NCBI GenBank assembly: GCA_047615875.1
Contig: JBLHGU010000001.1
Coordinates: 1,647-65,646, forward strand
Length of the DNA stretch: 64,000 nucleotides
From: Parasphingorhabdus sp.
Lineage (GTDB): Bacteria; Pseudomonadota; Gammaproteobacteria; Arenicellales; CAJQKF01
Direction: 5' to 3'
Numbering within the stretch: position 1 is the stretch's first letter; the number at the start of each line of letters is the position of its first letter. The notes below the pieces were generated by a model. That model worked only from the letters and a program-made list of their open reading frames with translations, was not told the DNA's origin and did not search any database. The position numbers and the translations under genes are program-made. Shown here one piece after another: positions 1 through 64,000 of this stretch.

Positions 1-258
1 TGTTACAGGAATGGCGCAGATACTGCCGGGTTGGCATTTTTCCACCGGACGATAGAGTTGAAATCCGGCCCAGGCAAACATCACAACAACAACCACTAGA
101 AAATACGGTGTATAAGGACGCATTTCAGTTAGCGTTCCAACCCATGTGCCGCCAATACCCAATAGCACCAGTACCAGAGGCATTACACAACATAAACTGG
201 CACCTATGGCTGCGAAAATACCCCCAACAAGTGGTACTGCGGGCGAAGAGTTTTCCAT
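1..258 (-). CDS. merT: Mercuric ion transport protein MerT; N-terminal 86 codons, gene continues past the left edge
   Basis: Reverse-strand translation from ATG at 258 reads MENSSPAVPLVGGIFAAIGASLCCVMPLVLVLLGIGGTWVGTLTEMRPYTPYFLVVVVVMFAWAGFQLYRPVEKCQPGSICAIPVT. It has the vicinal Cys pair in TM1 and a second Cys pair (C-x5-C) as in MerT. It is absent from the ORF track because it is truncated. Confidence 0.85.
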   Translation of the reverse strand, partial: MENSSPAVPLVGGIFAAIGASLCCVMPLVLVLLGIGGTWVGTLTEMRPYTPYFLVVVVVMFAWAGFQLYRPVEKCQPGSICAIPVT

Positions 259-282
259 CTTTGATCTCAAACTGAGTAAGAC

Positions 283-318
283 CTTAATAGTACACTCCGT
301 ACTAAGGTACGGAGTCAA
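283..318 (-). promoter_or_regulatory. mer operator / PmerT promoter (MerR binding dyad inside an over-long -35/-10 spacer)
   Basis: The reverse strand reads TTGACTCCGTACCTTAGTACGGAGTGTACTATTAAG. This gives a -35 TTGACT, a perfect 9-bp inverted repeat ACTCCGTAC / GTACGGAGT separated by 4 bp, and a TACTAT-like -10 after a 19-20 bp spacer. The layout matches the Tn501/Tn21 mer operator as I remember it (TTGACTCCGTACATGAGTACGGAAGTAAGGT). It lies 25 nt upstream of the merT ATG. Confidence 0.75.
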
Positions 319-320
319 TA

Positions 321-731
321 TTATTCGACTGTGTTGAGCACTAAAGATTCAATAATGGGGCACTGGGTAGGATTAGCGTTTGAATCGCAAGCATCAACAA
401 GTTCAGTTAGAACATGCTCTAGTCGGGATAAATCCGTCAGCTTGCTCTGAATAGTTATTAACTTGGCTTTAGCAATCGATCTAACTTCTGAACAATCGCC
501 ATCTGACAGGGATAAGAGTTGGGCTATTTCGTTGAGAGTGAATCCCAATTGTTGGGATTTCCTAATAAAGCAGATACGAGCGTAATGTTGCTCGCCATAA
601 ACTCGGAAACCTTGTTGGGGCTTTTCCGGTTCAGGAAGTAACCCCTTTCTATGATAGTAACGAATAGTCTCGATATTTACCTGGCTGGCAATTGCGAGTT
701 TTCCAATCGTACAATTTATAAATGATGCCAA
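321..731 (-). CDS. merR: Hg(II)-responsive MerR family transcriptional regulator
   Basis: 136 aa. N-terminal HTH (IGKLAIASQVNIETIRYYHRKGLL). Three Cys sit at the MerR metal-ligand positions (DGDCSE, VDAC, TQCPII). It is adjacent to the mer operator and merT. Confidence 0.85.
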   Translation of the reverse strand: MASFINCTIGKLAIASQVNIETIRYYHRKGLLPEPEKPQQGFRVYGEQHYARICFIRKSQQLGFTLNEIAQLLSLSDGDCSEVRSIAKAKLITIQSKLTDLSRLEHVLTELVDACDSNANPTQCPIIESLVLNTVE

Positions 732-994
732 GATTTTGCCCGTGAGTTTTTTGCTCTCATCATCTCTATTCTACCGATTAAACTCGTCTGGATATTCAGT
801 AATTACATTTGTTTGAACATTATGAGTGCTCGGCTTTACGTTTCTGCAAGGCTCAAACATACAACGTTGCTTAGATAGCGACGCATGCCGTCGAACTGGC
901 GGCAAGGGAATTTAACTCATAGCAAACAACCTATGCCGGATTAAATATAAAGTTCCGATATTATGGTGATGAAGAACTGTTAGGAAGCGTATAG

Positions 995-1433
995 ATGAAA
1001 ACTGAAGTAAAAATTAACGGTGGATGCCTTTGCGGCAGTGTTCGTTACGAAATTTCTGGTCCGCATCATTGATGCAGATCACTGTCATTGTTCTAAATGC
1101 AGACGGCAGCGTGGCGCGGTATTTTCGACTTATGCAGAATTTCGTCCAGGAGATTTTAAATGGATATCAGGAGAGGACTGTATAAAAATATACGAAACAC
1201 TATCAGGCGCGGGATGGTGCTTTTGTAGCGAGTGTGGCTCGTCTTTAGCCGGGTCCAAAAATGGCAGGATCACCACAATAACGCTAGGTACAGTGGAAGG
1301 AGATCCGGATGTAAAGCCCATGTCGCACATCTTCACAGGTTCCAGGGCTCAATGGTATGAAATAGAAGATGATCTTCCGCAATTCGAAGAACGGCCGCCA
1401 GACACATGGAAGCTACCACACGAAGTCTCCTAG
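995..1433 (+). pseudogene. GFA (glutathione-dependent formaldehyde-activating / CENP-V) family protein, frameshifted
   Basis: The frame from ATG 995 gives MKTEVKINGGCLCGSVRYEISGPHH-stop (TGA 1070-1072). The rest of the domain (IIDADHCHCSKCRRQRGAVFS...CSECGSSLAG) lies in the frame of ORF 1020..1433. The two Zn-Cys motif halves are therefore split between two frames. Confidence 0.7.
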
Positions 1434-1695
1434 CCTGGCAGTAGAACATTTCCAATTTTTGCCACATGGACCAAAAACCACAGCCGACGACTTTTCGGAG
1501 TGGCTAAGAGTTGCGACGAACTCAATCGATAAATGAACATAGTGAAAAAAGTGACTAGAGTTGAAATAGTCGACTGTCCGTAATACTCTGAATGCTCTTT
1601 TAAATCTTACATAGAGAATGATTAGAACAGGCTAACCTGTTAACTATTTCCACAGCACTATATTGGATCACCAACCGCTATTTCGAAGAATATAA

Positions 1696-2229
1696 ATGCC
1701 TCAAATTCACACTCAAGACCCGAACTTCTTCCTGAGGATTGCAGACCCTGAAGATGCAATCCTGGTTGTTAGTTTTATGAAGAAACTGGGGGTTTTTCAA
1801 AAAATGGTCGATGAAATTACTGCTACACCAGAACGAATAGAAAGACTACTTGCATCTAAACAAGGTGAAGCGGTATTTGGAATTTATGATGGAGAAACTG
1901 TTGGTTTTGCCTATTTTCATCAGAAAAGCTCAGCCTTTACCGGCTGCTCAGGGCTGTTCATCGATGGAATTTTTATTGATGGTTCAATGCGCGGTAAAGG
2001 ATTAGGCAATATTATGATGCAGTTTTTGTCAAAACACGCCCTCGATCGTGGAGGTGAAATGCTCGAATGGGGTTGCCTGGACTGGAATGCCCCTGCCATC
2101 GAATTTTACGAAAAGTTAGGCTCCTACTGTCTTGATACGATGCACATATATCGTATATCCCCTGACGATTTAGCGGTAAACGGAGCGTTGTTTACAGGTG
2201 CATCAGAAACTAAGCCTTTCGCAAAGTAA
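1696..2229 (+). CDS. GNAT family N-acetyltransferase
   Basis: 177 aa with an acetyl-CoA binding motif region (MRGKGLGNIMMQFLSKHALDRG ... NAPAIEFYEKLG). Confidence 0.75.
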   Translation: MPQIHTQDPNFFLRIADPEDAILVVSFMKKLGVFQKMVDEITATPERIERLLASKQGEAVFGIYDGETVGFAYFHQKSSAFTGCSGLFIDGIFIDGSMRGKGLGNIMMQFLSKHALDRGGEMLEWGCLDWNAPAIEFYEKLGSYCLDTMHIYRISPDDLAVNGALFTGASETKPFAK

Positions 2230-2371
2230 AGTAGCAAAAACCTCGCATGTATTCATTTGTTACTCTTTTCCGTACCACAGTACTCAATTGTGCAATTACC
2301 GAAATCTGGCTGAATGCCAGGTAAAATTGAATCGGCAATTCGAAAGAGATGACCTTGATATCTATTAGTGT

Positions 2372-3520
2372 TTAACTACCAATAGATTTAGATTCAAATT
2401 GTTCGGCATAAAAAAATGTTGATTTCAGACCTGTGCCAGTTAGTAATACAATGGTTTCTTCATCAGATCGAATAGTCCCGGATGTAATTAATTTTTTCAT
2501 TCCAGCCGCAGCATGGGCACAGGTAGGTTCGACGTATAGGCCAGATTGGCTGAGTTTCATAGTGGCATCTATAATCTCAGGCTCAGAAAGCGTTACTGTA
2601 GTGCCGCCGGTTTCACGAATGGCTTGTACCATTTCTGTTAAGCGAATGGGATTCTTAATCGTGGTTCCTTCAGCTACAGTCGGGGCATATTTTATATTAC
2701 TAAGTTCAGAAAATCCGTAATTCAAGGCAATATGTAATGGGGGGCAATTATCTGGTTGAGAAACAAATAATTTCGGCATGCGGTCGGTCTCACCAGAAGC
2801 CATTAGTTCGCGAAATGCGATATAGCAACCTAATAGATTGCTACCAGCGGATGCAGGTATGACTATGTTATCAGGAACCTTAAAACCTAAATCTTCCCAT
2901 ATTTCGTAGCCGACAGTTTTTGTGCCTTGCAGAAAGAAGGGATGCTAGTTATGACTAGCATAAAAAGCTTCGTCAGCCATTTTTATTGCCGCTTCTTCAG
3001 TTGCTTCACGTGGCCCAGGTACAAGAACAACCTGCGCGCCATAGGCTCTAATTTGTGCGATTTTAGCTGGCTGTGTCGAAGCAGGAACGAGGATTTTTAC
3101 TGCCATTCCAGCAGCGGCTCCATAGGCTGCAACCGATGCGCCGCCATTACCAGAGCTGTCTTCAATTACTGTGGTAATTCCTTGTTGTTTTAACACCGAA
3201 AGCATCACAGATGTTCCTCTATCTTTGAAGGAACCTGTTGGTGAGAACCACTCCAGCTTGAAGTGACAGTCGATACCTTCATAGGTCTTTTTGATCAGTG
3301 GTGTGCATCCCTCACCGAGGGTAATTGGGTCTTGGATGGGAATGGGCAAGGTTTTTGCATAGCGCCAGATCGATCCCTTTGTTTGATCAATCTCCGAGCG
3401 CTTAATGCCAGAAAGAGTGCTTATTAGCAAAGGACTGCCATTTGGCGCACGCCAACAGGGCACATCAATAGGATATGTTTTGTTGGTAATTGGATCTATA
3501 AATGTGGGTGGTGAATCCAT
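2372..3520 (-). pseudogene. Threonine-synthase-like PLP-dependent enzyme (TrpB/ThrC fold) interrupted by one in-frame TAG
   Basis: ORFs 2945..3520 and 2372..2803 are in the same reverse frame. The N-part carries the PLP-Lys motif (LEWFSPTGSFKDRG). The sequence reads ...FYASHN-TAG-HPFFLQGTKTVGYEIWEDLG..., so homology continues straight through the stop at 2945-2947. Confidence 0.75.
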
Positions 3521-3818
3521 AGTCCTTATCTTCTCGTTAAGTATTTATTGATTGAAATGCAATAGATAGGCGAACTAATTCCAGCTTCTCATCTCTGAAT
3601 GACTACGTTATTTTAGCAGTTCCAGCTGCCGCGATGCGGGCTACCAACATGGGACAGTTATATCTCATGAGGGCGCCAGTTCTGCCAAAGTGACTAGTAT
3701 TGGAATGGTTGCAGTATTTGGGAACCATTATTAGATACCAGCTAATGTAGAGAAATTAAATTGGTTATTTAGTAAACTGTCGCTGTAATTTCGAACTAAA
3801 TTAGCAGGACATGTGATT

Positions 3819-4142
3819 ATGAAAAAGAACTCAGTTATCTGTGCATTTTCTTTAACGTGCGCAATTTGCGGCGGTATTAGCAACGCTGGAAATGTCGATG
3901 AGTTGATTGAGATCTGTCTTTCATCGACTAATATGGGCGAAGAGATTTGCACATGCATGGCAAATAAAGCTGTTATTGAATTATCACCTGGAGGTTTTAA
4001 TTTTATGTTTGCCAATATGCAAAAAGATAAGGTTAAGGCAAAAGAGATTGCCAGCACGTTAGAAGTGCAAGAGATGACAGCTGCCATGATGTTTACACTA
4101 AAGGCACCCACCGCGTGTGCTAAAGAGCTATCAGGGCAGTAA
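3819..4142 (+). CDS. Small Cys-rich secreted hypothetical protein
   Basis: It has a signal-peptide-like N-terminus (MKKNSVICAFSLTCAICGGISNAG). The overlapping antisense ORF 3731..4150 looks like non-coding mirror sequence. No family was recognised. Confidence 0.4.
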   Translation: MKKNSVICAFSLTCAICGGISNAGNVDELIEICLSSTNMGEEICTCMANKAVIELSPGGFNFMFANMQKDKVKAKEIASTLEVQEMTAAMMFTLKAPTACAKELSGQ

Positions 4143-4504
4143 CCTGGCAAAACAATGCATCGATATTAGAAAGTAAGCTAAGAGAATGTGGCCTATAAAA
4201 TAAGTTATACGTAGTTGTGATGTTATCGTATAAGTTGTAGAAGTTTCGATCTGATCCGACACAGTGCAATCAAACTTGTCCGCATCAGGTGGTGTTAACT
4301 TGCCATACGCAAAACGAAGGTTTGTCCACTCGTTGAATCCAAACTCAATGACGAAAAATGGTTTCCAGTGAAGGCAGAAACGGTTTGGTAACATCAGTCT
4401 AGTCGATTATTTTCCCTATTCTCGGACTTAATATGATAAAGACTGTGTGTCTATAAATCAGTAAGTCGGCTCAAAGTAAGTTGCAGAAATATTGGAGCAT
4501 TAAA

Positions 4505-6164
4505 ATGAATCAATTATTAAAGTTTGGGACTTCGTGTTTTCTGGTCATTGGCCTGGTTGTTAGTCCATTGTTAAGTGCGCAAAATGAGTCTTCGAATCGG
4601 CCGCTCTACATAATATTTGACGGCTCGAACTCGATGTGGGGAGAACTGCCGGATAAATCTCGAAAAATTGCGGTAGCCAAAGAAGTGTTTAATGACTTGG
4701 ATGTGGCACTGTTTAAAGATCGAGAAGTGGCACTGCGAATTTATGGGCACCGCCGAGCAGGAGATTGCAGCGATATGGAACTTGTCGTACCGTTTGCTTT
4801 CGGGGGAAACTCGCTTGAGCTGATTTCCACCCAGGTAAATGACGTAAGTCCACGGGGAAGACACCAATATCTAGCAGTCTGATCGCAGCCCTTGCGGATT
4901 TTAATGGGCGATCTGGAGATGTGTTGTTGATCTCCGATGGCATCGAAACCTGTGATGTGGATCCTTGTGAATTGGTGCAATCCTGGCGCGACGACAACAT
5001 CGATATTCGGGTCCATGTGGTGGGCCTGGGCTTAACTGATTTATCGAGAAGTGCTATGCAATGTATTGCCGAAGCTTCTGGGACGAAGTACCTGGATGCC
5101 AATTCCGCTGGAGAACTAAATAATGGAATAAAGACTGTCACCCAGAGCGAGCCAGTTTTGCAGCTACAGCCTCAAAAGATGAGCCTGGAATTTAAAATTC
5201 TAGGCGAAGATGAAGAAGGCAGCTTTGTACCCGTGCTTGGTACGATAACTCATCAGAATATGCAGGCCCAACAGATTGCCAGCAACAACCGCTATGTGTT
5301 TGAAGGCGGGCACTATTCAATTACTGTGGGCGTACCCACAGTTAACAATATTATTTATCAGCCAGTTATCCAGGATGTAGAGATTAATTCTTCTGGCCTG
5401 ACCAAGGTGGTTATGCAACTTCAATGACCACCGACCATTCGAACAAAATTTTTAGAAAATGGTGAGGCGGTGCACGGGGTTATCGCCATTGCTTATCAAG
5501 AGGGAAAGGAAGTGTTTAAATTGCGCCCTGGAGAAGACTATTTCGTAATGCCTGGTGCATATGAATTCACGGCTGACTTAAATAAGGACAATAGGTTGGA
5601 AACCACCGCTAGCATTTTAGCTGGTGACGACAACGACGTGGTATTTACCGCGGTTGAAACCGTACATACCACATTTGTTGTGTATGCCCAGGGTCAGGAC
5701 AAAAAACTACGGCAGAACCAGGAGCTCTGGCAGGATGGTGAACTAAAGTACAAAGTACAAAGTACAAAGTCCATGTGCATAATGGCGCCGCGATTCGGCC
5801 TGGGATCTATACTCTAATATCTCATAATGTACTGACTAGGTATGAATTAAAAAATATAGAGGTTCCCAACAATGAAAAACAAAAACTCGAATTTACAATA
5901 CCCGCGGGTAAAGCGAATATCAAATACACATTTGTACAACAACCCGACAACAACGGAAGACGGTGCTGGGTGAATTCGGTTGATGCCAAAGGAATAAAAT
6001 CGAAAAAACGCAGTTCGGAGATCTGTGACGGTCGTGAAATTGTGTTGAACGAAGGACGCTATTTCGTATCGACCTGGAGTTCGCTGGGGGACTTTGAAGA
6101 CACCTATTTCGATGTAGTGGTTAGCCAGACTTCAGAAGTTTCTATTCAGCAGAATAGTCTGTAG
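4505..6164 (+). pseudogene. Secreted von Willebrand factor A (vWA) domain protein with C-terminal beta-sandwich repeats, carrying three independent lesions
   Basis: GGAG lies 8 nt before ATG 4505, followed by a signal peptide. vWA motifs are IIFDGSNSMWG and, after a frame change, GKTPISSSLIAALADF...LLISDGIETCDVDPC. Lesions: a 1-nt loss in the G4 run at 4854-4857, an in-frame TGA at 5425-5427, and a +14-nt tandem duplication at 5745-5765. The four track ORFs (4481, 4921, 5470, 5775) are pieces of one gene. Confidence 0.8.
5745..5772 (+). repeat. Heptanucleotide tandem repeat (AAAGTAC x3 plus a degenerate AAAGTCC) inside the vWA gene
   Basis: Read directly: cta AAAGTAC AAAGTAC AAAGTAC AAAGTCC atg. 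Deleting two units restores the frame across 5470..6164 (ELKYKVHVHNGAAIRPG). Confidence 0.9.
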
Positions 6165-6645
6165 TACAATTTTTGGTGCTGCCAGGTTAACTTCCCCAAA
6201 GCGACAATGTTTTCGGTCTTGTCGTATTGCTGTATGGGCAATATAACCACGCAGAATGTCATTAAGCTTAACGCATCTACAAAGATCAGAAAATCTCAAT
6301 CAAAAAAGACACTTTAACTAGCCCTCCGTTAGTTTGTGGCTGTGTGCCGCGATTCTTGGGTTTTTTCTGTTTAGCGAAGTGCCAGATATCTACACTATTA
6401 CCAGTGCGATCGTTATCATTAGCTCATCTGTTTACATCTTTCGTCGTGAGTCACTGTTGAAAAAGAAAAAAGTCGTATGATTCAACAAATCATTTTTCTG
6501 AACAAGATATAATTCACGAGCCAATCGAATTGATTGTGTTGAACTCCCTGGTTTAGCAAAATTCTCTCCCGCTCAAGATCCTGTGAACACTCCAGGGTCT
6601 TTTCGCTGTGTACACTATTTTTAGTGAAGAATAATTCTAATAAAC

Positions 6646-7881
6646 ATGACAAAAAAAGATATTTGTGGGCTTGATTTTGGTACTTCCAACACCGCAATTA
6701 GCATTCCAAATGGCAATGCTGTTGAGCTGGTACCTATTGAGGGGTTGAATACAACAATACCATCGGCGATGTTTTTTCCCTTTGATGGAGAAGAAGTCAC
6801 CTATGGGCGGCAGGCAATAACCGAATATACCAGTCAATTTAGTGGCCGATTAATTCGTTCATTAAAGTCTGCCTTAGGGACTGATATAGCCACAGAGAAA
6901 ACACGGATTCTGAATGATGACTTAAGTTTTGAGAATTTGATTTCTTGTTACCTTGATGAAATTAAACGACGAGTGGAGAAAGATACCGGTCGAAAACTTA
7001 GACGAGTCGTTATGGGTAGACCAGTCAATTTCAATGACGAAAAGAAACATAAAAATGCCGAGGCAGAAGAGATGCTGCAACGCGCACTGGAGGCTATTGG
7101 CTTCAAAGAAGTTTCCTTTATGTATGAGCCGGTTGCCGCCTGGGAGTACGCGAAACACAAATCTCAACAAGGCAAGATGTTTCTTGTATTTGATTCAGGT
7201 GGAGGAACCACGGACATTTCTATAGTTCATATCGACAATAATGATAAAGAACATTTTCTGGCATCCGGCGGTATTAAGTGGGCTGGAACGAATATTGACT
7301 ATGAATTGGGTATGCTCCGAGTTATGCCCGTGTTTGGTTATGGTGAAAAGATTCGGGATCGACAGTTGCCCCACTGGGTTTATCAAAGACTCGCATCCTG
7401 GGGCAGAATATTTGAGCTCTACAAACGCGATGAAAGACTAATGCTAGATGGGATTCTAAAACCTGTACAAGCTATACCTAGCATGCGCCGACTGTCTAAA
7501 GTAATTAACTCAATGCTTGGGCATAGAGTTGTCGGTGATGTCGAACAGGCAAAAATATTGTTAGCAACACATCGGCAAGTTAATTTAACGTTGGATTATA
7601 TAGAGAAAGATTTTGCTGTTGGTATCTCTAGAAATGATATGCAGGATTCAATAGGCAAGGGGGTTGTGAAACTTGAAAAGAATCTTAATGAAGTATTAAG
7701 TTCTGCAGATGTAACGCCAGACAAGATTGACGTCGTTCTATTAACCGGTGGGACGTCAAAAATTAAAGATTTGCAGGAGCTGTTACATCAAAAATTCTAC
7801 AATGCCAGATTCGAGACTAGCGACACTTTTGGGGCAGTTGCAACAGGGCTTGGATTAGAGGCGAAAAAGAAATTTTCTTAA
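6646..7881 (+). CDS. Hsp70-family ATPase, YegD-like (actin-fold, no substrate-binding domain)
   Basis: 411 aa. Phosphate-1 motif GLDFGTSNTAISI, phosphate-2 DSGGGTTDISIV, adenosine motif LLTGGTSKIKDL. Overall collinear with E. coli YegD as remembered. Confidence 0.8.
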   Translation: MTKKDICGLDFGTSNTAISIPNGNAVELVPIEGLNTTIPSAMFFPFDGEEVTYGRQAITEYTSQFSGRLIRSLKSALGTDIATEKTRILNDDLSFENLISCYLDEIKRRVEKDTGRKLRRVVMGRPVNFNDEKKHKNAEAEEMLQRALEAIGFKEVSFMYEPVAAWEYAKHKSQQGKMFLVFDSGGGTTDISIVHIDNNDKEHFLASGGIKWAGTNIDYELGMLRVMPVFGYGEKIRDRQLPHWVYQRLASWGRIFELYKRDERLMLDGILKPVQAIPSMRRLSKVINSMLGHRVVGDVEQAKILLATHRQVNLTLDYIEKDFAVGISRNDMQDSIGKGVVKLEKNLNEVLSSADVTPDKIDVVLLTGGTSKIKDLQELLHQKFYNARFETSDTFGAVATGLGLEAKKKFS

Positions 7882-8016
7882 CCATGGCACAGTACTGACT
7901 GTTCTCGACTGACACAATACTTGCGCAGGAATTCCTTGAGTTAGGGGGAGTGGTTTTGACTCAACTCCGAAGAGTTCCGTGGCAAGCTTTAATTGCGGAT
8001 TAATTATAGAAGGGTT

Positions 8017-8526
8017 TTAGCCCGTGGCAGCCATCGGCATATCATTTTCAATGTCAGAGTAAGTTTGCCAGTAAAAGTCCGCATCCGTCGCACTCATTTT
8101 TCCATACCAGCTCATATAGGCTGCAGATTGTCGAAGTAGATAATCCTTATGGTTACGCACCCAGGTTTCGAAACACCAGTCAGTCATTTCTGGGGCAGGC
8201 ATATTATTTTCGCTAAAGAACGAGGCCAACACTGTTTCGCCTGAATCCAGCTTTACGTAGCAGGGAGCCAGTGCATATTCTTCACCCTCGTAAAACAAAA
8301 TTCTATCCAGTTGTGCTTTAGATAGTCCACAAAGCAATTGCCCTGAGGCGATACGACTCTCATCGACAACCAACATCGGGTAGTCCTCATGAGGAAGCCT
8401 GGCCACACGAAAGTTTTCCAGTTTGCAGGACACCATTGACAGCCGGTCGGTGTTTTCTTCCAGAACACAAGCCACAACATCCCAGTCCATCAGGGATCCG
8501 AAACAAAATAGTGGTGCTTGATTCAT
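8017..8526 (-). CDS. Gamma-glutamylcyclotransferase (AIG2/GGCT-like) family protein
   Basis: The N-terminus MNQAPLFCFGSLMD resembles the GGCT-fold YGSL motif. The start was chosen at the second Met. The C-terminal half was not recognised. Confidence 0.5.
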   Translation of the reverse strand: MNQAPLFCFGSLMDWDVVACVLEENTDRLSMVSCKLENFRVARLPHEDYPMLVVDESRIASGQLLCGLSKAQLDRILFYEGEEYALAPCYVKLDSGETVLASFFSENNMPAPEMTDWCFETWVRNHKDYLLRQSAAYMSWYGKMSATDADFYWQTYSDIENDMPMAATG

Positions 8527-8739
8527 GGCGCAGTCTCTCAAATTGGAGGCCGAATTGTATGGAATATAATATTATTTGCAATAGCGTGACTGTTGTTGAA
8601 GGCTGATTCGAGGTGTAAAAAGCGACTATTTGTGGGTGTTTTTCGAAATTCAACTAATCTTGATGCTGAATGGCCGAGCGCCACGATTCTGCTGGCATGC
8701 TTTATAATAGGCGCATCCGATTCCAACTGTTAAATCGTC

Positions 8740-9564
8740 ATGCTAATAAAAAGTTTTCAGCAAGTAGAAGCCTCTGGAGAGATTGTTCCAATCTCCCACG
8801 GAAAATCCACCGCAGTTCGCGTATTGCTTAAATCTGATGGAATGGGCTTTAGTCTATCGGAAGCACGCTGCGGCGCGCGCAACCGATCTTCGTTGTGGTA
8901 CAAAAATCATTGGGAAGCAAATTATGTGCGGGCAGGTTCTGGTAGCTTGATCGATCGGGATAGAGGCAAAGAGTGGCCGCTCAAGCCAGGCGACCTGTAC
9001 TGTGTGGGGCCTAACGACAGACACAGTGTTGCCAATTCAGATGACCCTCTTCGTATTATTAGTGTCTTTAATCCACCTATTGAAGGGCCGGAAACACATG
9101 ATGAAGATGGCGCCTATCCTCCCACCGGTGAATTGCCTCCACGCACAGACCCCATGTTTGTTAGAGGTATAAGTGACGTTCGTGCCGCCGGTGGAGAAAA
9201 AATTCTGGTGGATGGTAATGTCAGAGCGCTTAGGTTGTTAACCTCCCATGATCAAATGGGGTTTTCGCTATCCGAAGTGCACGTGAAGGCTAGCAGCCAA
9301 CTAGATCTCTGGTACAAGCATCATTGGGAGGCCAATCTGGTTCTTGAGGGAGAGCTTCTAGTTACTCATCGACAAACTGGCGAGCAACATAAGCTTTCCT
9401 TTGGAGATGTCTATTGTGTTGGTCCGAATGACCCGCATCGTCTGGAGCCACAGACTGATGTCAAATTGTTGGCCATTTTCAACCCGCCACTAAATGGTGA
9501 TGAAAAGCATGATGCGGATGGCGCTTACCCACCCACAGGTCCGGTGCCGTCAGGACCAGGCTAG
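8740..9564 (+). CDS. Tandem (duplicated) ectoine-synthase-like cupin protein, EctC-EctC fusion
   Basis: 274 aa made of two homologous halves. Each half has MGFSLSE, LWYK(N/H)HWEAN, GD(L/V)YCVGPND(R/P)H, (V/I)FNPP(I/L)xG and HD(E/A)DGAYPPTG. These motifs parallel canonical EctC (YKHHFEAVYCIEG ... HREDGSYAP). Confidence 0.75.
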   Translation: MLIKSFQQVEASGEIVPISHGKSTAVRVLLKSDGMGFSLSEARCGARNRSSLWYKNHWEANYVRAGSGSLIDRDRGKEWPLKPGDLYCVGPNDRHSVANSDDPLRIISVFNPPIEGPETHDEDGAYPPTGELPPRTDPMFVRGISDVRAAGGEKILVDGNVRALRLLTSHDQMGFSLSEVHVKASSQLDLWYKHHWEANLVLEGELLVTHRQTGEQHKLSFGDVYCVGPNDPHRLEPQTDVKLLAIFNPPLNGDEKHDADGAYPPTGPVPSGPG

Positions 9565-9578
9565 TTTTCATTGTGGGA

Positions 9579-10289
9579 TCAGTTTTGGATAATTCCCGCG
9601 ACTAAACCAATTAGTCCACCAAATACGCCACCCCAAACAACTAACCAGCCCAGATGCTTGTGTATCATTTGCTGCACAATTTCTTTGACCAGCTGTGGTG
9701 TTAATTCTTCCAGACGTTGTTCGATAATTAATTCAATTCTATCGCGTATGCCAGCATCGGCATTGGATGAGCGAAGAGTTTCGACGAGGGTAGTTTGAAA
9801 CTTTTCGCTTTGCGATAAATCGACTAATGATTGCCGCATTTTTTCAATAAAAGCAGGTTTGAGTGGCTCCAGAGCTTGTATGCCACCGACCATGCCCAGC
9901 ATGCTGCCAAAGGATGACTCCTGAACCGTCTGCACCAGGGCATCGAAGGAAGGCGATAAATCGACTGATTCCAAAACCCCTGATAGATCAATTCCGGAAT
10001 GGTCACTGTCTGCGCCAGAAACGAATCGTTCTATATTTTCATCAGTGAAAAACTGATTCATCATCAACGCGCGAATGCCACTGCGAAATTCCTTGAAATG
10101 ACTTGGCACAACGCCAGAGCCGTACAATCCAGGCACCTTCTCAAATAGCATATGTACGGCCAGCCAGTTGGTAATTGCACCGGACAATGCGAACAGGCCA
10201 ACACTGGTTACTAAAATCTGGTCAGTCGTTAGACCCACTACTAGTACCAGGGCGGCCAATAAATTGGAAATTAGACTCTTGTTCAACAT
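9579..10289 (-). CDS. DUF445 family membrane protein
   Basis: 236 aa with TM helices at both ends and a GAITNWLAVHMLFEKVPG motif typical of DUF445 (YheB/YjiN-like). Confidence 0.6.
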   Translation of the reverse strand: MLNKSLISNLLAALVLVVGLTTDQILVTSVGLFALSGAITNWLAVHMLFEKVPGLYGSGVVPSHFKEFRSGIRALMMNQFFTDENIERFVSGADSDHSGIDLSGVLESVDLSPSFDALVQTVQESSFGSMLGMVGGIQALEPLKPAFIEKMRQSLVDLSQSEKFQTTLVETLRSSNADAGIRDRIELIIEQRLEELTPQLVKEIVQQMIHKHLGWLVVWGGVFGGLIGLVAGIIQN

Positions 10290-10534
10290 TCAATACCTTT
10301 GAATAAACGGAGTATTGGTGGAATGGGGCTTTAGTTACGGCGGCGGATTGTAACAGTCCAGGCAAACAAATGGATTACCCAGGTGAGACGAAGTTAGATG
10401 CTGCGGATTGTGTACCTGGACGCAAGACTTTGCTGATTGCTATTATTGAGGTTCTAGTGTGGTAATGTCATATGAATTCAATTTGGCCTCGTATTATTTA
10501 ACCCTGAGAGATGTAGTCGACCGACTCAATACCA

Positions 10535-11749
10535 ATGAATACATTAGAAACTTGTTGGAAAGACCGCCTGGGGAAACTCGCAACACAGCGAAAAGATCGC
10601 CTTGTAGAGGTAATGCGTAAGACAAATTTACCCGCACTACTGGTGCTGGATTCAGTCAATATTATGTATGCCACCGGCGCCAGCAATATGACTATATTCT
10701 CCATCAGAACGCCTGCCCGGTATTTGCTCATACTTGCCGATGGCCCAACTATTTTGTTTGAGTATTTTGGCAGCGAACATCTGGCCAAAAATTTGACCAC
10801 AATTGACGAAGTCAGGCCAGCAAGGGGGCTTTGTTACGTAAGTTCTGGAGGTGACCCGGTTGCTCAGGCCAGGGGGCTGGCTACAGAAATATCGAATATT
10901 TTTAAAGATCTGGACCTTTCCGTGGATCAATTGGCCATTGATCGTTTTCCCATTGCCTGTATAGATGCATTGCGTTCGGAAGGATATACGTTGACCGATG
11001 CAGATGCGATATTCAGTGCTGCGAGGAGAGTTAAACTTGCCGGGGAAATTGAAGTAATCGAAGAAGCCCTGGCAAGAGTGACACAGGCTGCAAGCGAGAT
11101 GGAGTCATTGATCGAGCCGGGCAGGTCCGAGGTTGAAATTTGGGCGAATTTCCAGCGTTCTTTTCTGGCCTCCGAGGGGCGATATATTTCCACTCGTTTG
11201 TTGCAAAGCGGCAATCGAACCTATCCTTATTTTCAGGAAGCCGGGCCTCGTAAACTCGAATCTGGCGAGTTGCTTTGCTTCGATACAGATGCCGTCGGGT
11301 TTGCTGGTTACTGCACAGACTTTTCCCGCACCTACCTTTGTGGCGATACACCAGCGAGTGCCACACAATTAGAGTTATATGGTCGAGCCCGGGAGCAACT
11401 GGATCATAATGTCGCGCTGTTTACACCGAGTGCATCCTTCGAAGAAATAGCCGCACGAGCCTGGCCCGTGCCGCCGGAACATCAATCAAGTCGATACTAT
11501 TGTATCGGCCATGGCTTGGGTATGTCTGGGGAATTTCCGAATATCCCACCTTATGTTCCGGGTAAGCCATACCTATTGCAAGGCGAGCTACAGACAGGCA
11601 TGGTGATTTGTGTGGAAAGTTATGTTGGGTCCGAAATTGCAGGGCAGGGCGTAAAGCTCGAGGACCAGTTGCTGATTACCGAGAGTGGAACAAAACGTAT
11701 GAGTGCTAACGTTCCTTTTGATGAACGCTTAATGTCCAGAGAATTTTAA
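10535..11749 (+). CDS. M24-fold metallohydrolase (creatinase / DddP / ectoine-hydrolase-like subgroup)
   Basis: 404 aa with a creatinase-like N-domain plus the pita-bread domain. Metal ligands appear present (FDTDAVGFAGYCTDFSR, IGHGLGM, VESY, KLEDQLLIT). The substrate cannot be assigned by eye. Confidence 0.7.
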   Translation: MNTLETCWKDRLGKLATQRKDRLVEVMRKTNLPALLVLDSVNIMYATGASNMTIFSIRTPARYLLILADGPTILFEYFGSEHLAKNLTTIDEVRPARGLCYVSSGGDPVAQARGLATEISNIFKDLDLSVDQLAIDRFPIACIDALRSEGYTLTDADAIFSAARRVKLAGEIEVIEEALARVTQAASEMESLIEPGRSEVEIWANFQRSFLASEGRYISTRLLQSGNRTYPYFQEAGPRKLESGELLCFDTDAVGFAGYCTDFSRTYLCGDTPASATQLELYGRAREQLDHNVALFTPSASFEEIAARAWPVPPEHQSSRYYCIGHGLGMSGEFPNIPPYVPGKPYLLQGELQTGMVICVESYVGSEIAGQGVKLEDQLLITESGTKRMSANVPFDERLMSREF

Positions 11750-12726
11750 TGACGAAGCAAAAAGCGGAATGGAACTGGCGTCCAGCAGGACCTATTCTTT
11801 TATCGCCCCTGTTAGAGTGGCCTTTTAGACCCAAAGCAATTTTACAGTGGCTAATCGCAGGCTGGCACTTATTGGGTATTCGAGTAGGTGTGTTAGTCAT
11901 TGCGATACTTTCATGGTTTTACCTGCAGCCGGCACTGGAGCGTTGCGTCACTTTTCAGATAGGCTGGATTTTGGAAATCTATATTCGTAATTTGTGCCTA
12001 ATGATATTGGTTGCTGGTGGCTGTCATTTGTACTTTATCACCTATAGTAAACAAGGCAACAAACTTAAGTTCGATAGTAGGGCTATGATGCGAGACAGTC
12101 GCGTGTTTCTGTTCAGTGACCAGGTAAAAGACAATATATTCTGGACGCTAGCGAGTGGTGTAACGATCTGGACCGGTTATGAAGTGTTGTTGATGTGGGG
12201 TTTCGCCAATGGCTATGCATCACTGTTGATGTGGCAGGATAATCCAGTATGGTTTATCGCACTGCTATTTTTGCAGCCTATCTGGGGTGGTTTTCATTTT
12301 CATGTGATACATAGGTTTTTGCATTGGCCGCCGGTTTATCGCCGGTTTCATTCACTGCATCATCGAAACATAAATATCGGTCCCTGGTCCGGTTTGTCTA
12401 TGCATCCAGTAGAGCATCTGCTGTATTTAAGTGGTGCGTTGATTCACTTTGTAATTTCTTCCCATCCCATTCACCTGTTTTTTCAGTTGCAGGTTAAATC
12501 TCTAGAGGCAGTCACATCGCATACGGGTTATGAGAGTCTTTTAGCTGGAAATAAAGGTGTACTAAAAGTAGGTGACTTTTTTCATCAGCAGCATCATCGG
12601 TACTTTGAATGTAATTACGGTACGGTAGAGGTGCCAACAGATCGCTGGTTTAACTCTTTCCACGACGGCACCGTTGAAGCCACCAGTCTGCTAAAACAAC
12701 AGCGTCTCAACAGACTCAAGGGATAG
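11749..12726 (+). CDS. Fatty acid hydroxylase / sterol desaturase superfamily membrane di-iron enzyme
   Basis: 325 aa, multi-TM, with His boxes HFHVIHRFLH, HSLHHRN and HQQHHRY. Its ATG overlaps the TAA of the upstream M24 gene (TAATG). Confidence 0.7.
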   Translation: MTKQKAEWNWRPAGPILLSPLLEWPFRPKAILQWLIAGWHLLGIRVGVLVIAILSWFYLQPALERCVTFQIGWILEIYIRNLCLMILVAGGCHLYFITYSKQGNKLKFDSRAMMRDSRVFLFSDQVKDNIFWTLASGVTIWTGYEVLLMWGFANGYASLLMWQDNPVWFIALLFLQPIWGGFHFHVIHRFLHWPPVYRRFHSLHHRNINIGPWSGLSMHPVEHLLYLSGALIHFVISSHPIHLFFQLQVKSLEAVTSHTGYESLLAGNKGVLKVGDFFHQQHHRYFECNYGTVEVPTDRWFNSFHDGTVEATSLLKQQRLNRLKG

Positions 12727-12754
12727 TTTCTTACCCAATACCGTTACTTTTTAC

Positions 12755-13528
12755 TTAGTCCGCATAGCCTGGCATTTGACGGTCAAGTACTCTTTTCATG
12801 GCCTCAAAATAAAGGTGATGACGTTGACCCTTATGGCGATCATTCTCATCTGGGGTTTGTACCTTAAGAATAGCGTCTTCGGCTATCGGTAACAGTTTCT
12901 TGCCCGTGCTCATGGCGCGAATTTGAGCGCGACATACTCTCTCTAATAAATAAAGCATGCGATAGGCTTTGGCTATAGAGTCTGCAGCTATCAGCACACC
13001 ATGATTACGCATGAACATAATCTCATGCTCTCCTAATGCCTCAGCTAGATGCTCGCCTTCTTCCAGTGAATCGGCAGTGCCATTGTATTCGTCGAAATAA
13101 ACCACTCTGTTATGAAAAAAGGCTGAAGTTTGGCAAGCAGGAATCAGTCGATTATCCTCCAGCATGTTTAATGCCAGTGCCCAATTTTGATGAGTATGCA
13201 AGACTGCAGCTTTGCCACAAATGCGATGGATTGGTGCATGAATACATTGCGCGGATAGTTCTACCAGACCTTCGCCCTCAAGGGTTTCTCCAGACTCGTT
13301 GAAAGCGATTAGGTTACTGGCGGTGGCTTCCGACCAATGTAAGCCAAATGGTAAAACCAGATAGCGATCCGAAATGCCTGGTACAGATAACGTCAGGTGG
13401 TTATCGATACCTTCTTCGAGTTCGTGAAATACTGCCAGTCTGTATGCAGCCGCCAAATCAATACGTGCTATTTGAGCTGAGTCGACAGAAGAAATTATGG
13501 GTTGAACTTGCATGCCAATTTGCCTCAT
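12755..13528 (-). CDS. Class II aldolase / adducin N-terminal domain family protein
   Basis: 257 aa with His-rich metal motifs (CIHAPIHR ... VLHTHQNWALAL) typical of the class II aldolase fold. The start is uncertain (alternative Met at 13513). Confidence 0.65.
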   Translation of the reverse strand: MRQIGMQVQPIISSVDSAQIARIDLAAAYRLAVFHELEEGIDNHLTLSVPGISDRYLVLPFGLHWSEATASNLIAFNESGETLEGEGLVELSAQCIHAPIHRICGKAAVLHTHQNWALALNMLEDNRLIPACQTSAFFHNRVVYFDEYNGTADSLEEGEHLAEALGEHEIMFMRNHGVLIAADSIAKAYRMLYLLERVCRAQIRAMSTGKKLLPIAEDAILKVQTPDENDRHKGQRHHLYFEAMKRVLDRQMPGYAD

Positions 13529-13584
13529 TTAAATGTTGATTTCAGAAATTATACCTAAGGGAACTTTGCAAAGCCTGGAGTTTT

Positions 13585-14826
13585 TTAAGTCTTTTTGGCT
13601 AATCCATAATGATTGACCAGCGAACCAAGGCTTAAACCGCTAACCAGTATGGAAAATGCTACCACAACAAAAGTGATTCCAACCAGAATTTCCCGCTCGG
13701 GCCCTGGAGGTAATGAAAGTGCCAGGGCAACGGATATGCCGCCCCGCAGCCCGCCCCAGGTAAGAACTTTAATCACATGGGGCGAAAACTCTCTGCCACG
13801 TTTCAGAATATTGACCAAAATTCCCAGACTTATAAAGCGCGCCAGTAAAACAATAAGTACGCTGGCGAGCCCGAGCCACAGCAAATTTACTGACCAACTG
13901 GCGACCAGAACTTCAAGCCCGATGAGCAGGAATAATACCGCATTCAAAATTTCGTCCACCAGTTCCCAAAACGTATCGAGATGCTGACGTGTATGCTCCG
14001 ACATGGCAAATTTCCTGCCCACATTGCCAATTAATAACCCAGCGATAACGGCGAAGATCGGACCTGATATGTGCAGTTGGCTGGCCAGGGCATAACCGCC
14101 GGTGATAAGCGCCAGACTTAGCAGAATTTCTATCTGAAAATTGTCGACCGTTCTAATAAGAAAGTACACCAACGAGCCTAGCACCAGTCCTAATAAAAGC
14201 CCGCCGCCAACTTCCCAACCAAATAATGTTGCAACATGGACAGCATCGGCGTCTCCTCCCGCGGCAATTTCGAGCAATACAATGAACACTACCACGCCTA
14301 TGCCGTCATTGAATAAGGACTCGCCGGTAAACTTTGTTTCAAGAGTTTTCGATACACCGAGCTTGCGTAGAATGCCTAATACCGCAATGGGATCAGTTGG
14401 TGAAATTAATGCGCCAAATATTAAACAATAAATCCACGGCAACTGTAGACCAAGCAAGCCCGCGATGAACGAAGTTAACCAGGCCACGATGAGCATGGAT
14501 AAAAGCACGCCAACTGAGGCAAATATTAGAATAGTCCATTTCTGTTTTAGCAGGTCGTCCAGGTTGACGAACAAGGCGCCGGCAAATAATAGTGGCCCCA
14601 GCAAGCCTTCCAGTAAAGTCTTGTCGAAACGAATTTGATTGACTAATTGTGTGGCCACTAATCTGGACTCAAGTCCGAAAAAGTCTAGTGCGGTCAGAAT
14701 TAGTGAGGCCAGCATAGCGAAGGCCATTACCCCAATAGTTGTAGGTAATTTGAGTGTGTGGTGATTTATATAGCTAAACGCTGCGGTTAATGTAAATAGT
14801 AGCGCAATAATCTGAGTGGTATTCAT
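13585..14826 (-). CDS. Cation:proton antiporter, CPA1 / NhaP-type Na+/H+ exchanger
   Basis: 413 aa, about 11-12 TM, with ALISPTDPIAV and ESLFNDG motifs characteristic of NhaP/NHE exchangers. Confidence 0.8.
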   Translation of the reverse strand: MNTTQIIALLFTLTAAFSYINHHTLKLPTTIGVMAFAMLASLILTALDFFGLESRLVATQLVNQIRFDKTLLEGLLGPLLFAGALFVNLDDLLKQKWTILIFASVGVLLSMLIVAWLTSFIAGLLGLQLPWIYCLIFGALISPTDPIAVLGILRKLGVSKTLETKFTGESLFNDGIGVVVFIVLLEIAAGGDADAVHVATLFGWEVGGGLLLGLVLGSLVYFLIRTVDNFQIEILLSLALITGGYALASQLHISGPIFAVIAGLLIGNVGRKFAMSEHTRQHLDTFWELVDEILNAVLFLLIGLEVLVASWSVNLLWLGLASVLIVLLARFISLGILVNILKRGREFSPHVIKVLTWGGLRGGISVALALSLPPGPEREILVGITFVVVAFSILVSGLSLGSLVNHYGLAKKT

Positions 14827-14879
14827 AGGTGCTCAAGTCTTAGTCGGAGTATTTATTTTCAGGGCATCGTTCTAGCGGA

Positions 14880-15653
14880 TCAATATTGCAGATCCTCTTC
14901 AATAAAACGGCCATTTTGAATGAAGTATAAGACCTGCTTGATCACTCCAGGAGATTGCATGATAAATGTATGGCCACGAGGTACAACTAAAAATGCCTTC
15001 ATTTCTTTAAGCTTCGCGCTTTCGACGGAAACTTTGCCATCATCCGGACCGGGTATGAAGGGAGAAAACCAGGGGTCGGAACTGGCATATCCGGTGATTA
15101 TGCCAATTTCCCCACCGATTTGCTCAAGCTGAAATGGAACGCTTTCGGAATCAGTTCCAAGCTGTAGACCAGCCGGTCCCATGGTGTTTTTGAAAAGCCA
15201 GACATCTCGAAGTAGGTCGACGACTTCACTGCCCTGATTGGGTGGGCTAAGCATGACAATACGTAATTTTTCTGAAATGGTCTGATTTTGAAAGAATTGC
15301 CGAACAAGAATCCCCCCCAGCGAGTGCGTAACAAAAGCGATATGTGGAGTGGTTCTACTTCGACACCAGGCCAGCGCAGTTGAAATATGCGATGTGGTCA
15401 ACTTTTGAATCGTATCAAGGGTAGAAGGGTAGGATTTATTGTGAACCCGGAAGCCAATATCTGAAAATGCTGATTCAATGCGGTTAAAAGAATCCGACTT
15501 ACGACCCAATCCATGTAGAAAAATCACGCAAGTATTTGATTTTTCGAAAATAAGCTCGCCCTTAACCTGTGTATCAGACGCTGATGCTATAGCCGTTAGC
15601 CAACTGGTAAGCACGATGCATAGCTGCAATATCAACAATAATTTTCCTGCCAT
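14880..15653 (-). CDS. Secreted alpha/beta-fold hydrolase (esterase/lipase-like)
   Basis: 257 aa with a signal peptide, an oxyanion region VIFLHGLG and the nucleophile elbow THSLGG. Confidence 0.65.
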   Translation of the reverse strand: MAGKLLLILQLCIVLTSWLTAIASASDTQVKGELIFEKSNTCVIFLHGLGRKSDSFNRIESAFSDIGFRVHNKSYPSTLDTIQKLTTSHISTALAWCRSRTTPHIAFVTHSLGGILVRQFFQNQTISEKLRIVMLSPPNQGSEVVDLLRDVWLFKNTMGPAGLQLGTDSESVPFQLEQIGGEIGIITGYASSDPWFSPFIPGPDDGKVSVESAKLKEMKAFLVVPRGHTFIMQSPGVIKQVLYFIQNGRFIEEDLQY

Positions 15654-15754
15654 AGAATAAAACCTTATTAATTAACTAATTTTTCGCTTTAATTTTGCCG
15701 ATAAATCGACCATTTAGAGGTAGAATCGGCGACTTTGTATTCCGTGACAATTTA

Positions 15755-16270
15755 ATGGACCCGAAAAGCAGTTATTCTAAAGAAGACCTCCTGGCCTGTG
15801 GGCGAGGAGAATTATTTGGTGCGGGCAATGCTCAGTTGCCATTACCGCCTATGTTAATGTTCAACCGTATAACGAATATTACTACCGATGGTGGTGAAAA
15901 CGGCAAAGGCGAAGTAGTCGCAGAGCTGGATATTAACCCCTCTCTGTGGTTTTTCGATTGCCATTTTCAGGGTGACCCGGTTATGCCCGGTTGTCTTGGT
16001 GTAGACGCACTGTGGCAGCTGATCGGTTTCTACCTGGGTTGGCGCGGTGGTCCAGGCCATGGCCGGGCACTGGGTGCTGGTGAAATCCGTTTTACTGGGC
16101 AAATAACCCCAGAATGCCATCTGGTTCGCTATCGGATCTCGTTTAAACGGGTCATTATGAGACGTTTATATATGGGAATTGCTGACGGCCAGGTAGAAGT
16201 CGATGACAAGCTGATTTACACTGGTAAGGATATGCGCGTCGGATTATTTCAAAACACCCAGTCTATGTGA
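15755..16270 (+). CDS. fabA: 3-hydroxydecanoyl-ACP dehydratase/isomerase FabA
   Basis: From ATG 15755: [29 protein letters not shown]...[25 protein letters not shown]. This is near-collinear with E. coli FabA. The track ORF start at 15695 is an upstream extension. Confidence 0.92.
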
Positions 16271-16277
16271 GGCAGTC

Positions 16278-17495
16278 TTGAGAAGAGTAGTAGTCACCGG
16301 AATAGGTATCGTATCCAGTATTGGTAATAATCGTAGCGAGGTTTCTGAATCGTTGCGTCACGGCCGCTCCGGAATTCAATTTGATCAGTCCCATGAGGAA
16401 CTCGGGTTCCGTTCACGGGTGAGTGGCCCGGTTAAGCTTGATCCCAAAGCCTTAATCGATCGAAAACTTTATCGCTTTATGGGCGACGCCGCGGCTTATG
16501 GATATTTAGCCATGCGTGAAGCCGTGGAAGATTCAGGTTTGGAAGAATCAGAAATTTCCCATCCCAGAACTGGCATGATTATCGGTTCCGGTGGTGGGTC
16601 ACCTGAAAATATTGTTGCAGCAGCAGATATTCTTCGTGAACGTGGTGTACGACGGGTGGGGCCTTATAAAGTCACCTCATCCATGTCTAGCACCATGGCC
16701 GCTGTGGTCGGTACTGCCTATAAGATCAAGGGTGTGGGTTATTCAATTAGCTCCGCTTGCGCTACCAGCGCTCACTGTATAGGCAATGCGTCAGAACTAA
16801 TCCAGATGGGCAAGCAGGATATTATGTTTGCCGGTGGTGGAGAAGAATTGCATTGGTCGTTGAGCGTACTATTCGACGGCATGGGTGCATTGTCTTCTAA
16901 ATATAACGACACACCAGAAAAAGCCTCTCGAGCCTACGATGCTGACCGTGATGGGTTTGTTATTGCAGGTGGCGGTGGTGTAGTTGTTCTTGAAGAGCTG
17001 GAGCATGCCAAACAACGTGGTGCGAAGATATATGCCGAGTTGACTGGCTACGGTGCTACCTCTGATGGCTTTGATATGGTTCAACCCTCTGGTGAAGGTG
17101 CTGCTCGCTGTATGCGTCAAGCCCTGGAAACCGTTAAAAACCCGGTTCAATATTTGAATGCGCACGGTACTAGTACACCGGTTGGCGATGTAAAGGAGTT
17201 GGGTGCCATTAAGGAAGTGTTTGGCGATAACCTGCCAGCCATTGCCTCGACTAAATCCCTTACTGGACACGCCCTGGGCGGTGCTGGGGTGAATGAAGCC
17301 ATTTATTCATTGATTATGCTAGAAGAGGGTTTTCTTGCCGCCTCTGCGAATATTGATACTCTGGATCCGGAAGCTGAAGGTTGCCCTATTATTCGTGAGT
17401 TTCAGGAGAGACCTGACCTGGATACGGTGCTATCAAATAGTTTTGGCTTTGGTGGAACGAACTCTACCCTGGTGTTTAGCAAGTATCATAGTTAA
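16278..17495 (+). CDS. fabB: Beta-ketoacyl-ACP synthase I FabB
   Basis: 405 aa. [18 protein letters not shown] parallels E. coli Fab[19 protein letters not shown]. Active-site Cys is in [12 protein letters not shown] and the terminus is SFGFGGTN. It apparently uses a TTG start 8 nt after fabA. Confidence 0.9.
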
Positions 17496-17587
17496 GCAAC
17501 TGTCGCTCAGATACGGTCAAGATAACTGGCCGCTATCTCGATTCTGCGCCAGAGGCCATCGATTTAATATCCAGTCAGGACCGCTAT

Positions 17588-18685
17588 TTGTTTTTTCTCG
17601 AAACCCGTAACGATACTCCTGCAGGCAATCTTTCCTTCGAAGAACAGTCATTAAGAAGAGTCGCCCTGTGGTTATTCAGCTGTTGTGGGCTGGTATTTGC
17701 CATGGTGATATTGGGCGGCGTGACCAGATTGACAGGCTCCGGGTTGTCTATGGTCGACTGGCAACCCATAAAAGGCGCGATCCCACCCCTTTCTGAGGCG
17801 TCGTGGTTGGCAGTATTCGATCAATACAAAAATTTCCCCGAGTTTCAGATGGTGAATCAGGATATGACTTTATCCGGATTCAAGTTCATATTTCTATTTG
17901 AGTATGCTCATCGCCTGCTTGGCCGACTCATTGGTATAGCATTTTTTCTACCGATGGCATGGTTTTGGTGGCGCGGATATCTGAGTTCCTCTTTAAAACC
18001 CAAGCTTATAGTCATGTTTGTTCTCGGCGGTATGCAGGGGTTACTCGGTTGGTACATGGTTAAAAGTGGTCTGGTTAATGACCCTCATGTCAGCCAGTAT
18101 CGGCTGACGGCCCATCTGGTTCTTGCTATTTTGATCTACGCCTACATGCTTTATGTGGCCCGAGATTTACAGGATATTTGCCGTCGAGACCCCCGTCAGA
18201 ATATTCAATCAGCCAGGTTTGAGTGGCTATTGGTCATTGTCGTGCTGGTGATGATTGCCAGTGGTGGTTTGGTTGCTGGAACCCGGGCGGGTTTTATTTT
18301 TAATACCTTTCCGGATATGAACGGACAATGGATCCCGGACGGTCTACTAGCGCTCTCTCCGCTTTGGTTAAACGCCTTCGAAAATATGGTCACCATTCAG
18401 TTCGATCATCGACTGTTGGCCTACGTGCTTATTGCTATGGTGTTATACAATCGGTTTCGGCTGACTGCTAAATCAGACTCCGGTCGTCTAGTGCTGGCCA
18501 ACAGCTTGTTGCTAGTGATAGCCTTACAGGTCTGTTTGGGGATATTTACACTACTGAATCAAGTCCCTGTGGCGTTAGGAGTAATGCATCAGGCTGGGGC
18601 CTTGCTTGTTCTTAGTGTTGCTATATTGCAATTGCATAGAAGCCGATATGTATTGCAATATGATCCATTGGATAAAATTGCTTAG
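17588..18685 (+). CDS. ctaA: Heme A synthase (COX15/CtaA family)
   Basis: 365 aa, 8 TM, with GGVTRLTGSGLSMVDW and His-containing helices (EYAHR, QFDHR, MHQ). The start codon is uncertain (non-ATG). Confidence 0.8.
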   Translation: MFFLETRNDTPAGNLSFEEQSLRRVALWLFSCCGLVFAMVILGGVTRLTGSGLSMVDWQPIKGAIPPLSEASWLAVFDQYKNFPEFQMVNQDMTLSGFKFIFLFEYAHRLLGRLIGIAFFLPMAWFWWRGYLSSSLKPKLIVMFVLGGMQGLLGWYMVKSGLVNDPHVSQYRLTAHLVLAILIYAYMLYVARDLQDICRRDPRQNIQSARFEWLLVIVVLVMIASGGLVAGTRAGFIFNTFPDMNGQWIPDGLLALSPLWLNAFENMVTIQFDHRLLAYVLIAMVLYNRFRLTAKSDSGRLVLANSLLLVIALQVCLGIFTLLNQVPVALGVMHQAGALLVLSVAILQLHRSRYVLQYDPLDKIA

Positions 18686-18727
18686 TAACCGAAATCGGAA
18701 ACCAGAATAAGGAAACATCTATAGATC

Positions 18728-19348
18728 ATGATAAGGCTTTTTCAAATATTTCTGATATCTCAGTTTTTTATGTCGAGTCTGGCGTTAGCTAGCGAAGACT
18801 GGGGTTTTGATGCCCTTATGGAAGAGCTTGCCAAACATCCACAGTTTAGCGCCGACTTTGAAGAGCAACGAAGTTCCATGTTTCTCTCTCGGCCTTTGAA
18901 ATTACATGGAATATTGATATTTGTTGCTAATGAAAAAATGGAAAAAAGAGTAGTCAGGCCCTATGTCGAAACCACAATAATTGATGATGCCGCGGTGGTT
19001 ATCCGTCGCACAAACACTATCGGTAAGGAAGATACCACGCATGTAACCCGTTTCTCACTGGCGGCACATCCAGCTATCGCTAAGGCAATAAACGGCGTGA
19101 GCAACATTTTTTCTGGGGATAGTTCACTTTTGAAGGAATTGTATGATTGGCAGATTGAAGGCCAACGTGATGACTGGGGTCTGTTATTGAAGCCAAAAGA
19201 CGGCAAGTTGGCGGAGTTTATTAGTTCTATTGAGTTGCGAGGGCATGATGGAATCATTACACAGATGAATTCTGTCGAGGCCGACGGCGACGAATCGAAA
19301 ATGGCTTTATCCAATCGATCCACCGATATCCCCGAATTGAATCAATAA
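18728..19348 (+). CDS. LolA-like outer-membrane lipoprotein carrier family protein
   Basis: 206 aa with a signal peptide. The size and pairing with a downstream MMPL/RND exporter match LolA-like/exporter pairs. Motif-level support is weak. Confidence 0.45.
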   Translation: MIRLFQIFLISQFFMSSLALASEDWGFDALMEELAKHPQFSADFEEQRSSMFLSRPLKLHGILIFVANEKMEKRVVRPYVETTIIDDAAVVIRRTNTIGKEDTTHVTRFSLAAHPAIAKAINGVSNIFSGDSSLLKELYDWQIEGQRDDWGLLLKPKDGKLAEFISSIELRGHDGIITQMNSVEADGDESKMALSNRSTDIPELNQ

Positions 19349-19380
19349 ACCACTGATATTTGGCCGACACTGTAAACAGG

Positions 19381-21741
19381 ATGGAAAAGATTAAAATTCA
19401 CCACCCATCCAGAATAATGGCAGTGATCGTAGCGCTAGTTGTGTTAATAGCGCTGGCAGTTAATGTCATGCGCTTTAAAGTTACTACAGACCTCGGTTTA
19501 TTTTTGCCGTCCGGACAGACGGTTCTTGAACAAGTGTTGATGGGCCAACTTGATCGTGGTTCTACATCAAACCTGATTTTCGCTGGCATTGAAGGTGACA
19601 CAAGTGAAAACCTGGCAAAGGTAAGTCAGTCATTTGCTGACCAGCTCGGCCAAACTGAGGGCTTCGTACAGGTACTAAATGGCGCAACGGCCATGAGTAG
19701 CGAAGATCAGAATTGGGTAATGGATAACCGCTACCATTTAACCCCTGCAGATTTAAGTGAGAATTTGTCCGAAGAAGGCCTTGGCCTCGCAATGCAGGAA
19801 CGCCTTAAAGGGTTAATGTCGCCTCTGGCCGCGCTTGAAAAAAAGTTTCTTGCCCGGGACCCAACCGGCGAAATACTTAATCTGCTTAATCAATGGCAGG
19901 GTGATTTGTCGGGCGAGTCGGGACCTGCAAAAGCTAATGGCGTGTGGTTTTCCCAGGACCAGAGCCGGGCTGTAATGATTATCGAGCTTGCCAGTGGTGG
20001 TCTTGATTTAGCAGGACAACAGCAGGCGCTGGATCATATTTTTCAGGTGTTTGAAACAGTCCGAACCGATAAAAGTCGTCTGGTTCTCGCCGGCCCATCA
20101 GTGTTTGCTGTCGAAACCCGTGACATCATCACAGCAGATGTACGCTTTCTGTCCATCTTGGCAACCAGCCTTGTCATTATCTTTTTATTGGCAGTATTTC
20201 GTTCCTTACGACTATTGGGGCTCATTCTTATCCCGATTGTTTCTGGGATTTTAGTGGCATGTGCAGTCGTACTCCTGGCTTTTGACACCATTCATGGCAT
20301 TACACTGGCGTTTGGAATTACCCTTACTGGAGTCGCTGTAGATTACCCCATTCATTTTTTCTCCCACCTGAAAGGCGGGCGTGAAAATGCAGAATCGAGT
20401 ATTCGAAATATCTGGAAAACTCTTGCTTTGGGTGTGTTATCAACCATCATTGCCTATGTAGCACTGGTGTTGTCAGAATTTCGCGGACTGCAACAGCTCG
20501 GCGTTTTCACCGTTTGTGGTTTGCTGGCTGCGGCTGCAGTAACGCGTTGGATTCTGCCCCTGTTGGTTCCTGCTCAACTATCTAAAAAAGCCGGCCTGTC
20601 CTGGGTGCATCAGCTTATGCATTGGTCCGGCAATCGACTCTCAGGCAAAGGCTACTGGTCACTGGCGGTAATTCCGCTGGCTGCCATGCTGGTGTTGGTG
20701 GGTAATACCCCTTTACGTGATCTCGATCCAGATTCTCTAAGCCCCATTGGCCAGGATAGACGTACTCAGGACCGCGACCTTCGAGGTGATCTTGGTTTCT
20801 GGTATGGCGGCAAACTGGCTGTTGTAGTTGCATCGGATAGCGAGACTGCACTACAGCGCAGTGAGCAGCTGCAAGAACAACTTGACGAACTGGTGTCGGC
20901 CGGAGCAATTTCCCGCTTTGACCTGGCTGCAAGTTTTCTACCTAGTCAAAAACATCAGCAGAAGCAGATTGATGCGATACCCGATGAAGAAGAACTCAGG
21001 CGTCGAATATTAGTCGCCCTGAAAGATTCTCCGCTACGTAAAGACATATTCGAAAAATTTGTTGCTCAGGCACAGGCAGCTCGCAGCAAGCCACTGTTGA
21101 CGGTCGACTCGTTGAGCCAGTCTCAAATGGGCGAACGTTTGAAATCGTTATTGTTCGAGCAGAATGGCTTATGGATTGCACCAGTTCTGCTGCATGGTGT
21201 AACTGATGAATCTGCGTTGCAAGTACTTAATCAACAGGATTCGGATACTCAAGTTCTTTATTTGAATATTAAGCAGCGAGCAGCAGCTATTCTGGGTGAT
21301 GCTCTGGATCGCCTTGTGCCTTTGTTATTGCTGGGCGTTCTGGTTATTTATATTTTGCTTGCGTTAGCGTTTAAGAGCTTATTCAGGCCACTGTTAATAC
21401 TGATGCCAACCATATCTGCTGTTGCCGTCACCGTGGCAATTCTCAATGTTCTGGGTATTTCAATGACATTAATGCATATGGTGTCACTGCTGCTTATTAT
21501 TGGTCTGGGCCTGGATTATGCCTTGTTCTTTAATCGAATTAATGATGAGAAAGATGAATGGCACACCACCTTTAAGGCTCTATGGGTTTGTTGTTTTACA
21601 ACAGTTCTGGTTTTCGGCATCCTTATTATCTCTGTCACACCACCGCTACAGGCTATCGGTGCCACTGTGGGTACTGGCGCTTTGCTTTGCCTCATATTCG
21701 GAGCATGCTGGACAAGACGAAGCCCAGTTGCGAGTTCCTAA
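19381..21741 (+). CDS. MMPL / RND-superfamily membrane exporter
   Basis: About 786 aa with two 5-6-TM bundles, each preceded by a large periplasmic domain (pseudo-duplicated architecture). The GITLTGVAVDYPIHFF and GLGLDYALFF motifs are typical of MMPL/SSD transporters. Confidence 0.7.
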   Translation: MEKIKIHHPSRIMAVIVALVVLIALAVNVMRFKVTTDLGLFLPSGQTVLEQVLMGQLDRGSTSNLIFAGIEGDTSENLAKVSQSFADQLGQTEGFVQVLNGATAMSSEDQNWVMDNRYHLTPADLSENLSEEGLGLAMQERLKGLMSPLAALEKKFLARDPTGEILNLLNQWQGDLSGESGPAKANGVWFSQDQSRAVMIIELASGGLDLAGQQQALDHIFQVFETVRTDKSRLVLAGPSVFAVETRDIITADVRFLSILATSLVIIFLLAVFRSLRLLGLILIPIVSGILVACAVVLLAFDTIHGITLAFGITLTGVAVDYPIHFFSHLKGGRENAESSIRNIWKTLALGVLSTIIAYVALVLSEFRGLQQLGVFTVCGLLAAAAVTRWILPLLVPAQLSKKAGLSWVHQLMHWSGNRLSGKGYWSLAVIPLAAMLVLVGNTPLRDLDPDSLSPIGQDRRTQDRDLRGDLGFWYGGKLAVVVASDSETALQRSEQLQEQLDELVSAGAISRFDLAASFLPSQKHQQKQIDAIPDEEELRRRILVALKDSPLRKDIFEKFVAQAQAARSKPLLTVDSLSQSQMGERLKSLLFEQNGLWIAPVLLHGVTDESALQVLNQQDSDTQVLYLNIKQRAAAILGDALDRLVPLLLLGVLVIYILLALAFKSLFRPLLILMPTISAVAVTVAILNVLGISMTLMHMVSLLLIIGLGLDYALFFNRINDEKDEWHTTFKALWVCCFTTVLVFGILIISVTPPLQAIGATVGTGALLCLIFGACWTRRSPVASS

Positions 21742-21869
21742 GTTATAAACGTGACGACATCATGGCAATAATCAAAAGTTAACCAGAAGGGCCATGAGTG
21801 GTTAATAAACCATCATAAAGCTGACCCATCCTGGCACTTATCAGCCCAGGTATGTTGTTCCTGCATTTT

Positions 21870-22349
21870 TTAAACAATTTTTGCCTTACTTACAATCACA
21901 CCATCTGCATCAGCATAAATATAGTCGCCACTATTAAATTCGGCTCCGCCGAATGCCAGCAGAACATCTTGCTCGCCTTTAGTTGCGGGGATGTATTTTC
22001 GAGAGCACGTGCCTAAGGCAAACAAAGCCACCGGAATATCCTTGATTTGAACTGTATCTCTGATGTACCCGTTGATAACCATGCCAGCGTAATTGTTCTG
22101 CTGTGCAAACTGCATTAGTTTTTCACCCACAACAGCATAATAAGCCTGGTCTACGTCGACCACGACGACTTTGCCGGTACCGTCAACATCTCTCAACATG
22201 ACCAGCAGATCCGAATTGTGTCTATCTAGTTTCAGGGTGACGACTTCGCCCTCACACTTCACTGCACCACCGTAATTGCTGTAACCAGCACCCAGTACAG
22301 TCACTTTGTCACTATGTTGGTCACAGATATCTGCGGTGAAAAACGTCAT
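21870..22349 (-). CDS. rraA: RraA family protein (RNase E regulator / HMG-oxaloacetate aldolase fold)
   Basis: MTFFTADICDQHSDKVTVL ... GAVKCEGEVVT ... GEKLMQFAQQNNYAGMVINGYIRD is collinear with RraA. The start was taken at the internal Met (22349). Confidence 0.8.
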   Translation of the reverse strand: MTFFTADICDQHSDKVTVLGAGYSNYGGAVKCEGEVVTLKLDRHNSDLLVMLRDVDGTGKVVVVDVDQAYYAVVGEKLMQFAQQNNYAGMVINGYIRDTVQIKDIPVALFALGTCSRKYIPATKGEQDVLLAFGGAEFNSGDYIYADADGVIVSKAKIV

Positions 22350-22619
22350 GAATGTATCCTCTTGAATTGAAATCGCAGGCATTCTAACACCCTTGTTCTT
22401 CTTCTCATAAGCATTGGATAGGAGATTCAGGATGTCCTTACGGTATAATGCCCGGCTAGCAGCAATCTCCCTCTTAATTCTGTAAAAATGGCGCTCTCAA
22501 TACTTGCTTGGGCATGTGGAGTCGGGTAAGGGCGCGGATCGGGCACAAAGCCTGGTGCCGCCTGGGATAAAGCAGCCCTTATTTATAAACTTTTAATAAA
22601 CTTAAATTATGAAGGCAAT

Positions 22620-23030
22620 ATGAAGGTCGTAACTGGCGTAGTGGGCAACGACATCCACGTTGTGGCGAACAGGCTCATTGATCTTTCCTTGCAGGCCAGA
22701 GGATATGAAGTGTTCAACCTGGGGGTGAATACCCATCTCGAGGAATTTTTTGATGCAGCGGTGGAAACCGGGGCAGATGCACTGCTGATTTCTTCCCTTA
22801 ATGGCGAAGCAGAAGGCTGGGGTCGCGAGGTTAAGCTGCTAAAGAGCAAATACAAAACCCTGGATGACCTTATTCTGATGATCGGAGGAAATCTGGTTGT
22901 TGGCACTGGCAACACCGAGGACATTGTTGCGAGATACAAGAACTATGGTTTCGACCTGGTTTGTCATCAGGTTGACCTGAATACCGGCTTAGATATGTTG
23001 AAAGATTTTCTTGAAGGGAAAAGCCAATGA
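22620..23030 (+). CDS. glmS: Glutamate mutase small (sigma, B12-binding) subunit, GlmS/MutS-like
   Basis: 136 aa. B12-binding fold motifs are GNDIHVVAN (DxHxxG with Gly replaced by Ala), SSL and IGGN. It is collinear with clostridial MutS/GlmS as remembered. Confidence 0.85.
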   Translation: MKVVTGVVGNDIHVVANRLIDLSLQARGYEVFNLGVNTHLEEFFDAAVETGADALLISSLNGEAEGWGREVKLLKSKYKTLDDLILMIGGNLVVGTGNTEDIVARYKNYGFDLVCHQVDLNTGLDMLKDFLEGKSQ

Positions 23031-24391
23031 GCCTGTTACAGGAAGAAAGAGAAATCATTCTTAGCAATGAATACGTCGATGCGTTTGATTTTGCAGAAGT
23101 GGCAGATTTTGTCACCAATGCCAGTGCGGATCTATTTATCTCCCACCACTTTGAGACGAATAGTAAAATGCTGGTTCAACCCAGAGGTGGGTTCCCTACT
23201 TATCAGCAGCAGTTTGCATTGTACGAGTCTTTTCGCGACGCCAACGTTGATGTTCTGCCGCTAACAGTTGATTCCAATACTCGACTCAACGATTACGCAA
23301 CCGCCCAGAAAATGCTTCGCTTAAGTGAGGAGAACGACATGGATATGCTTAATGGTTATCCGTTGGTGATCCACGGTTATCGAACGACTCGCAAGATGAT
23401 CACCCATTTTAATAAGCCAGTGAGCCTACGCCACGGAACGCCGGACGCCAGATTGCTTATTGAAACGGCAATTGCCTCAGGGATTTTTGAGATTGAAGGT
23501 GGGCCCATTACCTATGTACTACCTTACTCAAAAAACTTTCCGATCGATAAAGCATTTTTGTACTGGAAGTACGTAGAACGGGTTTGTGCAAACTATTCAA
23601 AGCTAAATAAGCCTATAAATCGGGAATCTTTCGGGCCACTAACAGCCACTCTGGTTCCGCCGTCAATCACTATTGTTATTCAAATTCTGGAGATGTTGCT
23701 TTCTCTCGAAGAGGGCGTTAAGTCCTTTTCAGTGTCTTTTGCCCAGCAGGGTTCGATGACACAGGATATTGTTGCCGGCACAGTTTTAAGGAAATTGGCG
23801 AAACATTATGCAGCCGAAATTAACTGTGACGACGCCGCAATTCACCTGGTGTACCACCAGTGGATGGGGGCCTTCCCGACCAATCAGAACTTTGCTGATC
23901 AGTTGATTAATCTTTCAACGGTGATTGCTAAAATGGTTGGCGCGGATAAGATCATTACTAAAACCAGGGAAGAAGCTACAGGTATTCCTACCAAGGAGAT
24001 GAACGCAAAAACCGTTGCGGACACACAGTATTGCCTGGGCATACTTAACGGCCTACCCACTGTCGTTGACGAGCAGGAAGAAGAGATTCTGTCGCTAGAA
24101 GTTCAAGCTATCATGGAGGCTGTGCTCAATGATCCAGCCGATACCCTGTGGCGTAAAGTGTTTAATTCAATTAAAAGTGGCATTATTGACGTGCCCTTTT
24201 CACCACATATCATTAATCAAAATGCCATGATTACCGTCCGGGACGCTGACAAGAATATCAGGATAATAGAGCGCGGAAATGTGCCTATTCCTGATCGATG
24301 TTATGAGTATGAGCGGGCTCAATGCGATCTAACAAAAGATACAACGAGTATTGTTAATGACATTATTCATGATATTGGGATTATGCAATGA
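23027..24391 (+). CDS. glmE: Glutamate mutase large (epsilon) subunit, GlmE/MutE-like (methylaspartate mutase E)
   Basis: 454 aa. QPRGGF, DSNTRLNDY, LRHGTPDARLL, EIEGGPITYVLPYSKN, FGPLTATLVPPS and HQWMGAFP parallel C. cochlearium GlmE, including the remembered substrate-binding Arg/Glu/Tyr positions. The start overlaps the glmS stop (ATGA). Confidence 0.88.
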   Translation: MSLLQEEREIILSNEYVDAFDFAEVADFVTNASADLFISHHFETNSKMLVQPRGGFPTYQQQFALYESFRDANVDVLPLTVDSNTRLNDYATAQKMLRLSEENDMDMLNGYPLVIHGYRTTRKMITHFNKPVSLRHGTPDARLLIETAIASGIFEIEGGPITYVLPYSKNFPIDKAFLYWKYVERVCANYSKLNKPINRESFGPLTATLVPPSITIVIQILEMLLSLEEGVKSFSVSFAQQGSMTQDIVAGTVLRKLAKHYAAEINCDDAAIHLVYHQWMGAFPTNQNFADQLINLSTVIAKMVGADKIITKTREEATGIPTKEMNAKTVADTQYCLGILNGLPTVVDEQEEEILSLEVQAIMEAVLNDPADTLWRKVFNSIKSGIIDVPFSPHIINQNAMITVRDADKNIRIIERGNVPIPDRCYEYERAQCDLTKDTTSIVNDIIHDIGIMQ

Positions 24392-25581
24392 CCGATGTGA
24401 ATGACAAGTTGTTGATTGATGTTGGCAGCACCTATTTCAAGGTCAGCACGACCAACGCGATAGAGCAGCATTTCAGAGACTTCAATAAAGATATCCTGGA
24501 TGATTTGATGACCAAGTGCGGTGAAACTATTCGTAGTTTTAGTAGTCAGGATATCCATATTTGCTCTTCAGCTAATGGTGGTTTGAGCACTCTGATTATC
24601 GGATTAACCAATTCTTTTTCTTTAAAGTACGCCACCAATATCGCTTTCAATTCCGGTGTTAATGTTGTCGACACCATTCTCTATCAGGATATTGAAGAAT
24701 ATTCTCTGCCCAGTGATCTCATTGATGTGGTACTCATTGTGGGTGGGATAAATAACCATAGTGAATTGTTCTCCGATAACTTGTTTCGCTATATCGAGCA
24801 GCTGAACTATTCAAACATTGTTTATGCTGGCTCCGCCCTGGATGCCCCCAGGATAAGCGATAACATTAAAAACGTAGTGGTGTTGCCCAATATAGTCGAT
24901 GACCGACTACATATCGTAGAACAGCACCTGAAGGAGTATTTAACTAATCTCTACCAGCAGGATATTGAAGGTAAAGAAGACATTAAGCACCTTTACGACA
25001 TTACCGAAAATCAGATCTTTTCGACACCCTATGTTGTGAACAACGCGTTACCGATGATCAATGCAAAGTTTTCAGTATCCGACCCTTTTATTTTGTTGGA
25101 TATCGGTGGCGCTACCACGGATATCCACTATTCGAAGGATCTGGTGGAAGACAATATTGTGACAGAGAATGAATACGATAGACTGGTGTTCAAGCGATTA
25201 GGTGTTTACAAATCTAAACAGTCGTTAATTTTTGCCGCCCAGGGTAACGAGTTTGTATACGAACTCCTTACGCACCTTAAAGTTACGGAAAATATTTTTC
25301 ATGAGCATGGTGAAAAAGCAACCAAAATATTGATGCAACTGGCCATCTTTCTGGTGTTATTTAAAATGTCGCGCTATGGCGAGTCGAACATCAATCTGAA
25401 GCTGGCGAAAGTTAATTCTATTGTGATGACAGGTGGTATCACTAAGGTTTTGAGGATTGAAGAGATTGAACAAATTATCGTCTTTTTTTATAAAAAGATT
25501 CTTACATCAGACCACAACCCAGTTACCGTGTTGGACAGCAACTACGATATTTGGACCCTTGGAGCCAGGGAGATTCAGTGA
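24388..25581 (+). CDS. glmL: GlmL/MutL-type glutamate mutase accessory (reactivating) ATPase, actin-fold
   Basis: 397 aa. The N-terminal LLIDVGSTYFKV and the second phosphate motif LLDIGGATTDIH are typical of the GlmL family. The start overlaps the glmE stop (ATGA). Confidence 0.75.
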   Translation: MTDVNDKLLIDVGSTYFKVSTTNAIEQHFRDFNKDILDDLMTKCGETIRSFSSQDIHICSSANGGLSTLIIGLTNSFSLKYATNIAFNSGVNVVDTILYQDIEEYSLPSDLIDVVLIVGGINNHSELFSDNLFRYIEQLNYSNIVYAGSALDAPRISDNIKNVVVLPNIVDDRLHIVEQHLKEYLTNLYQQDIEGKEDIKHLYDITENQIFSTPYVVNNALPMINAKFSVSDPFILLDIGGATTDIHYSKDLVEDNIVTENEYDRLVFKRLGVYKSKQSLIFAAQGNEFVYELLTHLKVTENIFHEHGEKATKILMQLAIFLVLFKMSRYGESNINLKLAKVNSIVMTGGITKVLRIEEIEQIIVFFYKKILTSDHNPVTVLDSNYDIWTLGAREIQ

Positions 25582-27155
25582 TGTCAATTAATTGTATGAG
25601 AGCAGTTCTCGAAGATGCAGTGCAAAGTCACAACGACAAAACTGCAGTTATTTTCAACGAAAAAAGTCTGACTTATGGCGACTTATTTAAAAGAGTTAAC
25701 CAGGTTGCCAGCTATCTGAAAGAGCTAAATTTACCCAGCAACTCACGAATCGGTGTTTACTCTAATAAGGGTATTGAGCAAGTAATTGCCATACTGAGCA
25801 TCTTGTCTACTGACTATGTTTTGGTGCCACTGACAAAACTGCTAAAGCCGGAGCAAGTTGAATACATCATTAACGACTGTGATATTAAATGTATTATCAC
25901 CGACAAATTGAAACTCGAAAGTATCGAGGAAATTAACTTCAACGGGCACGTTATTTCCTATGAAACTGCCGGCAAAGATGTCGCATCTTTCGAGGAGATT
26001 TATAAATACTACAAAAAATCCTTTAACTGCGACATTAATGGGCATGACAATGCGGTTATCACCTATTCGTTTGGACTGACAGGAAAGCCTAAAGGCATAG
26101 TGATATCCCATCGTAATTTGATTGAGTCCGCGCGGGTTGTGTCCCAGTATTTGAACTTGCGCGAGGATGACATTGTATCCGGACTGCTCATTTTTAACCT
26201 TGATTATGGTCTCAATCAAATCTTCTGTACGCTCTATAAGAGAGCAACGTTGGCACTACACCGATTGATTCTGCCAGGAGATTTTTTCAATCACTTGATA
26301 GACGATAAAATCACCGTACTGCCGCTGATGCCCGTCAATATTTCACAAATATTTGATGAAGGTTTGCATCGGATGCCCAGTGCAGAACTTTTTGATAGCC
26401 TCAGAATTATCACATCCTCGGGTGGAAATGTGACACCTAATATGATCAAGGATTGTAATCAAACATTTCGAAACGCTGCCTTTTACTCAATGCATGGACT
26501 TACCGAAGCATTTCGTTCGACTTATCTCGACCCTTCTCAAGTAGAAATAAGACCCAAGTCCATTGGTAAGGCCATTCCGGATGTCGAGCTTTATGTGATC
26601 AACGATGAGGGTAAGGAATGTGCGCCGCGCGAAATAGGCGAGTTAATTCACCGAGGTGGGTATATATACAGGGGGTTCTGGAATGCACCAGAAGAGAACG
26701 AGCAACGTTTCAAGTCAGTACAAATCCTCAAAGAGGTGATTAACCTGGAAGGGCAGTTAACCGACGAGATCGTCGTGGCCACTGGCGACTATGTTTATAA
26801 GGACGAGGAAGGTTACTTCTATTTCGTTTCACGACATGACGATATGATCAAAACTCGGGGCTTTAGGGTGTCACCCTACGAAGTCGAATCAGTTGTTAGA
26901 GACAACATCCCCAAGATTGACCAATGTGCCGTGTTTGCCATAGATAATGAGCTTATCGAAGAGGAAATTGTACTGGCTTATTCAGCAACCACGGAAATCA
27001 GCGAGAAAGAGATTCTCTTCGAATTAAAAAAACACCTGGCCTCTTATATGATTCCCAGCCGAGTGGTATACAAAAAATCTTTACCGTTGGTGCAAAGTGA
27101 CAAAAATAAGATTAACAAAGAAGCGCTGAAACGAGAATTAACCGGACAGAGGTAG
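25581..27155 (+). CDS. Adenylate-forming enzyme (ANL superfamily; acyl/aminoacyl-AMP ligase)
   Basis: About 524 aa from ATG 25581, which overlaps the glmL TGA by 1 nt. It has a divergent P-loop TYSFGLTGKPKG, plus GDYVYKDEEGYFYFVSRHDDMIKTRGFRVSPYEVE and a C-terminal SDKNKINK. No carrier-protein or condensation domain is attached. Confidence 0.8.
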   Translation: MSINCMRAVLEDAVQSHNDKTAVIFNEKSLTYGDLFKRVNQVASYLKELNLPSNSRIGVYSNKGIEQVIAILSILSTDYVLVPLTKLLKPEQVEYIINDCDIKCIITDKLKLESIEEINFNGHVISYETAGKDVASFEEIYKYYKKSFNCDINGHDNAVITYSFGLTGKPKGIVISHRNLIESARVVSQYLNLREDDIVSGLLIFNLDYGLNQIFCTLYKRATLALHRLILPGDFFNHLIDDKITVLPLMPVNISQIFDEGLHRMPSAELFDSLRIITSSGGNVTPNMIKDCNQTFRNAAFYSMHGLTEAFRSTYLDPSQVEIRPKSIGKAIPDVELYVINDEGKECAPREIGELIHRGGYIYRGFWNAPEENEQRFKSVQILKEVINLEGQLTDEIVVATGDYVYKDEEGYFYFVSRHDDMIKTRGFRVSPYEVESVVRDNIPKIDQCAVFAIDNELIEEEIVLAYSATTEISEKEILFELKKHLASYMIPSRVVYKKSLPLVQSDKNKINKEALKRELTGQR

Positions 27156-28060
27156 TAGATATTACATTTTCGGGATTCATTGCTACTGATGTTTAGGGCT
27201 GGATCCTAATTGCCCCTCTGCATTAGATATCGGCTGGCGTAGTGATCAATTTATTCAAACAAGGAGGGAACTCAATGCTTAACAAACATAGAAAACGGAT
27301 TGTTGTTCACTTAACTACGAAAAGCTGACGGCTAATTTTAACTGTGCAGTTGAATTTTTCGATAGGGCAGTTATTGACTTCACACTAGGTCTAGCGATAA
27401 GAATATCGATTACGTTAAATAGCCTCCAGATTGGCGAAAACTGGAGTGAGTCGACTATCCCTTGCATACTTATTCTTTGGTGGCGCGCGTATTTAATTGA
27501 TTGGCGCTGAGGCGGCAATTGTCAGGCGTTAGCCATTCTCGTTTGGTAGTGCTGAAGTCCTTGAGACATTTCTAATTGGTGCTTGGTTTAGTAATGTGGT
27601 GGCTTCTCCAGCAGTGAGGAGAGTTCGCTTCCCATCAGCAGAGGCATTTACAAAACGATACATTTCCGTACGGGTTCCATTGAACACGATGGTCTCTGCC
27701 GTCAGCGTAACAGCCCGAGTTGCCATTGTAGAAAAATCGAATGCCGTACTCCAGTAATATCAGGGCGCAGGTGGTTTGTGTTCTGGAATGTGTTTGTTTA
27801 AATAAAAATGATAGAACACTTGATTCTGTTCTGGCGGAAGTTGTCCCACCTTGAGCGAAAATACTTTGTGCTTTAACTAGGCCGGTATTCCCTCATTTCA
27901 CGGCCCTAGTTTGGGATTTTTTCAATAGTATCTACTCAGAGCTGATATAGGGGCATAACAAATCACCCAAAACGAAGATGAAATAACCACGTTTCCCCCC
28001 AGCGTGAAGTAATATGATGAAACGCTAAAAACAATCAAATCGATTTTTTCGCTCTAATGC

Positions 28061-28648
28061 TTGTCCACCCTCATTCATTTGAAAATCAAGATAATAGTTG
28101 ACTTTTTGAATAAACCCACTACATCGCTAAGTTATCGCAGGAAATTTTTGAGTGCTACAGCAGCTACATTTTCCGCTGGACTTGTTATTCCGAGGCAGTG
28201 GGTTAAGCCAGTCGTGGAAACTGTGGTACTACCAGCTCATGCACAGACAACCACCCAGGATGATGATCCCCCTGGCCCCTCTTGTACGTTGGCATGTAGT
28301 AATGTAATCCTTGAAATTCTTCTGTCGGTTTCAGGTGATAGAATTACCGATACCACGGATGTTATTACTCTGCAGTATAGATTGACGAACAACAGCTGCG
28401 AGGCAATTGATACGACTGAAGATTTCCACATTGCAAATTCAGAGCCAAATGGATTTCCTGATTCGTTAATTGAGCTAGAAACGTTAGGTGTGGTAAATCC
28501 TTATACTACGGCTACAACAACAGGTCTTATGAGTCCAATATCTGATTGTGATGTAGAGGCTGTCTGGCGACTAGATTTCAGCGTGAATGATATCGCATGT
28601 CCACAAGTATCAGCATCCCTTCCTTGTGATACATTCGATTCGGGCTAA
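28061..28648 (+). CDS. Tat-signal-bearing Cys-rich secreted hypothetical protein
   Basis: Twin-arginine motif SYRRKFLSATAATFSAGLV followed by VLPAHAQTT. The mature part has 6 Cys. The start is uncertain (no ATG; TTG at 28061 or 28106). No family was recognised. Confidence 0.45.
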   Translation: MSTLIHLKIKIIVDFLNKPTTSLSYRRKFLSATAATFSAGLVIPRQWVKPVVETVVLPAHAQTTTQDDDPPGPSCTLACSNVILEILLSVSGDRITDTTDVITLQYRLTNNSCEAIDTTEDFHIANSEPNGFPDSLIELETLGVVNPYTTATTTGLMSPISDCDVEAVWRLDFSVNDIACPQVSASLPCDTFDSG

Positions 28649-28832
28649 TTGGACTTTCCTTTAGTTATAAACGACTGTCGACTATAGGTATATCATGTTC
28701 AAAAACAGAATTTTCAACAGAATAGGCAACTAGCAAACTTTGAGCGCAGTTTCGAGAACCTGCGCTTTCAGGATGTCAGGCAATGCCATGTCTCATCTTA
28801 AAACTGAAAGCCCAAGTCCAGGTTTTTACAAT

Positions 28833-29357
28833 TTAGGCGAGCTCTATTTTGACTGGTACGGCACGACTTAAGGTATGACCAACAGGTGATGTTTTAGTTA
28901 CTTTTTCGTGTAACGACTGTACCTCCTCCGGTGACGCGTCGCTGTCCAAGTTTACTTTTACAGTGATGCCACTGTAGCCCGCGTTGCCACTTGCTAGTCC
29001 CAAAAAAGTATGCAGATCAAGATCACCCTCAAGTTCGATGGAAAGATCTTTGATTGTGATTCCTGCAGCCGTAGCATTAGCAGCATATCCAACTGCAAGA
29101 CAGTTGCCCAATGCCCCGAGAACCTGTTCAACTGGATTCGGTCCTGTGTCAGTCCCACCCAAACCGCCGGGCTCATCAGACTTCATGGGCGAAAAATCTC
29201 GAATCTGGGCTTCGGAACGAAAACCACCTGTCCATTTTATTTGTGCGTTCCATTTTGTTGCGGCGATGTCAGGTTCTTTCTGTATCTTTCCGGCCAGCTC
29301 TCCCACGGCATCAATATTAACGTCGTTAAGGCGCATAGTAGTCGTGTCAGTCATCAT
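28833..29357 (-). CDS. OsmC/Ohr family protein
   Basis: 174 aa. GGTDTGPNPVEQVLGALGNCL and the C-terminal KTSPVGHTL are typical OsmC-fold motifs. Confidence 0.75.
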   Translation of the reverse strand: MMTDTTTMRLNDVNIDAVGELAGKIQKEPDIAATKWNAQIKWTGGFRSEAQIRDFSPMKSDEPGGLGGTDTGPNPVEQVLGALGNCLAVGYAANATAAGITIKDLSIELEGDLDLHTFLGLASGNAGYSGITVKVNLDSDASPEEVQSLHEKVTKTSPVGHTLSRAVPVKIELA

Positions 29358-29696
29358 TACTTACCTCCTAAGTATCAAGTTATTCAGATACGATAAATTA
29401 ATTAACAATACATAGCAATACATAATCAGGGCTGCACTTGGCCGATTTCTGGCATGTTGTGAGTTTCTCTGAATGGCAGAAATAGGCAAACAAGACACAT
29501 TCGTTGACTTTGCAAACGGGCAGTAGGATACTCATTTCGATCATTGATATCATCAGAGGAACGACTTTTACCTGTATCGTTGATAACATAGTTTTTAGCC
29601 TATCTGATCATGCAGAGGGAGACTGATCTATCGAAGATGTGCGAATTGCAGCCATGATCTATAGGTTTACTCTAATTCCAACTTGGAGAAATTAAG

Positions 29697-30365
29697 ATGC
29701 AAAATCTGCGCAAACTGGACCAAACTATTTCATTCCTACTTCTTGTTATTATTCTTATTATAGCTGGAGTTATTCAGTTAGCAGGCGCGAGTGAGACATC
29801 CAAGTTACCACCACCAATAGTCACCCATAAAGATGGATCAACCGATCAAGGGCACGTTGCGCATGGGGAGATCATATCCGGCGTCGATGAAACAAGAAAA
29901 GCGCTGCATGCGCAGCATCACCCTCATGGCGTTTTGGAAACACGAAGAATTCCGGGCAATTTCACGCCAGCGGCAATGACAGCAATTAGCGATTTTGCGT
30001 TGCCAAAAGACAAACTTATCGTCATAAATCCTGGTCCAGGCGAGTTTGTCCATGTGATGGAGGGTCAGCGGCACGGATACAAAAACCTGACTATAGGCAT
30101 TACCTATACAGCACCTGGCGGCGCGCCGCCCATGCACACTCATATCGGCGAAGAATCTCATGTATTAACCTCTAACCAGAAAGTTAAATATGCTTTGGGG
30201 GATGAGATTTTCGATTTACAGGGCCCCTATATCGTTAATATCCCGCCTATGGTACCGCACTCATTCCAGAATCTGGATGACGAAGTTGCCGAATTGGTAG
30301 TGATCTTTCCTACCAATGTTTGGGAATATGACGTTCTGGACTACTTCCCGTTTTCTAACGAGTAG
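29697..30365 (+). CDS. Membrane-anchored/secreted cupin domain protein
   Basis: 222 aa with an N-terminal hydrophobic anchor and a cupin motif (PPMHTHIGEESHVL ... PPMVPHSFQN). Confidence 0.6.
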   Translation: MQNLRKLDQTISFLLLVIILIIAGVIQLAGASETSKLPPPIVTHKDGSTDQGHVAHGEIISGVDETRKALHAQHHPHGVLETRRIPGNFTPAAMTAISDFALPKDKLIVINPGPGEFVHVMEGQRHGYKNLTIGITYTAPGGAPPMHTHIGEESHVLTSNQKVKYALGDEIFDLQGPYIVNIPPMVPHSFQNLDDEVAELVVIFPTNVWEYDVLDYFPFSNE

Positions 30366-30745
30366 AAAAGCGTCGGAAAAATGTAGTCAATGGCGTTGGA
30401 GTGCTCGATTTTCCCTATAACAGAATGGCTTTTCGGGGCAACTTTCTGCCGGTCACTTTACAAATCGATCAGGCAGTAACATACCCCAAACGTTCGTTCA
30501 AAAGCAAATGGGCCGCTTCCAAGCCACCAGTGAATATTAATATTTTTAGCTACTTACAAACCTGGTGACGACGTGTTCTTATACGTCAATATGACGTCTT
30601 ATCATGGTTATGTGGAGAGCGCTATCGATAAAACTGGCAACTCCGATTTAAAGAATAGATAATTAATTTTTCTTTTCGGGAAATGAGTCAACTAACAAGT
30701 CTGTTAGTCAGTAAGCAAAATAAAAATAATATGGGAGAATACAAT

Positions 30746-31277
30746 ATGATTTCTGTAGCAGCTGTCCAGCACCCATCTAATTACCTAAATCGAGGTGGTT
30801 GTCTTGAACGGGCTGTCGAGATAATCAAACAGGCTGCGAACGACAATATAGAACTTCTTGTTTTTCCTAAAGGATGGTTGCCTGGATATCCAATGTTTGT
30901 TTGGAAATGACTCCGACAACAATTCGGGTGAGTTCGATCAGTTTTATCGGCGGCTTTTTTCAAATTCAATTGACCTGTCCAAAGATCAGCTGGCGCCGGT
31001 TCGAGAGGCTGCACGCGAATATGGCGTAGTTGTGGTGTGTGTAAATGAGTGTGCCGGAGAATTGAGCGCAGGCACTATTTACAATACGGCGGTAACGATA
31101 GACACCACTGGCGAAATACTAAATGTTCACAGAAAAGTGATGCCGACCAATGCTGAACGCACGGTTTGGGGGTTTGGCGATGGTCACTACTCACGTCTGG
31201 ATATTTTTAAGCTTGAGGTAGACCGCCAACCTAGAACACCCGTTACCTTCATTACTTCCAATCATTCAGAGATTTGA
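30746..31277 (+). pseudogene. Nitrilase / C-N hydrolase family gene remnant (active-site substitution, frameshift, 3' truncation)
   Basis: MISVAAVQHPS...ELLVFPKGWLPGYP has the catalytic FPE Glu read as Lys. The frame changes near 30900-30910, then continues as ...IYNTAVTIDTTGEILNVHRKVMPTNAERTVWGFGDGH. Similarity ends before the CWE Cys motif. Confidence 0.7.
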
Positions 31278-31551
31278 TACCAAGCCTCAGAAATTGATAC
31301 CGTGGTTAAACTTGTTTCAAATGTGCACATGACCAGTGCCTCACAAGACCAACTTTGGGCTGGAACTGGGTACACAACGTTTTGTCAGCTTAAATGTAGT
31401 TCCAATATTTCCGCGTCCAGTTTAATTGACCGTCGGTGAAGGTTTGTGTCGTCATCTTTTTACAGCAATTGTTAACATGCTGGGTTTATTGAACGATTGT
31501 TAAGATCCACCAAACGATAGAAGATGATGCTAAAAAACATAGAGATACCTA

Positions 31552-32112
31552 GTGCTTAGCAATACATATATACGTCACTTATTACGTTCGTGGCTTATGC
31601 TTGCATTAATTATGCTGGCCACAGAGATTGTAGCTACAGAACTACCAGAAATCCCTAATACGAAGGTTTACTCGTCTTCGCTCATATCCGCAGGACAACC
31701 TGATAAAAGTCAATTTACTGAGATAGCAAATTCCGGTATCCAGGTGGTTATCAACCTCGCTCCGAAGAACTTACCAAAGTCACTCAAGAACGAAGAAAAA
31801 TTAGTCCAATCGAATGGAATGAGTTATTTCTTTATTCCAATAGACTGGGGGAAGCCAACTCAGGAAGATTTTGTTCATTTTCTTGAGGTCATGGAATCAG
31901 TAGTAGGAAAGAAAGTTCTTGTCCATTGTTGGGTTAATGCCAGGGCATCCGCGTTTGTCTATCTTTATCGCGTACTTCGTCAAGATCAACCTCAAGATGC
32001 AGAATTTGCTAACCTTGAAAGAATTTGGGAAAGCAATGAAGGGTATGAGTTGCGAAATGTCCCCCGATGGGGGGAGTATCTCGATAAGATATTGGCGCGA
32101 TATCGTAATTAG
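31552..32112 (+). CDS. DUF442 / non-classical PTP-like phosphatase fold protein, secreted or membrane-anchored
   Basis: 186 aa with an N-terminal hydrophobic segment. The loop VLVHCWVNARAS is a C-x4-R loop, one residue shorter than the classical CX5R, as described for the DUF442 family (Neisseria NMA1982, from memory). Confidence 0.5.
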   Translation: MLSNTYIRHLLRSWLMLALIMLATEIVATELPEIPNTKVYSSSLISAGQPDKSQFTEIANSGIQVVINLAPKNLPKSLKNEEKLVQSNGMSYFFIPIDWGKPTQEDFVHFLEVMESVVGKKVLVHCWVNARASAFVYLYRVLRQDQPQDAEFANLERIWESNEGYELRNVPRWGEYLDKILARYRN

Positions 32113-32263
32113 ATAAAGATTAGGCAGCGCATAGACTTCCGTCATTTTTTTATAACAAAGTTGAATAAATGACCGCTATGGGTGGTGAAATTCGGATGGT
32201 CGTTGCCCGATCATATTCCGACTTGATCGATGGACGAGTGAAATCTAATTTAAGTTACAACAC

Positions 32264-33340
32264 TTAAGGCGTCTTTATCACACCACGTTGAACCTGATCT
32301 CGTTCGATAGACTCGAATAGTGCCTTAAAATTTCCTTCACCAAAACCATCGTCCTTTTTGCGTTGAATAAACTCAAAAAATACGGGTCCCAAAACTGTTT
32401 TGGAAAAAATTTGTAGCAACAATCTGGGATCTGAATTCTTGGTGGATCCATCAAGAAGAATACCACGTTCTTTCAGTTCTTCTACGGGTTCTCCGTGGCT
32501 GGGAAGGCGTTCCTCCAGCATGTCATAGTAGGTATCGGGTGGTGGATTCATGAATGGAACGTTATTTTTCTTGAGTCGATCCCAGCATGCAGGCAAATCA
32601 TCGCAAGCCAGGGCGATATGCTGAATGCCTTCACCGTTAAAGGCCATAAGAAATTCTTCAATTTGACCGCTGCCACCGGCTCCTTCCTCGTTAAGTGGAA
32701 TGCGAATCTTGCCGTCTGGCGCGGTCATGGCCTGGGATGTTAGTCCTGTGTATTCGCCCTTAATGTCGAAGTATCTAAGCTCGCGAAAATTAAATAGTTT
32801 CTCGTAATAGTTAGCCCAAAACTCCATGCGACCGCGATAGACATTGTGGGTAAGGTGGTCGATGGTGTGGAAGCCACAGCCCATTGGGTTTCGATCAATG
32901 CAGTCGAAAAACTCAAAGTCAATATCGTAGATAGATGAGCCTTCTTTATATCGATCTATTAGATAAATCGGCGCACCACCAATTCCCTTGATGGCGGGCA
33001 ATCGCAGCTCCATTGGTCCCGTTGGGATTTCGATGGGTTGCGCGCCTAATTCCAGCGCTTTGTTATAGGCCTGATGAGAGTTGTTGACTCTGAAAGCCAT
33101 TCCACAGGCTGAAGGACCATGTTCCTCCGCAAAATAGCTGGCAAGACTGCCGGGCTCTTCATTGATGATGAAGTTGATGCCGCCCTGTCGATACAGCGAA
33201 GCTTGCTTGGATCGATGATTGGCGATGTGGCTGAAGCCAAGTGAGGTGAAAAGGTCTTGTAGAATGTTTTCCTTCGGGGATGCGAATTCAACGAACTCGA
33301 ATCCCTGAAGACCCATTGGGTTTTCGAAGATGTCAGTCAT
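32264..33340 (-). CDS. hppD: 4-hydroxyphenylpyruvate dioxygenase
   Basis: 358 aa. [22 protein letters not shown]..., [10 protein letters not shown] and the C-terminal [17 protein letters not shown] are hallmark HPPD sequences. Confidence 0.9.
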
Positions 33341-33495
33341 AATATTTGCTCAGTAGTTATGGGGAAACTCTGGTTATTGCAGAGTTTCCGTAGATAAGTG
33401 TGTTGGAATTACAACTGTGCCGGCGGTGCACAGGGCAGGCCTCATACACTATTGGCTAGATATTGAGCAATAATTAGGAAAATCATTCTGAAGAT

Positions 33496-34242
33496 TTAAT
33501 CTGTGCTAACAACAAGGTTGTGAGCTTCGTCTGGAGAGCCGCTTATAAGTTTTCTTACGGTGGCCTTAGGGGAATCGATTGTCACTGCAAATTGATCCGA
33601 TTCCAGGTAGCCAAGGATTTCAAATCCGGTCTGGAATTTACCTTGCTCGTCTGTTTGCGTGGCCTCGAGCTGGTCATTTCTCAGGTTGCGTATAAAAATA
33701 TTGTGACCGGCCACGGGACCGATATCGGAGACCAGCTGGCCTTCGAATTTAAGCGTTGATCGGGCTGACTTGCTTTGTTCGACAACAGGATAGCCATTAT
33801 CTTTCCAATACCAGTATCCCTCATAAAGGACGCGAACATCGCTAAAGCCTTTCTCGCGTAATTGTTCAGCCACTAACCCTGATAGATGTCGAGGGCAACC
33901 GCAATAGGTCACAATCAAGCCGGATTTATTGTTGCCTGCCAGTTTGCTGACGTCTTCGTCAGTGTATTCTCCATAAGGTAATGAGCTTGCGCTTACAATA
34001 TGGCTTTCTTCAAAGGAGGCAATGGCCCTTACATCAAGTATCGGTGGCGCAGCATTGTCTTTTATGAGGCTGGATAAAAATTCTGCGGAAATAAATCCCT
34101 TGCTATCCGGGTCAACTTCTTCGGCGGCTGTTGTGACTATTTCTGGCTGTGTCGGTTCACTGACTGTGGCGTCGCAGGCACCCAGAACCAGGCAGGAAAT
34201 TATTCCAAGACATCGAAAAAGAGAGTTTTGATTGAAAATCAT
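33496..34242 (-). CDS. Rhodanese-domain lipoprotein with C-terminal beta-sandwich domain
   Basis: Lipobox LVLGAC, a rhodanese active-site loop (VTYCGCPRHLSG), and a C-terminal carboxypeptidase-regulatory-like segment. Confidence 0.65.
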   Translation of the reverse strand: MIFNQNSLFRCLGIISCLVLGACDATVSEPTQPEIVTTAAEEVDPDSKGFISAEFLSSLIKDNAAPPILDVRAIASFEESHIVSASSLPYGEYTDEDVSKLAGNNKSGLIVTYCGCPRHLSGLVAEQLREKGFSDVRVLYEGYWYWKDNGYPVVEQSKSARSTLKFEGQLVSDIGPVAGHNIFIRNLRNDQLEATQTDEQGKFQTGFEILGYLESDQFAVTIDSPKATVRKLISGSPDEAHNLVVSTD

Positions 34243-34348
34243 ATTTGAAATGCTAATAAGTTAGTCTAAAGTACTCGTCTCAGGGGAGCTGACTCCTCCC
34301 AGATCGAAACGATTGTATCGTGAAAGCTATACGCGAATTCTACCACTA

Positions 34349-35416
34349 ATGAAAACAAAAGCATTTCAACAACACATAGATCATGCGGCCGCCTGGCGCG
34401 CAGATCAATTTAACTGGGCAGACGTTATCTTTGAATTCAGTGTCGAGCATCGGAGAGTTCTCGAATCGGCGCTAGCGAAGGTGAATCACGCGGGGCTTAA
34501 GTTAGAAGAAATTAGTTCAGATAATTTTGACCTATCAGAAATGGCGGAGGATCTGTCGGACTGGTACGACAGGGTGATGCATGGGTCCGGCTTAGTCCTG
34601 TTAGAGGGGTTCCCGGTTGAGCAATATTCTACCGAGAACCTGGAGCGTATGTATTGGGGCTTTGGTTGCTACTTTGGTCAAGGAGTTTCGCAGTCGGTGC
34701 TGGGGGATATCGTTGGTCATGTTACTGATATGGCGGGTAAGGACCCTAATGAACGAGCTTATCGCAGTAGTCTTGAGTTGCCACCCCATACTGACCATAC
34801 AGACATTATTGGCATGCTATCGATTCGCGCAGCGAAACAGGGCGGCCTGAGTACTTATACCAGTGCTTTGGCTATGCATAATGAATTGTTGGAGCATCAC
34901 CCCGAGTTGCTGGAGCCACTTTATCAGGGCTACTACATGCACCTGTTTGGCGAACAGGAGCCGGAACAGCCTCCGGTTACTCCTTATCGGGTGCCCGTGT
35001 TGTTTGAAAAAGACGGTTTTGTCAGCGCTAGAATTGTTCCTGAATATATCGACATGGCAGAGGTGGAACTTGATGAGCCCATGTCTGCTCTTGAAAGGGC
35101 TGCCTTTGACGAATTCGTTCGGTTATCTCAGGATCCGAGCTTACAGGTTTCCATTATGCTGCAACCTGGTGATATAACCTTAACCAACAACCATACAATT
35201 CTTCATTCAAGAACGGCTTTCTTTGATCACGATGAAATGGAGCATAGGCGTTACTTATTGCGATTGTGGTTAGTTGCTCCTGATCAAAGACCGCTGCCTG
35301 AAGAATTGCAGGAAGTACATAGTAAGGGCATAGATATACAACCCGGTCGTGATACCTACTTTGAAGGTGAGACCGCGACCGTGGCTAATCGAGGTCGCTA
35401 TGGTGCGAGTGATTAG
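34349..35416 (+). CDS. TauD/TfdA family Fe(II)/2-oxoglutarate-dependent dioxygenase
   Basis: HxD facial triad (PPHTDHTD), distal His (NNHTILHSRTAF) and RRYLLRLW, which fit the clavaminate-synthase-like fold. The ATG at 34349 is preferred over the TTG at 34313. Confidence 0.7.
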   Translation: MKTKAFQQHIDHAAAWRADQFNWADVIFEFSVEHRRVLESALAKVNHAGLKLEEISSDNFDLSEMAEDLSDWYDRVMHGSGLVLLEGFPVEQYSTENLERMYWGFGCYFGQGVSQSVLGDIVGHVTDMAGKDPNERAYRSSLELPPHTDHTDIIGMLSIRAAKQGGLSTYTSALAMHNELLEHHPELLEPLYQGYYMHLFGEQEPEQPPVTPYRVPVLFEKDGFVSARIVPEYIDMAEVELDEPMSALERAAFDEFVRLSQDPSLQVSIMLQPGDITLTNNHTILHSRTAFFDHDEMEHRRYLLRLWLVAPDQRPLPEELQEVHSKGIDIQPGRDTYFEGETATVANRGRYGASD

Positions 35417-35417
35417 A

Positions 35418-37028
35418 TTATTCGGTCTTGCATAGTTTGAAGGAAGTTTCTAATTTCTCATTGAGTAAGGAAGAATACTGGTTGCCTGTCCAGTGTTTGT
35501 CGTCTTGTTTCGGGAAGTCGCTGCGATAATGAGCACCTCTGGATTCTTTTCGCAAAAGTGCAGCCTGAACTACTGCACTAGCTGTCATTAGCATATGATG
35601 TAGTTGATGGTTCGCTGCAGTGCTAGGTTCTGAAGAACTAGCTTCTGCCTTCATTATTTTCTCAAGTTCAAGTTTGGCCTTCTCAAGGCCAGAAGCATCT
35701 CTTGACACACCAACATAATTTCCCATTGTTCTCCTTATATTCTGAGCGGTGTGAGGATTATTTTGTGTGCAGGATATATTGTGCTCAAACTGTTCCGTTA
35801 AGGAATTTGATGAAGGCTTCTGGCTCGCATAGTCCGCCGCTGATTGGCCCGCTATCCAGCCGGTAACGTTTGCCTCCATCAGGCTATTGGAGGCGAGCCG
35901 GTTTGCACCATGCAATCCACCAATTGCTTCGCCTGCTGCAAATAGTCCGACTTTTGCCTGCATCGTAAGATCAACAACAATGCCGCCGAGACAGGTATGG
36001 GCTGAAGGAGCCGTTTGCAGTAGGTCGTGTTGTGGGTCGATGCCATTACTCTTACACAGCTCTAAAAAGCCGGGTCTGTGCTGATCCAGTACATCAATGG
36101 GTACGGATCGAAGATCCAGGTAAACACCGTCCTGCTCAGACCCGCCACCAGCCATGACTTCCCGATGTATAGATCGCGCCAAAGTTGCTCGATCGGATTG
36201 TTCCAGTAATTTGGTATCATATTTCTGCATAAATCGTTCACCGTGACAATTAGTCAGAGTGACTCCAGGCAGAGTTAGCAGTGTGCCTACTATGGTGTGG
36301 CCTTTAAGAGAATCAGGAAAGGCGAATGCGGTTGGAGTGAACTGGATAAACTCCATGTCGCGTAGTTTGCAACCAGCCATTAATGCCAACGCATAGGAAC
36401 TGCCACATAGAGTTGGATCATTAGAATTAACCGGGTACAACGGTGCACAACCGCCACTGGCTATCACAACAGATTTGGCTGTGATTCGATATTCCTGTTT
36501 ATGCCTGCTATCGAATACCTGTGCACCAGCTACATTACCGTTTTCATCGTTAAGTAAATAAAGAGCGTGGTTGGCGGTTTTTATCTCCACCCCTTGTGAT
36601 TCACACTCTCGCCCAAGGGTTGTCATCAAATGCGCCATGCCAAGGGAATATTGAATAGACCGAATTTGACTGTGAACAGGAACCTTGTGCAGTACAAATT
36701 GCTCTTCGGTTCTAATAAAGTCTGGCGCTATTTCAGCCAACTCTAGAAAACGTTCCGCTGCCAGTGAAGTGATCTGCTCGACCAGTGATCGATCAGATAG
36801 ATCATAACCAGAACTTTGGATATCTTTGCTATGAATGGAGGGGCTGTCGGCAGGGCCAATAGCCGTAGCGAAACCGCCGGAAGCCCGCGACGAATTACCA
36901 CTGTGACCTGGCTTAGAGCCACAAATCAGAAGGCTTTTGTAGCCTCTGCTACCTGCAGCAATAGCCGCTCTACAGCCGGCTAACCCACCACCAATGACCA
37001 ACACGTCTGTTTGTAGGGATTTGTACAT
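35418..37028 (-). CDS. FAD flavoprotein of the L-aspartate oxidase / fumarate reductase / succinate dehydrogenase family
   Basis: 536 aa. DVLVIGGGLAGCRAA dinucleotide fold, GLHGANRLASNSLMEANV and RKESRGAHYRSDFP motifs. It stands alone, with no Fe-S or membrane subunits nearby. Confidence 0.75.
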   Translation of the reverse strand: MYKSLQTDVLVIGGGLAGCRAAIAAGSRGYKSLLICGSKPGHSGNSSRASGGFATAIGPADSPSIHSKDIQSSGYDLSDRSLVEQITSLAAERFLELAEIAPDFIRTEEQFVLHKVPVHSQIRSIQYSLGMAHLMTTLGRECESQGVEIKTANHALYLLNDENGNVAGAQVFDSRHKQEYRITAKSVVIASGGCAPLYPVNSNDPTLCGSSYALALMAGCKLRDMEFIQFTPTAFAFPDSLKGHTIVGTLLTLPGVTLTNCHGERFMQKYDTKLLEQSDRATLARSIHREVMAGGGSEQDGVYLDLRSVPIDVLDQHRPGFLELCKSNGIDPQHDLLQTAPSAHTCLGGIVVDLTMQAKVGLFAAGEAIGGLHGANRLASNSLMEANVTGWIAGQSAADYASQKPSSNSLTEQFEHNISCTQNNPHTAQNIRRTMGNYVGVSRDASGLEKAKLELEKIMKAEASSSEPSTAANHQLHHMLMTASAVVQAALLRKESRGAHYRSDFPKQDDKHWTGNQYSSLLNEKLETSFKLCKTE

Positions 37029-37074
37029 TATTTCGATATCCAGAATTTAAGTTGAACAATTTAAACTCAGTATC

Positions 37075-38385
37075 TCAGGCCGGCAGAATAACCGCGTTTA
37101 CACTGCCAAAACCAATTCGTGCCGCTCCTTCGGCCTGGCAAAATCCAGACATGGTCACGAGATCCCCGTCCTCAAGAAAGCTGCGTAATTCTCCATTGGG
37201 CAATTGCAGGGGGCTCTTGCCGCCTTTGGAGAGTTCCAGCATAGAACCCAACTCACCTTCGTTCGGGCCCGACTGCGTTCCACTGCCAATAAAGTCACCA
37301 GGCCTCAGGTTGCAGCCGTTGATAGTATGGTGGGCTATCATTTGTGCAACCGTCCAGTAGGAGTGACGAAAGCTGGTGTGGGAAAGCTTAGCGGCAGCTT
37401 CGCCCTCGTTGAGCATTTTTTCAGTCGCCAGGCTAACCTCAAGTTGAATATCGATTGATCCCTGCTGACGATTCAATTCTGACTCGAGGTAGGGCAGGGG
37501 CTGCGGATCTTCCAGATTCCGGTTCCATGTGCATCTGTAAGGCGCTAAAGCTTCCAGTGTGACAATCCAGGGTGAGACGGTGGAGGCAAAGTTTTTTGCC
37601 AGAAAAGGCCCAAGAGGTTGATATTCCCAGGCCTGAATGTCTCTGGCTGACCAGTCATTGAACAGGCAAAGTCCAAATACATGATCGTCTGTATTATTTA
37701 AATCAATAGACGTTCCTGAGTCGTTGCCACTGCCAATATAAATGCCCAGTTCCATTTCATAGTCGAGGCGTCGACAGGCGCCGACTGCGGGAGTTTCGGA
37801 ATCTGGTGCCTTTAGTTGGCCTTTAGGTCGTTTGAAGGCATGCCCGGAGATCTCGATTGAAGATGATCGGCCATGGTAGCCGATAGGTAGCCATTTATAA
37901 TTTGGTAACAGCGGGTTATCTGGTCGAAATTGTTTGCCGACATTGGTGGCATGGAAGAGTGATGTGTAGAAGTCGGTGTAATCGCCAATCTGTGCGGGTA
38001 CCTGGTACTCCACAGTAGATTGTGGAAGCAGGCATTCACCTAAAAGCGTTTGTTCTGCTGCACCGGTCCGCAGAGCTCTCGAAAGCGCTAGTCTTAATGC
38101 GCTCCAGCTGTCTTTGCCCAGCGCCATAAATTCGTTTAGAACTGATTCAGAGCAAGCGCTGGCTGCGGTATGCGCAAGACCGGAGAGTATTTCTTTCTCA
38201 GCTACTACTGATAAATCGATTACCTGATCCCCAATAGCAACCCCACCGCGAAACTTGCCTGCATTGCCGGATACTCTAAAACTGGCAAAGGGTAGATTCT
38301 GAATGGGGAAATCAGTATCAGTACTATTGGCGGAGTCTACCCAGCAGGTTAGGCTGGTGTCATGAGTTTCGTTGGTAACTATCAT
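37075..38385 (-). CDS. fahA: Fumarylacetoacetase
   Basis: 436 aa. The N-terminal DFPIQNLPFASFR, the FAH-fold motifs (DYEMELGIYIG, FNDWSARDIQAWEYQPLGPF) and the length fit fumarylacetoacetate hydrolase. Confidence 0.85.
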   Translation of the reverse strand: MIVTNETHDTSLTCWVDSANSTDTDFPIQNLPFASFRVSGNAGKFRGGVAIGDQVIDLSVVAEKEILSGLAHTAASACSESVLNEFMALGKDSWSALRLALSRALRTGAAEQTLLGECLLPQSTVEYQVPAQIGDYTDFYTSLFHATNVGKQFRPDNPLLPNYKWLPIGYHGRSSSIEISGHAFKRPKGQLKAPDSETPAVGACRRLDYEMELGIYIGSGNDSGTSIDLNNTDDHVFGLCLFNDWSARDIQAWEYQPLGPFLAKNFASTVSPWIVTLEALAPYRCTWNRNLEDPQPLPYLESELNRQQGSIDIQLEVSLATEKMLNEGEAAAKLSHTSFRHSYWTVAQMIAHHTINGCNLRPGDFIGSGTQSGPNEGELGSMLELSKGGKSPLQLPNGELRSFLEDGDLVTMSGFCQAEGAARIGFGSVNAVILPA

Positions 38386-38724
38386 AGCTTATAAAATTAT
38401 TGGAACGGGATTTGCTGGGAGTGGTTTATCGACTCTATTTTACGCTGCCGGCAAGGCGACGACACAAATTAGTTTTCCATTCCCTTTGCAAGACTTAAAT
38501 AGAACTCGCTAAACGAATGTAAATTCGTTGACAATCAGGACAATTTAAATAGTAAATGTCGTTTCTGATAAACAGATGTTGTCGACCAAAGCATTATGGA
38601 GGTCTTATAATCCCGCCTATGGTGATGGCGTCGCCAAGCAGTGTTTCTGTTTATTTCCTGTACGCCGGGACAATGCCCGGATCGGGTTGTTTCCAGTTCC
38701 GGACCAATGTATTGGAGATCTAAT

Positions 38725-39957
38725 ATGTTTGACCCGCAAAACCGTCCTGAGTATTTTACCTTCCATAACGACCAAAAGGCTGTCCTGCCTTTTTCCGACC
38801 AGGAATACGAAAACCGACTACAGAAGCTGCGCAGTTTGATGGCAGAAAAAGACTTGTCTGCGGCTATCTTCACCTCGATGCACAACATCGGCTATTTCAG
38901 TGGATTTCTCTATTGTAGCTTTGGACGGCCCTATGCCTGTGTAGTAACGCAAGATCGTTGTGTCACTGTATCCGCTAATATCGATGGTGGTCAGCCCTGG
39001 AGGCGTAGTTTCTCTGAGAACCTGGTTTATACCGACTGGAAGCGAAACAACTATTGGCGCGCAATAAAAAGCCTGCTTCCCGTCGACTCCAGATTGGGTG
39101 TCGAGGGTGATCACATGACCCTGGCATCACGTGATCAGTTAACAGGGTTTTTCCCTGCCGCTGAGTTGATCGATATTGCTCCAGCGACAATGCAACAACG
39201 TTTGGTTAAGTCTGCCGAAGAGCACGTTCTGATCCGAGCCGGTGCACGAGTAGCCGATGTGGGTGGTGCGGCGATTCGTGATGCAATACGAGTTGGAGCA
39301 ACTGAGCTTGATGTCGCTATGGCCGGTCGTGATGCCATGGAATCGGAAATTTCCAGTTCCTATCCCGATTCTGAACTTCGCGATAGCTGGGTGTGGTTTC
39401 AATCCGGTATTAATACCGACGGCGCGCACAATCCAGTAACCTCCAGACGATTGGAATACGGCGATATTCTCAGCCTGAATACGTTCCCAATGATCTCAGG
39501 TTATTACACCGCTCTTGAGCGTACATTGTTTGTTGGTCAGCCTGATGCCGCATCGCTGAAAATCTGGCAAGCCAATGTAGATGCTCATGAGCTGGGTTTG
39601 TCTCTGATCAAGCCTGGTAGCAAATGTTCTGAGATCTGTGCCGAAATCAATGAGTTTTTCGCCGCCAAAGATCTGCTGCAATATCGCTCATTTGGTTATG
39701 GGCATTCCTTTGGTGTGCTATCACATTACTACGGTCGCGAAGCGGGTCTTGAATTGCGTGAAGATGTGGATACGGTTATTGAGCCCGGCATGGTAGTTTC
39801 TATGGAACCGATGCTGACTATTCCGCTTGGAACACCAGGCACCGGCGGCTATCGTGAGCACGATATTCTGGTGGTTAATGAAACTGATGCAGAAAATATT
39901 ACCGGCTTTCCTTATGGACCGGAGCATAATATTGTGGAGTGCGCCAAGGCGGCATAA
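38725..39957 (+). CDS. Creatinase (creatine amidinohydrolase)
   Basis: From ATG 38725, with GGAG 8 nt upstream. IFTSMHNIGYFSGFLYCSFGRPYACVVT...SANIDGGQPWRR...WFQSGINTDGAHNPVT...GYYTALERTLF...YGHSFGVLSHYYGREAGLELRED is near-collinear with Pseudomonas putida creatinase as remembered. Confidence 0.88.
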   Translation: MFDPQNRPEYFTFHNDQKAVLPFSDQEYENRLQKLRSLMAEKDLSAAIFTSMHNIGYFSGFLYCSFGRPYACVVTQDRCVTVSANIDGGQPWRRSFSENLVYTDWKRNNYWRAIKSLLPVDSRLGVEGDHMTLASRDQLTGFFPAAELIDIAPATMQQRLVKSAEEHVLIRAGARVADVGGAAIRDAIRVGATELDVAMAGRDAMESEISSSYPDSELRDSWVWFQSGINTDGAHNPVTSRRLEYGDILSLNTFPMISGYYTALERTLFVGQPDAASLKIWQANVDAHELGLSLIKPGSKCSEICAEINEFFAAKDLLQYRSFGYGHSFGVLSHYYGREAGLELREDVDTVIEPGMVVSMEPMLTIPLGTPGTGGYREHDILVVNETDAENITGFPYGPEHNIVECAKAA

Positions 39958-40074
39958 TCTCCGGTTTGTAGTTGCAAAACAACTATCGGCGGGTTGCCAT
40001 ATAAAAGCCACTCGCCGATATTTTAGTTACCTTCAGAAGTACGGTTGGTCCACAGCCGCTAAATCTACGGATAT

Positions 40075-41349
40075 TTAAGCCCCGTAGTGAGATACCACGT
40101 ATTCATCTACCAATGACTTAAACTCATCAGCAATACTGTCGCCTTTCAAAGTTACAGTCTTAGCACCATCTTCATAAACCGGTGCCACAGGTCGTTCTCC
40201 GGAACCCGGTAAACTAATGCCAATATTAGCGTTCTTACTTTCACCTGGTCCATTTACCACACAGCCCATGACTGCAACGGACATGTCTTCAACACCAGGA
40301 TACTGGTCCTTCCACACGGGCATTTGATTGCGTAGATAGGATTGAATGTCCTGGGCTAGATGCTGGAAATAATCACTGGAAGTGCGACCGCAACCGGGGC
40401 AAGCGATGACCTGTGGCGTGAAAGATCGCAAGCCCATTGCTTGCAAAATTTCTTGAGAGACCCTGACTTCTTCACGACGATCGCCACCGGGTTTGGGCGT
40501 AAGTGACACTCGAATGGTGTCGCCTATACCCTGTTGCAGCAAAATTGCCATGGCAGCAGTGGAAGAGACTACACCCTTGTTTCCCATGCCAGCTTCTGTG
40601 AGTCCCAAATGCAACGGGTAATCGCACACACTAGCGAGATCCTGGTAGACAGAGATAAGATCCTGCACAGCACTCACCTTACAGGACAATATGATGCGAT
40701 CTGTGCCAAGACCCAGCTCCTCGGCACGTTTTGCACTGCTGAGTGCAGATTCAATCAGGGCATCATGGGTAATGGCCTCAAGGCTTTTTGGGCTGCCAGT
40801 GGCCTGATTCTGGTCTAGTAATCTCGCCAACAGGTCCTGATCAAGAGATCCCCAGTTCACGCCGATGCGAACTGGCTTGTTGTGGCGCATAGCAAATTCG
40901 ATCATTTTGGAGAATTGCGAATCTCGTTTGCTGCCTTTACCTACATTGCCTGGATTGATACGGTACTTGGCTAACGATTCGGCACAGGCGGGATTGTTTT
41001 CTAACAGCTTATGACCGTTAAAGTGAAAATCCCCAACGATGGGTACATTGCAGCCTAATTGAGCCAGGCGGTTAACCACTTCAGGCACCGCGGCCGCTGC
41101 TGAATCTGTGTTCACTGTAACCCGGACCAATTCAGAGCCGGCTTTAGCCAGCGCATAAACCTGGTTAACTGTGGCCTGAATGTCTGCGGTGTCGGTGTTG
41201 GTCATGGATTGAACGACAATCGGTGCATTGGCACCGACACTGACGTCACCAATTTGAACTTGTCGTGTTTTGTGTCTGGAAATCAAGAATGGAATTCCGC
41301 TCAGAAGGGCACTGCATTCTAACTGATGCAGGGAGGTGGCCTCAATGTC
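40075..41349 (-). CDS. ispG: 4-hydroxy-3-methylbut-2-enyl diphosphate synthase IspG (GcpE)
   Basis: [40 protein letters not shown] and GCVVNGPGE motifs. The start was set at the internal Met (MDIEATS); the track ORF begins 42 nt further upstream. Confidence 0.9.
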
Positions 41350-41583
41350 CATAATCCTGGAAAAATCAGTTGACCACGAAAGTATGCACAAGCTCTAGTT
41401 GCACCAGGGAAATTCTAAAAATCGCTCATTACCAGTTAGGTAACCACGCAATTTTTAAATTCCCTTTGCACAACAATATCTTGCACATCTTTTTCACGCT
41501 CAGCTGATTTTTCCAGGATGATGAGATTATCAGGCTGGGGTTACTTCAGCGTACAATTGGAAATTTAGTTTTAGGAAAAATTT

Positions 41584-42591
41584 ATGATTATCAGCGACTT
41601 TATTCGCGACCTGCCCAAGGCGGAATTACATCTGCACATTGAAGGTACCTTCGAGCCAGAGTTAATGTTTGCCATTGCGCATCGAAATGGTGTCGAGCTT
41701 CCCTACAAATCAGTAGAAGAGCTACGTGGGGCCTATAACTTCTCAAATTTGCAGGATTTCCTGGATATTTATTATCAGGGCATGAATGTGCTGCTAAAAG
41801 AAGAAGATTTCTTTGATTTGACCAAGGCCTATCTGGATCGAGTTGCGGCACAAGGCGTTAAACATGTCGAAATATTTTTTGATCCCCAGGGCCATACCCA
41901 TCGCGGTATCGAATTTAAAACGGTTGTTGATGGCATCTGGCGTGGGCTTGAAGCGGGTCAAGAACAACACGGCATCAGTTTTGGGCTGATCATGTGCTTT
42001 CTACGCCACCTGGATGAAGAGAGTGCTTTTGAAACTCTACAGGAAGCCCTGCCGTTTAAAGATAAAATTATTGCTGTTGGTCTGGATTCAAGCGAGCAGG
42101 GCCATCCGCCATCGAAATTCGAGCGGGTTTTCGCGAAAGCCCGTCAGGAAGGCTTCAGATGCGTGGCTCATACCGGCGAGGAAGGACCACCGGAATATAT
42201 AAAACAGGCTATCGATTTGTTGAAGATAGACCGAATTGATCATGGCAATCGTTGTCTGGAAGATACAGAATTAACTCAACGCCTGGCTGAGATGAAAATT
42301 CCGTTCACAGTATGTCCTCTGTCTAACCTAAAGCTATGTGTGATCGATCGAATCGAAGATCATCCACTACCTGAGATGCTGAAACAGAAATTGAATATCA
42401 CGCTGAATTCTGATGATCCGGCATTTTTCGGCGGTTACATCGCTGAGAATTTTCAGGCGATGCAAGATGCGCTGGGCCTTTCAAATGACACGATGACAGA
42501 GATGGCACGCAACTCCTTTACGGCTGCATTCCTGAGTGATGAGGAAAAAGCCGGACATGGTCGTTCTATTGATAAATTCCTGGGTAAATAA
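41584..42591 (+). CDS. Adenosine-deaminase-family adenine deaminase
   Basis: 335 aa. LPKAELHLHIEGT, HTGEEG and LNSDDPAFFGG metal/catalytic motifs. The N-terminal region resembles the adenine-specific subgroup. Confidence 0.8.
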   Translation: MIISDFIRDLPKAELHLHIEGTFEPELMFAIAHRNGVELPYKSVEELRGAYNFSNLQDFLDIYYQGMNVLLKEEDFFDLTKAYLDRVAAQGVKHVEIFFDPQGHTHRGIEFKTVVDGIWRGLEAGQEQHGISFGLIMCFLRHLDEESAFETLQEALPFKDKIIAVGLDSSEQGHPPSKFERVFAKARQEGFRCVAHTGEEGPPEYIKQAIDLLKIDRIDHGNRCLEDTELTQRLAEMKIPFTVCPLSNLKLCVIDRIEDHPLPEMLKQKLNITLNSDDPAFFGGYIAENFQAMQDALGLSNDTMTEMARNSFTAAFLSDEEKAGHGRSIDKFLGK

Positions 42592-43201
42592 ACCTTATGC
42601 AGAAGGTGATATTTTTCTTGGCGTTATGGTGCCGAAAATTCGTCAACTGCTAAAGAACTCACCCGTTCTTGAAATGGATACACTGGAGTCTTTGCTCCAG
42701 TCTAAGTTTCATGAAGCGCGTTTTTTTGCGCTAATTGCGCTTCGTCAACAATACAATCGTGGTGATGAGCTGCAAAAACAACAGTTATTTAAGTGTTATA
42801 GGGGATGTATAGATCGGGTAAATAACTGGGATCTGGTGGATGTATCGGCACCCTATATTTCCGGTCATCATTTTTATACTCATGCTCGCACTGAACTTTA
42901 TAAATTGGCAAAATCGCGCTCCTTGTGGCGTCGCCGCATTTCGATTATGTCGACCTTCTACTTTATTCGACAGAAGGATTTCGCGGACACCTTATATCTA
43001 GCCGAACAGCTCATTGACGACAGGGAAGATTTAATGCACAAAGCAGTGGGCTGGATGTTGCGTGAAATTGGCAATCGCAATAAGGCTGCTGAATGTGGTT
43101 TTCTGGATAAATGGTCGGCACAAATGCCTCGCACTATGTTGCGTTATGCTATTGAGAAATTTCCTAATCAGGAACGTCAACACTATATGTCTTCAAATTA
43201 A
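42557..43201 (+). CDS. DNA alkylation repair protein (AlkD-like HEAT-repeat family)
   Basis: YAEGDIFLGVMVPKIRQLLK, SKFHEARFFALIAL, NNWDLVD and KAVGWMLREIG motifs. The 5' end overlaps the preceding gene by about 35 nt, and the N-terminal helix seems short, so the start is uncertain or the gene is slightly truncated. Confidence 0.6.
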   Translation: MVVLLINSWVNKPYAEGDIFLGVMVPKIRQLLKNSPVLEMDTLESLLQSKFHEARFFALIALRQQYNRGDELQKQQLFKCYRGCIDRVNNWDLVDVSAPYISGHHFYTHARTELYKLAKSRSLWRRRISIMSTFYFIRQKDFADTLYLAEQLIDDREDLMHKAVGWMLREIGNRNKAAECGFLDKWSAQMPRTMLRYAIEKFPNQERQHYMSSN

Positions 43202-43225
43202 CCTATCCCAATATGCTGGTGATTA

Positions 43226-44065
43226 ATGTATCAAAAAGCTGAACAGTTTCTAGAATTACATAGCTCTGGAAAAACATTTGTTATGCCCAATGCCTGGAAT
43301 GCAGGTAGTGCTATGGTGTTGGTGGAGGCAGGGTTTACATCCATTGCAACAACCAGCGCTGGCATTGCATTCTCCAAAGGGCTGCCGGATTATCAGAATA
43401 AATTATCCTTTGATGATGCATTACTGGAAACCCGTCGCATTGCAGCGGCTGTAGACGTGCCGGTTAGCATGGACTCCGAAAACTGTTATGGCGATTCAGC
43501 TCAGGCAGTATATGACAACATGATTAAAATTGCCGCAACCGGCGTGGTTGGCGCGAGCATTGAGGATCATGAACCAAACTCCAGTGAGCCTCTTTATGAA
43601 TTTGAGCTGGCGGTGGAAAGGGTTCAGGCAGCACGGGAGGCGCTGAACGGACTCGATTATCCCTTTGTATTAACTGCCAGAGCCGAATGTTATCTGGTGG
43701 GCCATGCATCGCCACTCGAAGAGTCCATTCGACGAGTGAATAGTTACAGAGAGGCCGGAGCAGATTGCCTTTATATTCCGGGTGTTCGAGATATACAGAC
43801 AATAGCGACATTGGTTAAAGAAGTTAACGGGCCACTAAATGTCGTAATGGGTCTATCTGGACCACCGTTGACTGTTGCAGAACTGGCTGACGTTGGAGTG
43901 GCAAGAATAAGCATTGGTGGTTCTTTAGCGCGGGCAACTTTGGGACTGGTTCGAAAGGCTGCCGATGAAATACTTAATCAGGGCGTGTTTAATTACGCTG
44001 CAGGACAAATTCCTGATGCAGAATTGTGTGAGCTTTTTGCAGAAAAATCATCCAATGTAAGATAA
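43226..44065 (+). CDS. Isocitrate lyase / PEP mutase superfamily protein (methylisocitrate-lyase-like)
   Basis: 279 aa. FVMPNAWNAGSA, TTSAG and GASIED motifs of the ICL/PEPM TIM-barrel family. Confidence 0.7.
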   Translation: MYQKAEQFLELHSSGKTFVMPNAWNAGSAMVLVEAGFTSIATTSAGIAFSKGLPDYQNKLSFDDALLETRRIAAAVDVPVSMDSENCYGDSAQAVYDNMIKIAATGVVGASIEDHEPNSSEPLYEFELAVERVQAAREALNGLDYPFVLTARAECYLVGHASPLEESIRRVNSYREAGADCLYIPGVRDIQTIATLVKEVNGPLNVVMGLSGPPLTVAELADVGVARISIGGSLARATLGLVRKAADEILNQGVFNYAAGQIPDAELCELFAEKSSNVR

Positions 44066-44113
44066 CACCGAGATATTGCTAGACCCCTTGCCGCTGATTG
44101 CCTGGAAATAATT

Positions 44114-44950
44114 ATGAATGACTATGTAAAGCCCGAACGTTGGGCGAAACCTGAAAACAAAATCTTTTCTTATCAAGTAGGCTTTACCTCGCCGCCCTAT
44201 GACTTTGATGCCGCACCGAGTGACTTTCTGCGAATTTCACCCCCATCTGTTGGCGTCCATGGACGCATGCTGCATGTGCCGGGCTACGTTCATCAATTAT
44301 CCCAACGCACCAGCAATTATCATTTGTTAGACGAATTCGTTGAGTGCATGGCTAACAACGGAGCTGATGTTTGTGGTCAGGTAGGAACTAACTGGGTGCA
44401 TGCTTCGGGCAGAACTCCAGATGAAATTCGTGATATGTGTAATCGCATTAGTGATACCTATCAAACGCCGTTTCATATGGCGGGTATGTGTCTGGTTGAA
44501 GGTTTGCGAGAACTCGGTGCTGAGCGTATTGCGATAAATTCTGTATACTACTGGCCCGATTGGCGCGATGGAATCGCCCGGTTTTTAAAGGAGGCAGGTT
44601 TTGATGTGGTCTACTACGGCAACTTCGTGGATCTGGAAATGTATCCTACACAACAAGATGTAAACGACTTAACCTGGGTATTTCCTGCTGATGTGGCGAA
44701 TCGTTCCATGCAAAGAATCGCCGAGTTAGCGCCAGATATAGACGCCTTTGTGGTTAATGGTATGCCTAATTTTCGTCTCGAAGATGGACTGACCCAACGA
44801 ATGGTGTCAAGAGAAGTAGAACTTGAAAAGCTGGTGGGTAAACCAATAGTGTCATCAGATAGTGCCTTGTATTGGCGCATCTATAAAACACTGGGAATTG
44901 GTCCAGTAACCCAACAGGGAAGGTTGTTATCTACCCTGAAGAGTCACTGA
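44114..44950 (+). CDS. Asp/Glu/hydantoin racemase-fold protein (maleate isomerase / arylmalonate decarboxylase-like)
   Basis: 278 aa. The assignment rests on overall pattern and size only and is tentative. Confidence 0.4.
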   Translation: MNDYVKPERWAKPENKIFSYQVGFTSPPYDFDAAPSDFLRISPPSVGVHGRMLHVPGYVHQLSQRTSNYHLLDEFVECMANNGADVCGQVGTNWVHASGRTPDEIRDMCNRISDTYQTPFHMAGMCLVEGLRELGAERIAINSVYYWPDWRDGIARFLKEAGFDVVYYGNFVDLEMYPTQQDVNDLTWVFPADVANRSMQRIAELAPDIDAFVVNGMPNFRLEDGLTQRMVSREVELEKLVGKPIVSSDSALYWRIYKTLGIGPVTQQGRLLSTLKSH

Positions 44951-45148
44951 GGAATCGGACGTTAGCTAATTTATGACATACCGAATTAGCGGTGAAATTT
45001 ACCCAGGAAAAGGTGCTGCAAGCAGAAGGTTTTCGTCATTCGATAGCTTGAAAATATTGAAGTGAGGTTTAAATAATTTATCCTGATTATTCTGCGTATA
45101 CCGAGGAAAACCTACTGCGATTCTATAAAGCGCTTAAAGATAACGATA

Positions 45149-45970
45149 TCAAGCTTGCGTAATATCGTCGCTATCTATTTTATGCCCCCAGTTCCGCTTG
45201 GCGGACAAATAATCCTGATTCCAGTTTGATACCCCGGCTACGTGTTTTTCAACACTTAGCTGGTCTAGCCCGGAAGCCGCCAGGTCTTCGATTTTCTTAG
45301 GATTATTGGTCAGTAACCGAATAGGTCGATTGCCAAGAAAATGCAGAATGAGCGCCGCCGCGTCACTAAAATCTCGAGAGTCTGCCGGTAAGCCGAGAGA
45401 TTCATTGGCCTGATAGGTGTTTTCTCCGGCATCTTGTAACAAATAGGTCGCTGCCTTGGCCCACAGTCCGATACCTCGACCTTCATGACCTGCCATATAA
45501 ATAATCATGCCGCCGCATGGGTCCTGATTGATTCTCTCCATTGCAGTCGCTAACTGTGGGCCACACTCGCAACGCTCAGACCCGAAAACATCTCCGGTTA
45601 AGCAGTTGGAATGTACGCGAACCAGAGGATTCTCCTGGTTTAGTGGATCACCAATCAGAAGCACGCTGTTAACTGCCATGGAGGTGGCAAGGGTGGCAAA
45701 TAAATTTTGTCCACCACTCTCACGCAGCGTAGCCGCTAGTTCTTCGACTTTTTCTAGCTCGGTGCTACGCACTGTAGCATACCATTTTGCTGTGTAATTC
45801 TTACCAGCCATTTTCAGTGGTAGGGGTATCGGCCCGAGCAAGTTTATGACCACCTCACCGGGGCGTACCGGATCATCAACCCCCAGCAATTCACCTCGGT
45901 GATTAATTTTCTGAAGCTTGCCTTCCTGTTCCAGGCGAGCTCGGACACTCGGGTTAATATAAGTAAACAT
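45149..45970 (-). CDS. GTP cyclohydrolase II (RibA)-like protein with extended N-terminal region
   Basis: RVHSNCLTGDVFGSERCECGPQL (Zn Cys triad), HEGRGIGL and LLTNNPKK. About 117 residues precede the RVHS motif, against about 50 in canonical RibA. Confidence 0.7.
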   Translation of the reverse strand: MFTYINPSVRARLEQEGKLQKINHRGELLGVDDPVRPGEVVINLLGPIPLPLKMAGKNYTAKWYATVRSTELEKVEELAATLRESGGQNLFATLATSMAVNSVLLIGDPLNQENPLVRVHSNCLTGDVFGSERCECGPQLATAMERINQDPCGGMIIYMAGHEGRGIGLWAKAATYLLQDAGENTYQANESLGLPADSRDFSDAAALILHFLGNRPIRLLTNNPKKIEDLAASGLDQLSVEKHVAGVSNWNQDYLSAKRNWGHKIDSDDITQA

Positions 45971-46168
45971 TTGTATTGGCTAAGACACGTGGGGAAAAAA
46001 TAAACAACAGGTAAATCAGTTTCTGTTGCGAGATAATTTGAAGTCTAAAGGATCAGACTCGGGAATCAAGTCGTGAAACATGGAATTGATCGAATGAATA
46101 TAAAAAACAACCATTGTTGAAGGGAATAGGGCGATAACAGCAGCACAAGATGTGTGGATGAATCAAAG

Positions 46169-47464
46169 CTATCGTCGGTTGGTTATTGAATCTTTAAGAT
46201 CCATAAAGCGCAGGCCCAGGTCGAGTCCGGGTCGATACCATGGCCAGCCTCTGTGCCACCAGCGAGTAGAAAAACTGGTATGTCGGAATGCTGTCTCACC
46301 TTCTTTCTCTCCCATAATGGACATCGCTGCCCGATAGCCTAGATAGGGTGCCATGGCATTGCCGCTGCCTGAAAAACCCATGGCGTGCCATATGCCGTCT
46401 ATCTGGCCTAAATGTGGCAGTGTTTCAAATGTGAACCCGGTAAACCCCCACCAGCTGTAGCTAATCTGAATATCTTCCAATTGAGGAAATATTTGTCTTA
46501 GCAATGATTTTAATTGTGCTCGGGCCAATGGTTCTGGAATTGGCAGCATAGCTGCGCGAGCACCAAGGATAATTCTTTTACCATCAGGAGATGGTCGAAA
46601 ATAACAATGGCGCATGCGGTTCTCGACGATCATGCGACCAGATGGAAATAGGTCTTTGATTGTTTGAGGTTCCATTTCCTCACTAGCGATGATGAAACTC
46701 GGGATTGGAATCATGCGTCGTCTGGCAGTCGACAATGCAGTAGGAGGGTATCCATTAGTGGCCGCGAGGATTTCTTGTGTAAAAAACTTTCCTCGTGATG
46801 AGGTTACAGTGAAGCCTGATTTTTGTTGTTGCACACCAACTACCGGGGTATTGCCCTGTACCAGTGCACCGTGGGAAATAGCTGCCTGTAAAAGCCCGCG
46901 GGTTAATTTGGCCGGATTTAGAGAACCATGATCTGGGTATACAGTTCCGCCATGGTAAAGGTCGGATGCGACCTCGTTTTTTTGCTCAGCACGGGACAGC
47001 ATATGGGCCTTAAGTGGGATCAAGCTTTTCAGTTTATCTAGTTCCCGGGCAGCTGGATCGAATTGCGCTGCACTCCACAGACCGCGGAAACGACCGCTAG
47101 TACGGTAGTCACACTCAATGCTTTCTTCCTCAATGATGCCTCGTGTGACTTTTTGTGATTCAAGATGTGCTTCCTGCAAAAACTGTCTGGCTAGTTTTTC
47201 GCCATATGTGGCAATCATTTTACTCACAGACAATTTATGTCCGCCACCCATCATGCCACCATTTCTAGAGCTGGCACCACTACCAGGGCACTCCGCTTCA
47301 AGTACAACAACGGATCGTCCGGCCTTGGCAAGACAGCGAGCAGCAGAGAGTCCGGTCAGGCCTGCTCCGATGATTACAATGTCAGCTTTATCTGGCAGTG
47401 GCTGTTGGGGAGGAGCGGCGGGTTTGGCGCCGGTATCCCACCAGTAGGGATGGGTTTTCAGCAT
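46169..47464 (-). CDS. FAD-dependent oxidoreductase (DAO family; gamma-glutamylputrescine-oxidase/OrdL-like)
   Basis: 431 aa. The N-terminus YWWDT...ADIVIIGAGLTGLSAA...ASSRNGG is typical of the PuuB/OrdL subgroup. Confidence 0.7.
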   Translation of the reverse strand: MLKTHPYWWDTGAKPAAPPQQPLPDKADIVIIGAGLTGLSAARCLAKAGRSVVVLEAECPGSGASSRNGGMMGGGHKLSVSKMIATYGEKLARQFLQEAHLESQKVTRGIIEEESIECDYRTSGRFRGLWSAAQFDPAARELDKLKSLIPLKAHMLSRAEQKNEVASDLYHGGTVYPDHGSLNPAKLTRGLLQAAISHGALVQGNTPVVGVQQQKSGFTVTSSRGKFFTQEILAATNGYPPTALSTARRRMIPIPSFIIASEEMEPQTIKDLFPSGRMIVENRMRHCYFRPSPDGKRIILGARAAMLPIPEPLARAQLKSLLRQIFPQLEDIQISYSWWGFTGFTFETLPHLGQIDGIWHAMGFSGSGNAMAPYLGYRAAMSIMGEKEGETAFRHTSFSTRWWHRGWPWYRPGLDLGLRFMDLKDSITNRR

Positions 47465-47828
47465 TAGGGCTCCTGGCTCAGTTTTTGTTCGACGCTGGAG
47501 ATTTTATCTGCCATGCTCTGTTGCCGGTCTGAGATACCAACGCCCAACGGCACCACGCAAAAATCCATCATCACATTCATATTTAAGATCCAGAAATAGG
47601 AGGCATGATTATACTCAGCCACCCTCTGATTCGCTATCACGGGAGCTTGTGAGATTCGCCAATTTACGCCTATTTTGTATGATGAAGGTGCCCCATATTA
47701 TCTTTTGTATTGATAAACGAAATGCTTTAATAGGTGCTTAAATTTGCATCCCACCGCGAAATAAGTAGAATGCTGCATCGCAACAAACTATTCAAGAATC
47801 TAGTTTCACCACTATTGGAGTAAAGTTT

Positions 47829-48806
47829 ATGAATCAACCCGTTCGCGTTGCTGTTACTGGAGCAGCCGGCCAGATCAGTTATTCAATGCTGTTTAGAATT
47901 GCTGTTGGCGATATGCTAGGTCCAGATCAGCCGGTAATCTTAAGTCTGCTGGAAATTACCCCAGCTCTGGACGCGTTGGCTGGTGTGGTAATGGAAATTG
48001 AAGACTGTGCATTTCCACTTATTGCGGGAATCGAAATTTCAGATGATCCAATGGTTGCGTTTAAGGACATCGACTATGCTTTACTGGTCGGTGCTCGTCC
48101 GCGTGGACCAGGAATGGAGCGTGCAGATTTGTTGAAAGCCAATGCACAGATTTTCTCGGCCCAGGGTAAGGCTCTTAATGCGGTAGCCAGCCGTGATGTA
48201 AAGGTACTGGTAGTAGGTAACCCTGCAAATACTAACGCCTTGATTACCGCTTGCAATGCGCCGGATATCAATCCTGGACAGATTACTGCCATGACTCGAC
48301 TGGATCATAACCGTGCCATTAGCCAGCTAGCGGGTAAGACCGGTGCGCATTCCACCACCATCAGCAAAATGATCATCTGGGGAAATCACTCTGCGACTCA
48401 GTACCCTGATCTGCACCATGCGACGGTAGAAGGTAAAGTCGCTACTGATTGTATTGATCAGGCCTGGATGACGGATGAGTTCATTCCAGTAGTTCAGCAA
48501 CGTGGCGCGGCGATCATCAAAGCCCGTGGCGCTTCTAGTGCGGCTTCTGCAGGTTCTGCTGCTATTGATCACATGCGTACCTGGGCTATAGGCAGTGCCG
48601 AAGGCGATTGGGTTAGCATGGGTATTCCTAGCGACGGCAGCTATGGTATCGAGCCTGGTATCGTTTATTCCTACCCTGTAGTATGTAAAGACGGCAATTA
48701 CGAAATTGTGCAAGGCCTTGAGGTCAGCGATTTTAGCCGTGAGAAGATGCAGGCAACCGAGCAGGAGTTACGTGAAGAACGGGCAGCTATCGAGGAGCTG
48801 TTGTAA
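47829..48806 (+). CDS. mdh: Malate dehydrogenase (housekeeping, LDH-unlike type)
   Basis: 325 aa. [50 protein letters not shown] and WGNHS motifs. It is followed by a strong terminator. Confidence 0.9.
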
Positions 48807-48824
48807 CGAACCTTTATCTGGCAT

Positions 48825-48855
48825 AAAAAAACCCGGCCTTGAGCCGGGTTTTTTT
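48825..48855 (+). terminator. Rho-independent terminator after mdh (A-tract / hairpin / T-tract, potentially bidirectional)
   Basis: AAAAAAA-CCCGGC-cttga-GCCGGG-TTTTTTT, read directly. Confidence 0.85.
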
Positions 48856-49002
48856 ATGCAAAATTTCCCTATGGAAATTTCTAGTCAGGGATGTACGACT
48901 TAAAGGTTGCGAGTTGAACTAGCCGAATGCATTATAAGAAGCTGTGCCATGATCCTTTCTCTGGATCGAAGACGTATAATTATTGCTTGAGGAGAGCACG
49001 TC

Positions 49003-50460
49003 GTGTTACCAAACTTACCATCCTGTGAATTTACTGGCTCCGAGTTATGCGAACTTGAGGCTCATGTAGTCGTCGATAAGCTGCGTAATGGTGAAATTAG
49101 TAGTGAAGATCTTGTTGCAGCGTCTCTCGCGCGAATCGAAAGCGTTGAGCCTGCTGTAAATGCTATGCCAACGGTGTGTGGCGAACGGGCCTATGAATTT
49201 CTGAAAAAGTGGCGTGCCGATGGTTCCGGGAGTAGTCAGCAAGCGAGTTGGCTGGGTGGGTTGCCCATAGCGATCAAAGATCTCAACGAAGTCGCTGGGG
49301 TTAGAACAACTTACGGCACTCCGGCCCTGGCAGAGAATATTTCTGTGATAAGTGATCCCCTGGTTGAACGCCTGGAAAGTAACGGCGCACTGGTGGTGGG
49401 TAAAACCAATACACCGGAGATGGGCGCGGGTGGAAATACTTTTAACTCAGTTTTTGGTATGACCCGAAACCCCTGGGATACATCTTGCAACGCAGGGGGT
49501 TCATCTGGAGGTGCTGCGGTATCTCTAGCTACGGGCGAGGTTTGGTTAAGTCATGGTTCAGATCTTGCTGGATCGTTACGTACACCTGCAGCTTATTGTG
49601 GTGTAGTTGGTTTTCGACCCAGTCCGGGTAGGGCAGGCGGTGCACCTAAGGATCTTGGTTTCAATATGGAGGCAGTGTCGGGTCCAATGGCGCGTAGCGT
49701 TACTGATTGCGCGCTATTCCTTGATGCCATGTCAGGATTTGATCCGAGATTGCCGCTTTCGTATCCGGCTCCAACTGAACCCTTTCAGCAGGCAGTTCGA
49801 CACGCAACTAGCAATATACGTGTGGCTTACAGTAGCACGTTGGATGGATTTGCTCCGGTTTCACGACAAGTCGATAAGATTCTCCGACAGGCTATGGATA
49901 TGATTTGCGGAGAGGGTGGTGAGGTCGAAGAACAATGCCCTGAATTGCCCGATCTTGATCATTCATATCGAGTGTTGCGGGGTATGTTGTGGGCTGCAGG
50001 ACCAGGATTTGCACCGGAAAAGGTTCAGTCTCAATTTAAATATACCCTGATGGATAATATTGATTTCGGTCGTAAGCTAACGATCGAAGATCTATGTAAA
50101 GCGCAACGTGAACGAACAATTTTATTCAGAAATATGCGGCTCTTTCTGGAGAACTTTGACGTATTGGCATGCCCAACGGTTGGATTAATGCCAGGACCTG
50201 TAGAAGAAGAGTTTCCAACCGAGTTGGATGGTGAACCTCTTACGGATTACATAGAGTGGCTGCGTTTCTCCTATCTTTCTACTGCGACCAGTCTGCCTTC
50301 ATTATCTATGCCTGTGGGTTTTTCGTCCGAAGGTTTGCCGGTTGGATTGCAGTTGATCGGGCCGCCCAGAGGCGAGGCCAAATTGTTGGCTGTGGCCCGC
50401 GCCATTGAACTGGCCGTGGGCGGTCCAATCAAACCGATCGATCCAAATATAAACCATTAA
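49003..50460 (+). CDS. Amidase (amidase-signature family)
   Basis: 485 aa. The AS motif GGSSGGAA has the upstream Lys (IAIKDL). GTG start with GAGGAG upstream. Confidence 0.8.
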   Translation: MLPNLPSCEFTGSELCELEAHVVVDKLRNGEISSEDLVAASLARIESVEPAVNAMPTVCGERAYEFLKKWRADGSGSSQQASWLGGLPIAIKDLNEVAGVRTTYGTPALAENISVISDPLVERLESNGALVVGKTNTPEMGAGGNTFNSVFGMTRNPWDTSCNAGGSSGGAAVSLATGEVWLSHGSDLAGSLRTPAAYCGVVGFRPSPGRAGGAPKDLGFNMEAVSGPMARSVTDCALFLDAMSGFDPRLPLSYPAPTEPFQQAVRHATSNIRVAYSSTLDGFAPVSRQVDKILRQAMDMICGEGGEVEEQCPELPDLDHSYRVLRGMLWAAGPGFAPEKVQSQFKYTLMDNIDFGRKLTIEDLCKAQRERTILFRNMRLFLENFDVLACPTVGLMPGPVEEEFPTELDGEPLTDYIEWLRFSYLSTATSLPSLSMPVGFSSEGLPVGLQLIGPPRGEAKLLAVARAIELAVGGPIKPIDPNINH

Positions 50461-50555
50461 CCAGCTGTTTTTACTTAACTTGATTACCCGTAGGATGTGT
50501 ACCACCTGTTCAAGGGTGGGACTTGATAACCGCTTAATTAACACCGAATAACCTT

Positions 50556-52082
50556 ATGTATACCAGTAATTACTTAGCCAGCAAGCTTCGTTTGGCAACC
50601 CTTGATCGACCTGATGCTGTTTTTGCCCGAATCCATGAGACTGGCGAGATAATCTCCTATGCAGATTTCTTTGAAGCTTCCGAGCGTCTGGCGTCAGCGA
50701 TGGTCTCTGCTGGAGTGAAGCCCGGTGATCGGGTTGCTATGCAAGTTAAGAAATCGATCCACGCGTTGCAGCTTTACATGGCCACAATATTGGCTGGTGG
50801 CGTGTTCTTGCCTTTAAACACGGCTTATACCGCTAAAGAAGTTAGCTATTTTCTAGGCGATGCAGAACCGGCACTTTTCGTATGTGATCCAGAGCGCTAT
50901 GAATCTTTAGTTGCAGTCGCACAACAGTGCGGTGTTGCAACCGTATGGACGTTGTCTGGAAATGGCGAGGGCACCTTAATTGATGCACAGCGTGCCGCAA
51001 ATAGTGGGTTCGAAGCGGTATCGAGACAGGCAGATGATCTTGCAGCGATCCTCTATACCTCGGGCACAACGGGAAGATCCAAAGGCGCGATGTTAAGTCA
51101 TAATGGATTAGCCTCCAATGCAGAGGTGTTGCAGGTTTACTGGGAATTTAACCAGGACGATGTATTGATACATGCACTACCCATTTTTCACACCCATGGT
51201 TTATTTGTCGCCACTAATATTACGATGACGGCCGGTTCAGCCATGATTTTTATGGCGTCTTATAATGCTGAGGCCATTATTGACTATATGCTTTCTGCGA
51301 CAGTGTTAATGGGTGTGCCGACTTTTTATGTGCGATTGCTTGAGCAGGCAGAACTCGCTAATGCGGCTGCGAATATGCGTTTGTTCGTGTCAGGCTCTGC
51401 GCCTTTATTAGCCGAGACCCATCATAGTTGGAGTCGAGTCACAGGCCATGCCATTCTTGAGCGCTATGGTATGACAGAGACCAACATGAATACTTCTAAT
51501 CCTTACCATGGTGAGCGGATTGCCGGTACAGTGGGCTTTCCGTTGCCGGGTGTGGAGGTTGTAATAACTGATCCACAAACTGCTGTAGAACTTTCCCCCG
51601 GTGAGATTGGTATTCTAGAAGTGCGCGGCCCAAACGTGTTTATGGGTTATTGGCGCATGCCAGAGAAAACCGCAGAGGAGCTCAGGTCTAATGGTTTTTT
51701 TATTACCGGAGACTTAGGTTTAATTGATGATAAAGGCTATGTGCAGATTGTGGGTCGTGATAAAGATCTGATTATTTCTGGTGGATATAATATTTATCCG
51801 AAAGAAATTGAATTGCTTATCGATGATTTGCCAGGCGTAAAAGAATCTGCAGTGATTGGTGTGGCGCACCCAGATTTTGGCGAAGCTGTGGTCGCCGTTA
51901 TTGTGCCGGCAGCTGACCAGAAACTTGATGAAGATAATATTGTTCGTGGTTTGCAAGATGATCTGGCTAGATTTAAACAACCCAAGCGTCTATTCTTTGT
52001 GGACGAATTGCCACGCAATGCGATGGGCAAAGTGCAGAAAAATCTTTTAAGAGACAGGTATGCGAGTTTGTTCACGGATTGA
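50556..52082 (+). CDS. Malonyl-CoA-synthetase-like (MatB-like) acyl-CoA synthetase
   Basis: 508 aa. YTSGTTGRSKG P-loop, GYWRMPEKT and GDLGLIDDKGYVQIVGRDKDLIISGGYNIYPKEIE. The N-terminal third is collinear with rhizobial MatB as remembered. Confidence 0.7.
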   Translation: MYTSNYLASKLRLATLDRPDAVFARIHETGEIISYADFFEASERLASAMVSAGVKPGDRVAMQVKKSIHALQLYMATILAGGVFLPLNTAYTAKEVSYFLGDAEPALFVCDPERYESLVAVAQQCGVATVWTLSGNGEGTLIDAQRAANSGFEAVSRQADDLAAILYTSGTTGRSKGAMLSHNGLASNAEVLQVYWEFNQDDVLIHALPIFHTHGLFVATNITMTAGSAMIFMASYNAEAIIDYMLSATVLMGVPTFYVRLLEQAELANAAANMRLFVSGSAPLLAETHHSWSRVTGHAILERYGMTETNMNTSNPYHGERIAGTVGFPLPGVEVVITDPQTAVELSPGEIGILEVRGPNVFMGYWRMPEKTAEELRSNGFFITGDLGLIDDKGYVQIVGRDKDLIISGGYNIYPKEIELLIDDLPGVKESAVIGVAHPDFGEAVVAVIVPAADQKLDEDNIVRGLQDDLARFKQPKRLFFVDELPRNAMGKVQKNLLRDRYASLFTD

Positions 52083-52141
52083 AAGTCATTGAAAGCAATT
52101 AACCACTAATAACATTCTTCCATAAGAAGCGGATTTGTGAA

Positions 52142-52373
52142 AGGTTTCAATCTTCCCGCACACCCTTTCGTGAGCTGGTAAAGCGGGTGGGGTTTTTTCG
52201 TGCTCGTCATTCCGTGTTTAGCCATATTGAATAAGTCGGCTCACGAGCATATTGATATCGTTAATGCGATACTGGATTCAGATGATCCAAAGGCAAGGGG
52301 TTTGACTTATCATCATGTGGTAGTGAGTGCCGAGGAGCTGCTCGATATCGCGAATATCCTGTCCAGTCGATAG
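52142..52373 (+). pseudogene. Possible remnant of a GntR/FCD-family regulator (C-terminal domain only, frame-broken)
   Basis: The frame ending at TAG 52371 reads ...NKSAHEHIDIVNAILDSDDPKARGLTYHHVVVSAEELLDIANIL, resembling the last FCD helices (eH..I..Ai..gD...A...m..H). An adjacent frame gives PFRELVKRVGFFRARHSVFSHIE. No wHTH is present. Confidence 0.35.
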
Positions 52374-52455
52374 TTTCTGTAAAGCCGTTTGGGATGGTTG
52401 TCTTTTCTCTGCATACTGGATACAGTATGCAGAGAAAGATATTTAGGAGAACAAA

Positions 52456-53592
52456 ATGTCAACCGAGGCAATTGTAGTCGGTGCCGGCATAGCAGGTTCC
52501 ATGACTGCATTGGCGTTGCAGCGTCGAGGGGTCAGCACGACTTTAATAGATCGCTGGGAGCCAGGTCATTCCAGAGCGTCATCCACTGACTATAATCGTA
52601 TGATTAGAGCCATTCATGGCCACGATGAGTTCTATACTCTGTGGGCCAGGGAAGCTCGTGAGCGTTGGTTGGAACTACAGGCAGAGACTGGCCAGCGTCT
52701 GTATTACGAATGTGGTGCTTTGATTCTGGCGACCGAAGGACACTGTCATTGGGAAGATGCCACCGAAAAGACATTTCAGAAATTGGGTGTGCCACATCAT
52801 AAGTTCGGGCGAGATGAAATTTCCCTGCGTTTTCCACAATTCAAATGTGACGATATCTCCTACGCTTTGTACGAGCCAGAGGCGGGCATGATTATGGCCC
52901 ACCGAGCGGTAATCACCACCGTAGATTTATTTAAGCGCGAAGGTGGGGTGGTCAAGCGTGGCCGCGTTACCACCGACAATCAAGAACGATTGCATCTCGA
53001 TGGAAAAGCATTAAACGCTGACTTTATGGTTGTTTGTACCGGTCCGTGGATGTCTGATATGTTTCCCAAAACCATCAAACCTATTGGCAATATTGTTGGT
53101 GTGAACGTACTTTATACCTCTACGCCCGATGGTAGTGAAGCTTTCGATCGGACACAAATGCCCTGTTGGATTGATCATGGTCAGGGTTCATTCGGCATGC
53201 CTTCAGTAGAAGGCTGTGGCGTAAAGGCGGCAGTGGTTTTTCCAGATAAGATTGATATTGATCAGGATGAACGGTTAGTGCGCCGCGAGACACTTTCACG
53301 AACGCGCCGGTATATCCAGAAACGCTTGCCGGGATTAGTTGGCGAGCGCGTGGTGGATTCAAAATTCAATCAGATAATATTGACCCCTGATACCCACTTT
53401 ATCGTTGACTGGCACCCCGAGCAGAAAAATGTACTGATAGCCGGTGGTTGCTCTGGTCATTTGTTTAAGCACGGCCCAGTATTTGGTGATTTCGCCGCTG
53501 GGGTGGCCTGTCGAGAATATGGTACGGCGGCGCATTTTAAATTGGCTGGGCGCAGAAAACTCTCTGCCAAGGAAAGTCCATCCGGGCGTTAG
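52456..53592 (+). CDS. FAD-dependent amine oxidase, monomeric sarcosine oxidase / N-methyltryptophan oxidase-like
   Basis: 378 aa. AIVVGAGIAGSMTA dinucleotide fold, GHSRASSTDYNRMIR, and the C-terminal AGGCSGHLFKHGPVFG paralleling MSOX GFSGHGFKF. Confidence 0.7.
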   Translation: MSTEAIVVGAGIAGSMTALALQRRGVSTTLIDRWEPGHSRASSTDYNRMIRAIHGHDEFYTLWAREARERWLELQAETGQRLYYECGALILATEGHCHWEDATEKTFQKLGVPHHKFGRDEISLRFPQFKCDDISYALYEPEAGMIMAHRAVITTVDLFKREGGVVKRGRVTTDNQERLHLDGKALNADFMVVCTGPWMSDMFPKTIKPIGNIVGVNVLYTSTPDGSEAFDRTQMPCWIDHGQGSFGMPSVEGCGVKAAVVFPDKIDIDQDERLVRRETLSRTRRYIQKRLPGLVGERVVDSKFNQIILTPDTHFIVDWHPEQKNVLIAGGCSGHLFKHGPVFGDFAAGVACREYGTAAHFKLAGRRKLSAKESPSGR

Positions 53593-53694
53593 AGGGTTGT
53601 CGACAGAAAATAATTCCGTTAGTATTTTGGATACAAAATCCAGAATACAACGTTCAGTTCAAACACTAAACAAACTTAAGAGAGGATTGGAGAA

Positions 53695-54990
53695 GTGACC
53701 AGCAATGTAGAAATGTTGCCAGAAGGCACACATACCGTCGTTCTTGGTGTGGGCGATGCTAACGGCATCATGCGCGGCAAGCGTATCCCTGCCAGTCATT
53801 GGCCAACAATCTGCAAAAATGGCAATGCGCTATCGCTCGCAACGCTTGCTATCGATATGACCTGTGACGTCTGGGATACGCCCTATGTCAATTTCGATAA
53901 TGGCTATCCAGACATGCATATGTTTCCCATAGCTCCGCCAATAGCCTCTCCCTGGGAGTCCGGCGTGGCAATCTGTATGGGCTATGCAGAGGGCATGGAT
54001 CATAAACCGGTACCAATTGATCCCCGTGGTGCGTTGATTGCTCAGTTGGAAAGAGCCGCGCAAATGGGCTATGACATTAATGTCGGTACCGAGTTAGAGT
54101 TTTATCTGCTAGATCCTGAGACTAAGCGTCCAAGAGATCAGGGTATTCAGGTTTATAGCCTAAGCCGTGCCGCGGAGCTGGAGCATGTTCTTGGCCCCAT
54201 CCGACAACACTTAAACGCTCTTGGCATTCCAATCGAGCAGTCAAATCCGGAATATGCTGCAGGCCAGGTGGAAGTCAATATTCATTACGACGAGCCGTTG
54301 GTGGCAGCAGATCGAGTTGTCCTGTTTCGTGCCATGATCAAGGAACTCGCCATGCATCATGGCTATCTGGCAACTTTCATGTCGAAACCATTTCTGGAAG
54401 AGTCAGGCAGTGGTTTTCATACCCATCATTCATTGTGGAAGAATGGCGTAAACCAGTTCTCCGATAACGGAAAATTTAATGAGCTGGGTAAGTCCTATCT
54501 TGCTGGTTTGCAAAAGCGTATGCCGGAAACAGCATTGGTGAGTGCAACCACGCCAAATGCCTACCGTCGTCGTAAACCCTATACATTTTGTCCGATAAAT
54601 TCTGCCTGGGGACTGGATAACCGTACAGTGGGGTTGCGCGTTATCGAGGGCTCAGATCATGCTGTTCGTGTGGAGAAGCGTGATGGATCTGCCGATTGTA
54701 ATCCTTATTATTTATTGGCATCTGAAATTGCAGCGGGCCTGGATGGTATTGAACAAGGCATGCAGCCCACCGAAATGTGTGCCGGAAATGCTTATGAGTT
54801 TGAGGACGCAGTGCCTTTACCTAACAACATAAATGATGCATTGGTCCTGGCGAAAAATTCTGACTGGCTGAGAGATGTGATCGGCGAAGATCGCCTGACC
54901 ATCCTCATCCAACAGGCAGAGAGGGAAGTTGAATTTCTAGCAGCACCGATTAACCCTGTTGAGCTGGAACGCTATCTGGGTAATTTCTGA
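53695..54990 (+). CDS. Glutamine synthetase family protein (gamma-glutamyl-amine ligase-like; PuuA/GlnT/IpuC-type)
   Basis: 431 aa, GTG start after GAGGATTGGAGAA. Catalytic-domain motifs are GTELEFYL, NPEYAAGQVEVN, MSKPF...SGSGFHTHHSL and NAYRRR. Confidence 0.8.
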   Translation: MTSNVEMLPEGTHTVVLGVGDANGIMRGKRIPASHWPTICKNGNALSLATLAIDMTCDVWDTPYVNFDNGYPDMHMFPIAPPIASPWESGVAICMGYAEGMDHKPVPIDPRGALIAQLERAAQMGYDINVGTELEFYLLDPETKRPRDQGIQVYSLSRAAELEHVLGPIRQHLNALGIPIEQSNPEYAAGQVEVNIHYDEPLVAADRVVLFRAMIKELAMHHGYLATFMSKPFLEESGSGFHTHHSLWKNGVNQFSDNGKFNELGKSYLAGLQKRMPETALVSATTPNAYRRRKPYTFCPINSAWGLDNRTVGLRVIEGSDHAVRVEKRDGSADCNPYYLLASEIAAGLDGIEQGMQPTEMCAGNAYEFEDAVPLPNNINDALVLAKNSDWLRDVIGEDRLTILIQQAEREVEFLAAPINPVELERYLGNF

Positions 54991-55253
54991 TGCGTATCGG
55001 TCGAGTCACAGGTTCGCTCACTGCCACAATTAAGGAAGCCCAACTGGCGGCTATCCGGCTGCTGGTGGTTGATATTGAGGATGGAACGGGCAATGTAATT
55101 GAGGCCGCTCATGTGGCTGTAGATACGCTCGGTGCCGGCACTGGCGATCTGGTGTTGCTAACCACAGGCTCAGCTGCTCGTATTCCAACAGAATATTCCG
55201 GTCTTTCAGTTGATGCATCAATCGTCGCAATTGTCGACAACATACATATTTAA
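54990..55253 (+). CDS. BMC vertex (pentamer) shell protein, EutN/CcmL/PduN family (BMC-P)
   Basis: 87 aa. MRIGRVTGSLTAT...HVAVDTLGAGTGDLVLLTTGSAAR...DASIVAIVD is collinear with EutN. The ATG overlaps the preceding TGA. Confidence 0.9.
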   Translation: MRIGRVTGSLTATIKEAQLAAIRLLVVDIEDGTGNVIEAAHVAVDTLGAGTGDLVLLTTGSAARIPTEYSGLSVDASIVAIVDNIHI

Positions 55254-55301
55254 TTTACTTAAGTACCAATTAATCAAACCCAATTATTGAGGTAAGTACC
55301 C

Positions 55302-55595
55302 ATGGCAACTAAAGCAGAACTCGGTCAGACAGCACTTGGCATGATTGAAACCCGTGGTGTCGTCGCCGCAATTGAAGCCGCCGATGCAATGGTAAAGGCT
55401 GCAAATGTTCAGATTGTGCGTCAAAGCAAAGCAGGTGGTGGCCTGGTTTCTATTATGATTCGCGGCGAAGTCGGTGCAGTCAAAGCTGCTACTGATGCCG
55501 GTGCCAGCGCAGCCAATAAGGTTGGCGAAGTGGTTGCAGTTCATGTAATCCCTCGTCCGCATGACGAAGTGGAAGCTGTTCTGGCTGAAATCTAA
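55302..55595 (+). CDS. BMC hexamer shell protein, PduA/EutM family (BMC-H)
   Basis: 97 aa. [29 protein letters not shown]...[41 protein letters not shown] is almost motif-for-motif PduA. Confidence 0.95.
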
Positions 55596-55652
55596 AAGCT
55601 GATCCTTGATCATTAACGACGTGAATAATTAAACGTCTCTATCGGGGAAACT

Positions 55653-56849
55653 ATGGATAACGATTTCGAACAATTTACCCGCGCTGTACAGGAAAACAAG
55701 GGCTCTGTCAGAGTCGCTGAAACTGCTCAAAAAATTGATCGGGTATGCGTTCTTGGCGGTGGCCTGGATGGCAGAATACTTGCGGCATTGTGCCTAGCGG
55801 AAAATGCCGCCGTTACTCTGTTTAGTGCCTATGGTGCTGAGTTGAATGACCTGCGCAAACGGGGTGGAATCACCTTGCGAGGTGAGGGCCCTATCGGCAC
55901 GTTTCAGGTTGATCAGGAATCTGTTCCTTCAATTCAGATAACCGCAGAGCTGGATGCTGCGGTGGCAGACGCTGATTTAGTTATTCTGACAGGCCCGGTA
56001 CATAAGCAACGTACTTACGCCATGGTTCTGGCGGACCATCTACGTGACGGGCAAACGCTGCTCATCGCTCCAGGCAGAACTCTGGCGGCTATGGAAACCA
56101 ACTGGTTATTGCGGGTTGGTGGTTGCCAGGCGAATATTTCGGTGGTTGAAATGTCTGGGCTGCCTTATTGGGTACATAGCCGCGACGGTCACTTTGATTT
56201 ATGCAAGGCCAGTGGGGTTAGTGCGGCGTGTTTGCCATCAGGACAGCCTGCACTGCAATCCGCCCTACAAAAACTGTTGCCAGGTACAACTGGAACGCTA
56301 TCGACATTATCCAGCAGTTTTTCCGATGCAAGTGGTGCCGTCGAAAGCGTCGCGTTATTACTGGGTGGTTCACTGGTAGCTCAGCCTGCTAAGTCAATTC
56401 CTAATGGTGCTGTACCTCTGCAGGAGAATGCCACCTTTCATAGTTTGTTAGAAAGTGAATCGAGTCGTAATTTGGTTGCTCAATTATTGTCCGAACGTCG
56501 CAAGGTTGCGCGGAAGTTTGGCGTGCGTGGATTGCCTGACGATGAGCAATGGACTGATATGGCTGCGGGAAGCAAGAAGGGCAGTGGTAGCCGGCCAATA
56601 CCGAATACAGAACATGCCAGAGGCATGTTGCGCTGTGCCGTAACAGGTTCTCTGGTACCACTTCAGTCTGCTGGTGAGATGACTGGTACGCCCACACCTT
56701 CTACAGATGCCATGATTAATTTAGCCAGTGCCGCCCTGGGTCATGATTTAGCCAGTGCGGGTCGTCGCTTAAATTCTATGGGTATTAGCCCGGGTAGTTC
56801 CGATGAGGTTAGAAAGCAGGTTGAAGCCATGATAAAAGGGGAAGCATAG
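55653..56849 (+). CDS. NAD(P)-binding Rossmann protein, opine (octopine/nopaline) dehydrogenase-like, with about 30-aa N-terminal extension
   Basis: 398 aa. VCVLGGGLDGRILA (GxGxxG), then LILTGPVHKQ and LIAPGRT as in the opine-DH / glycerol-3-P-DH-N fold. The family call is tentative and was made by eye. Confidence 0.45.
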   Translation: MDNDFEQFTRAVQENKGSVRVAETAQKIDRVCVLGGGLDGRILAALCLAENAAVTLFSAYGAELNDLRKRGGITLRGEGPIGTFQVDQESVPSIQITAELDAAVADADLVILTGPVHKQRTYAMVLADHLRDGQTLLIAPGRTLAAMETNWLLRVGGCQANISVVEMSGLPYWVHSRDGHFDLCKASGVSAACLPSGQPALQSALQKLLPGTTGTLSTLSSSFSDASGAVESVALLLGGSLVAQPAKSIPNGAVPLQENATFHSLLESESSRNLVAQLLSERRKVARKFGVRGLPDDEQWTDMAAGSKKGSGSRPIPNTEHARGMLRCAVTGSLVPLQSAGEMTGTPTPSTDAMINLASAALGHDLASAGRRLNSMGISPGSSDEVRKQVEAMIKGEA

Positions 56850-58228
56850 TGGATAACGACTTACTTTCTATTGCTGCTGCAAGACGTGCTAGCGAGAATG
56901 CCTGGGATGCCTTTCAGAAATTCAGGGTGTTTGACCCGGCTGATATTGATGCCATCGTTGAAGCAATGGCCCGCGCTATTGAACCGGAAGCTCGCCGTCT
57001 GGGTGAAATTGCCGTAGAGGAAACCGGTTACGGTAACGCTGAAGATAAACGACTGAAAAATTTGTTTAATGCGGTCTCTGTCGCAGACTGGTTGCGCGAT
57101 GTTAAAACTCTGGGACTATTGTGGCGCGATGAAATTACCAAAGTGGCGGCTATTGGCGAGCCGATGGGAGTGGTAGCTGCATTAATTCCAGTTACCAATC
57201 CAACTTCAACAATTATTTATAAAGTTCTGTCTGCTGTTAAATCGGGCAATGCCATTGTCTGTGCGCCTCATCCTCGCGGCGTACGTGCCGGCGTAGAAAC
57301 AACCAGGGTTATGGCTCGGGCTGCAGAGCAGCTTGGTGCACCGAAGGGACTTATTCAGTGCCTGGAATCCGTAACCATTCAGGGCACTGCTGAACTAATG
57401 AAGCATCGTCGAACCTCTGTCGTGTTAGCGACCGGCGGGCCCGGCATGGTTAAAGCAGCTTACTCTTCGGGCAAACCTACTCTTGCCGTAGGGGCAGGCA
57501 ATGTACCGTGTTTTGTGCATTCGTCCATGGCATCTGAATTGGCTGAAGTGGCAGAGCAAGTCATTGTTTCCAAATCTTTTGATTATGGAACAGCCTGCGT
57601 TTCAGAACAGGCTGTTATTGTTGAACGAAAACTAAGTCGTGAGTTAAAGGCTGAATTCAAATTACGTGGTGCCTATTTCTGTACGCCGGCTCAATCCGAA
57701 CGACTGGGAAAAGTAATTTTCACCGACAGGAATATGATGAATCCTGACCGTGTTGGGCAATCACCTCAGGTGCTTGCTGATCTGGCAGAAATCCCCTTGC
57801 CACCAGGCGTTCGTGTGCTGGTTTCCGATCAGTCCGAAGTCGGTTGGCAGGCGCCGCTTTCAGCAGAAAAATTGAATCCTGTTTTAGCCTGGTACGAGGT
57901 AGACAATACGGCTAAAGGTATTCAGGTAGCTGAAGACATTGCCCGTTTCGGCGGCTGGGGGCACACAGCAGTACTGCATAGTAACGATGCAGAAGTCACT
58001 GCCGAGTACAGTCGATTACCGGTGGGTCGAATTATTGTTAATACACCAGGTATCCACGGCGGCATGGGTTTTTCTACTGATCTTGAGCCAAGCTTTATGT
58101 TGGGCACCGGTACTTCATCGGGTTCCATTGTTTCCGATAATGTGACCGCACTACATCTTATTAATATTAAACGTGTTGCCTATGAGTCCAGGCCGTGGCG
58201 CGACATCTATCAAGTTTACGGAGAATAG
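56849..58228 (+). CDS. CoA-acylating aldehyde dehydrogenase (EutE/PduP/AdhE-N type)
   Basis: 459 aa. ATGGPGMVKAAYSSGKPTLAVGAGNVP, catalytic Cys in FDYGTACVSEQAVIV, and a length typical of BMC AldDH. The GTG start overlaps the upstream TAG. Confidence 0.85.
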   Translation: MDNDLLSIAAARRASENAWDAFQKFRVFDPADIDAIVEAMARAIEPEARRLGEIAVEETGYGNAEDKRLKNLFNAVSVADWLRDVKTLGLLWRDEITKVAAIGEPMGVVAALIPVTNPTSTIIYKVLSAVKSGNAIVCAPHPRGVRAGVETTRVMARAAEQLGAPKGLIQCLESVTIQGTAELMKHRRTSVVLATGGPGMVKAAYSSGKPTLAVGAGNVPCFVHSSMASELAEVAEQVIVSKSFDYGTACVSEQAVIVERKLSRELKAEFKLRGAYFCTPAQSERLGKVIFTDRNMMNPDRVGQSPQVLADLAEIPLPPGVRVLVSDQSEVGWQAPLSAEKLNPVLAWYEVDNTAKGIQVAEDIARFGGWGHTAVLHSNDAEVTAEYSRLPVGRIIVNTPGIHGGMGFSTDLEPSFMLGTGTSSGSIVSDNVTALHLINIKRVAYESRPWRDIYQVYGE

Positions 58229-58231
58229 GCT

Positions 58232-58861
58232 ATGGCTAGTAAATTAACCATCAGAGCGTTGATGCAAATCGACCGTTTACAGCCAAAGTTTGCGGCCTAC
58301 AACGGTGCCACAGTGCAAGGCTCTATACCATTGGCAGGAGACACCATTCTGATTGGCGAAATTGCCCCTGGCAATGAAGTGTTTAGCTTGATTGACGTGG
58401 CCCTGAAAGCCAGCCGGGTTGAGGCAACCAGTCAGATTGTAGAGCGCGAATTCGGATTTTTTATTTTACGCTCCCCATCAAATGCGGAGGTCAGCGCTGC
58501 CCGCGACGCGATTCTTTCTGAACTTGGCATGTCATTGGAAGATCGTATTAAACCGGTTGTAGAGTCTACTCAGATAATTACTTCCGTTGAGCCCTATCAG
58601 GCACAGTTATTAAACAAGTGGTCAGCTGGAACACTGGTTGTACCTGGTAAAACGCTGGGCATTATAGAGTGTGCACCTGCCGCCTATATTTCCATTGCTG
58701 CAAATGAGGCTGAGAAAGCTGCTGAAATTGATATTGTGCAAGTCAGAGCGGTTGGCCGTTACGGTCGTTTGTTTTTCTCCGGTAGTGAAGACTCAGTGAA
58801 AACGGCCATCGATGCTGCCAGCGAAGCAATAAGAGATGTAACTGGCAAGGCGAGTAGTTAG
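58232..58861 (+). CDS. Tandem-BMC-domain shell protein (BMC-T)
   Basis: 209 aa with two segments of about 95 aa, each with a BMC-like core (..VFSLIDVALKASRVEA.. and ..AYISIAANEAEKAAEIDIV..). The second resembles the EutL-type (permuted) pattern. The topology cannot be settled by eye. Confidence 0.7.
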   Translation: MASKLTIRALMQIDRLQPKFAAYNGATVQGSIPLAGDTILIGEIAPGNEVFSLIDVALKASRVEATSQIVEREFGFFILRSPSNAEVSAARDAILSELGMSLEDRIKPVVESTQIITSVEPYQAQLLNKWSAGTLVVPGKTLGIIECAPAAYISIAANEAEKAAEIDIVQVRAVGRYGRLFFSGSEDSVKTAIDAASEAIRDVTGKASS

Positions 58862-58875
58862 TTCGGGTTACTTAC

Positions 58876-60066
58876 ATGAGCACCAAACGAAGCGTAATCA
58901 CTGACGAACATGTTCACGACGCCTTTCGCAAGGGCAGACAGTTTATAGAGGTGCTGCCGAATACAATTGTTACCGCTCAGGCCAGGGAAACCGCCCAACG
59001 TCTGAAAATAGCCCTGCGTGATGGCCCTTTGGAACAACCGCTAGTCGTAAAAACAGACGGCTCTACGGCTATGCGAAGAGTGCTGTTCCGTCGTCATCCA
59101 GCCTTCGAACCACCACGCCGACAATCTCAACGTGGAGCCGCAAAAATACCCCACCTGGCGCTAGTTGGCGCAGGTGGTGTAGGCATGAATATTGCCCATC
59201 TAGCAGCTAATTGTGAGATGGCCGATAATATTTCCATTATTGACGTCTTGCCAGGAGCAGCCGAAGCAGTTGCGCTTGATTTGCAACACAGCTCTGGCGT
59301 TAGTCGATCAAGCACACATCTGGTTGGTGGCACGGGTCTTGGCCTGGTTGCGGATGCTGATGTAGTTGTCGTTACCGCAGGAAGGCCACGTACACCAGGT
59401 ATGACCAGAGCAGATCTGCTGACCATCAATGGTCGGGTTATAAACAGCGTGGGTGAACAAATTGCCAATCTGGCGCCTAATGCAATTGTTATAGTCGTTA
59501 GCAATCCGCTGGATGAAATGACATTCAAAATGCTCCAGGTCACCGGCTTTCCCCGTGAACGTGTTCTGGGCATGGCAGGCACGCTGGATAGTTCAAGATT
59601 TCGTTTTGCGCTAGCTAAAGCGGCCGGTGTATCGGTAAACGCTGTAGAAGCCATTACGCTTGGTAGTCACGGCGAGGAAATGGTGCCGGTGGCGTCGAAG
59701 GCCACAATAAAGGACAGAAGCCTGGATGTATTTCTGAGTTCACAGCAAATCGAACAGTGCCGAATGGAAACCATTGGTGGAGGCGCCGCAGTCGTTGGTT
59801 TGAAAAAAACCGGTTCCGCTACGCTTGCTCCGGCCCAGGCGACAGTTGAGTTGCTTGATCATATTCGTGGTGCCCGCGCCGGTTCTGTACCTGTTTCCGT
59901 GTTGCTTAAAGGAGAGTATGGCATCCACGATACCGTGGTTGGAGTGCCGTGCAAGCTGGGTCGTTCCGGTGTAGTTGAAATTGTTGAGCTGAGTCTCGCT
60001 GAAAAAGAAATTGCCGAATTAAAGGCAGCCGCTAAAGCGGTCAAGTCTCGCCTGGAAAGTAGCTAA
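58876..60066 (+). CDS. LDH/MDH-family 2-hydroxyacid dehydrogenase (MDH-like Arg at the specificity position) with about 89-aa N-terminal extension
   Basis: The core starts at about aa 90: LALVGAGGVGMNIA, TAGRPRTPGMTRADLL, VVSNPLD, LDSSRFR, GSHGEEMVP. The N-terminal SVITDEHVHDAFRKGRQFIEVLPNTIVTAQARETAQRLKIAL resembles the EutQ N-terminus. Confidence 0.8.
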   Translation: MSTKRSVITDEHVHDAFRKGRQFIEVLPNTIVTAQARETAQRLKIALRDGPLEQPLVVKTDGSTAMRRVLFRRHPAFEPPRRQSQRGAAKIPHLALVGAGGVGMNIAHLAANCEMADNISIIDVLPGAAEAVALDLQHSSGVSRSSTHLVGGTGLGLVADADVVVVTAGRPRTPGMTRADLLTINGRVINSVGEQIANLAPNAIVIVVSNPLDEMTFKMLQVTGFPRERVLGMAGTLDSSRFRFALAKAAGVSVNAVEAITLGSHGEEMVPVASKATIKDRSLDVFLSSQQIEQCRMETIGGGAAVVGLKKTGSATLAPAQATVELLDHIRGARAGSVPVSVLLKGEYGIHDTVVGVPCKLGRSGVVEIVELSLAEKEIAELKAAAKAVKSRLESS

Positions 60067-60482
60067 TGAGCGTGGCAAGTGTCGCAACCGGTGGCAGGTT
60101 TGAAACTATTGGCGCTTACAGCCGTGCAAAGCGAGTAGGTCCCTTCGTTTTTGTTGCCGGCACAACCGCTATTGAGCCCAATGGTCGACTACATGCCCCC
60201 GGCGATACCTATGCCCAAAGTAAATATATTTTTCAACGGATAGAAAGTGCACTTAACGAGCTAGGTGCTGAATTACGTCATGTGGTAAGAACACGAGCCT
60301 TTTTAACCGATATGAAAAGCGGCGGCGGTGATTTTGTTCGTGCTCATGGTGAAGTATTTGCTGGCATCAACCCGGTTACCAGTGGTGTTGAAGCTGGACT
60401 GACAACTGAAGGCATGATGATTGAAATTGAAGTGGATGCCTTGATTCATGATAAGGATGGGCATATCGACTATTCACTATAA
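60066..60482 (+). CDS. RidA/YjgF/Rid family (enamine/imine deaminase fold) protein
   Basis: 138 aa. FVFVAGTTAIEPNG...YAQSKYIFQRIESALNELGAELRHVVRTRAFLTD...IEIEVDA. The ATG overlaps the upstream TAA. Confidence 0.75.
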   Translation: MSVASVATGGRFETIGAYSRAKRVGPFVFVAGTTAIEPNGRLHAPGDTYAQSKYIFQRIESALNELGAELRHVVRTRAFLTDMKSGGGDFVRAHGEVFAGINPVTSGVEAGLTTEGMMIEIEVDALIHDKDGHIDYSL

Positions 60483-60554
60483 CAGTAGTGATTTTTAAGC
60501 TAGTTATGGTTTCCGTGCCATGACTTTTGTTTTTAACAACGGAGGAGTCATTAT

Positions 60555-61865
60555 ATGAAACATGCAAATAGATTGCGCAAAACAGCAATCGCCTCTGCCC
60601 TGGCAATGGGTCTAGGATTGTTAGCGCCTGCCCAGGCTGCCGACGAAGTGGTAGTGGGCTACATTGGATCATTCGCTTCTGATAGCGGGCTGAGCACCAT
60701 TCGCGGTGCTGAAATCGCCATTGAGGAATTGAATGAAAAAGGTGGGTTGAACGGCAAACAAATCAGAATGGTCATGGCCGATACGCGAGAAGATGTTGCG
60801 GAAGGTATTAGGGCTTACGAATATTTGAACGACGTTGAAAAGGTCGATTTCATTATCTCTGGCAGCATCGATGATGTCTCCCTTGGCTGGTTGCCACGTA
60901 TGGTTGAGTATCGAACACCTACACTGGATACATGGACTTCCTATATCGGCATAATCGATAAGGTTGTTGAGGATTACGAAAACTACAAAATGTATTTTAT
61001 GAATGTTGCTAGTGATGAAGCATTGGCGACCCTGTATGTTGACTTCGGTAAAGATGTACTAGCTAAAGAAATGGGCTACAAAACCACCGTTATCATGCAC
61101 GAAGATACCGCTTTTGGTGGTGCGATAGCTGGTCTGGTCGAAGCCCTGCTTGCGCCGGATGCGGGAATAGAGATTGTCGATAAGATTATCTATGACCCCA
61201 ACACGGTAGACTTTGCTCCCTTGTTTAATAAGGCTGTGGCTACCGGTGCAGATTTTATTTATATAGTTTCTTCTGTGAAAAGCCAGGTGCCGGCATCTCA
61301 GTATGTAAAACTGCAGGTGCCAATGCCTATGACCGGGGTTAATGTCGCGGCATTCGGCCAGGACTTCTGGAATGATACCGGTGGCCTGGGTGGTGGTACT
61401 TCCACGTTAAGTCCGATTCCTTCAGTAGGTTTCGATATGGACGATCGGTCAGCAGCGTTCCTCGAGAAATACAAGGCCAAGCATGGTGATAACCGTCCCA
61501 TCGTTCCCCACTTTAACGGTTTTAACGCTTATTACGGTATCTATGGTGCCTTCGCTGCAGCAGAACGTGCCGGTGGTTTCGCGCCGTTAGATGACTGGGT
61601 ACGCGAGATGGAAAATGAAGACCTGAAGATTTACAAAGATGGTGAGCTTTGGCTTCGATATGGTTTCTGGAAGCCCGGCGAGATTGAGCCTCGTACCAAT
61701 CGCGAGTATACCCATAATATTAAGTTTGATATTACCGCGCCATTTGATGATGGTGCACCGGCCATGGTCGTTCTGCAGTGGTATGAAGATGGCACAACGG
61801 CTGTTGTTTATCCGCCCAAATATGCCACTGGCAAATTTGAGGAACCTTCCTGGATTAAGAAATAG
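60555..61865 (+). CDS. ABC transporter periplasmic substrate-binding protein (Liv/branched-chain amino acid-amide type)
   Basis: 436 aa with a signal peptide (ASALAMGLGLLAPAQA) and a type-I PBP pattern (VVVGYIGSFASDSG...AEIAIEELNEKGGLNGKQI). Confidence 0.75.
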   Translation: MKHANRLRKTAIASALAMGLGLLAPAQAADEVVVGYIGSFASDSGLSTIRGAEIAIEELNEKGGLNGKQIRMVMADTREDVAEGIRAYEYLNDVEKVDFIISGSIDDVSLGWLPRMVEYRTPTLDTWTSYIGIIDKVVEDYENYKMYFMNVASDEALATLYVDFGKDVLAKEMGYKTTVIMHEDTAFGGAIAGLVEALLAPDAGIEIVDKIIYDPNTVDFAPLFNKAVATGADFIYIVSSVKSQVPASQYVKLQVPMPMTGVNVAAFGQDFWNDTGGLGGGTSTLSPIPSVGFDMDDRSAAFLEKYKAKHGDNRPIVPHFNGFNAYYGIYGAFAAAERAGGFAPLDDWVREMENEDLKIYKDGELWLRYGFWKPGEIEPRTNREYTHNIKFDITAPFDDGAPAMVVLQWYEDGTTAVVYPPKYATGKFEEPSWIKK

Positions 61866-61931
61866 TAGTTTGTTGATAGGGCATCGTGATCAGCGTATCA
61901 CGATGCCATTCACAACTGGAATCGAAACTCA

Positions 61932-62783
61932 ATGGCACACATACTGATACAGGGGCTGTTGTTAAGCGGTTTATACGCTTTACTGGCAGTAGGTTTTACC
62001 ATGATCTTTAGTGTGGGTCGTGTGCTGAACCTGGCTTACGGTGTTTACATCATGCTGGGCGGCTATGTTTATTATCATGCTGCTCAGGTTTTGGGCATCC
62101 CAAAATTGGCAAGTTTTGTAATAGCAATAATGGCGGGCGCTGTATTTGGCATGCTGATATATCAGCTACTAGTCAAGCGCTTAAAGGGTGACTCGGTCGC
62201 CATCGAAATATCTACCTTGATACTCGCCGTAGTTATGCAGGCGCTAATCATACTAATTTACTCTCCTTCACCGAAAAGTATGTGGCCGCTAATACCGGGC
62301 GTGCTGCGTTTTGAAGGAGTCAGTGTTACCTATAATATTGTTATAGCCGCGATTACCAGCTGGGTCGTATTGGGCGGATTGCTGTTATTTATTAGCAAGA
62401 CACATATCGGTCGTGCAATAAGAGCCGTATCGATGGACCCCAAGGGTGCATTAATTTCAGGTATAAGTACCAATCAGGTTAATTTGGTTACCTGGGCCAT
62501 TTCCGGCGGTCTTGGTGCGTTGGCAGGTGTATTTCTTGCCACCTATACTCAGCTTGATCCTGGCATGTGGGTCGGACCCTTAATCATTGCTGTAGCCGTA
62601 GTGATAGTTGGTGGTATTGGCAGCATTGCTGGCAGTATGGTTGCTGCCCATATTATTGGTATGCTGGAAACTATTACCACGACTATGATTGCTGCAGAGT
62701 TACGTGGTGTCACCACTATGTTGCTCATAATTATCGTACTGGTAGTCGCCCCCAAGGGCCTGTTCGGCAAGGCAGAGTTATGA
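61932..62783 (+). CDS. ABC transporter permease, LivH type
   Basis: 283 aa, multi-TM, with an N-terminus and G-rich helices typical of LivH. Confidence 0.8.
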   Translation: MAHILIQGLLLSGLYALLAVGFTMIFSVGRVLNLAYGVYIMLGGYVYYHAAQVLGIPKLASFVIAIMAGAVFGMLIYQLLVKRLKGDSVAIEISTLILAVVMQALIILIYSPSPKSMWPLIPGVLRFEGVSVTYNIVIAAITSWVVLGGLLLFISKTHIGRAIRAVSMDPKGALISGISTNQVNLVTWAISGGLGALAGVFLATYTQLDPGMWVGPLIIAVAVVIVGGIGSIAGSMVAAHIIGMLETITTTMIAAELRGVTTMLLIIIVLVVAPKGLFGKAEL

Positions 62784-63751
62784 GTTGTTGGCGCACCGCT
62801 ACCGGTAAGGCTTTGATGGGCTGGGGTGCTTTTGCTCTGCTTATGTTGTTGCTACCCACTGTCGCCAGTACGGGAACATTGCGGGTTTTTATTTTCGCCC
62901 ATTTCCTCGCCATGTTCGCTATAAGCTGGGACATTATGTCTGGCAAAACCGGTTATATTAGTTTTGGTCATCCTTTTTTAATTGGCATTGGTGGCTATAC
63001 CACCGCAATGCTGACCTATCATCTGGACTGGCCGATAGCGATCACGATTCCAATTGCAGTGCTGGCTACCATGATTGCCGGTACGTTGTTTTTTCTACCA
63101 GCGCTACGCACCCGTGGAACCTATTTCGCTTTGGTTACACTGGCCTTTATGGAGCTTATGTATGGTTTGGTTCAGGTCATTGCTCCAAAGGTGACAGGTG
63201 GCACAAGAGGCCTTTCCGGTATTCCAAGTATCGTCACTGGTGCCTTACCCAACTATTATTTATCACTGGTTGTTTTGTTGATCCTGGCCTTCGGGTTATG
63301 GTTGTTAATTCGTACAAGACTGGGTACCGCATTGAGCGCCATCAGTATGGATGAAGATGCCATGCGCGCCAGTGGGCTGGATACAACTCGACTAAAATTG
63401 TTCGCCTTCATGGTCAGTGCTTTTGTGGCGGGTTTGGCTGGTGCGCTCTATATACATTACCTCGGCTCCATAGCACCCCGTAGTTTATTTGATATCAATT
63501 TTCTATTCACTATTTTGGTCGCCAGTTTACTAGGTGGTGCTGGAACTATTATCGGGCCAATAATCGGCGCCTTTTTCCTGACTTTTTTACTGGAATTTCT
63601 ACGTCCCTATATTCCAGGTACAGAAAGATATCTGATTTATGGTGTAGTAGCTTTGGTGCTCTATGTTTATCAGCCCAAGGGTATTCTGCATATTTTGCAG
63701 ACTTTCTATGCCTGGCTTATGCAACGCAAGGCGGCAGGTCGGTCCGGGTGA
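62780..63751 (+). CDS. ABC transporter permease, LivM type
   Basis: From ATG 62780, overlapping the livH-type stop (ATGA). SFGHPFLIGIGGYT and GTYFALVTLAF motifs. The track ORF start at 62567 is an out-of-gene extension. Confidence 0.8.
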   Translation: MSCWRTATGKALMGWGAFALLMLLLPTVASTGTLRVFIFAHFLAMFAISWDIMSGKTGYISFGHPFLIGIGGYTTAMLTYHLDWPIAITIPIAVLATMIAGTLFFLPALRTRGTYFALVTLAFMELMYGLVQVIAPKVTGGTRGLSGIPSIVTGALPNYYLSLVVLLILAFGLWLLIRTRLGTALSAISMDEDAMRASGLDTTRLKLFAFMVSAFVAGLAGALYIHYLGSIAPRSLFDINFLFTILVASLLGGAGTIIGPIIGAFFLTFLLEFLRPYIPGTERYLIYGVVALVLYVYQPKGILHILQTFYAWLMQRKAAGRSG

Positions 63752-64000
63752 CGGTGCTATTTGAAGCCCGTGATCTGGTCAAATCTTTCGGTGGCCTGTG
63801 TGCGACCAATCATGTGTCGTTGCATGTGAATGAAGGGGAAACGTTGGGTATTATTGGTCCAAATGGCGCAGGGAAAACGACGTTGTTTAACCTCTTCTCG
63901 AACGAAATTACAGCGGATGCCGGTGATGTGATTTTGCAGGGTAAGAGTCTGAAAAATGTTTCTACGGATAGAAGAGTTCGTGCCGGTTTAGTGAGAACCT
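63748..64000 (+). CDS. ABC transporter ATP-binding protein, LivG type (5' part, runs off the right edge)
   Basis: Translation gives VTVLFEARDLVKSFGGLCATNHVSLHVNEGETLGIIGPNGAGKTTLFN (Walker A). The GTG overlaps the upstream TGA. Confidence 0.8.
   Translation, partial: MTVLFEARDLVKSFGGLCATNHVSLHVNEGETLGIIGPNGAGKTTLFNLFSNEITADAGDVILQGKSLKNVSTDRRVRAGLVRT

Follow-up and report, generated by a model that had tools for sequence, protein, structure and literature searches.

Glutamate mutase is known from two settings. It occurs with methylaspartase in glutamate fermentation and the methylaspartate cycle, and with an ACP-loading enzyme in a few actinomycete natural-product pathways. The catabolic operon, mutS-mutL-mutE-methylaspartase, is found in clostridia and on the E. 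coli plasmid pC16EC0292-1. In the vicenistatin pathway of Streptomyces halstedii, the VinH/VinI glutamate mutase is accompanied by the adenylation enzyme VinN, the ACP VinL and the decarboxylase VinO. In polysaccharide loci, a ligase family that also bears on the present locus, the 'exosortase A system-associated acyl-CoA ligase' of TIGR03098, is accompanied by an ACP and a TIGR03099-type PLP decarboxylase.

The 64,000-nucleotide stretch of DNA analysed here (the window) does contain an operon that pairs a B12-dependent glutamate mutase with an amino-acid-activating enzyme. ORF calls and family matches placed four genes on the + strand at 22620-27155, in the order glmS-glmE-glmL-ligase. This order is not a product of chance, because the same order recurs in 80 of the 80 genome loci fetched, as far as each contig reaches. 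The operon is a third setting for glutamate mutase, carrier-less, lyase-less and paired with an RraA-like protein.

Gene arrangement and mutase subunits

The genes overlap at their stop and start codons, with ATGA at 23027-23030, ATGA at 24388-24391 and TGATG at 25579-25583. A preliminary description of the window had located these overlaps correctly but spoke of translational fusion; what links the genes is translational coupling. The cassette it delimited is real, but the conserved unit begins earlier, at a divergent gene on the - strand (21870-22349) that encodes a 159-aa RraA-like protein (PF03737). Like the catabolic operon, the module has S, E and L components with the same catalytic residues, and the catabolic enzymes are the nearest GlmE clade by identity. 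The S-E-L order does differ from S-L-E, as had been described, when set against the annotated S-L-E-methylaspartase operon of the E. coli plasmid. In place of methylaspartate ammonia-lyase, mesaconase and dicarboxylate symporter, the module has the coupled ligase. Absence of methylaspartase had also been noted, and no Pfam match for this enzyme was found among the genes called in the window. Its presence in orthologous operons would have pointed to plain mesaconate catabolism; none of the 80 loci had it.

GlmS (136 aa, 22620-23030, +) is the B12-binding sigma subunit of the mutase, as assigned by PF02310, NF002612 and motif alignment. It scored 148 bits against NF002612, exceeding the cut-off of 110, and 98 bits against TIGR01501, under the cut-off of 136. 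Residues D11 and H13 of the base-off/His-on motif are kept, and the SSL and GG elements are also there. In the alignment with the crystal-structure protein, DIHVVA stands opposite DCHAVG, so that Ala takes the place of the Gly in DxHxxG. This deviation, seen already in the preliminary description, was unchanged in all 67 of 67 GlmS orthologues.

GlmE (454 aa, 23027-24391, +) is the catalytic epsilon subunit. It matched PF06368 with 390 bits and fell slightly under the cut-off of the TIGR01503 equivalog (367.7 against 390.1 bits). Alignment with C. cochlearium GlmE, for which residue numbers were assigned by our own residue count on the aligned sequence, equated R53, R86, R135 and E157 with R66, R100, R149 and E171, and Y163, Y167, K312 and E316 with two Tyr, K326 and E330. 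The set thus includes the substrate arginine claw (the equivalents of R66, R100 and R149) and E171, with K326 and E330 as contacts to the cofactor. All eight mapped residues were invariant among 72 orthologues. The four motifs quoted earlier as substrate-binding elements are present in the translation, and aligned onto Arg66, Arg100, Arg149, Glu171 and the two Tyr. With every mappable catalytic residue kept, the sequence supports a genuine glutamate mutase.

GlmL (397 aa, 24388-25581, +) presumably serves the mutase as a chaperone or as an ATP-dependent reactivase. It passed the cut-off of the Pfam MutL family (PF13941, 96.8 bits against 27) but reached only 78.7 of the 475 bits set for the NF040745 equivalog. 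The model spans 459 positions, and canonical GlmL exceeds the 397-aa protein by about 60 aa. These matches place the protein in a divergent subfamily within the broad family, with 68-84% identity across 79 loci. The annotated Streptomyces mutase cluster has no such gene, and GlmE shares 34-40% identity with catabolic mutases but only about 30% with those of Streptomyces.

The coupled ligase and its VinN-like pocket

The last gene of the operon encodes a stand-alone ANL adenylating enzyme of 524 aa (25581-27155, +; PF00501 and PF13193). The linkage of glutamate mutase to a stand-alone A-domain-type enzyme is itself a likeness to the vicenistatin pathway. At full length, the best PDB matches of the ligase were NRPS A domains, not CoA ligases, and one Asp aligned with the amino-binding Asp of A domains. 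By these comparisons, NRPS A domains are nearer to the enzyme than acyl-CoA ligases are. An ordinary acyl-CoA ligase from the same window has none of the VinN-like residues.

The predicted pocket consists of D208, Y209, S280 and F311-R312, the last pair on a short beta13-beta14 loop. A review gives as determinants for 3-methylaspartate D230, a bulky side chain at position 231, S299, and K330/R331 on a beta13-beta14 loop that is shorter by one residue (PMC11253843). D208, Y209, S280 and R312 of the ligase aligned gaplessly with D230, F231, S299 and R331 of VinN, and the loops are equal in length. The ligase therefore resembles VinN in its Asp, neighbouring aromatic residue, Ser and short loop with Arg, but differs in having Phe for K330. 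D208, Y209, F311 and R312 were invariant in 241 members of the ligase family, and S280 was invariant in a 28-sequence sample.

The comparison with VinN-type enzymes suggested earlier gave VinN as the best match to the specificity region among all PDB sequences, at E 4e-6 when the query was a family profile (second-best match, 2.6e-4) and at 0.03 when it was one sequence only, although 30 bits over this region is weak in absolute terms. At full length the ligase scored 121 bits against VinN, which is no advance on other A domains, and 108 and 91 bits against the two LgrA A domains (202 summed). The likeness is thus local to the pocket by sequence, and not the closest overall relationship. An AF2 model had a mean pLDDT of 73.8, with pocket loops below 50, and a Foldseek search of the PDB with this model returned all ANL enzymes at about E 1e-35, with no discrimination among them.

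Among protein families, TIGR03098 comes nearest to the ligase, at 33% identity and with 433 bits, a score under the family cut-off of 592. The two have an identical TEAFRSTYLDP loop and share the Asp and the Arg. Unlike TIGR03098, the ligase has Tyr, not Ala, at position 236, and a longer A10 loop without a fixed Lys; the position of the canonical A10 catalytic Lys is variable within the ligase family. The nearest annotated relatives, of TIGR03098 type, adjoin an ACP, and the Aureimonas locus of one relative has a PLP decarboxylase as well, whereas no TIGR03099 decarboxylase or ACP adjoins the ligase studied here.

Distribution and neighbourhood of the module

The module occurs in marine Gammaproteobacteria and Campylobacterota (at least 174 species-level genomes), whereas vicenistatin-type pathways have actinomycete hosts. 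Hosts include Halieaceae, Colwellia, Oceanospirillales, Vibrio, Sulfurimonas and Arcobacter. Cassettes are 75-90% identical between hosts, with GC content adapted to each, and GlmE has a median identity of 88% across phyla. Recent horizontal transfer was rejected as the source of this high identity, since cassette GC follows host GC from 28 to 57% (r = 0.955). Synteny extended to two loci of a divergent clade that are only about 60% identical. In a search of 50% representatives with the ligase, multi-module NRPSs dominated; the one single-domain representative that surfaced, P0122, was 59% identical and lay in the same cassette.

Neither carrier protein, decarboxylase, lyase nor NRPS/PKS was found in the 80 genome loci and the two divergent-clade loci, and the module differs from the vicenistatin pathway in having no ACP, PLP decarboxylase or PKS. 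The absence of such partners, described before for this window alone, thus holds in more than 80 loci, but a FabA-like/ketosynthase pair does lie 5-7 kb upstream of the cassette (15695-17495) and is not conserved. The upstream FabA-like/KS/LolA/MMPL operon was rejected as a partner, being non-syntenic in other genomes. Small ORFs in a variant cassette were likewise rejected as carriers, as they encode a zeta-toxin-like kinase and a 74-aa protein. Clustering of 1,404 flanking ORFs at two stringencies gave no conserved neighbour beyond the RraA-like gene and an aminotransferase. Arcobacter loci are flanked by EamA transporter, DsbA-like and TPR proteins, and Sulfurimonas loci by a DctP-type binding protein and by DUF4015 and 114-aa proteins without a model match; these gave no clue to a pathway.

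The module, called orphan in the preliminary description for want of a nearby acceptor, is widespread and no peculiarity of this genome. It is a very highly conserved, uncharacterised unit of five to six genes, and its product is probably an undescribed part of B12-dependent metabolism. Literature searches on the mutase-ligase cassette found nothing relevant. Its hosts are ecologically important marine bacteria, and conservation of the proteins is exceptional. Once known, the product would give a role to the unannotated 'AMP-binding protein' and 'methylaspartate mutase' genes of marine metagenomes, which number in the thousands, and add one more B12-dependent process to marine microbial physiology.

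Possible fates of 3-methylaspartate

The module may well convert L-glutamate to an activated 3-methylaspartyl unit for an acceptor encoded elsewhere, a reading of the sequences that we hold with roughly even confidence. GlmS and GlmE would form an adenosylcobalamin-dependent mutase producing (2S,3S)-3-methylaspartate, as the intact catalytic residues suggest, and GlmL, by its family membership, would keep intact cofactor on the mutase. The co-translated ligase would take 3-methylaspartate as a beta-amino acid, with Asp208 holding the amino group and Arg312 the alpha-carboxylate, and adenylate the C4 carboxyl, as the VinN-like determinants predict. Use of ATP would draw the mutase equilibrium, which otherwise lies towards glutamate (K 0.093; PMC8307300). 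In what is the weakest step, the acyl-adenylate would pass to a thiol outside the module, either a carrier-protein phosphopantetheine arm or CoA; this is proposed by analogy, because the nearest relatives of the ligase share the TEAFRSTYLDP loop and adjoin an ACP. The core of the preliminary description, namely activation of the mutase product by a VinN-type enzyme for an acceptor not nearby, is strengthened by the intact residues, by a pocket that matches VinN best and by more than 80 loci without a carrier.

The conserved RraA-like gene and an AspC-type aminotransferase, both overlooked in that description, suggest a second fate. The RraA-like protein has the fold of RraA, HMG-CHA aldolase and oxaloacetate decarboxylase; its top PDB match was 2pcn (E 1e-27), and it scored just under RraA cut-offs (NF006875, 133.5 bits against 136). 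Its gene was present in 64 of the 67 glmS-holding loci, within 6 kb upstream in 59. Mazurkewich et al. are said to have described, in 2014, a metal-binding and catalytic motif G-X20-R-D-X2-E/D or a variant of it. In the RraA-like protein, R108-D109 is invariant, G86-E87 is conserved and the motif reads RDxxQ, with Gln at position +3 in 58 of 64 sequences. The invariant Arg-Asp pair is shared with the RraA family, while RDxxQ, and linkage to a mutase operon rather than to aromatic-compound catabolism or RNase E, set the protein apart. Two motifs exist among HMG-CHA aldolase-type RraA-like enzymes, and members of the RraA/HMG-CHA aldolase family have oxaloacetate decarboxylase activity via pyruvate enolate (PMC5065237). 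Of 81 loci analysed, 40 have the AspC/TyrB-type aminotransferase (553 bits), which shows co-evolution with GlmE (r = 0.75); it is missing from this window and from Campylobacterota loci. The two proteins may drain 3-methylaspartate to 2-oxobutyrate: the RraA-like protein, with the aminotransferase where present, would act in an overflow or homeostasis branch through 3-methyloxaloacetate to 2-oxobutyrate and CO2.

It is unlikely that this branch is instead the main job of the module, namely to make 2-oxobutyrate from glutamate (net 2-oxoglutarate) by a B12-dependent route that feeds isoleucine or propionyl-CoA, with the ligase in a later or side step. The aminotransferase would then move the amino group of 3-methylaspartate to 2-oxoglutarate, regenerating glutamate, and the RraA-like protein would decarboxylate 3-methyloxaloacetate, details that we consider equally improbable. 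Such a route would account for the near-universal RraA-like partner and the co-evolving aminotransferase of 40 loci, and would draw on the decarboxylase activity known in the family. A route to isoleucine from glutamate via beta-methylaspartate and 2-oxobutyrate was reportedly found in E. coli by Phillips et al. in 1972, which also counts in its favour. However, the invariant, translationally coupled partner of the mutase is the ligase, not the aminotransferase, which this window and the Campylobacterota loci do not have; the VinN-like pocket would be left unexplained, and the RraA-like protein has no acidic residue at motif position +3. RraA-like enzymes are class II pyruvate aldolases, and the one here might also join pyruvate to an aldehyde, so that the aminotransferase made, for example, 4-hydroxyglutamate; in the monatin route, 4-substituted glutamates are made in this manner by an aldolase and an AspC-type transaminase. 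The mutase would then yield a branched hydroxy-amino acid for activation by the ligase. The score of GlmE under its equivalog cut-off and the clade-specific G-to-A change in the B12 motif fit this scheme, but the known glutamate-binding residues are all unchanged and the aminotransferase is dispensable in many lineages. We regard both halves of the scheme, which is purely speculative, as the least probable of the readings.

Two further alternatives concern the ligase itself. It could be an acyl-CoA synthetase that acts on a non-amino dicarboxylate, mesaconate for instance, in a version of the methylaspartate/mesaconate pathway that needs no lyase, as NCBIfam and source annotations (acyl-CoA ligase) and the malonyl-CoA and oxalate-CoA ligases among its PDB and Foldseek matches would have it. 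This is very improbable: the ligase has the A-domain Asp in place of the His-containing A4 motif of the window's acyl-CoA ligase, and no hydratase, CoA-ester lyase or methylaspartase was found in any locus analysed. A ligase that works without a carrier, passing 3-methylaspartyl straight to an amine or a housekeeping macromolecule (protein, tRNA or envelope component) or letting the adenylate cyclise, is decidedly doubtful, given that its nearest relatives use ACP. On the other hand, more than 80 loci have no carrier, the A10 loop differs from that of relatives that load an ACP, and the cassette is under extreme purifying selection even though its GC content has ameliorated, which would be expected of something that partners conserved cell machinery. 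There are precedents in the stand-alone A domain ORF19, which makes amide bonds in streptothricin biosynthesis, and in the aminomutase/ligase pair EpmB/EpmA, which modifies EF-P. A carrier-free ligase would mean a new B12-dependent modification or small-molecule pathway. The particular case in which the beta-carboxyl of 3-methylaspartate is linked straight to an amine or to a universal acceptor of the cell, without a dedicated carrier protein, making the module self-contained and B12-dependent, is a tentative idea to which we give little credence. If true, it would imply that marine Gammaproteobacteria and Campylobacterota commonly have a metabolite or macromolecular modification not known before, and a new physiological reason for the cobalamin need of module hosts.

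The RraA-like gene and glmS diverge from a promoter region at 22350-22619. Rfam and tRNA scans of the whole window gave no match, so no cobalamin riboswitch precedes glmS. The open frame of the RraA-like gene extends to 22382; its 159-aa start was set from the gene call in locus L002 and from a conserved extended -10 element at 22381-22408. Within this, ATTCTAaCA at 22381-22389 (reverse complement TGtTAGAAT) is the predicted extended -10 for the RraA-like gene, in agreement with the promoter scan. A degenerate copy of the glmS-side element comes next, together with a GC-rich 5' leader of about 170 nt, the sequence of which is not conserved. The element ATTCTAGCA...TTTG(C/A)TATCAT is common to the upstream regions of 60 loci, from Sulfurimonas to Gammaproteobacteria.

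Glutamate mutase genes coupled to an adenylating enzyme

Four open reading frames on the forward strand, located exactly where the preliminary description had placed them, encode GlmS (22620–23030, 136 aa), GlmE (23027–24391, 454 aa), GlmL (24388–25581, 397 aa) and a stand-alone ANL adenylating enzyme, the ligase (25581–27155, 524 aa). The overlapping stop and start codons reported there are present at the three junctions (ATGA, ATGA and TGATG), indicating that the four genes are translationally coupled. An RraA-like gene (21870–22349, reverse strand) is divergent from glmS. GlmS matched PF02310 and NF002612 (148 bits, cut-off 110), GlmE matched PF06368 (390 bits) and TIGR01503 (368 bits, cut-off 390), and GlmL matched PF13941 (97 bits), falling far under the NCBIfam GlmL equivalog cut-off. 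The ligase contains PF00501 and PF13193, and its best NCBIfam model was TIGR03098 (433 bits, cut-off 592).

A search of solved structures matched GlmE to the C. cochlearium glutamate mutase (E 6e-80). The substrate-binding set recognised earlier from motifs is indeed kept: in the alignment, with residues counted by hand, GlmE retains Arg66, Arg100, Arg149, Glu171, two Tyr, Lys326 and Glu330, and these eight are invariant in 72 orthologues, across which 243 of the 454 GlmE residues do not vary. The B12 motif of GlmS, DIHVVA, was confirmed and aligned to DCHAVG in the structure comparison; the Gly-to-Ala change is fixed in 67/67 orthologues. These sequence data support an intact mutase with its accessory protein. 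That its chemistry is that of glutamate mutase is highly probable, and is held much more confidently than the full mechanism proposed below.

Substrate pocket of the ligase

Over its full length, the ligase had NRPS A domains as its best solved relatives in the PDB, with LgrA at 202 bits summed over two A domains (108 and 91 each), VinN, the 3-methylaspartate-activating enzyme of vicenistatin biosynthesis, at 121 bits, and malonyl-CoA synthetase at 120 bits. In its FNLDYG motif, the Asp falls at the alignment position of the Asp that binds the amino group in A domains. In VinN, (2S,3S)-3-methylaspartate is recognised as a beta-amino acid through D230, the bulky F231 and S299, and through K330/R331 on a beta13-beta14 loop shortened by one residue (reviewed in PMC11253843). 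When ligase residues 190–330 alone were searched against the PDB, VinN was the top match among 177,635 sequences (E 0.03). The pairing was gapless, placing D208-Y209 on D230-F231, S280 on S299 and F311-R312 on K330-R331, with loops of equal length. When this region was searched as a profile of the family, VinN came up at E 4e-6 and 4CL2 next at 2.6e-4, and a beta-Phe-engineered TycA with a shortened loop scored above wild-type TycA.

Across 241 family members, no variation occurs at D208, Y209, G210, N212, Q213, M250, P251, M304, F311, R312 and S313; S280 is likewise invariant in a 28-sequence family sample. An ordinary acyl-CoA ligase elsewhere in the window (50556–52082) carries an FHTHG-type motif and has neither the Asp nor the Arg. 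Comparison with VinN-type enzymes, as had been proposed, set the ligase beside VinN in the pocket region and apart from the ordinary enzyme. The data support an A-domain-type ligase with a pocket like that of the one solved 3-methylaspartate-specific enzyme, and we are fairly confident that 3-methylaspartate is its substrate.

The nearest annotated relatives, at 33% identity, are TIGR03098-type ligases of Aureimonas pAU20a and S. meliloti pSymB, which have the TEAFRSTYLDP loop in common with the cassette ligase but carry Ala after the Asp. The A10 loop of the ligase (residues 500–516; window 27078–27128) is two residues longer than theirs, and at the position matched by HMMER to the catalytic A10 Lys the 241 family members have K, Q, R, G or E.

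Distribution and conservation of the module

Exact-sequence look-ups and a scan with one genome per species showed ligase relatives to be encoded in at least 174 species-level genomes. Synteny in relatives, which the preliminary description had suggested checking, was consistent throughout: the order GlmS-GlmE-GlmL-ligase recurred in all 80 loci fetched from ligase-bearing genomes, as far as each contig extends. The cassette is a widespread module and no curiosity of a single locus. Its divergent RraA-like gene was found in 64 of the 67 loci holding glmS. An AspC/TyrB-type aminotransferase gene (PRK09257, 553 bits) lies convergent with the RraA-like gene in 40 loci, all from Gammaproteobacteria; none occurs in the 64-kb window. 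Its conservation is on par with that of the cassette (median identity 77%), and it has diverged in step with GlmE (r = 0.75).

Clustering of 1,404 flanking ORFs of the fetched loci revealed no further conserved neighbours. These neighbourhoods contain no gene for a carrier protein or a condensation domain, nor for a PKS, PLP decarboxylase or methylaspartase. The lack of carrier, NRPS/PKS, decarboxylase and lyase genes noted for the window therefore extends to the fetched loci, and methylaspartase, regarded as counter-evidence should it occur in orthologous operons elsewhere, was not found there.

According to their records, hosts include Halieaceae, Colwellia, Neptuniibacter, Amphritea, Cellvibrionales, Vibrio, Reinekea, Paraglaciecola and Granulosicoccus (Gammaproteobacteria), Sulfurimonas, Arcobacter, Halarcobacter and Poseidonibacter (Campylobacterota), one Desulfobulbaceae MAG and one Rhodothermales MAG. 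A second ligase clade, ~60% identical, is part of the same five-gene set in Arcobacteraceae, Sulfurospirillum and Marinarcus. The source MAG is labelled 'Parasphingorhabdus sp.', an alphaproteobacterium, by NCBI; the closest cassette relatives (89–90% identity) are Gammaproteobacteria MAGs. The bin taxonomy, or the placement of the contig in the bin, may be wrong.

Median pairwise identities were 88% for GlmE, 81% for GlmS, 78% for the ligase, 75% for GlmL and 72% for the RraA-like protein. The GC content of the cassette moves with that of its host over the range 28–57% (r = 0.955). Together with the conservation, this shows that the genes are long-resident and under strong purifying selection, and rules out a recent spread. 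A divergent promoter pair upstream of glmS (window 22381–22440) is recognisable from Sulfurimonas to Gammaproteobacteria (loci L004–L086), with the element ATTCTAGCA (reading TGCTAGAAT on the strand of the RraA-like gene) and, after it, TTTG(C/A)TATCAT. The window and many Halieaceae have a GC-rich, hairpin-forming 5′ leader before glmS, the leader sequences being unrelated; no riboswitch was detected in the window.

Insertions were seen in some loci. In four Arcobacteraceae loci (L042, L046, L053 and L086), lineage-specific genes for a TPR lipoprotein and a DsbA-like thioredoxin lie between the RraA-like gene and glmS. An EamA-family transporter gene is divergent from glmS in L042 and L046, with further ORFs intervening in L053 and L086; a metabolite exporter adjoining the operon may be a hint that the product is secreted. 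In one Campylobacterota contig (L089), glmE and glmL are separated by a gene for a zeta-toxin/AAA_33-like kinase and an ORF of 74 aa (8042–8814), and a two-component system separates the RraA-like gene from glmS. Its ligase gene is followed by one ORF without a Pfam match and then by the toxin-antitoxin pairs RelB/YafQ and HepT/MNT.

Predicted pathway and other features of the window

We propose that the mutase would convert glutamate to 3-methylaspartate, whose C4 carboxyl the ligase would adenylate. The glutamate mutase equilibrium favours glutamate (K = 0.093; PMC8307300), and ATP consumption could pull it forward. The activated acyl group would then pass to the phosphopantetheine thiol of a carrier protein or CoA encoded elsewhere, the gene content supporting the absence of an acceptor from the module. 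The mutase residues, the VinN-like pocket and the carrier-less loci support the original interpretation, in which 3-methylaspartate is made and ATP-activated for an acceptor not encoded nearby; for the full route as far as that acceptor, we consider the chances even.

The strongest rival assigns the module a different main function, the formation of 2-oxobutyrate. The family to which the RraA-like protein belongs comprises class II pyruvate aldolases that can decarboxylate oxaloacetate (PMC5065237), and with the Asp-type aminotransferase this protein could take 3-methylaspartate through 3-methyloxaloacetate to 2-oxobutyrate, the transamination of 2-oxoglutarate regenerating glutamate. However, the partner that is invariant and coupled is the ligase and not the aminotransferase, so this route is ranked as a side branch and is improbable as the main function. 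A mesaconate-pathway operon is ruled out because the lyase is missing; the catabolic operon of an E. coli plasmid runs S-L-E-methylaspartase-...-fumarate hydratase, bearing out the contrast drawn earlier with the S-E-L order seen here. Cassette GlmE is 34–40% identical to the catabolic type and ~30% to the Streptomyces type. In one Streptomyces secondary-metabolite cluster, S-E occurs without L, alongside genes for an ACP, for an AMP-binding enzyme-type protein and for a protein with a condensation domain.

The module may operate in the manner of the opening steps of vicenistatin biosynthesis. It falls outside that system, since it has no carrier, decarboxylase or PKS and its ligase is overall nearest to TIGR03098. 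The Aureimonas and S. meliloti loci both contain an acyl carrier protein, and in Aureimonas a PLP-dependent decarboxylase adjoins the TIGR03098-type ligase, a setting that follows the logic of VinN with the ACP VinL and the decarboxylase VinO. Coupling of glutamate mutase to 3-methylaspartate activation is thus a known theme; the module is unusual in its carrier-less architecture, RraA-like partner, breadth and conservation. A full-text literature search found no paper on this gene combination.

Directly upstream of the cassette, a small lipid-type operon (15695–21741, forward strand) encodes a FabA/ApeI-like dehydratase, a ketosynthase, a heme A synthase-like (CtaA) protein, LolA_3 and an MMPL transporter; it contains no ACP and is not syntenic with the cassette in the fetched loci. 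A CN_hydrolase (nitrilase-family) gene at 30683–31277, split into two short ORFs, is probably a pseudogene. At 43226–44950, 16 kb from the cassette, a PEP_mutase-family gene (methylisocitrate lyase/oxaloacetate decarboxylase superfamily) adjoins an Amdase-family gene (arylmalonate decarboxylase/maleate isomerase). A bacterial-microcompartment locus of unusual content (50556–64000, forward strand), in which no classical signature enzyme (Pdu, Eut, GRE) was seen, encodes an EutN/CcmL vertex protein, BMC-H and a CsoS1D-like BMC-T. It also encodes an AMP-binding ligase, a DAO-type FAD oxidase, a glutamine-synthetase-like protein, an octopine-DH-like protein (faint match), an aldehyde dehydrogenase, an Ldh/Mdh-like protein, RidA, and an ABC amino-acid-type binding protein with permeases.

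Follow-up and report, generated by a model that had tools for sequence, protein, structure and literature searches.

A MIC2-Type Bacterial Microcompartment Locus Whose Conserved Neighbours Suggest Breakdown of an Imported Amine

MIC2, or 'metabolosome with incomplete core', was catalogued as a bacterial microcompartment (BMC) type in 2021 (Sutter et al. 2021), with Ca. Rhodobacter oscarellae (listed as 'Rhodobacter lobularis') among its genomes. Chromohalobacter salexigens has a gamma-glutamyl ethanolamine pathway (PMC10132767; PMC6529630). With these systems we compared a BMC locus from a 64,000-nucleotide stretch of DNA (the window), the parts of which are listed below with family assignments from Pfam and NCBIfam.

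52409-52432: candidate GntR-type operator site 1, CTGCATACTGGATACAGTATGCAG
52456-53592, + strand: MSOX/MTOX-family (DAO) FAD oxidase, 378 aa (DAO domain, E 4e-42)
53621-53649: candidate GntR-type operator site 2, AGTATTTTGGATACAAAATCCAGAATACA
53695-54990, + strand: glutamine synthetase (GS)-family ligase, 431 aa (Gln-synt_C, E 5e-85)
54990-55253, + strand: BMC-P pentamer (vertex) shell protein (EutN_CcmL, E 3e-23, full length)
55302-55595, + strand: BMC-H hexamer shell protein, EutM/PduA/CsoS1-like (BMC domain, E 4e-28; EutM model, 115 bits)
55653-56849, + strand: opine-dehydrogenase-fold (OpDH-like) protein (weak Octopine_DH match)
56849-58228, + strand: CoA-acylating aldehyde dehydrogenase (AldDH), 459 aa (EutH_ACDH model, 499 bits)
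58232-58861, + strand: BMC-Tdp, CcmP/CsoS1D-like two-domain double-stacking trimer shell protein (CcmP model, 203 bits; the identical source-contig gene carries CsoS1D_N and BMC domains)
58876-60066, + strand: LDH-like malate dehydrogenase (MDH) with a ~90-aa N-terminal extension (MDH subfamily model, 313 bits against a cut-off of 283)
60066-60482, + strand: Rid/YjgF/L-PSP-family protein (Ribonuc_L-PSP, E 7e-22)
60555-61865, + strand: periplasmic substrate-binding protein (SBP) of a HAAT (Liv/urea/amide-type) ABC importer (Peripla_BP_6, E 6e-32)
61932-62783, + strand: ABC permease 1 (BPD_transp_2 on the identical source contig; syntenic in relatives)
62780-63751, + strand: ABC permease 2 (BPD_transp_2; source contig L081 12226-13197)
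63748-64000, + strand: ABC ATPase 1, truncated at the edge of the window (55% identical over 63757-63999 to the ATPase of the relatives)

All ORFs are intact, and for the block the coordinates and families given in the preliminary description, including a minimal P/H/T shell with an acylating AldDH, were borne out. Neighbouring genes overlap by 1 nt at 54990, 56849 and 60066, as had been noted, and are otherwise separated within the block by gaps of 3 nt (58229-58231), 14 nt, 48 nt and 57 nt, of which the 48 nt between BMC-P and BMC-H lie outside the 4-15 nt class in which short junctions had been placed; 102 nt separate the oxidase and GS-like genes. The enzyme set had not been recognised as one of the experimentally characterised types. 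We assign the locus, judged by its sequence, to MIC2, since the catalogue description agrees with it feature by feature and the locus of the MIC2 organism Ca. Rhodobacter oscarellae (L063) is syntenic with it. The type was thus already defined, while its description as lacking experimental characterisation stands: our literature search returned no paper assigning a function to any MIC2 locus, nor an experiment on one.

For comparison, 80 species-level related genomes of Alpha- and Gammaproteobacteria were fetched. Across them the genes keep one order (oxidase, GS, P, H, OpDH-like, AldDH, T, MDH, Rid and five ABC genes), and the core is kept also in four distant lineages, where the OpDH-like protein is 30-35% identical. 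The GS-like gene is present in 78 of the 80 loci and adjoined by the oxidase gene in 75, there on the opposite strand, so that the oxidase gene is inverted in the window relative to its relatives; the Rid gene directly follows MDH in 67 loci, and the SBP is syntenic in 62 (64-83% identical). With the same order in all 80 genomes and four distant lineages the adjacency of shell and enzyme genes is far beyond chance. We consider it very improbable that this adjacency is fortuitous or that the shell genes are relics no longer building a compartment. Such a view could draw on the 'incomplete' core, which has no phosphotransacylase (PTAC) or alcohol dehydrogenase, and on the absence of experimental proof of assembly for MIC2 shells, but it has to contend with intact ORFs throughout, identical gene order in two classes and beyond, shell proteins that are 44-86% identical across relatives (BMC-H 73-85% in all of them), conserved BMC-specific terminal extensions, and an OpDH-like subfamily found only beside shell genes in each context sampled. 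At the level of sequence, the locus is confirmed: its genes form a genuine cluster encoding a protein-shelled organelle. As conserved parts of the locus we newly add the FAD oxidase, the Rid protein, the importer, a GntR regulator together with its operator, and a split-GltB trio.

The conserved neighbours suggest breakdown of an imported amine via a toxic aldehyde, and our best reading, held tentatively and at a little under even confidence, is a MIC2 member acting as an amine-catabolic metabolosome. From the observed gene content, families, synteny, residue conservation and linkage we infer the following route, including the nature of the amine. The adjacent HAAT-type importer would take up a small nitrogenous substrate, and the GS-like ligase would gamma-glutamylate a primary amine with ATP. 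A split glutamate synthase resembling MgsABC would convert the gamma-glutamyl-amide into an N-alkyl-L-glutamate, from which the MSOX-like flavoenzyme would, by oxidative dealkylation, release glutamate and free aldehyde. Inside the minimal H/P/Tdp shell the AldDH, the central enzyme of a metabolosome, would turn this aldehyde into acyl-CoA, and a shell-targeted MDH would regenerate NAD+ by reducing oxaloacetate to malate.

The GS-like ligase, which we propose to be a gamma-glutamyl-amine synthetase, scores below the cut-offs of the GS type I, GS type III and gamma-glutamylputrescine synthetase models. Among PDB structures it matches 5DM3 best (E 6e-61), a GS-like protein from Chromohalobacter salexigens and perhaps the ethanolamine enzyme of the pathway known there; GmaS 7CQL reaches only E 3e-33, and by PDB matches the ligase is not nearer to GmaS than to ordinary GS. 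On the source contig, where the genes from ATPase 1 onward occupy L081 13194-18481, the same strand carries next ATPase 2 and then a GntR/FCD regulator. After these, a short way past the end of the window, comes a trio of class-II GATase, GXGXG and FMN glutamate-synthase (FMN-GltS) proteins. This split-GltB trio is paralogous to N-methylglutamate synthase (MgsABC); set against the canonical mgsABC-glnT cluster, the trio and the GS-like ligase are all paralogous, at 33, 39, 55 and 31% identity, the last being that of the ligase to GlnT/GmaS. The trio lies within 10 kb of the locus in at least 48 of the 80 relatives, the MgsC-like protein being 82-91% identical; the fetched DNA of about 30 relatives, many of whose contigs or flanks end too early, holds no such trio. 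The oxidase scores 193 bits on the N-methyltryptophan oxidase model, below that model's cut-off, and matches MSOX 1EL5 (E 1e-35). It retains the MSOX carboxylate-binding residues R49, R52, K265 and K348, invariant in 77 homologues, and differs from MSOX in having Asn for Cys315 and no His269; we propose that it is an N-alkyl-amino-acid oxidase releasing the aldehyde. The earlier suggestion that ligase and oxidase make an aldehyde from an N-substituted amine is thus strengthened by the conserved trio and the carboxylate-binding residues. PDB matches of the SBP give no clue to its ligand.

These same genes bear on a route resembling PuuABCD as well as the gamma-glutamyl ethanolamine pathway found in Chromohalobacter and Phaeobacter, in which a diamine, polyamine or amino alcohol would be gamma-glutamylated, its distal group oxidised to a gamma-glutamyl-amino-aldehyde and this passed to the BMC AldDH, with a class-I amidotransferase-like hydrolase releasing glutamate last. 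The 177 bits of the ligase on the gamma-glutamylputrescine synthetase model, its Chromohalobacter match, and a GATase1 gene accompanying the locus in 26 relatives speak for such chemistry. We nevertheless judge it quite unlikely: the oxidase, which has an alpha-carboxylate site, resembles MSOX/MTOX rather than PuuB, the AldDH is of the CoA-acylating, acetaldehyde dehydrogenase type rather than PuuC-type, the trio would be left without a role, and the window's contig carries no GATase1 gene.

In the amine-catabolic reading the aldehyde is most likely small (C1-C3), as the AldDH most resembles acetylating acetaldehyde dehydrogenases (best PDB match 5J78, E 1e-127). Its catalytic Cys250 is invariant, and its amphipathic C-terminal tail, R448-P-W-R-D-I-Y..Y-G, is conserved and kept in a distant lineage too. 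The locus MDH matches Chloroflexus MDH 1UXH (E 5e-70), and across 73 homologues the equivalents of all five of its catalytic and substrate residues for malate/oxaloacetate (R102, R109, D168, R171 and H195) do not vary, which fits the NAD+-recycling role put forward for it. We propose that it works in the lumen from oxaloacetate to malate; it could also run in the malate-oxidising direction. Its ~90-aa N-terminal domain, which we read as BMC-specific, gives a weak match to the EutQ N-terminus over residues 6-64 (E 0.003). A separate housekeeping MDH is encoded at 47829-48806. No EutBC, PduCDE, glycyl-radical enzyme, PduL/Pta or Fe-ADH was found in some 40 selected longer ORFs scanned outside the locus, so the reported lack of a classical signature enzyme, PTAC or Fe-ADH holds for these, with the caveat of a class II aldolase (PF00596) at 12755-13528 (- strand), 40 kb from the locus; no CoA-recycling enzyme is present.

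The OpDH-like protein matches opine dehydrogenase 1BG6 over its full length (E 2e-17), and 1BG6 is also the top Foldseek match of its predicted structure (TM 0.83). This resemblance opens a further possibility, catabolism of opines or N-carboxyalkyl amino acids: an imino-diacid derived from marine invertebrates or algae, for example strombine, alanopine or tauropine, would be imported and split by the OpDH-like protein and/or the oxidase into an amino acid and a 2-oxo acid or glyoxylate, with glyoxylate as the 'aldehyde' for the AldDH and the LDH/MDH-family enzyme. CENDH accepts oxaloacetate and glyoxylate (PMC6033044), the oxidase keeps its carboxylate-binding residues, the SBP is of an amino-acid/amide type, and carriers are mostly marine, some of them host-associated by record titles (Ca. 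Rhodobacter oscarellae, Hoeflea poritis and a Chromatiales bacterium from Bugula). The BMC-linked subfamily, however, does not conserve the His/Arg/Asp motifs of opine dehydrogenases: close relatives invariably have Glu231 at the His202 position, which varies in distant BMC-linked members, and the RY..ED motif is lost. Given also the retained MDH Arg102, which favours oxaloacetate over glyoxylate or pyruvate, an AldDH nearest to acetaldehyde dehydrogenases, and no role for the tightly linked GS-like ligase and trio, opine catabolism seems unlikely. The loss of catalytic motifs equally weakens the idea of the OpDH-like protein as NAD+ recycler. All BMC-linked members, by contrast with canonical opine dehydrogenases, carry an N-terminal (D/E)F...A(L/V) helix; in the AF2 model (pLDDT 89.7) it spans residues 4-14, with residues 15-29 disordered, an amphipathic helix and linker that look encapsulation-peptide-like. 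The four distant members checked all share the BMC context. The protein is a putative BMC-specific cargo and a probable NAD(H) binder; it may lack catalytic activity or organise the core.

The Rid protein scores 49 bits on the RidA model TIGR00004, against a cut-off of 106, and has Thr at the equivalent of Arg105, a position taken by T, L, S, M or V in all 68 homologues; both points rule it out as an archetypal RidA and weaken the imine-quenching role suggested for it. The OpDH-like and Rid proteins are universally conserved, yet have no assigned step in the proposed pathway. Putative targeting features are the OpDH-like helix and linker, the MDH N-terminal domain and the AldDH tail. No encapsulation-peptide-like extension was found on the oxidase, GS-like or Rid protein, so the aldehyde might be made outside the shell, at odds with usual metabolosome logic.

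The GntR/FCD regulator, acting on a conserved operator, would control the oxidase gene as well as the operon running from GS to the shell genes. Site 1, with 13-bp inverted arms and a 4-nt spacer, lies 24 nt 5' of the oxidase start codon, with 0 matches expected by chance, and is related to a conserved core, TG.ATACTGTATAC-AGAATACA, in the region between the oxidase and GS genes of 60 relatives. A promoter-like hexamer pair occurs at 53600-53628, such sites being no more numerous than expected by chance. In site 2, upstream of the GS-like gene, TGGATACA recurs from site 1 and AGAATACA from the consensus of the relatives. Both sites are putative GntR-type operators, and the window, with its inverted oxidase gene, carries the palindromic operator in duplicate.

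Pfam and NCBIfam scans returned all open reading frames (ORFs) of the preliminary description intact, on the + strand, and with exactly the coordinates and families it had given them. Together with three genes that follow past the window end (MgsABC-like split glutamate synthase genes, hereafter the trio), the features of this bacterial microcompartment (BMC) locus are:

52456-53592, + strand: DAO/MSOX-family flavoenzyme, hereafter the oxidase (Pfam, NCBIfam)
53695-54990, + strand: glutamine-synthetase-family protein, pfam00120, hereafter GS-like (Gln-synt_C, E 5e-85)
54990-55253, + strand: BMC-P (EutN_CcmL)
55302-55595, + strand: BMC-H (BMC domain)
55653-56849, + strand: opine-dehydrogenase-fold protein, hereafter OpDH-like (weak Octopine_DH match, C-terminal domain)
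56849-58228, + strand: CoA-acylating aldehyde dehydrogenase, AldDH (Aldedh, pfam00171; EutH_ACDH model, 499 bits)
58232-58861, + strand: two-domain BMC-T, CcmP-like (CsoS1D_N and BMC)
58876-60066, + strand: LDH/MDH-family enzyme, pfam02866 (Ldh_1_N and Ldh_1_C from residue 94)
60066-60482, + strand: L-PSP/Rid-family protein (Pfam, NCBIfam)
from 60555, + strand: ABC substrate-binding protein (SBP, 60555-61865; Peripla_BP_6) with permeases (Pfam, NCBIfam)
past the window end, same strand: trio gene 1, class-II glutamine amidotransferase (GATase_6/7)
past the window end, same strand: trio gene 2, GXGXG-domain protein
past the window end, same strand: trio gene 3, FMN glutamate-synthase-domain protein

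The 1-nt overlaps claimed at 54990, 56849 and 60066 are real, the remaining junctions leave gaps of 3, 14, 48 and 57 nt, and 102 nt lie between the oxidase and GS-like genes. [quoted passage not shown] Class II aldolase family members are the signature enzymes of PVM, GRM5 and ACI BMCs, and a class II aldolase/adducin-domain protein is encoded at 12755-13528 on the - strand; we rejected it as signature enzyme, as it lies 40 kb off the shell genes and is unlinked in relatives. An Rfam scan of the window for RNA elements gave no match, and a promoter/terminator scan gave site counts not above chance.

The gene set, which the preliminary description did not recognise among BMC types, has in fact been catalogued by Sutter et al. 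2021 as MIC2, or 'metabolosome with incomplete core', from 22 loci in Acidithiobacillia, Alpha- and Gammaproteobacteria and two Actinobacteria (PMC8217296, Supplementary Data 2). The type is so named because it has an AldDH without phosphotransacylase or alcohol dehydrogenase. Its catalogue entry assigns no function and lists as enzymes an AldDH without recognised encapsulation peptide, a pfam00120 GS, a pfam02866 LDH/MDH with an N-terminal extension of about 70 aa showing EutQ-like homology, and a 6PGDH-like-superfamily protein with a short N-terminal helix as possible encapsulation peptide (PMC8217296). [quoted passage not shown] Moreover, 'Rhodobacter lobularis' carries the MIC2 label in the catalogue trees, and its genome, that of Ca. 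Rhodobacter oscarellae (locus L063 in our set), has the same genes as the window in the same order, 48-80% identical. On these listed features and this synteny, the window locus is almost certainly a MIC2-type BMC locus, from which it shows no essential difference, and thus no new kind of organelle. The catalogue text is silent on the oxidase, the Rid protein, the ABC importer, a GntR regulator and the trio, all of which are conserved here. A literature search found no paper that gives MIC2, or this set of enzymes, a function; MIC-type BMCs are catalogued without signature enzyme, substrate or known NAD+/CoA recycling route (PMC8217296), and NAD+ regeneration in MIC2/3 'has yet to be determined' (PMC11626177, 2024).

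Searching the OpDH-like protein in one genome per GTDB species gave 140 relatives, and the loci of the best 80 were fetched. The carriers are for the most part marine and belong to Rhodobacterales (Ruegeria, Sulfitobacter, Amylibacter), Hyphomicrobiales (Hoeflea, Nitratireductor, Microbaculum), Geminicoccaceae, Arenicellales, Granulosicoccaceae and Halioglobus. Where contigs reach, the order is oxidase / GS, BMC-P, BMC-H, OpDH-like, AldDH, BMC-T, MDH, Rid, SBP, two permeases and two ATPases, and among these best 80 of 140 relatives the oxidase, the Rid protein and the importer are as conserved as the enzymes in the Sutter list. The oxidase gene is divergent in all 75 fetched relatives having one, whereas in the window it is inverted to the operon strand; the trio, too, is downstream of the window locus rather than upstream, where most Alphaproteobacteria have it. 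Beyond this set, the OpDH-like subfamily comprises 46 clusters at E<1e-30 in 1.84 billion representatives, and four distant members, 30-35% identical, all show a divergent DAO gene followed by GS, P, H, OpDH-like, AldDH and T. That shell genes and enzymes are neighbours by accident, for which the preliminary description had posed a synteny test, deserves next to no credence: synteny excludes it, with shell genes beside the enzymes in every context examined and no OpDH-like context without shell genes among the 80 relatives and four distant members. MIC2 is much wider than the 22 loci of 2021, extending to at least 140 species-level genomes, mostly of marine Rhodobacterales, Hyphomicrobiales, Arenicellales and Granulosicoccaceae. 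A plasmid collection contained no MIC2 locus, only canonical NMG clusters at about 54% identity.

The window ends within the first ABC ATPase gene. Its source contig, 98 kb long and identical in sequence (JGI metagenome 3300053785), carries next, without a change of strand, the genes for the second ATPase, for a GntR/FCD regulator and for the trio; tblastn found no Mgs-like genes inside the window. At least 48 of the 80 relatives have the trio no more than 10 kb away. In most Alphaproteobacteria it is found upstream in divergent orientation and, in Arenicellales, downstream after the GntR gene, where the end of the fetched flank cuts it; in about 30 relatives it was not seen within the DNA fetched. 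In 26 relatives there is also a class-I amidotransferase gene with it. Its FMN subunit is 82-91% identical among loci, far above the OpDH-like protein (47-56%). By sequence, the trio and the GS-family ligase have the architecture of the N-methylglutamate pathway (mgsABC with gmaS/glnT), but the window-contig proteins are only 33, 39, 55 and 31% identical to the canonical mgsABC-gmaS/glnT cluster of a Methylobacterium plasmid, so that the four are paralogues and not orthologues. What is shared with that pathway (GmaS, MgsABC, MgdABCD) is a GS-family ligase encoded with a split GltB trio (class-II amidotransferase, GXGXG and FMN domains), a sarcosine-oxidase-family enzyme that would act next on an N-alkyl amino acid, and the same proposed logic of amine to gamma-glutamyl-amide to N-alkylglutamate to aldehyde and glutamate. 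The pathway proper, however, uses the heterotetrameric, folate-linked MgdABCD (SoxBDAG-like) and handles the aldehyde through folate or Gfa, whereas the locus has a monomeric MSOX-like gene only, with no SoxA-, SoxD- or SoxG-like genes, whose product would release free aldehyde to a BMC with an acylating AldDH.

The GS-like protein scores below every NCBIfam equivalog cut-off (TIGR03105, GmaS or type III GS: 208 bits against 470) and shows no special kinship to GmaS (7CQL, E 3e-33) over ordinary GS. The best PDB match, 5DM3 of Chromohalobacter salexigens, is an unannotated structural-genomics entry, for which confirmation as an ethanolamine gamma-glutamylase was sought and not found. With all cut-offs missed and this best match unannotated, homology of the GS-like protein yields no substrate; the SBP is equally uninformative, its PDB relatives being distant Leu/Ile/Val-type binders.

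In MSOX, Arg49, Arg52, Lys265 and Lys348 are substrate-carboxylate and flavin-environment residues, and FAD is covalently bound at Cys315. The oxidase has invariant counterparts of all four (R48, R51, K257 and K338), which fits an N-substituted alpha-amino acid as substrate; it has Asn305 in place of the flavinylation Cys315, lacks His269, and scores below both equivalog cut-offs (monomeric sarcosine oxidase and N-methyltryptophan oxidase). It carries no recognisable targeting extension. In its C-terminus (53557-53592) the last residues, ESPSGR, are invariant in 77 homologues and differ in two distant lineages. The AldDH, with invariant Cys250, has acetylating acetaldehyde dehydrogenases as closest solved relatives (5J78, E 1e-127; Listeria 3K9D), and this resemblance suggests a small aldehyde. 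Its C-terminus (58190-58228) too has a conserved stretch, the amphipathic tail RPWRDIY..YG, of which RPWRD is kept in a distant lineage as well. Since the catalogue gives the AldDH no encapsulation peptide, this tail is a candidate targeting motif; either it or the oxidase end could be a docking or targeting motif outside the catalogue's recognition.

The LDH/MDH-family enzyme resembles Chloroflexus MDH (E 5e-70), and because the equivalents of Arg102, Arg109, Asp168, Arg171 and His195 are invariant in 73 homologues it looks like a genuine malate/oxaloacetate enzyme, encoded separately from a housekeeping MDH (47829-48806). An LDH/MDH-family protein, and not an Fe-ADH, is also the sole NAD+-regeneration candidate of the PVM metabolosome of Planctomycetes/Verrucomicrobia (fucose/rhamnose; PMC4207490), a point shared with the locus; the PVM signature enzyme, however, is a class II aldolase and its substrate a sugar phosphate, and set against PVM it is the retained Arg102 that makes the present enzyme look a true malate/oxaloacetate one. 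The closest AldDH relatives of MIC2 are, according to the catalogue, those of RMM1/AAUM and MIC1 (PMC8217296). RMM1 has in common with the locus an amine-derived aldehyde, here a proposed one, and the lack of a classical alcohol dehydrogenase, but draws its aldehyde from a kinase and a class-III aminotransferase-type phospho-lyase; MIC1 shares the LDH/MDH with EutQ-like N-terminal domain and has a Zn-ADH, hydrolase, phosphatase and MreB-like protein of its own. Both lack GS-like, MSOX-like and opine-DH-fold proteins.

The AF2 model of the OpDH-like protein (pLDDT 89.7) ranks CENDH (1BG6, TM 0.83) above octopine DH and this above ketopantoate reductases, and with the opine dehydrogenases (CENDH 1BG6, octopine DH 3C7A) the protein shares the two-domain fold, the Rossmann motif and full-length alignment. 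Opine DH catalysis employs a His-Asp dyad and an Arg, which in OcDH are His212, Asp329 and Arg324 (PMC2924402). The canonical motifs HPxPxLLN and RYxxED(V/I)P hold these residues. For CENDH they are reportedly His202, Arg292 and Asp297 (Britton et al. 1998), which the alignment served to place. Neither motif is conserved in the OpDH-like subfamily, RY..ED being absent: Glu231 occupies the His position in the window, a Glu is invariant there in the 80 close relatives, and distant BMC-linked members have Y, H, G, V, A, N or L. Conversely, all BMC-linked members have an N-terminal (D/E)F...A(L/V) helix that canonical opine DHs do not have, in the window protein with the linker behind it, and, among the contexts examined, the subfamily occurs in BMC loci only, unlike opine dehydrogenases. 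The protein of 55653-56849 is thus probably no opine dehydrogenase, and would rather be a cargo particular to BMCs that has the opine-DH fold but doubtful opine-DH chemistry. Opine catabolism as the function of the locus would agree with the fold, with the type of importer and with carriers that are marine and in part host-associated. It clashes with these missing motifs, gives neither the GS-like ligase nor the trio a role, and is in our estimate unlikely. The Rid protein fares similarly as an archetypal RidA. Arg105 (E. coli numbering) of RidA reportedly binds the substrate carboxylate (Niehaus et al. 2015); its equivalent is missing in 68 of 68 homologues (T, L, S, M or V; Thr105 here), and the protein scores 49 bits on TIGR00004 against a cut-off of 106.

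A 13-bp inverted repeat, of which none is expected by chance, lies upstream of the oxidase start at 52409-52432, and a related element upstream of the GS-like gene at about 53621-53649. In 60 relatives, the divergent oxidase/GS intergenic region of about 90 bp has a strongly conserved core, TG.ATACTGTATAC-AGAATACA, and within it the palindrome CTGTATACAG matches the GntR-family operator pattern. Both window copies carry TGGATACA where the relatives have TGTATACA, and the intergenic regions of the relatives do not contain this exact window 8-mer. A copy at each of the two promoters is what inversion of the oxidase gene would lead one to expect, and its presence argues that oxidase and shell operon are co-regulated; we infer that the GntR protein binds these candidate operators.

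We propose that an imported primary amine would be gamma-glutamylated, that the Mgs-like trio would turn the product into an N-alkylglutamate, and that the MSOX-like oxidase would split this into glutamate and a free aldehyde, which the shell-enclosed AldDH would oxidise to an acyl-CoA, with the encapsulated MDH restoring NAD+ by reduction of oxaloacetate. We know of no BMC for which NAD+ recycling by MDH and oxaloacetate has been shown. Methylamine is abundant in the sea and by homology would be the default amine, giving formaldehyde, a choice that divergence at the paralogue level makes tentative. The mechanism as a whole has somewhat less than an even chance, being weakened by the oxidase having no recognisable targeting extension, by the OpDH-like and Rid proteins getting no role, by the lack of a CoA-recycling enzyme, and by the about 30 relatives that show no trio within the DNA fetched. 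A Puu-like gamma-glutamyl pathway would agree with the ligase and with the GATase1 but not with an oxidase of MSOX type, with the trio or with an acylating AldDH, and we think it very unlikely. Returning to the amine mechanism, a more inclusive form would make MIC2 an amine-oxidising organelle built on an N-methylglutamate-pathway paralogue, in which free aldehyde (perhaps formaldehyde from methylamine) is trapped in the shell as acyl- or formyl-CoA, lumenal NAD+ is supplied by a dedicated MDH fed oxaloacetate, and the OpDH-like protein, bearing an encapsulation peptide and having lost catalysis, organises the core or holds NAD(H); taken jointly, these points are rather unlikely all to hold.

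MIC2 has now become testable: its shell genes are tied to a paralogue of the N-methylglutamate pathway and an MSOX-like oxidase, as well as to an importer of their own and a regulator whose operator can be identified, its lumenal MDH is picked out as a probable malate/oxaloacetate enzyme, and cultured carriers are available for substrate finding, among them Ruegeria profundi ZGT108, Hoeflea poritis E7-10, Microbaculum marinum KCTC 52363, Aliishimia ponticola MYP11 and Sulfitobacter aestuariivivens. Should the amine hypothesis be true, the system would matter for the turnover of organic nitrogen in the sea, and engineering would gain a minimal shell of three proteins and a new cofactor-recycling module.

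The upstream pipecolate-oxidase-like FAD enzyme, housekeeping MDH, amidase and malonyl-CoA synthase were rejected as parts of the locus, not being conserved with it. The malonyl-CoA synthase (806 bits on the PRK07514 model) and amidase genes lie just upstream (49003-52082); the synthase recurs beside the extended locus in two relatives (L042 and L048, 64% identity) and the amidase directly after the ABC ATPases in another (L057, 56%), which may point to some connection with amides or malonate, or be chance. Just past the synthase gene, a G+C-rich hairpin with a T-run (52150-52200) resembles an intrinsic terminator, and the oxidase gene therefore probably begins a separate transcription unit.

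NCBI lists a protein identical to the OpDH-like one as 'MAG: opine dehydrogenase [Parasphingorhabdus sp.]', and so labels the source as alphaproteobacterial, while its importer proteins are clearly closest to Arenicellales (Gammaproteobacteria; 71-83%) and its GS-like protein only marginally so; the window's housekeeping MDH is presumably of the PRK05442 type and not of the LDH-like type usual in Alphaproteobacteria. The taxonomic label of the source bin may be wrong. In one Arenicellales relative (L001, 5526-8200), two MSOX-like-cluster ORFs stand in tandem upstream of the GS gene where other Arenicellales loci show one, and the copy that corresponds to the window's reaches an identity of just about 58-61%, compared with 70-78% for Alphaproteobacteria; a TPR-repeat gene follows the MSOX-like ORF or ORFs in all Arenicellales loci, this one included.

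Elsewhere in the window, 22620-27155 holds a glutamate (methylaspartate) mutase cluster consisting of a B12-binding small subunit, the MutE large subunit and a MutL-type protein, then an AMP-dependent ligase. At 43226-44950, a PEP-mutase-family protein adjoins an arylmalonate-decarboxylase-like (Asp/Glu racemase-fold) protein, and the 274-aa protein of 8740-9564 matches Ectoine_synth twice, as if the ectoine-synthase/cupin fold had been duplicated in tandem, an unusual arrangement for EctC.

Follow-up and report, generated by a model that had tools for sequence, protein, structure and literature searches.

The window analysed here, the whole stretch of 64,000 nucleotides, carries on its forward strand a gene cluster that, as judged from its gene content, is a MIC2-type bacterial microcompartment (BMC) locus. 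The cluster begins with an FAD-dependent amine or amino-acid oxidase of the DAO family (52456-53592; MTOX/sarcosine-oxidase-like by Pfam and NCBIfam), a gene present in 62 of 63 related loci, on the opposite strand in most of the relatives. It is followed by a glutamine-synthetase-like enzyme (53695-54990), a candidate γ-glutamyl-amine synthetase that matches Gln-synt_C with 286 bits and stays below the NCBIfam cut-offs for type III GS and γ-glutamylputrescine synthetase. Then come a BMC-P shell pentamer protein (54990-55253; EutN_CcmL, 82.6 bits), a BMC-H shell hexamer protein (55302-55595; Pfam BMC, 97.7 bits) that is 63% identical to E. coli EutM, and an opine-dehydrogenase- or 6PGDH-like NAD(P) oxidoreductase (55653-56849). 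This oxidoreductase gives weak matches to Octopine_DH, ApbA_C and NAD_Gly3P_dh_N, and its ortholog in one related locus (L090) matches Octopine_DH. Its N-terminus resembles an encapsulation peptide (EP), with an amphipathic segment at residues 4-15 (55662-55697; hydrophobic moment 0.56, compared with 0.54 in the EP of E. coli EutE), and an EP of ~10 aa on the MIC2 6-phosphogluconate-dehydrogenase-like protein has been noted previously (Sutter et al. 2021, Nat Commun 12:3809). The next gene encodes an acylating aldehyde dehydrogenase (AldDH) of the EutE/PduP-like type (56849-58228; Aldedh, and TIGR02518 with 499 bits from residue 2), on which neither a terminal extension nor an EP was found, the hydrophobic moment of its N-terminus being 0.16. 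The third shell gene (58232-58861) encodes a BMC-Tdp, a CcmP/CsoS1D-like tandem-domain trimer (NCBIfam CcmP, 203 bits, and Pfam BMC).

Directly downstream of the BMC-Tdp gene lies a forward-strand ORF (58876-60066; 396 aa plus stop codon) in which an N-terminal extension is fused to a malate dehydrogenase (MDH). The same adjacency is found in 79 of 80 related loci, and the stop codon of the BMC-Tdp gene overlaps the start codon of the MDH gene in 61 of 75; in the window 14 nt lie between the two, and this spacer shows no obvious Shine-Dalgarno sequence ahead of the ATG at 58876. The MDH stop codon is in turn overlapped by the start of a RidA/YjgF-family gene (60066-60482; Ribonuc_L-PSP, 78 bits), which lies downstream of MDH in 59 of 63 loci. 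An ABC transporter (60555-64000; periplasmic binding protein, two permeases and the start of the ATPase), conserved in 50 of 55 full-length loci, runs past the end of the window. The related loci were collected with the full-length alignment as the query. In species-representative genomes this gave 313 MDH relatives, of which the best 80 were examined; all 80 are extension-bearing fusions. Among the related loci, 63 have enough flanking sequence for the wider gene content to be judged, and 62-63 of them carry all the MIC2 genes. Every MIC2 feature that was examined is found in the window: an AldDH that lacks an EP, an extended LDH/MDH-family protein, a 6PGDH-like protein with an EP, a pfam00120 enzyme, and the minimal shell set of one BMC-H, one BMC-P and one BMC-Tdp. 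Between 52456 and 64000 there is no PduL or Pta ORF, hence no PTAC is seen in the locus, nor was an alcohol dehydrogenase found there. Elsewhere in the window there are no further copies of the N-terminal module described below, no GntR gene and no GATase_6-GXGXG-Glu_synthase genes. MIC2 compartments are widespread in marine Alpha- and Gammaproteobacteria, including Rhodobacterales, Hyphomicrobiales, Arenicellales and the SUP05 group. Cultured hosts among the collected loci include Ruegeria profundi, Lentibacter algarum, Sulfitobacter sediminilitoris, Hoeflea poritis and Microbaculum marinum.

The C-terminal part of the fusion protein (59152-60063; residues 93-396) is an LDH-like, tetramer-type, NAD-dependent MDH core. 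Pfam assigns residues 94-232 to Ldh_1_N (121.7 bits) and residues 236-394 to Ldh_1_C (88 bits), and the protein matches the NCBIfam malate dehydrogenase model PRK06223 (NF004863) with 312.8 bits (cut-off 283). Among solved structures the closest is the MDH of Chloroflexus aurantiacus (1UXH/1GUY; E=3e-70), with which the core aligns across 301 residues with identical catalytic motifs; unlike the fusion, this and other LDH-like tetrameric MDHs have neither an N-terminal extension nor a BMC context. The catalytic residues R172, R178, N210, D238, R241 and H265 (R102, R109, N140, D168, R171 and H195 in LDH numbering) are all present, as is the NAD-specificity residue D123; they align with 1UXH and are invariant in 42 homologs. 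The protein is therefore an LDH-like malate dehydrogenase with an intact active site, and is predicted to be catalytically competent. The Arg that the sequence-only reading had picked out as MDH-like in the GRPRTPGM motif is indeed Arg172 (59389-59391), equivalent to LDH position 102 and invariant in the 42 homologs. A malate/oxaloacetate substrate is suggested solely by this Arg102, and the score of 269 bits against the TIGR01763 equivalog, below its cut-off of 351.85, points to a diverged subfamily whose substrate is not guaranteed. The housekeeping mdh of the window (47829-48806) belongs to a different MDH clade, is only 23% identical to the fusion protein and has no extension, in agreement with the earlier description of a region of ~89 residues that precedes the dehydrogenase core and is absent from that gene.

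The extension comprises the first ~92 residues of the fusion (positions 58876-59142 encode residues 1-89), and consists of four parts. The first is a putative EutQ-H1/H2-like docking domain, hereafter the module (58891-59022; residues 6-49), with a predicted β-α-β-β-α-β order and AlphaFold2 helices at residues 10-19 and 34-43; the model has pLDDT values of 85-94 here, followed by a low-confidence tether and then by the high-confidence MDH core. A short conserved connector with the consensus 'dgP.e.p' (59023-59055; residues 50-60) shows an amino-acid identity of 0.52 across 75 orthologs and is modelled with low confidence. It leads into an Arg-rich segment, block 2 (59056-59115; residues 61-80), of the pattern 'tDG.ta.rR.LyRR.P.W.aP', in which R68 and R72 are invariant and a helix is predicted at residues 62-73 (pLDDT 82-86 in the extension-only model). 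Across the 75 orthologs, block 2 has an amino-acid identity of 0.56 and an identity of 0.28 at codon position 3; it is restricted to the MDH fusions and is conserved on a par with the module. The last part is a variable basic linker (59116-59151; residues 81-92), with an amino-acid identity of just 0.19 and pLDDT of ~50-68. The extension is kept in all of the 120 closest homologs and in all 80 genomic loci examined, and its nucleotide identities at codon positions 1/2/3 (0.60/0.72/0.33) run alongside those of the catalytic core (0.68/0.79/0.32). It is evidently under purifying selection. Pfam found no match on the extension, even at E<=10; an extension profile run against the PDB gave a best E of 0.76, and the extension-only model, compared with the PDB by Foldseek, has no structural neighbour there (best E=0.13). 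Classical EPs, such as those at the N-termini of PduP, PduD, EutC and EutE, are single amphipathic helices of ~18 residues. The module shares with them its N-terminal position, a poorly conserved linker before the enzyme and a proposed role in cargo recruitment, but differs in being a predicted folded α/β domain of ~45 residues. The helix at 62-73 was also considered as a classical EP and rejected, its hydrophobic moment being 0.22-0.28 vs 0.54 for the EP of E. coli EutE.

Several comparisons place the module with the N-terminus of EutQ. The NCBIfam EutQ model matches residues 5-65 of the extension at profile positions 2-63 (E=1.7e-4) and hhalign pairs the extension with residues 3-48 of E. 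coli EutQ (E=1.5e-5), so that the similarity ends at EutQ position 63 in the one alignment and 48 in the other; BLASTP against EutQ gives E=4e-4. A profile built from carriers of the module other than MDH (A3) finds both EutQ (96.6% probability, E=4.8e-10) and the extension (99.4%, E=1.5e-21), and in a six-frame translation of the window the profile of non-MDH carriers has the module as its sole match (E=1.3e-19). In an exhaustive hmmsearch of 1.84e9 proteins, a profile of the MDH extension only retrieved PF06249 EutQ proteins with E=7e-7 to 1e-3, along with other BMC-associated proteins; among 47 longer non-MDH matches, ten have the EutQ cupin (PF06249) as their C-terminal part, and module and cupin are separate regions in the EutQ-family matches. 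The resemblance to EutQ proposed in the sequence-only reading is thus well beyond chance, in BLASTP and hhalign as well as in the profile searches. The E. coli EutQ N-terminus that it had given for comparison closely matches the real sequence, and the letters of the peptide that it quoted from the window are correct, the span being residues 6-47 rather than 6-46. When the 92-aa extension was the only query, a word-indexed homolog search returned nothing, which reflects the sensitivity limit of that search and not a biological result, and the same kind of search with a 49-sequence module profile returned, under the same limit, only 12 short unannotated proteins.

The likeness to EutQ has clear bounds. 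Residues 6-50 correspond to EutQ 3-48, with ~30% identity, two helices, the same N-terminal position and a flexible segment thereafter, and the EutQ-like stretch is, by these alignments, limited to the first ~45 of the 89 residues of the extension. The EP-binding H3/H4 half of the EutQ N-region was not detected in the extension: block 2, which takes its place, shows no detectable similarity to EutQ residues 62-99. EutQ proper is an acetate kinase with a PF06249 cupin, whereas the window protein has an MDH as its C-terminal part and matches none of PF06249, Cupin_3 and Cupin_2; the EutQ structure 2PYT covers residues 100-229 only. There is also a weak resemblance, confined to ~20 residues, between the 'TPxARxxAxxxGIxL' half of the module and the first helix of a small docking domain, the peripheral-subunit-binding domain of 2-oxoacid dehydrogenase E2 chains (Pfam E3_binding, PF02817). 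That model is matched by 2 of 47 module carriers (P0157 with 25.3 bits, cut-off 23.7) but not by the window extension, and the resemblance is probably a shared motif or convergence.

In EutQ itself, the corresponding region has been studied experimentally. Residues 1-99 suffice to target sfGFP to Eut BMCs, whereas EutQ that lacks residues 9-41 (H1/H2) loses its connection to the shell; H1/H2 were proposed to bind the EutM/EutL interface, and EutQ was concluded to be encapsulated, linking shell to cargo from within (Yang et al. 2025 Sci Adv, PMC12487888). Earlier, EutQ lacking residues 1-100 was found to lose EutM binding in vitro, and mapping placed the contact at K53/D57/Q64 of EutM, in a helix presumed to face the cytosol (Held et al. 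2016, PMC4827028). The module also occurs on RpiB, Pta, flavoprotein, adenosyltransferase and cyclophilin-like proteins as well as in standalone proteins, mostly beside shell genes. Shell genes adjoin five of the seven other module carriers tested; for one carrier in which the module is joined to RpiB (P0219), no shell gene was found in the 7 kb visible upstream or the 2 kb visible downstream. Taken with the strict linkage of the MDH fusion to BMC loci, the homology and the EutQ experiments support the earlier suggestion of a shell-targeting module, and the module most likely tethers the MDH to the compartment shell.

The presence of the extension and its homology to EutQ have already been described for MIC2 (Sutter et al. 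2021, Nat Commun 12:3809, supplement), and the extension is accordingly a well-supported, largely known feature and not a discovery. That catalogue lists 22 MIC2 loci, in the same proteobacterial range as the loci collected here, and gives an extension of ~70 aa for which ligand binding was suggested. Here, in contrast, the extension has ~92 aa and two conserved blocks, and its homology is to the non-cupin H1/H2 of EutQ, which argues for docking rather than ligand binding. LDH/MDH-family proteins have also been proposed as NAD recyclers in the PVM (PvmO) and MIC1 types (Erbilgin 2014; Axen et al. 2014, PMC4207490), and the encapsulated dehydrogenase that the sequence-only reading had called an unusual solution to cofactor recycling is for this reason less exceptional than was claimed. 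The PVM and MIC1 enzymes share with the window protein the LDH/MDH fold, a place in metabolosome loci without a classical alcohol dehydrogenase, and a proposed function in regenerating NAD+ for an AldDH, and MIC1 members have been reported to carry a similar extension. The catalogue uses separate HMMs for the PVM/EUT group and for MIC1/2 (Sutter et al. 2021), and lactaldehyde is the presumed substrate of the PVM enzyme; the window protein has the MDH-type Arg102. In the literature searched, we found no work published after 2021 that deals with MIC2 or with the module in proteins other than EutQ.

The explanation that we favour is that the fusion is an NAD-dependent MDH of MIC2, docked to the shell by its EutQ-like module and recycling NAD+, and taken as a whole we consider it reasonably probable. 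By homology with EutQ, the module would bind the shell physically, and its likely target would be a surface made by BMC-H together with the BMC-T trimer; in most relatives, the trimer gene and the MDH gene are translationally coupled. With a core of the tetrameric type, we propose, four tethered modules could provide multivalent attachment. Placed in the lumen in this way, the MDH would most likely re-oxidise the NADH formed by the acylating AldDH, and possibly also that formed by the opine-dehydrogenase-like enzyme; the reduction of a 2-oxo-dicarboxylate such as oxaloacetate would then keep a private NAD+/NADH pool turning over. A luminal location is, however, not assured, given that the EutQ contact was mapped to the presumed cytosolic face of EutM (PMC4827028). 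The presumed shell partners also differ, being BMC-H/BMC-Tdp in MIC2 and EutM/EutL in the Eut system; the MIC2 shell has a BMC-Tdp, and EutQ has been implicated with EutL, a trimer of the BMC-Tsp type.

This EutM contact invites the idea that the module sits on the cytosol-facing side of the shell, where the MDH would process a metabolite entering or leaving the compartment (e.g. malate or oxaloacetate) instead of recycling NADH within it. K53 and D57 are conserved in the BMC-H of the window, but they are conserved in every BMC-H compared and so do not discriminate; we set them aside as evidence of binding. Since EutQ has more recently been placed inside, and an external MDH would leave the locus without internal NAD+ regeneration, we think a position on the outer surface improbable. 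Sutter et al. (2021) suggested, in their supplement, a ligand-binding or regulatory domain of the EutQ/cupin-like superfamily that holds a small molecule of the pathway; this reading of the extension seems to us more doubtful still, and highly so. The similarity is to EutQ residues 3-48 and not to the cupin, and the Pfam EutQ model, which starts at about EutQ residue 85, does not match the extension at E<=10; moreover, the predicted fold is a 45-residue α/β unit rather than a β-barrel, and the module is found on many unrelated enzymes in BMC loci. A cupin-like ligand-binding extension was rejected on the ground that the homology maps outside the cupin. The sequence-only reading had also allowed for a start codon near residue 90, which would leave the region upstream untranslated, and the 14-nt spacer, which has no obvious Shine-Dalgarno sequence, might be taken to point that way. 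Yet the extension is conserved as protein in 120 homologs and 80 loci, the divergence at the third codon position equals that of the core, and in most relatives the MDH start overlaps the upstream stop codon; a downstream start is ruled out by this conservation and codon-position pattern, and an annotation artefact of this kind can practically be dismissed.

The idea that comes closest to the favoured explanation, and is compatible with rather than exclusive of it, makes the fusion an EutQ-equivalent adaptor of MIC2 that bridges shell and cargo, with catalysis secondary or dispensable. The module would hold the shell, and block 2 (residues 61-80) or the surface of the MDH tetramer could hold cargo such as AldDH. 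EutQ does bridge shell and cargo (PMC12487888), the MIC2 loci have no separate EutQ and an AldDH that lacks an EP, block 2 equals the module in conservation and is confined to the MDH fusions, and cupin-less 'module plus helix' proteins are present in other BMC loci. A divergent ortholog, P0147, has lost R102, R109, N140 and D168 and yet retains both blocks of the extension in a MIC2-type locus, which shows that selection on the extension does not depend on catalysis; this degenerate form is known from one full-length sequence (P0147) plus fragments. Against a primarily structural protein stand the catalytic residues, which are invariant in the window protein and 41 homologs and imply that catalysis is under selection in most lineages, and block 2 itself, which is neither similar to EutQ H3/H4 nor amphipathic. 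On balance we regard an adaptor with expendable catalysis as unlikely, less so than the outer-surface position.

More broadly, and beyond the docked, NAD-recycling MDH that we favour for MIC2, the EutQ-N module of ~45 residues might be a general folded docking domain of BMCs, a second class of encapsulation signal next to the short amphipathic peptides, with the MIC2 MDH fusion as a hub equivalent to EutQ. We put this forward tentatively, its chances being in our view somewhat short of even. Such a domain would be used across EUT/GRM loci (EutQ, and possibly EutT and TIGR02536 proteins), SPU loci (RpiB and flavoprotein-like proteins), MIC1/MIC2 (MDH) and unclassified loci. In some proteins it would be joined to an enzyme, with at least six enzyme families involved, and in others it would stand alone as an adaptor of one to three copies. 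A role of the MIC2 fusion as a hub for the assembly of shell and cargo would explain why the lineage with a dead core keeps the whole extension. The module is so far not captured by any Pfam model. For annotation, the gene is best described as the dehydrogenase of a MIC2 metabolosome, predicted to be tethered to its shell, and not as a second housekeeping mdh. The entry of cargo that lacks classical encapsulation peptides matters for BMC types as well as for the engineering of synthetic nanoreactors; if the module is a portable folded docking domain, it would provide a second, orthogonal targeting tag and an experimental handle on MIC2 compartments.

The MDH fusion is encoded by a 396-residue ORF at 58876-60066 on the + strand, in which Pfam recognizes Ldh_1_N (residues 94-232) and Ldh_1_C (236-394), with no Pfam match on the first ~92 residues even at E<=10. 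The protein passes the NCBIfam malate dehydrogenase subfamily model NF004863 (312.8 bits, cut-off 283) and does not reach the bacterial MDH equivalog TIGR01763 (269 bits against a cut-off of 351.85). Among solved structures, its core comes closest to the LDH-like, tetrameric MDHs of Chloroflexus aurantiacus (1UXH/1GUY, E=3e-70), which share its catalytic motifs. Across an alignment of 42 full-length homologs, R172, R178, N210, D238, R241 and H265, equivalent to R102, R109, N140, D168, R171 and H195 in LDH numbering, are invariant, as is D123, the NAD-specificity Asp. The housekeeping mdh at 47829-48806 is only 23% identical and belongs to a different MDH clade; as the sequence-only reading had stated, it lacks the N-terminal extension.

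This extension is found in 120 of the 120 closest database homologs (58-78% identity, 98-100% coverage) and in 80 of 80 genomic loci examined, the best 80 of 313 relatives from a scan of species-representative genomes. At codon positions 1/2/3, the nucleotide identity among 75 orthologs is 0.60/0.72/0.33 for the module (residues 6-49), 0.66/0.69/0.28 for residues 61-80 and 0.68/0.79/0.32 for the catalytic core, and only the linker, residues 81-92, is truly variable (amino-acid identity 0.19). A start codon downstream of 58876, which had earlier been considered near residue 90, is excluded by this conservation and codon-position pattern. The extension contains two conserved blocks, the module, with the consensus 'VI..E.V..A...GR...E..PGDIVT..ARE.A.RL.I.L', and an Arg-rich block 2 (59056-59115, + strand, residues 61-80; 'tDG.ta.rR.LyRR.P.W.aP'). 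The module peptide quoted in the sequence-only reading was correct, its end position being one residue short (6-47 rather than 6-46); the other facts given in that reading hold. AlphaFold2 with the full-length alignment gave a mean pLDDT of 86.6 for the MDH fusion, and in both full-length and extension-only predictions the module is compact (β6-8, α10-19, β23-26, β30-32, α34-43, β46-49; pLDDT 85-94). It is followed by a low-confidence connector, a helix at 62-73 within block 2, a disordered basic linker and the MDH core. Block 2 is conserved as well as the module, with R68 and R72 invariant, and is confined to MDH fusions. It was rejected as a classical amphipathic encapsulation peptide (EP), its hydrophobic moment being 0.22-0.28 versus 0.54 for the E. 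coli EutE peptide.

The module is EutQ-like, specifically like the non-cupin N-terminus of EutQ. The extension alone matched positions 2-63 of the NCBIfam EutQ model (E=1.7e-4) and, by BLASTP, 46 residues of E. coli MG1655 EutQ (E=4e-4); hhalign of a 42-sequence extension profile aligned residues 6-50 to EutQ 3-48 (E=1.5e-5). As the strongest test, 1.84 billion representative proteins were searched exhaustively (hmmsearch) with a profile made from MDH extensions only. The search returned 113 proteins at E<=1e-3, EutQ cupin proteins and other carriers included, and matches other than MDH fusions cover only profile positions ~4-50. Pfam scans of the 47 longer non-MDH matches found the EutQ cupin (PF06249) in 10, with the module N-terminal and the cupin separate at the C-terminus, LacAB_rpiB and Flavoprotein in 3 each, PTA_PTB, Cob_adeno_trans and Cyclophilin-like/DUF3830 in 1 each, and no Pfam domain in about 28. 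A second profile, made from the non-MDH carriers alone, matched E. coli EutQ residues 2-47 (probability 96.6%, E=4.8e-10) and the MDH extension (99.4%, E=1.5e-21); in a six-frame translation of the whole window its single match was the MDH N-terminus (E=1.3e-19; next, E=0.65). Since the Pfam EutQ model begins near EutQ residue 85, the module lies outside any Pfam family. No solved structural relative was found by PDB profile search or by Foldseek against the PDB.

The gene cluster runs DAO-family FAD oxidase, GS-like enzyme, BMC-P, BMC-H, opine-DH/6PGDH-like protein, acylating aldehyde dehydrogenase (AldDH), BMC-Tdp, MDH fusion, RidA and ABC transporter, and is of the MIC2 type of the microcompartment catalogue (Sutter et al. 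2021); the locus contains no alcohol dehydrogenase or PTAC. The best 80 of the 313 relatives come from Arenicellales, which are closest to the window (66% identity), Granulosicoccaceae, Thioglobus/SUP05, Chromatiales, Rhodobacterales, Hyphomicrobiales, Rhizobiaceae and Geminicoccaceae. BMC-Tdp lies directly 5' of the MDH fusion in 79 of these 80 loci, the lone exception being a contig end, and every MIC2 gene is present in 62-63 of the 63 loci with >=4.5 kb of upstream sequence. The Tdp stop and MDH start overlap in 61 of 75 loci (ATGA in 33, TGATG in 28; around position 8000 in L010-L089), indicating that translation of the shell trimer is coupled to that of the MDH fusion; the window junction (58859-58878) has a 14-nt spacer without an obvious Shine-Dalgarno sequence. 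Five of the seven non-MDH carriers looked up also adjoin shell genes; of the other two, one is on a contig too short to tell and one has no shell gene in visible range.

The function of the EutQ N-terminal region has been dissected recently (Yang et al. 2025, PMC12487888): EutQ lacking residues 9-41 (H1/H2) or 42-61 stays with the cargo aggregate, and EutQ lacking 62-99 (H3/H4) stays with shell assemblies. Shell binding at the EutM/EutL interface was accordingly attributed to H1/H2, and binding of the EutC and EutE EPs to H3/H4. Previously, in vitro EutM binding was found to be lost in EutQ Δ1-100, and the contact was assigned to the side of EutM presumed to face the cytosol (Held et al. 2016, PMC4827028). 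The module of the MDH fusion is the counterpart of H1/H2; no counterpart of H3/H4 is detectable. In the best-supported reading, the module would be a shell-docking domain on a flexible tether, attaching an NAD-dependent MDH to the MIC2 shell; because the MDH is probably tetrameric, attachment would be multivalent. The attached enzyme would then re-oxidize the NADH from AldDH. For the PVM and MIC1 types, it had already been proposed that NAD is recycled by LDH/MDH-family proteins (Axen et al. 2014, PMC4207490). Shell binding, the shell face, the partner protein and the substrate of the MDH fusion are what we infer.

Sutter et al. (2021), who already described the extension of the MIC2 LDH/MDH protein and its EutQ homology, guessed at ligand binding instead. 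Ligand binding is disfavoured, since the homologous part of EutQ lies outside the cupin and the predicted fold is a 45-residue α/β unit. A role as scaffold or hub is compatible with docking, and the two may coexist: AldDH has no EP, the conserved block 2 belongs to the MDH fusion alone, and a divergent ortholog from a clearly homologous locus, P0147, has lost four catalytic residues and kept both blocks. P0147 (L090 9001-10188, a MIC2-type locus) lacks the R102, R109, N140 and D168 equivalents (GRPRTPGMTR to DVAGSPQPSA, NPLD to GWPSE, LDSSRFR to LASARLV) and retains the Rossmann motif and H195; the fragments P0144 and P0149 represent the same divergent form. It is probably a pseudo-enzyme, kept for a structural role.

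Other carriers differ in architecture. P0189 (L007 7001-7273) and P0218, of ~90 residues, match EutQ profile positions 1-100 without a cupin and consist of the module and a C-terminal helix; the P0189 gene is in a BMC locus beside Pta, two BMC-H genes, AldDH and a EutJ-like gene. P0210 (L005 1874-2650), P0216, P0230, P0184 and P0190, of ~260 residues, begin with an EP-like helix and have the module at the extreme C-terminus; some match Pfam Flavoprotein, and their C-terminal part weakly resembles NCBIfam TIGR02536 'eut_hyp'. In an SPU-type locus (AldDH, RpiB, DeoC), the P0210 gene is flanked by BMC-H and BMC-P. P0220 (module plus cyclophilin-like) is encoded directly 3' of a BMC-Tdp gene (L008). 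Some carriers with no Pfam domain (P0155, P0203, P0205, P0211, P0224, P0157, P0161, P0174, P0181 and P0217) are made up of 2-3 tandem modules and EP-like helices; they could be multivalent adaptors. The P0157 gene (L004 7001-7492) directly follows BMC-H, BMC-P and AldDH. Residues 2-43 of E. coli EutT (eutT, L001 8503-9306) match the module profile weakly and in register (hhalign E=3.2e-4, probability 39%), and the metagenomic P0213 combines the module and Cob_adeno_trans in one protein; P0203 is grouped with these. A degenerate version of this docking module may be present in EutT. The half of the module that reads 'TPxARxxAxxxGIxL' (residues ~30-47, 58963-59016) bears a weak likeness to the E2 acyltransferase peripheral-subunit-binding domain (E3_binding), P0157 scoring 25.3 bits (cut-off 23.7) and P0219 showing the likeness too; the window's own extension does not match that model. 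The likeness may reflect a shared docking motif or convergence.

Within the window, the N-terminal helix of the opine-DH/6PGDH-like protein (55662-55697, DFEQFTRAVQEN) is amphipathic, with a hydrophobic moment of 0.56, against 0.54 for the E. coli EutE EP; the AldDH N-terminus (56849-56900) has no terminal extension and a moment of 0.16. The DAO-family oxidase (52456-53592) shares the + strand with the BMC genes; almost all related loci (L010-L089) have the homologous gene on the other strand, upstream of the GS-like gene, and the orientation seen here is a local rearrangement of this genome. Directly upstream of the locus (49003-52082), ORFs of 485 and 508 residues are by-eye candidates for an amidase and an AMP-dependent acyl-CoA synthetase. 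A GATase_6/GXGXG/Glu_synthase gene trio, with the architecture of the N-methylglutamate synthase MgsABC, accompanies MIC2 in at least 29 of the 55 full-length loci among L010-L089, and is seen at L002 15203-17197 and L090 1-2430; it lies downstream of MIC2 in Gammaproteobacteria and, in several Alphaproteobacteria, upstream of it. No such trio is present in the window, whose end falls within the ABC transporter. MIC2 loci further hold a GntR/FCD regulator, a GS-like enzyme (perhaps GmaS-like), the DAO-family oxidase and RidA; in the window the oxidase and GS-like enzyme span 52456-54990. Together with the trio, these genes suggest that MIC2 catabolizes a primary amine via intermediates of the γ-glutamyl-amide and N-alkylglutamate kinds, and that an aldehyde is set free for AldDH.

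The window locus is a further member of MIC2, with an extension already described in 2021, and to a specialist the docking interpretation would be expected rather than surprising. What is added here is that the homology is pinned to H1/H2 of EutQ, the part defined by experiment as shell-binding, that the module makes up a family outside Pfam spanning several BMC-associated architectures, that the linkage to BMC-Tdp, including translational coupling, is put in numbers, that the extension has a second conserved block, and that there is a probable pseudo-enzyme variant. It is plausible that the module represents, more generally, a second class of encapsulation signal.
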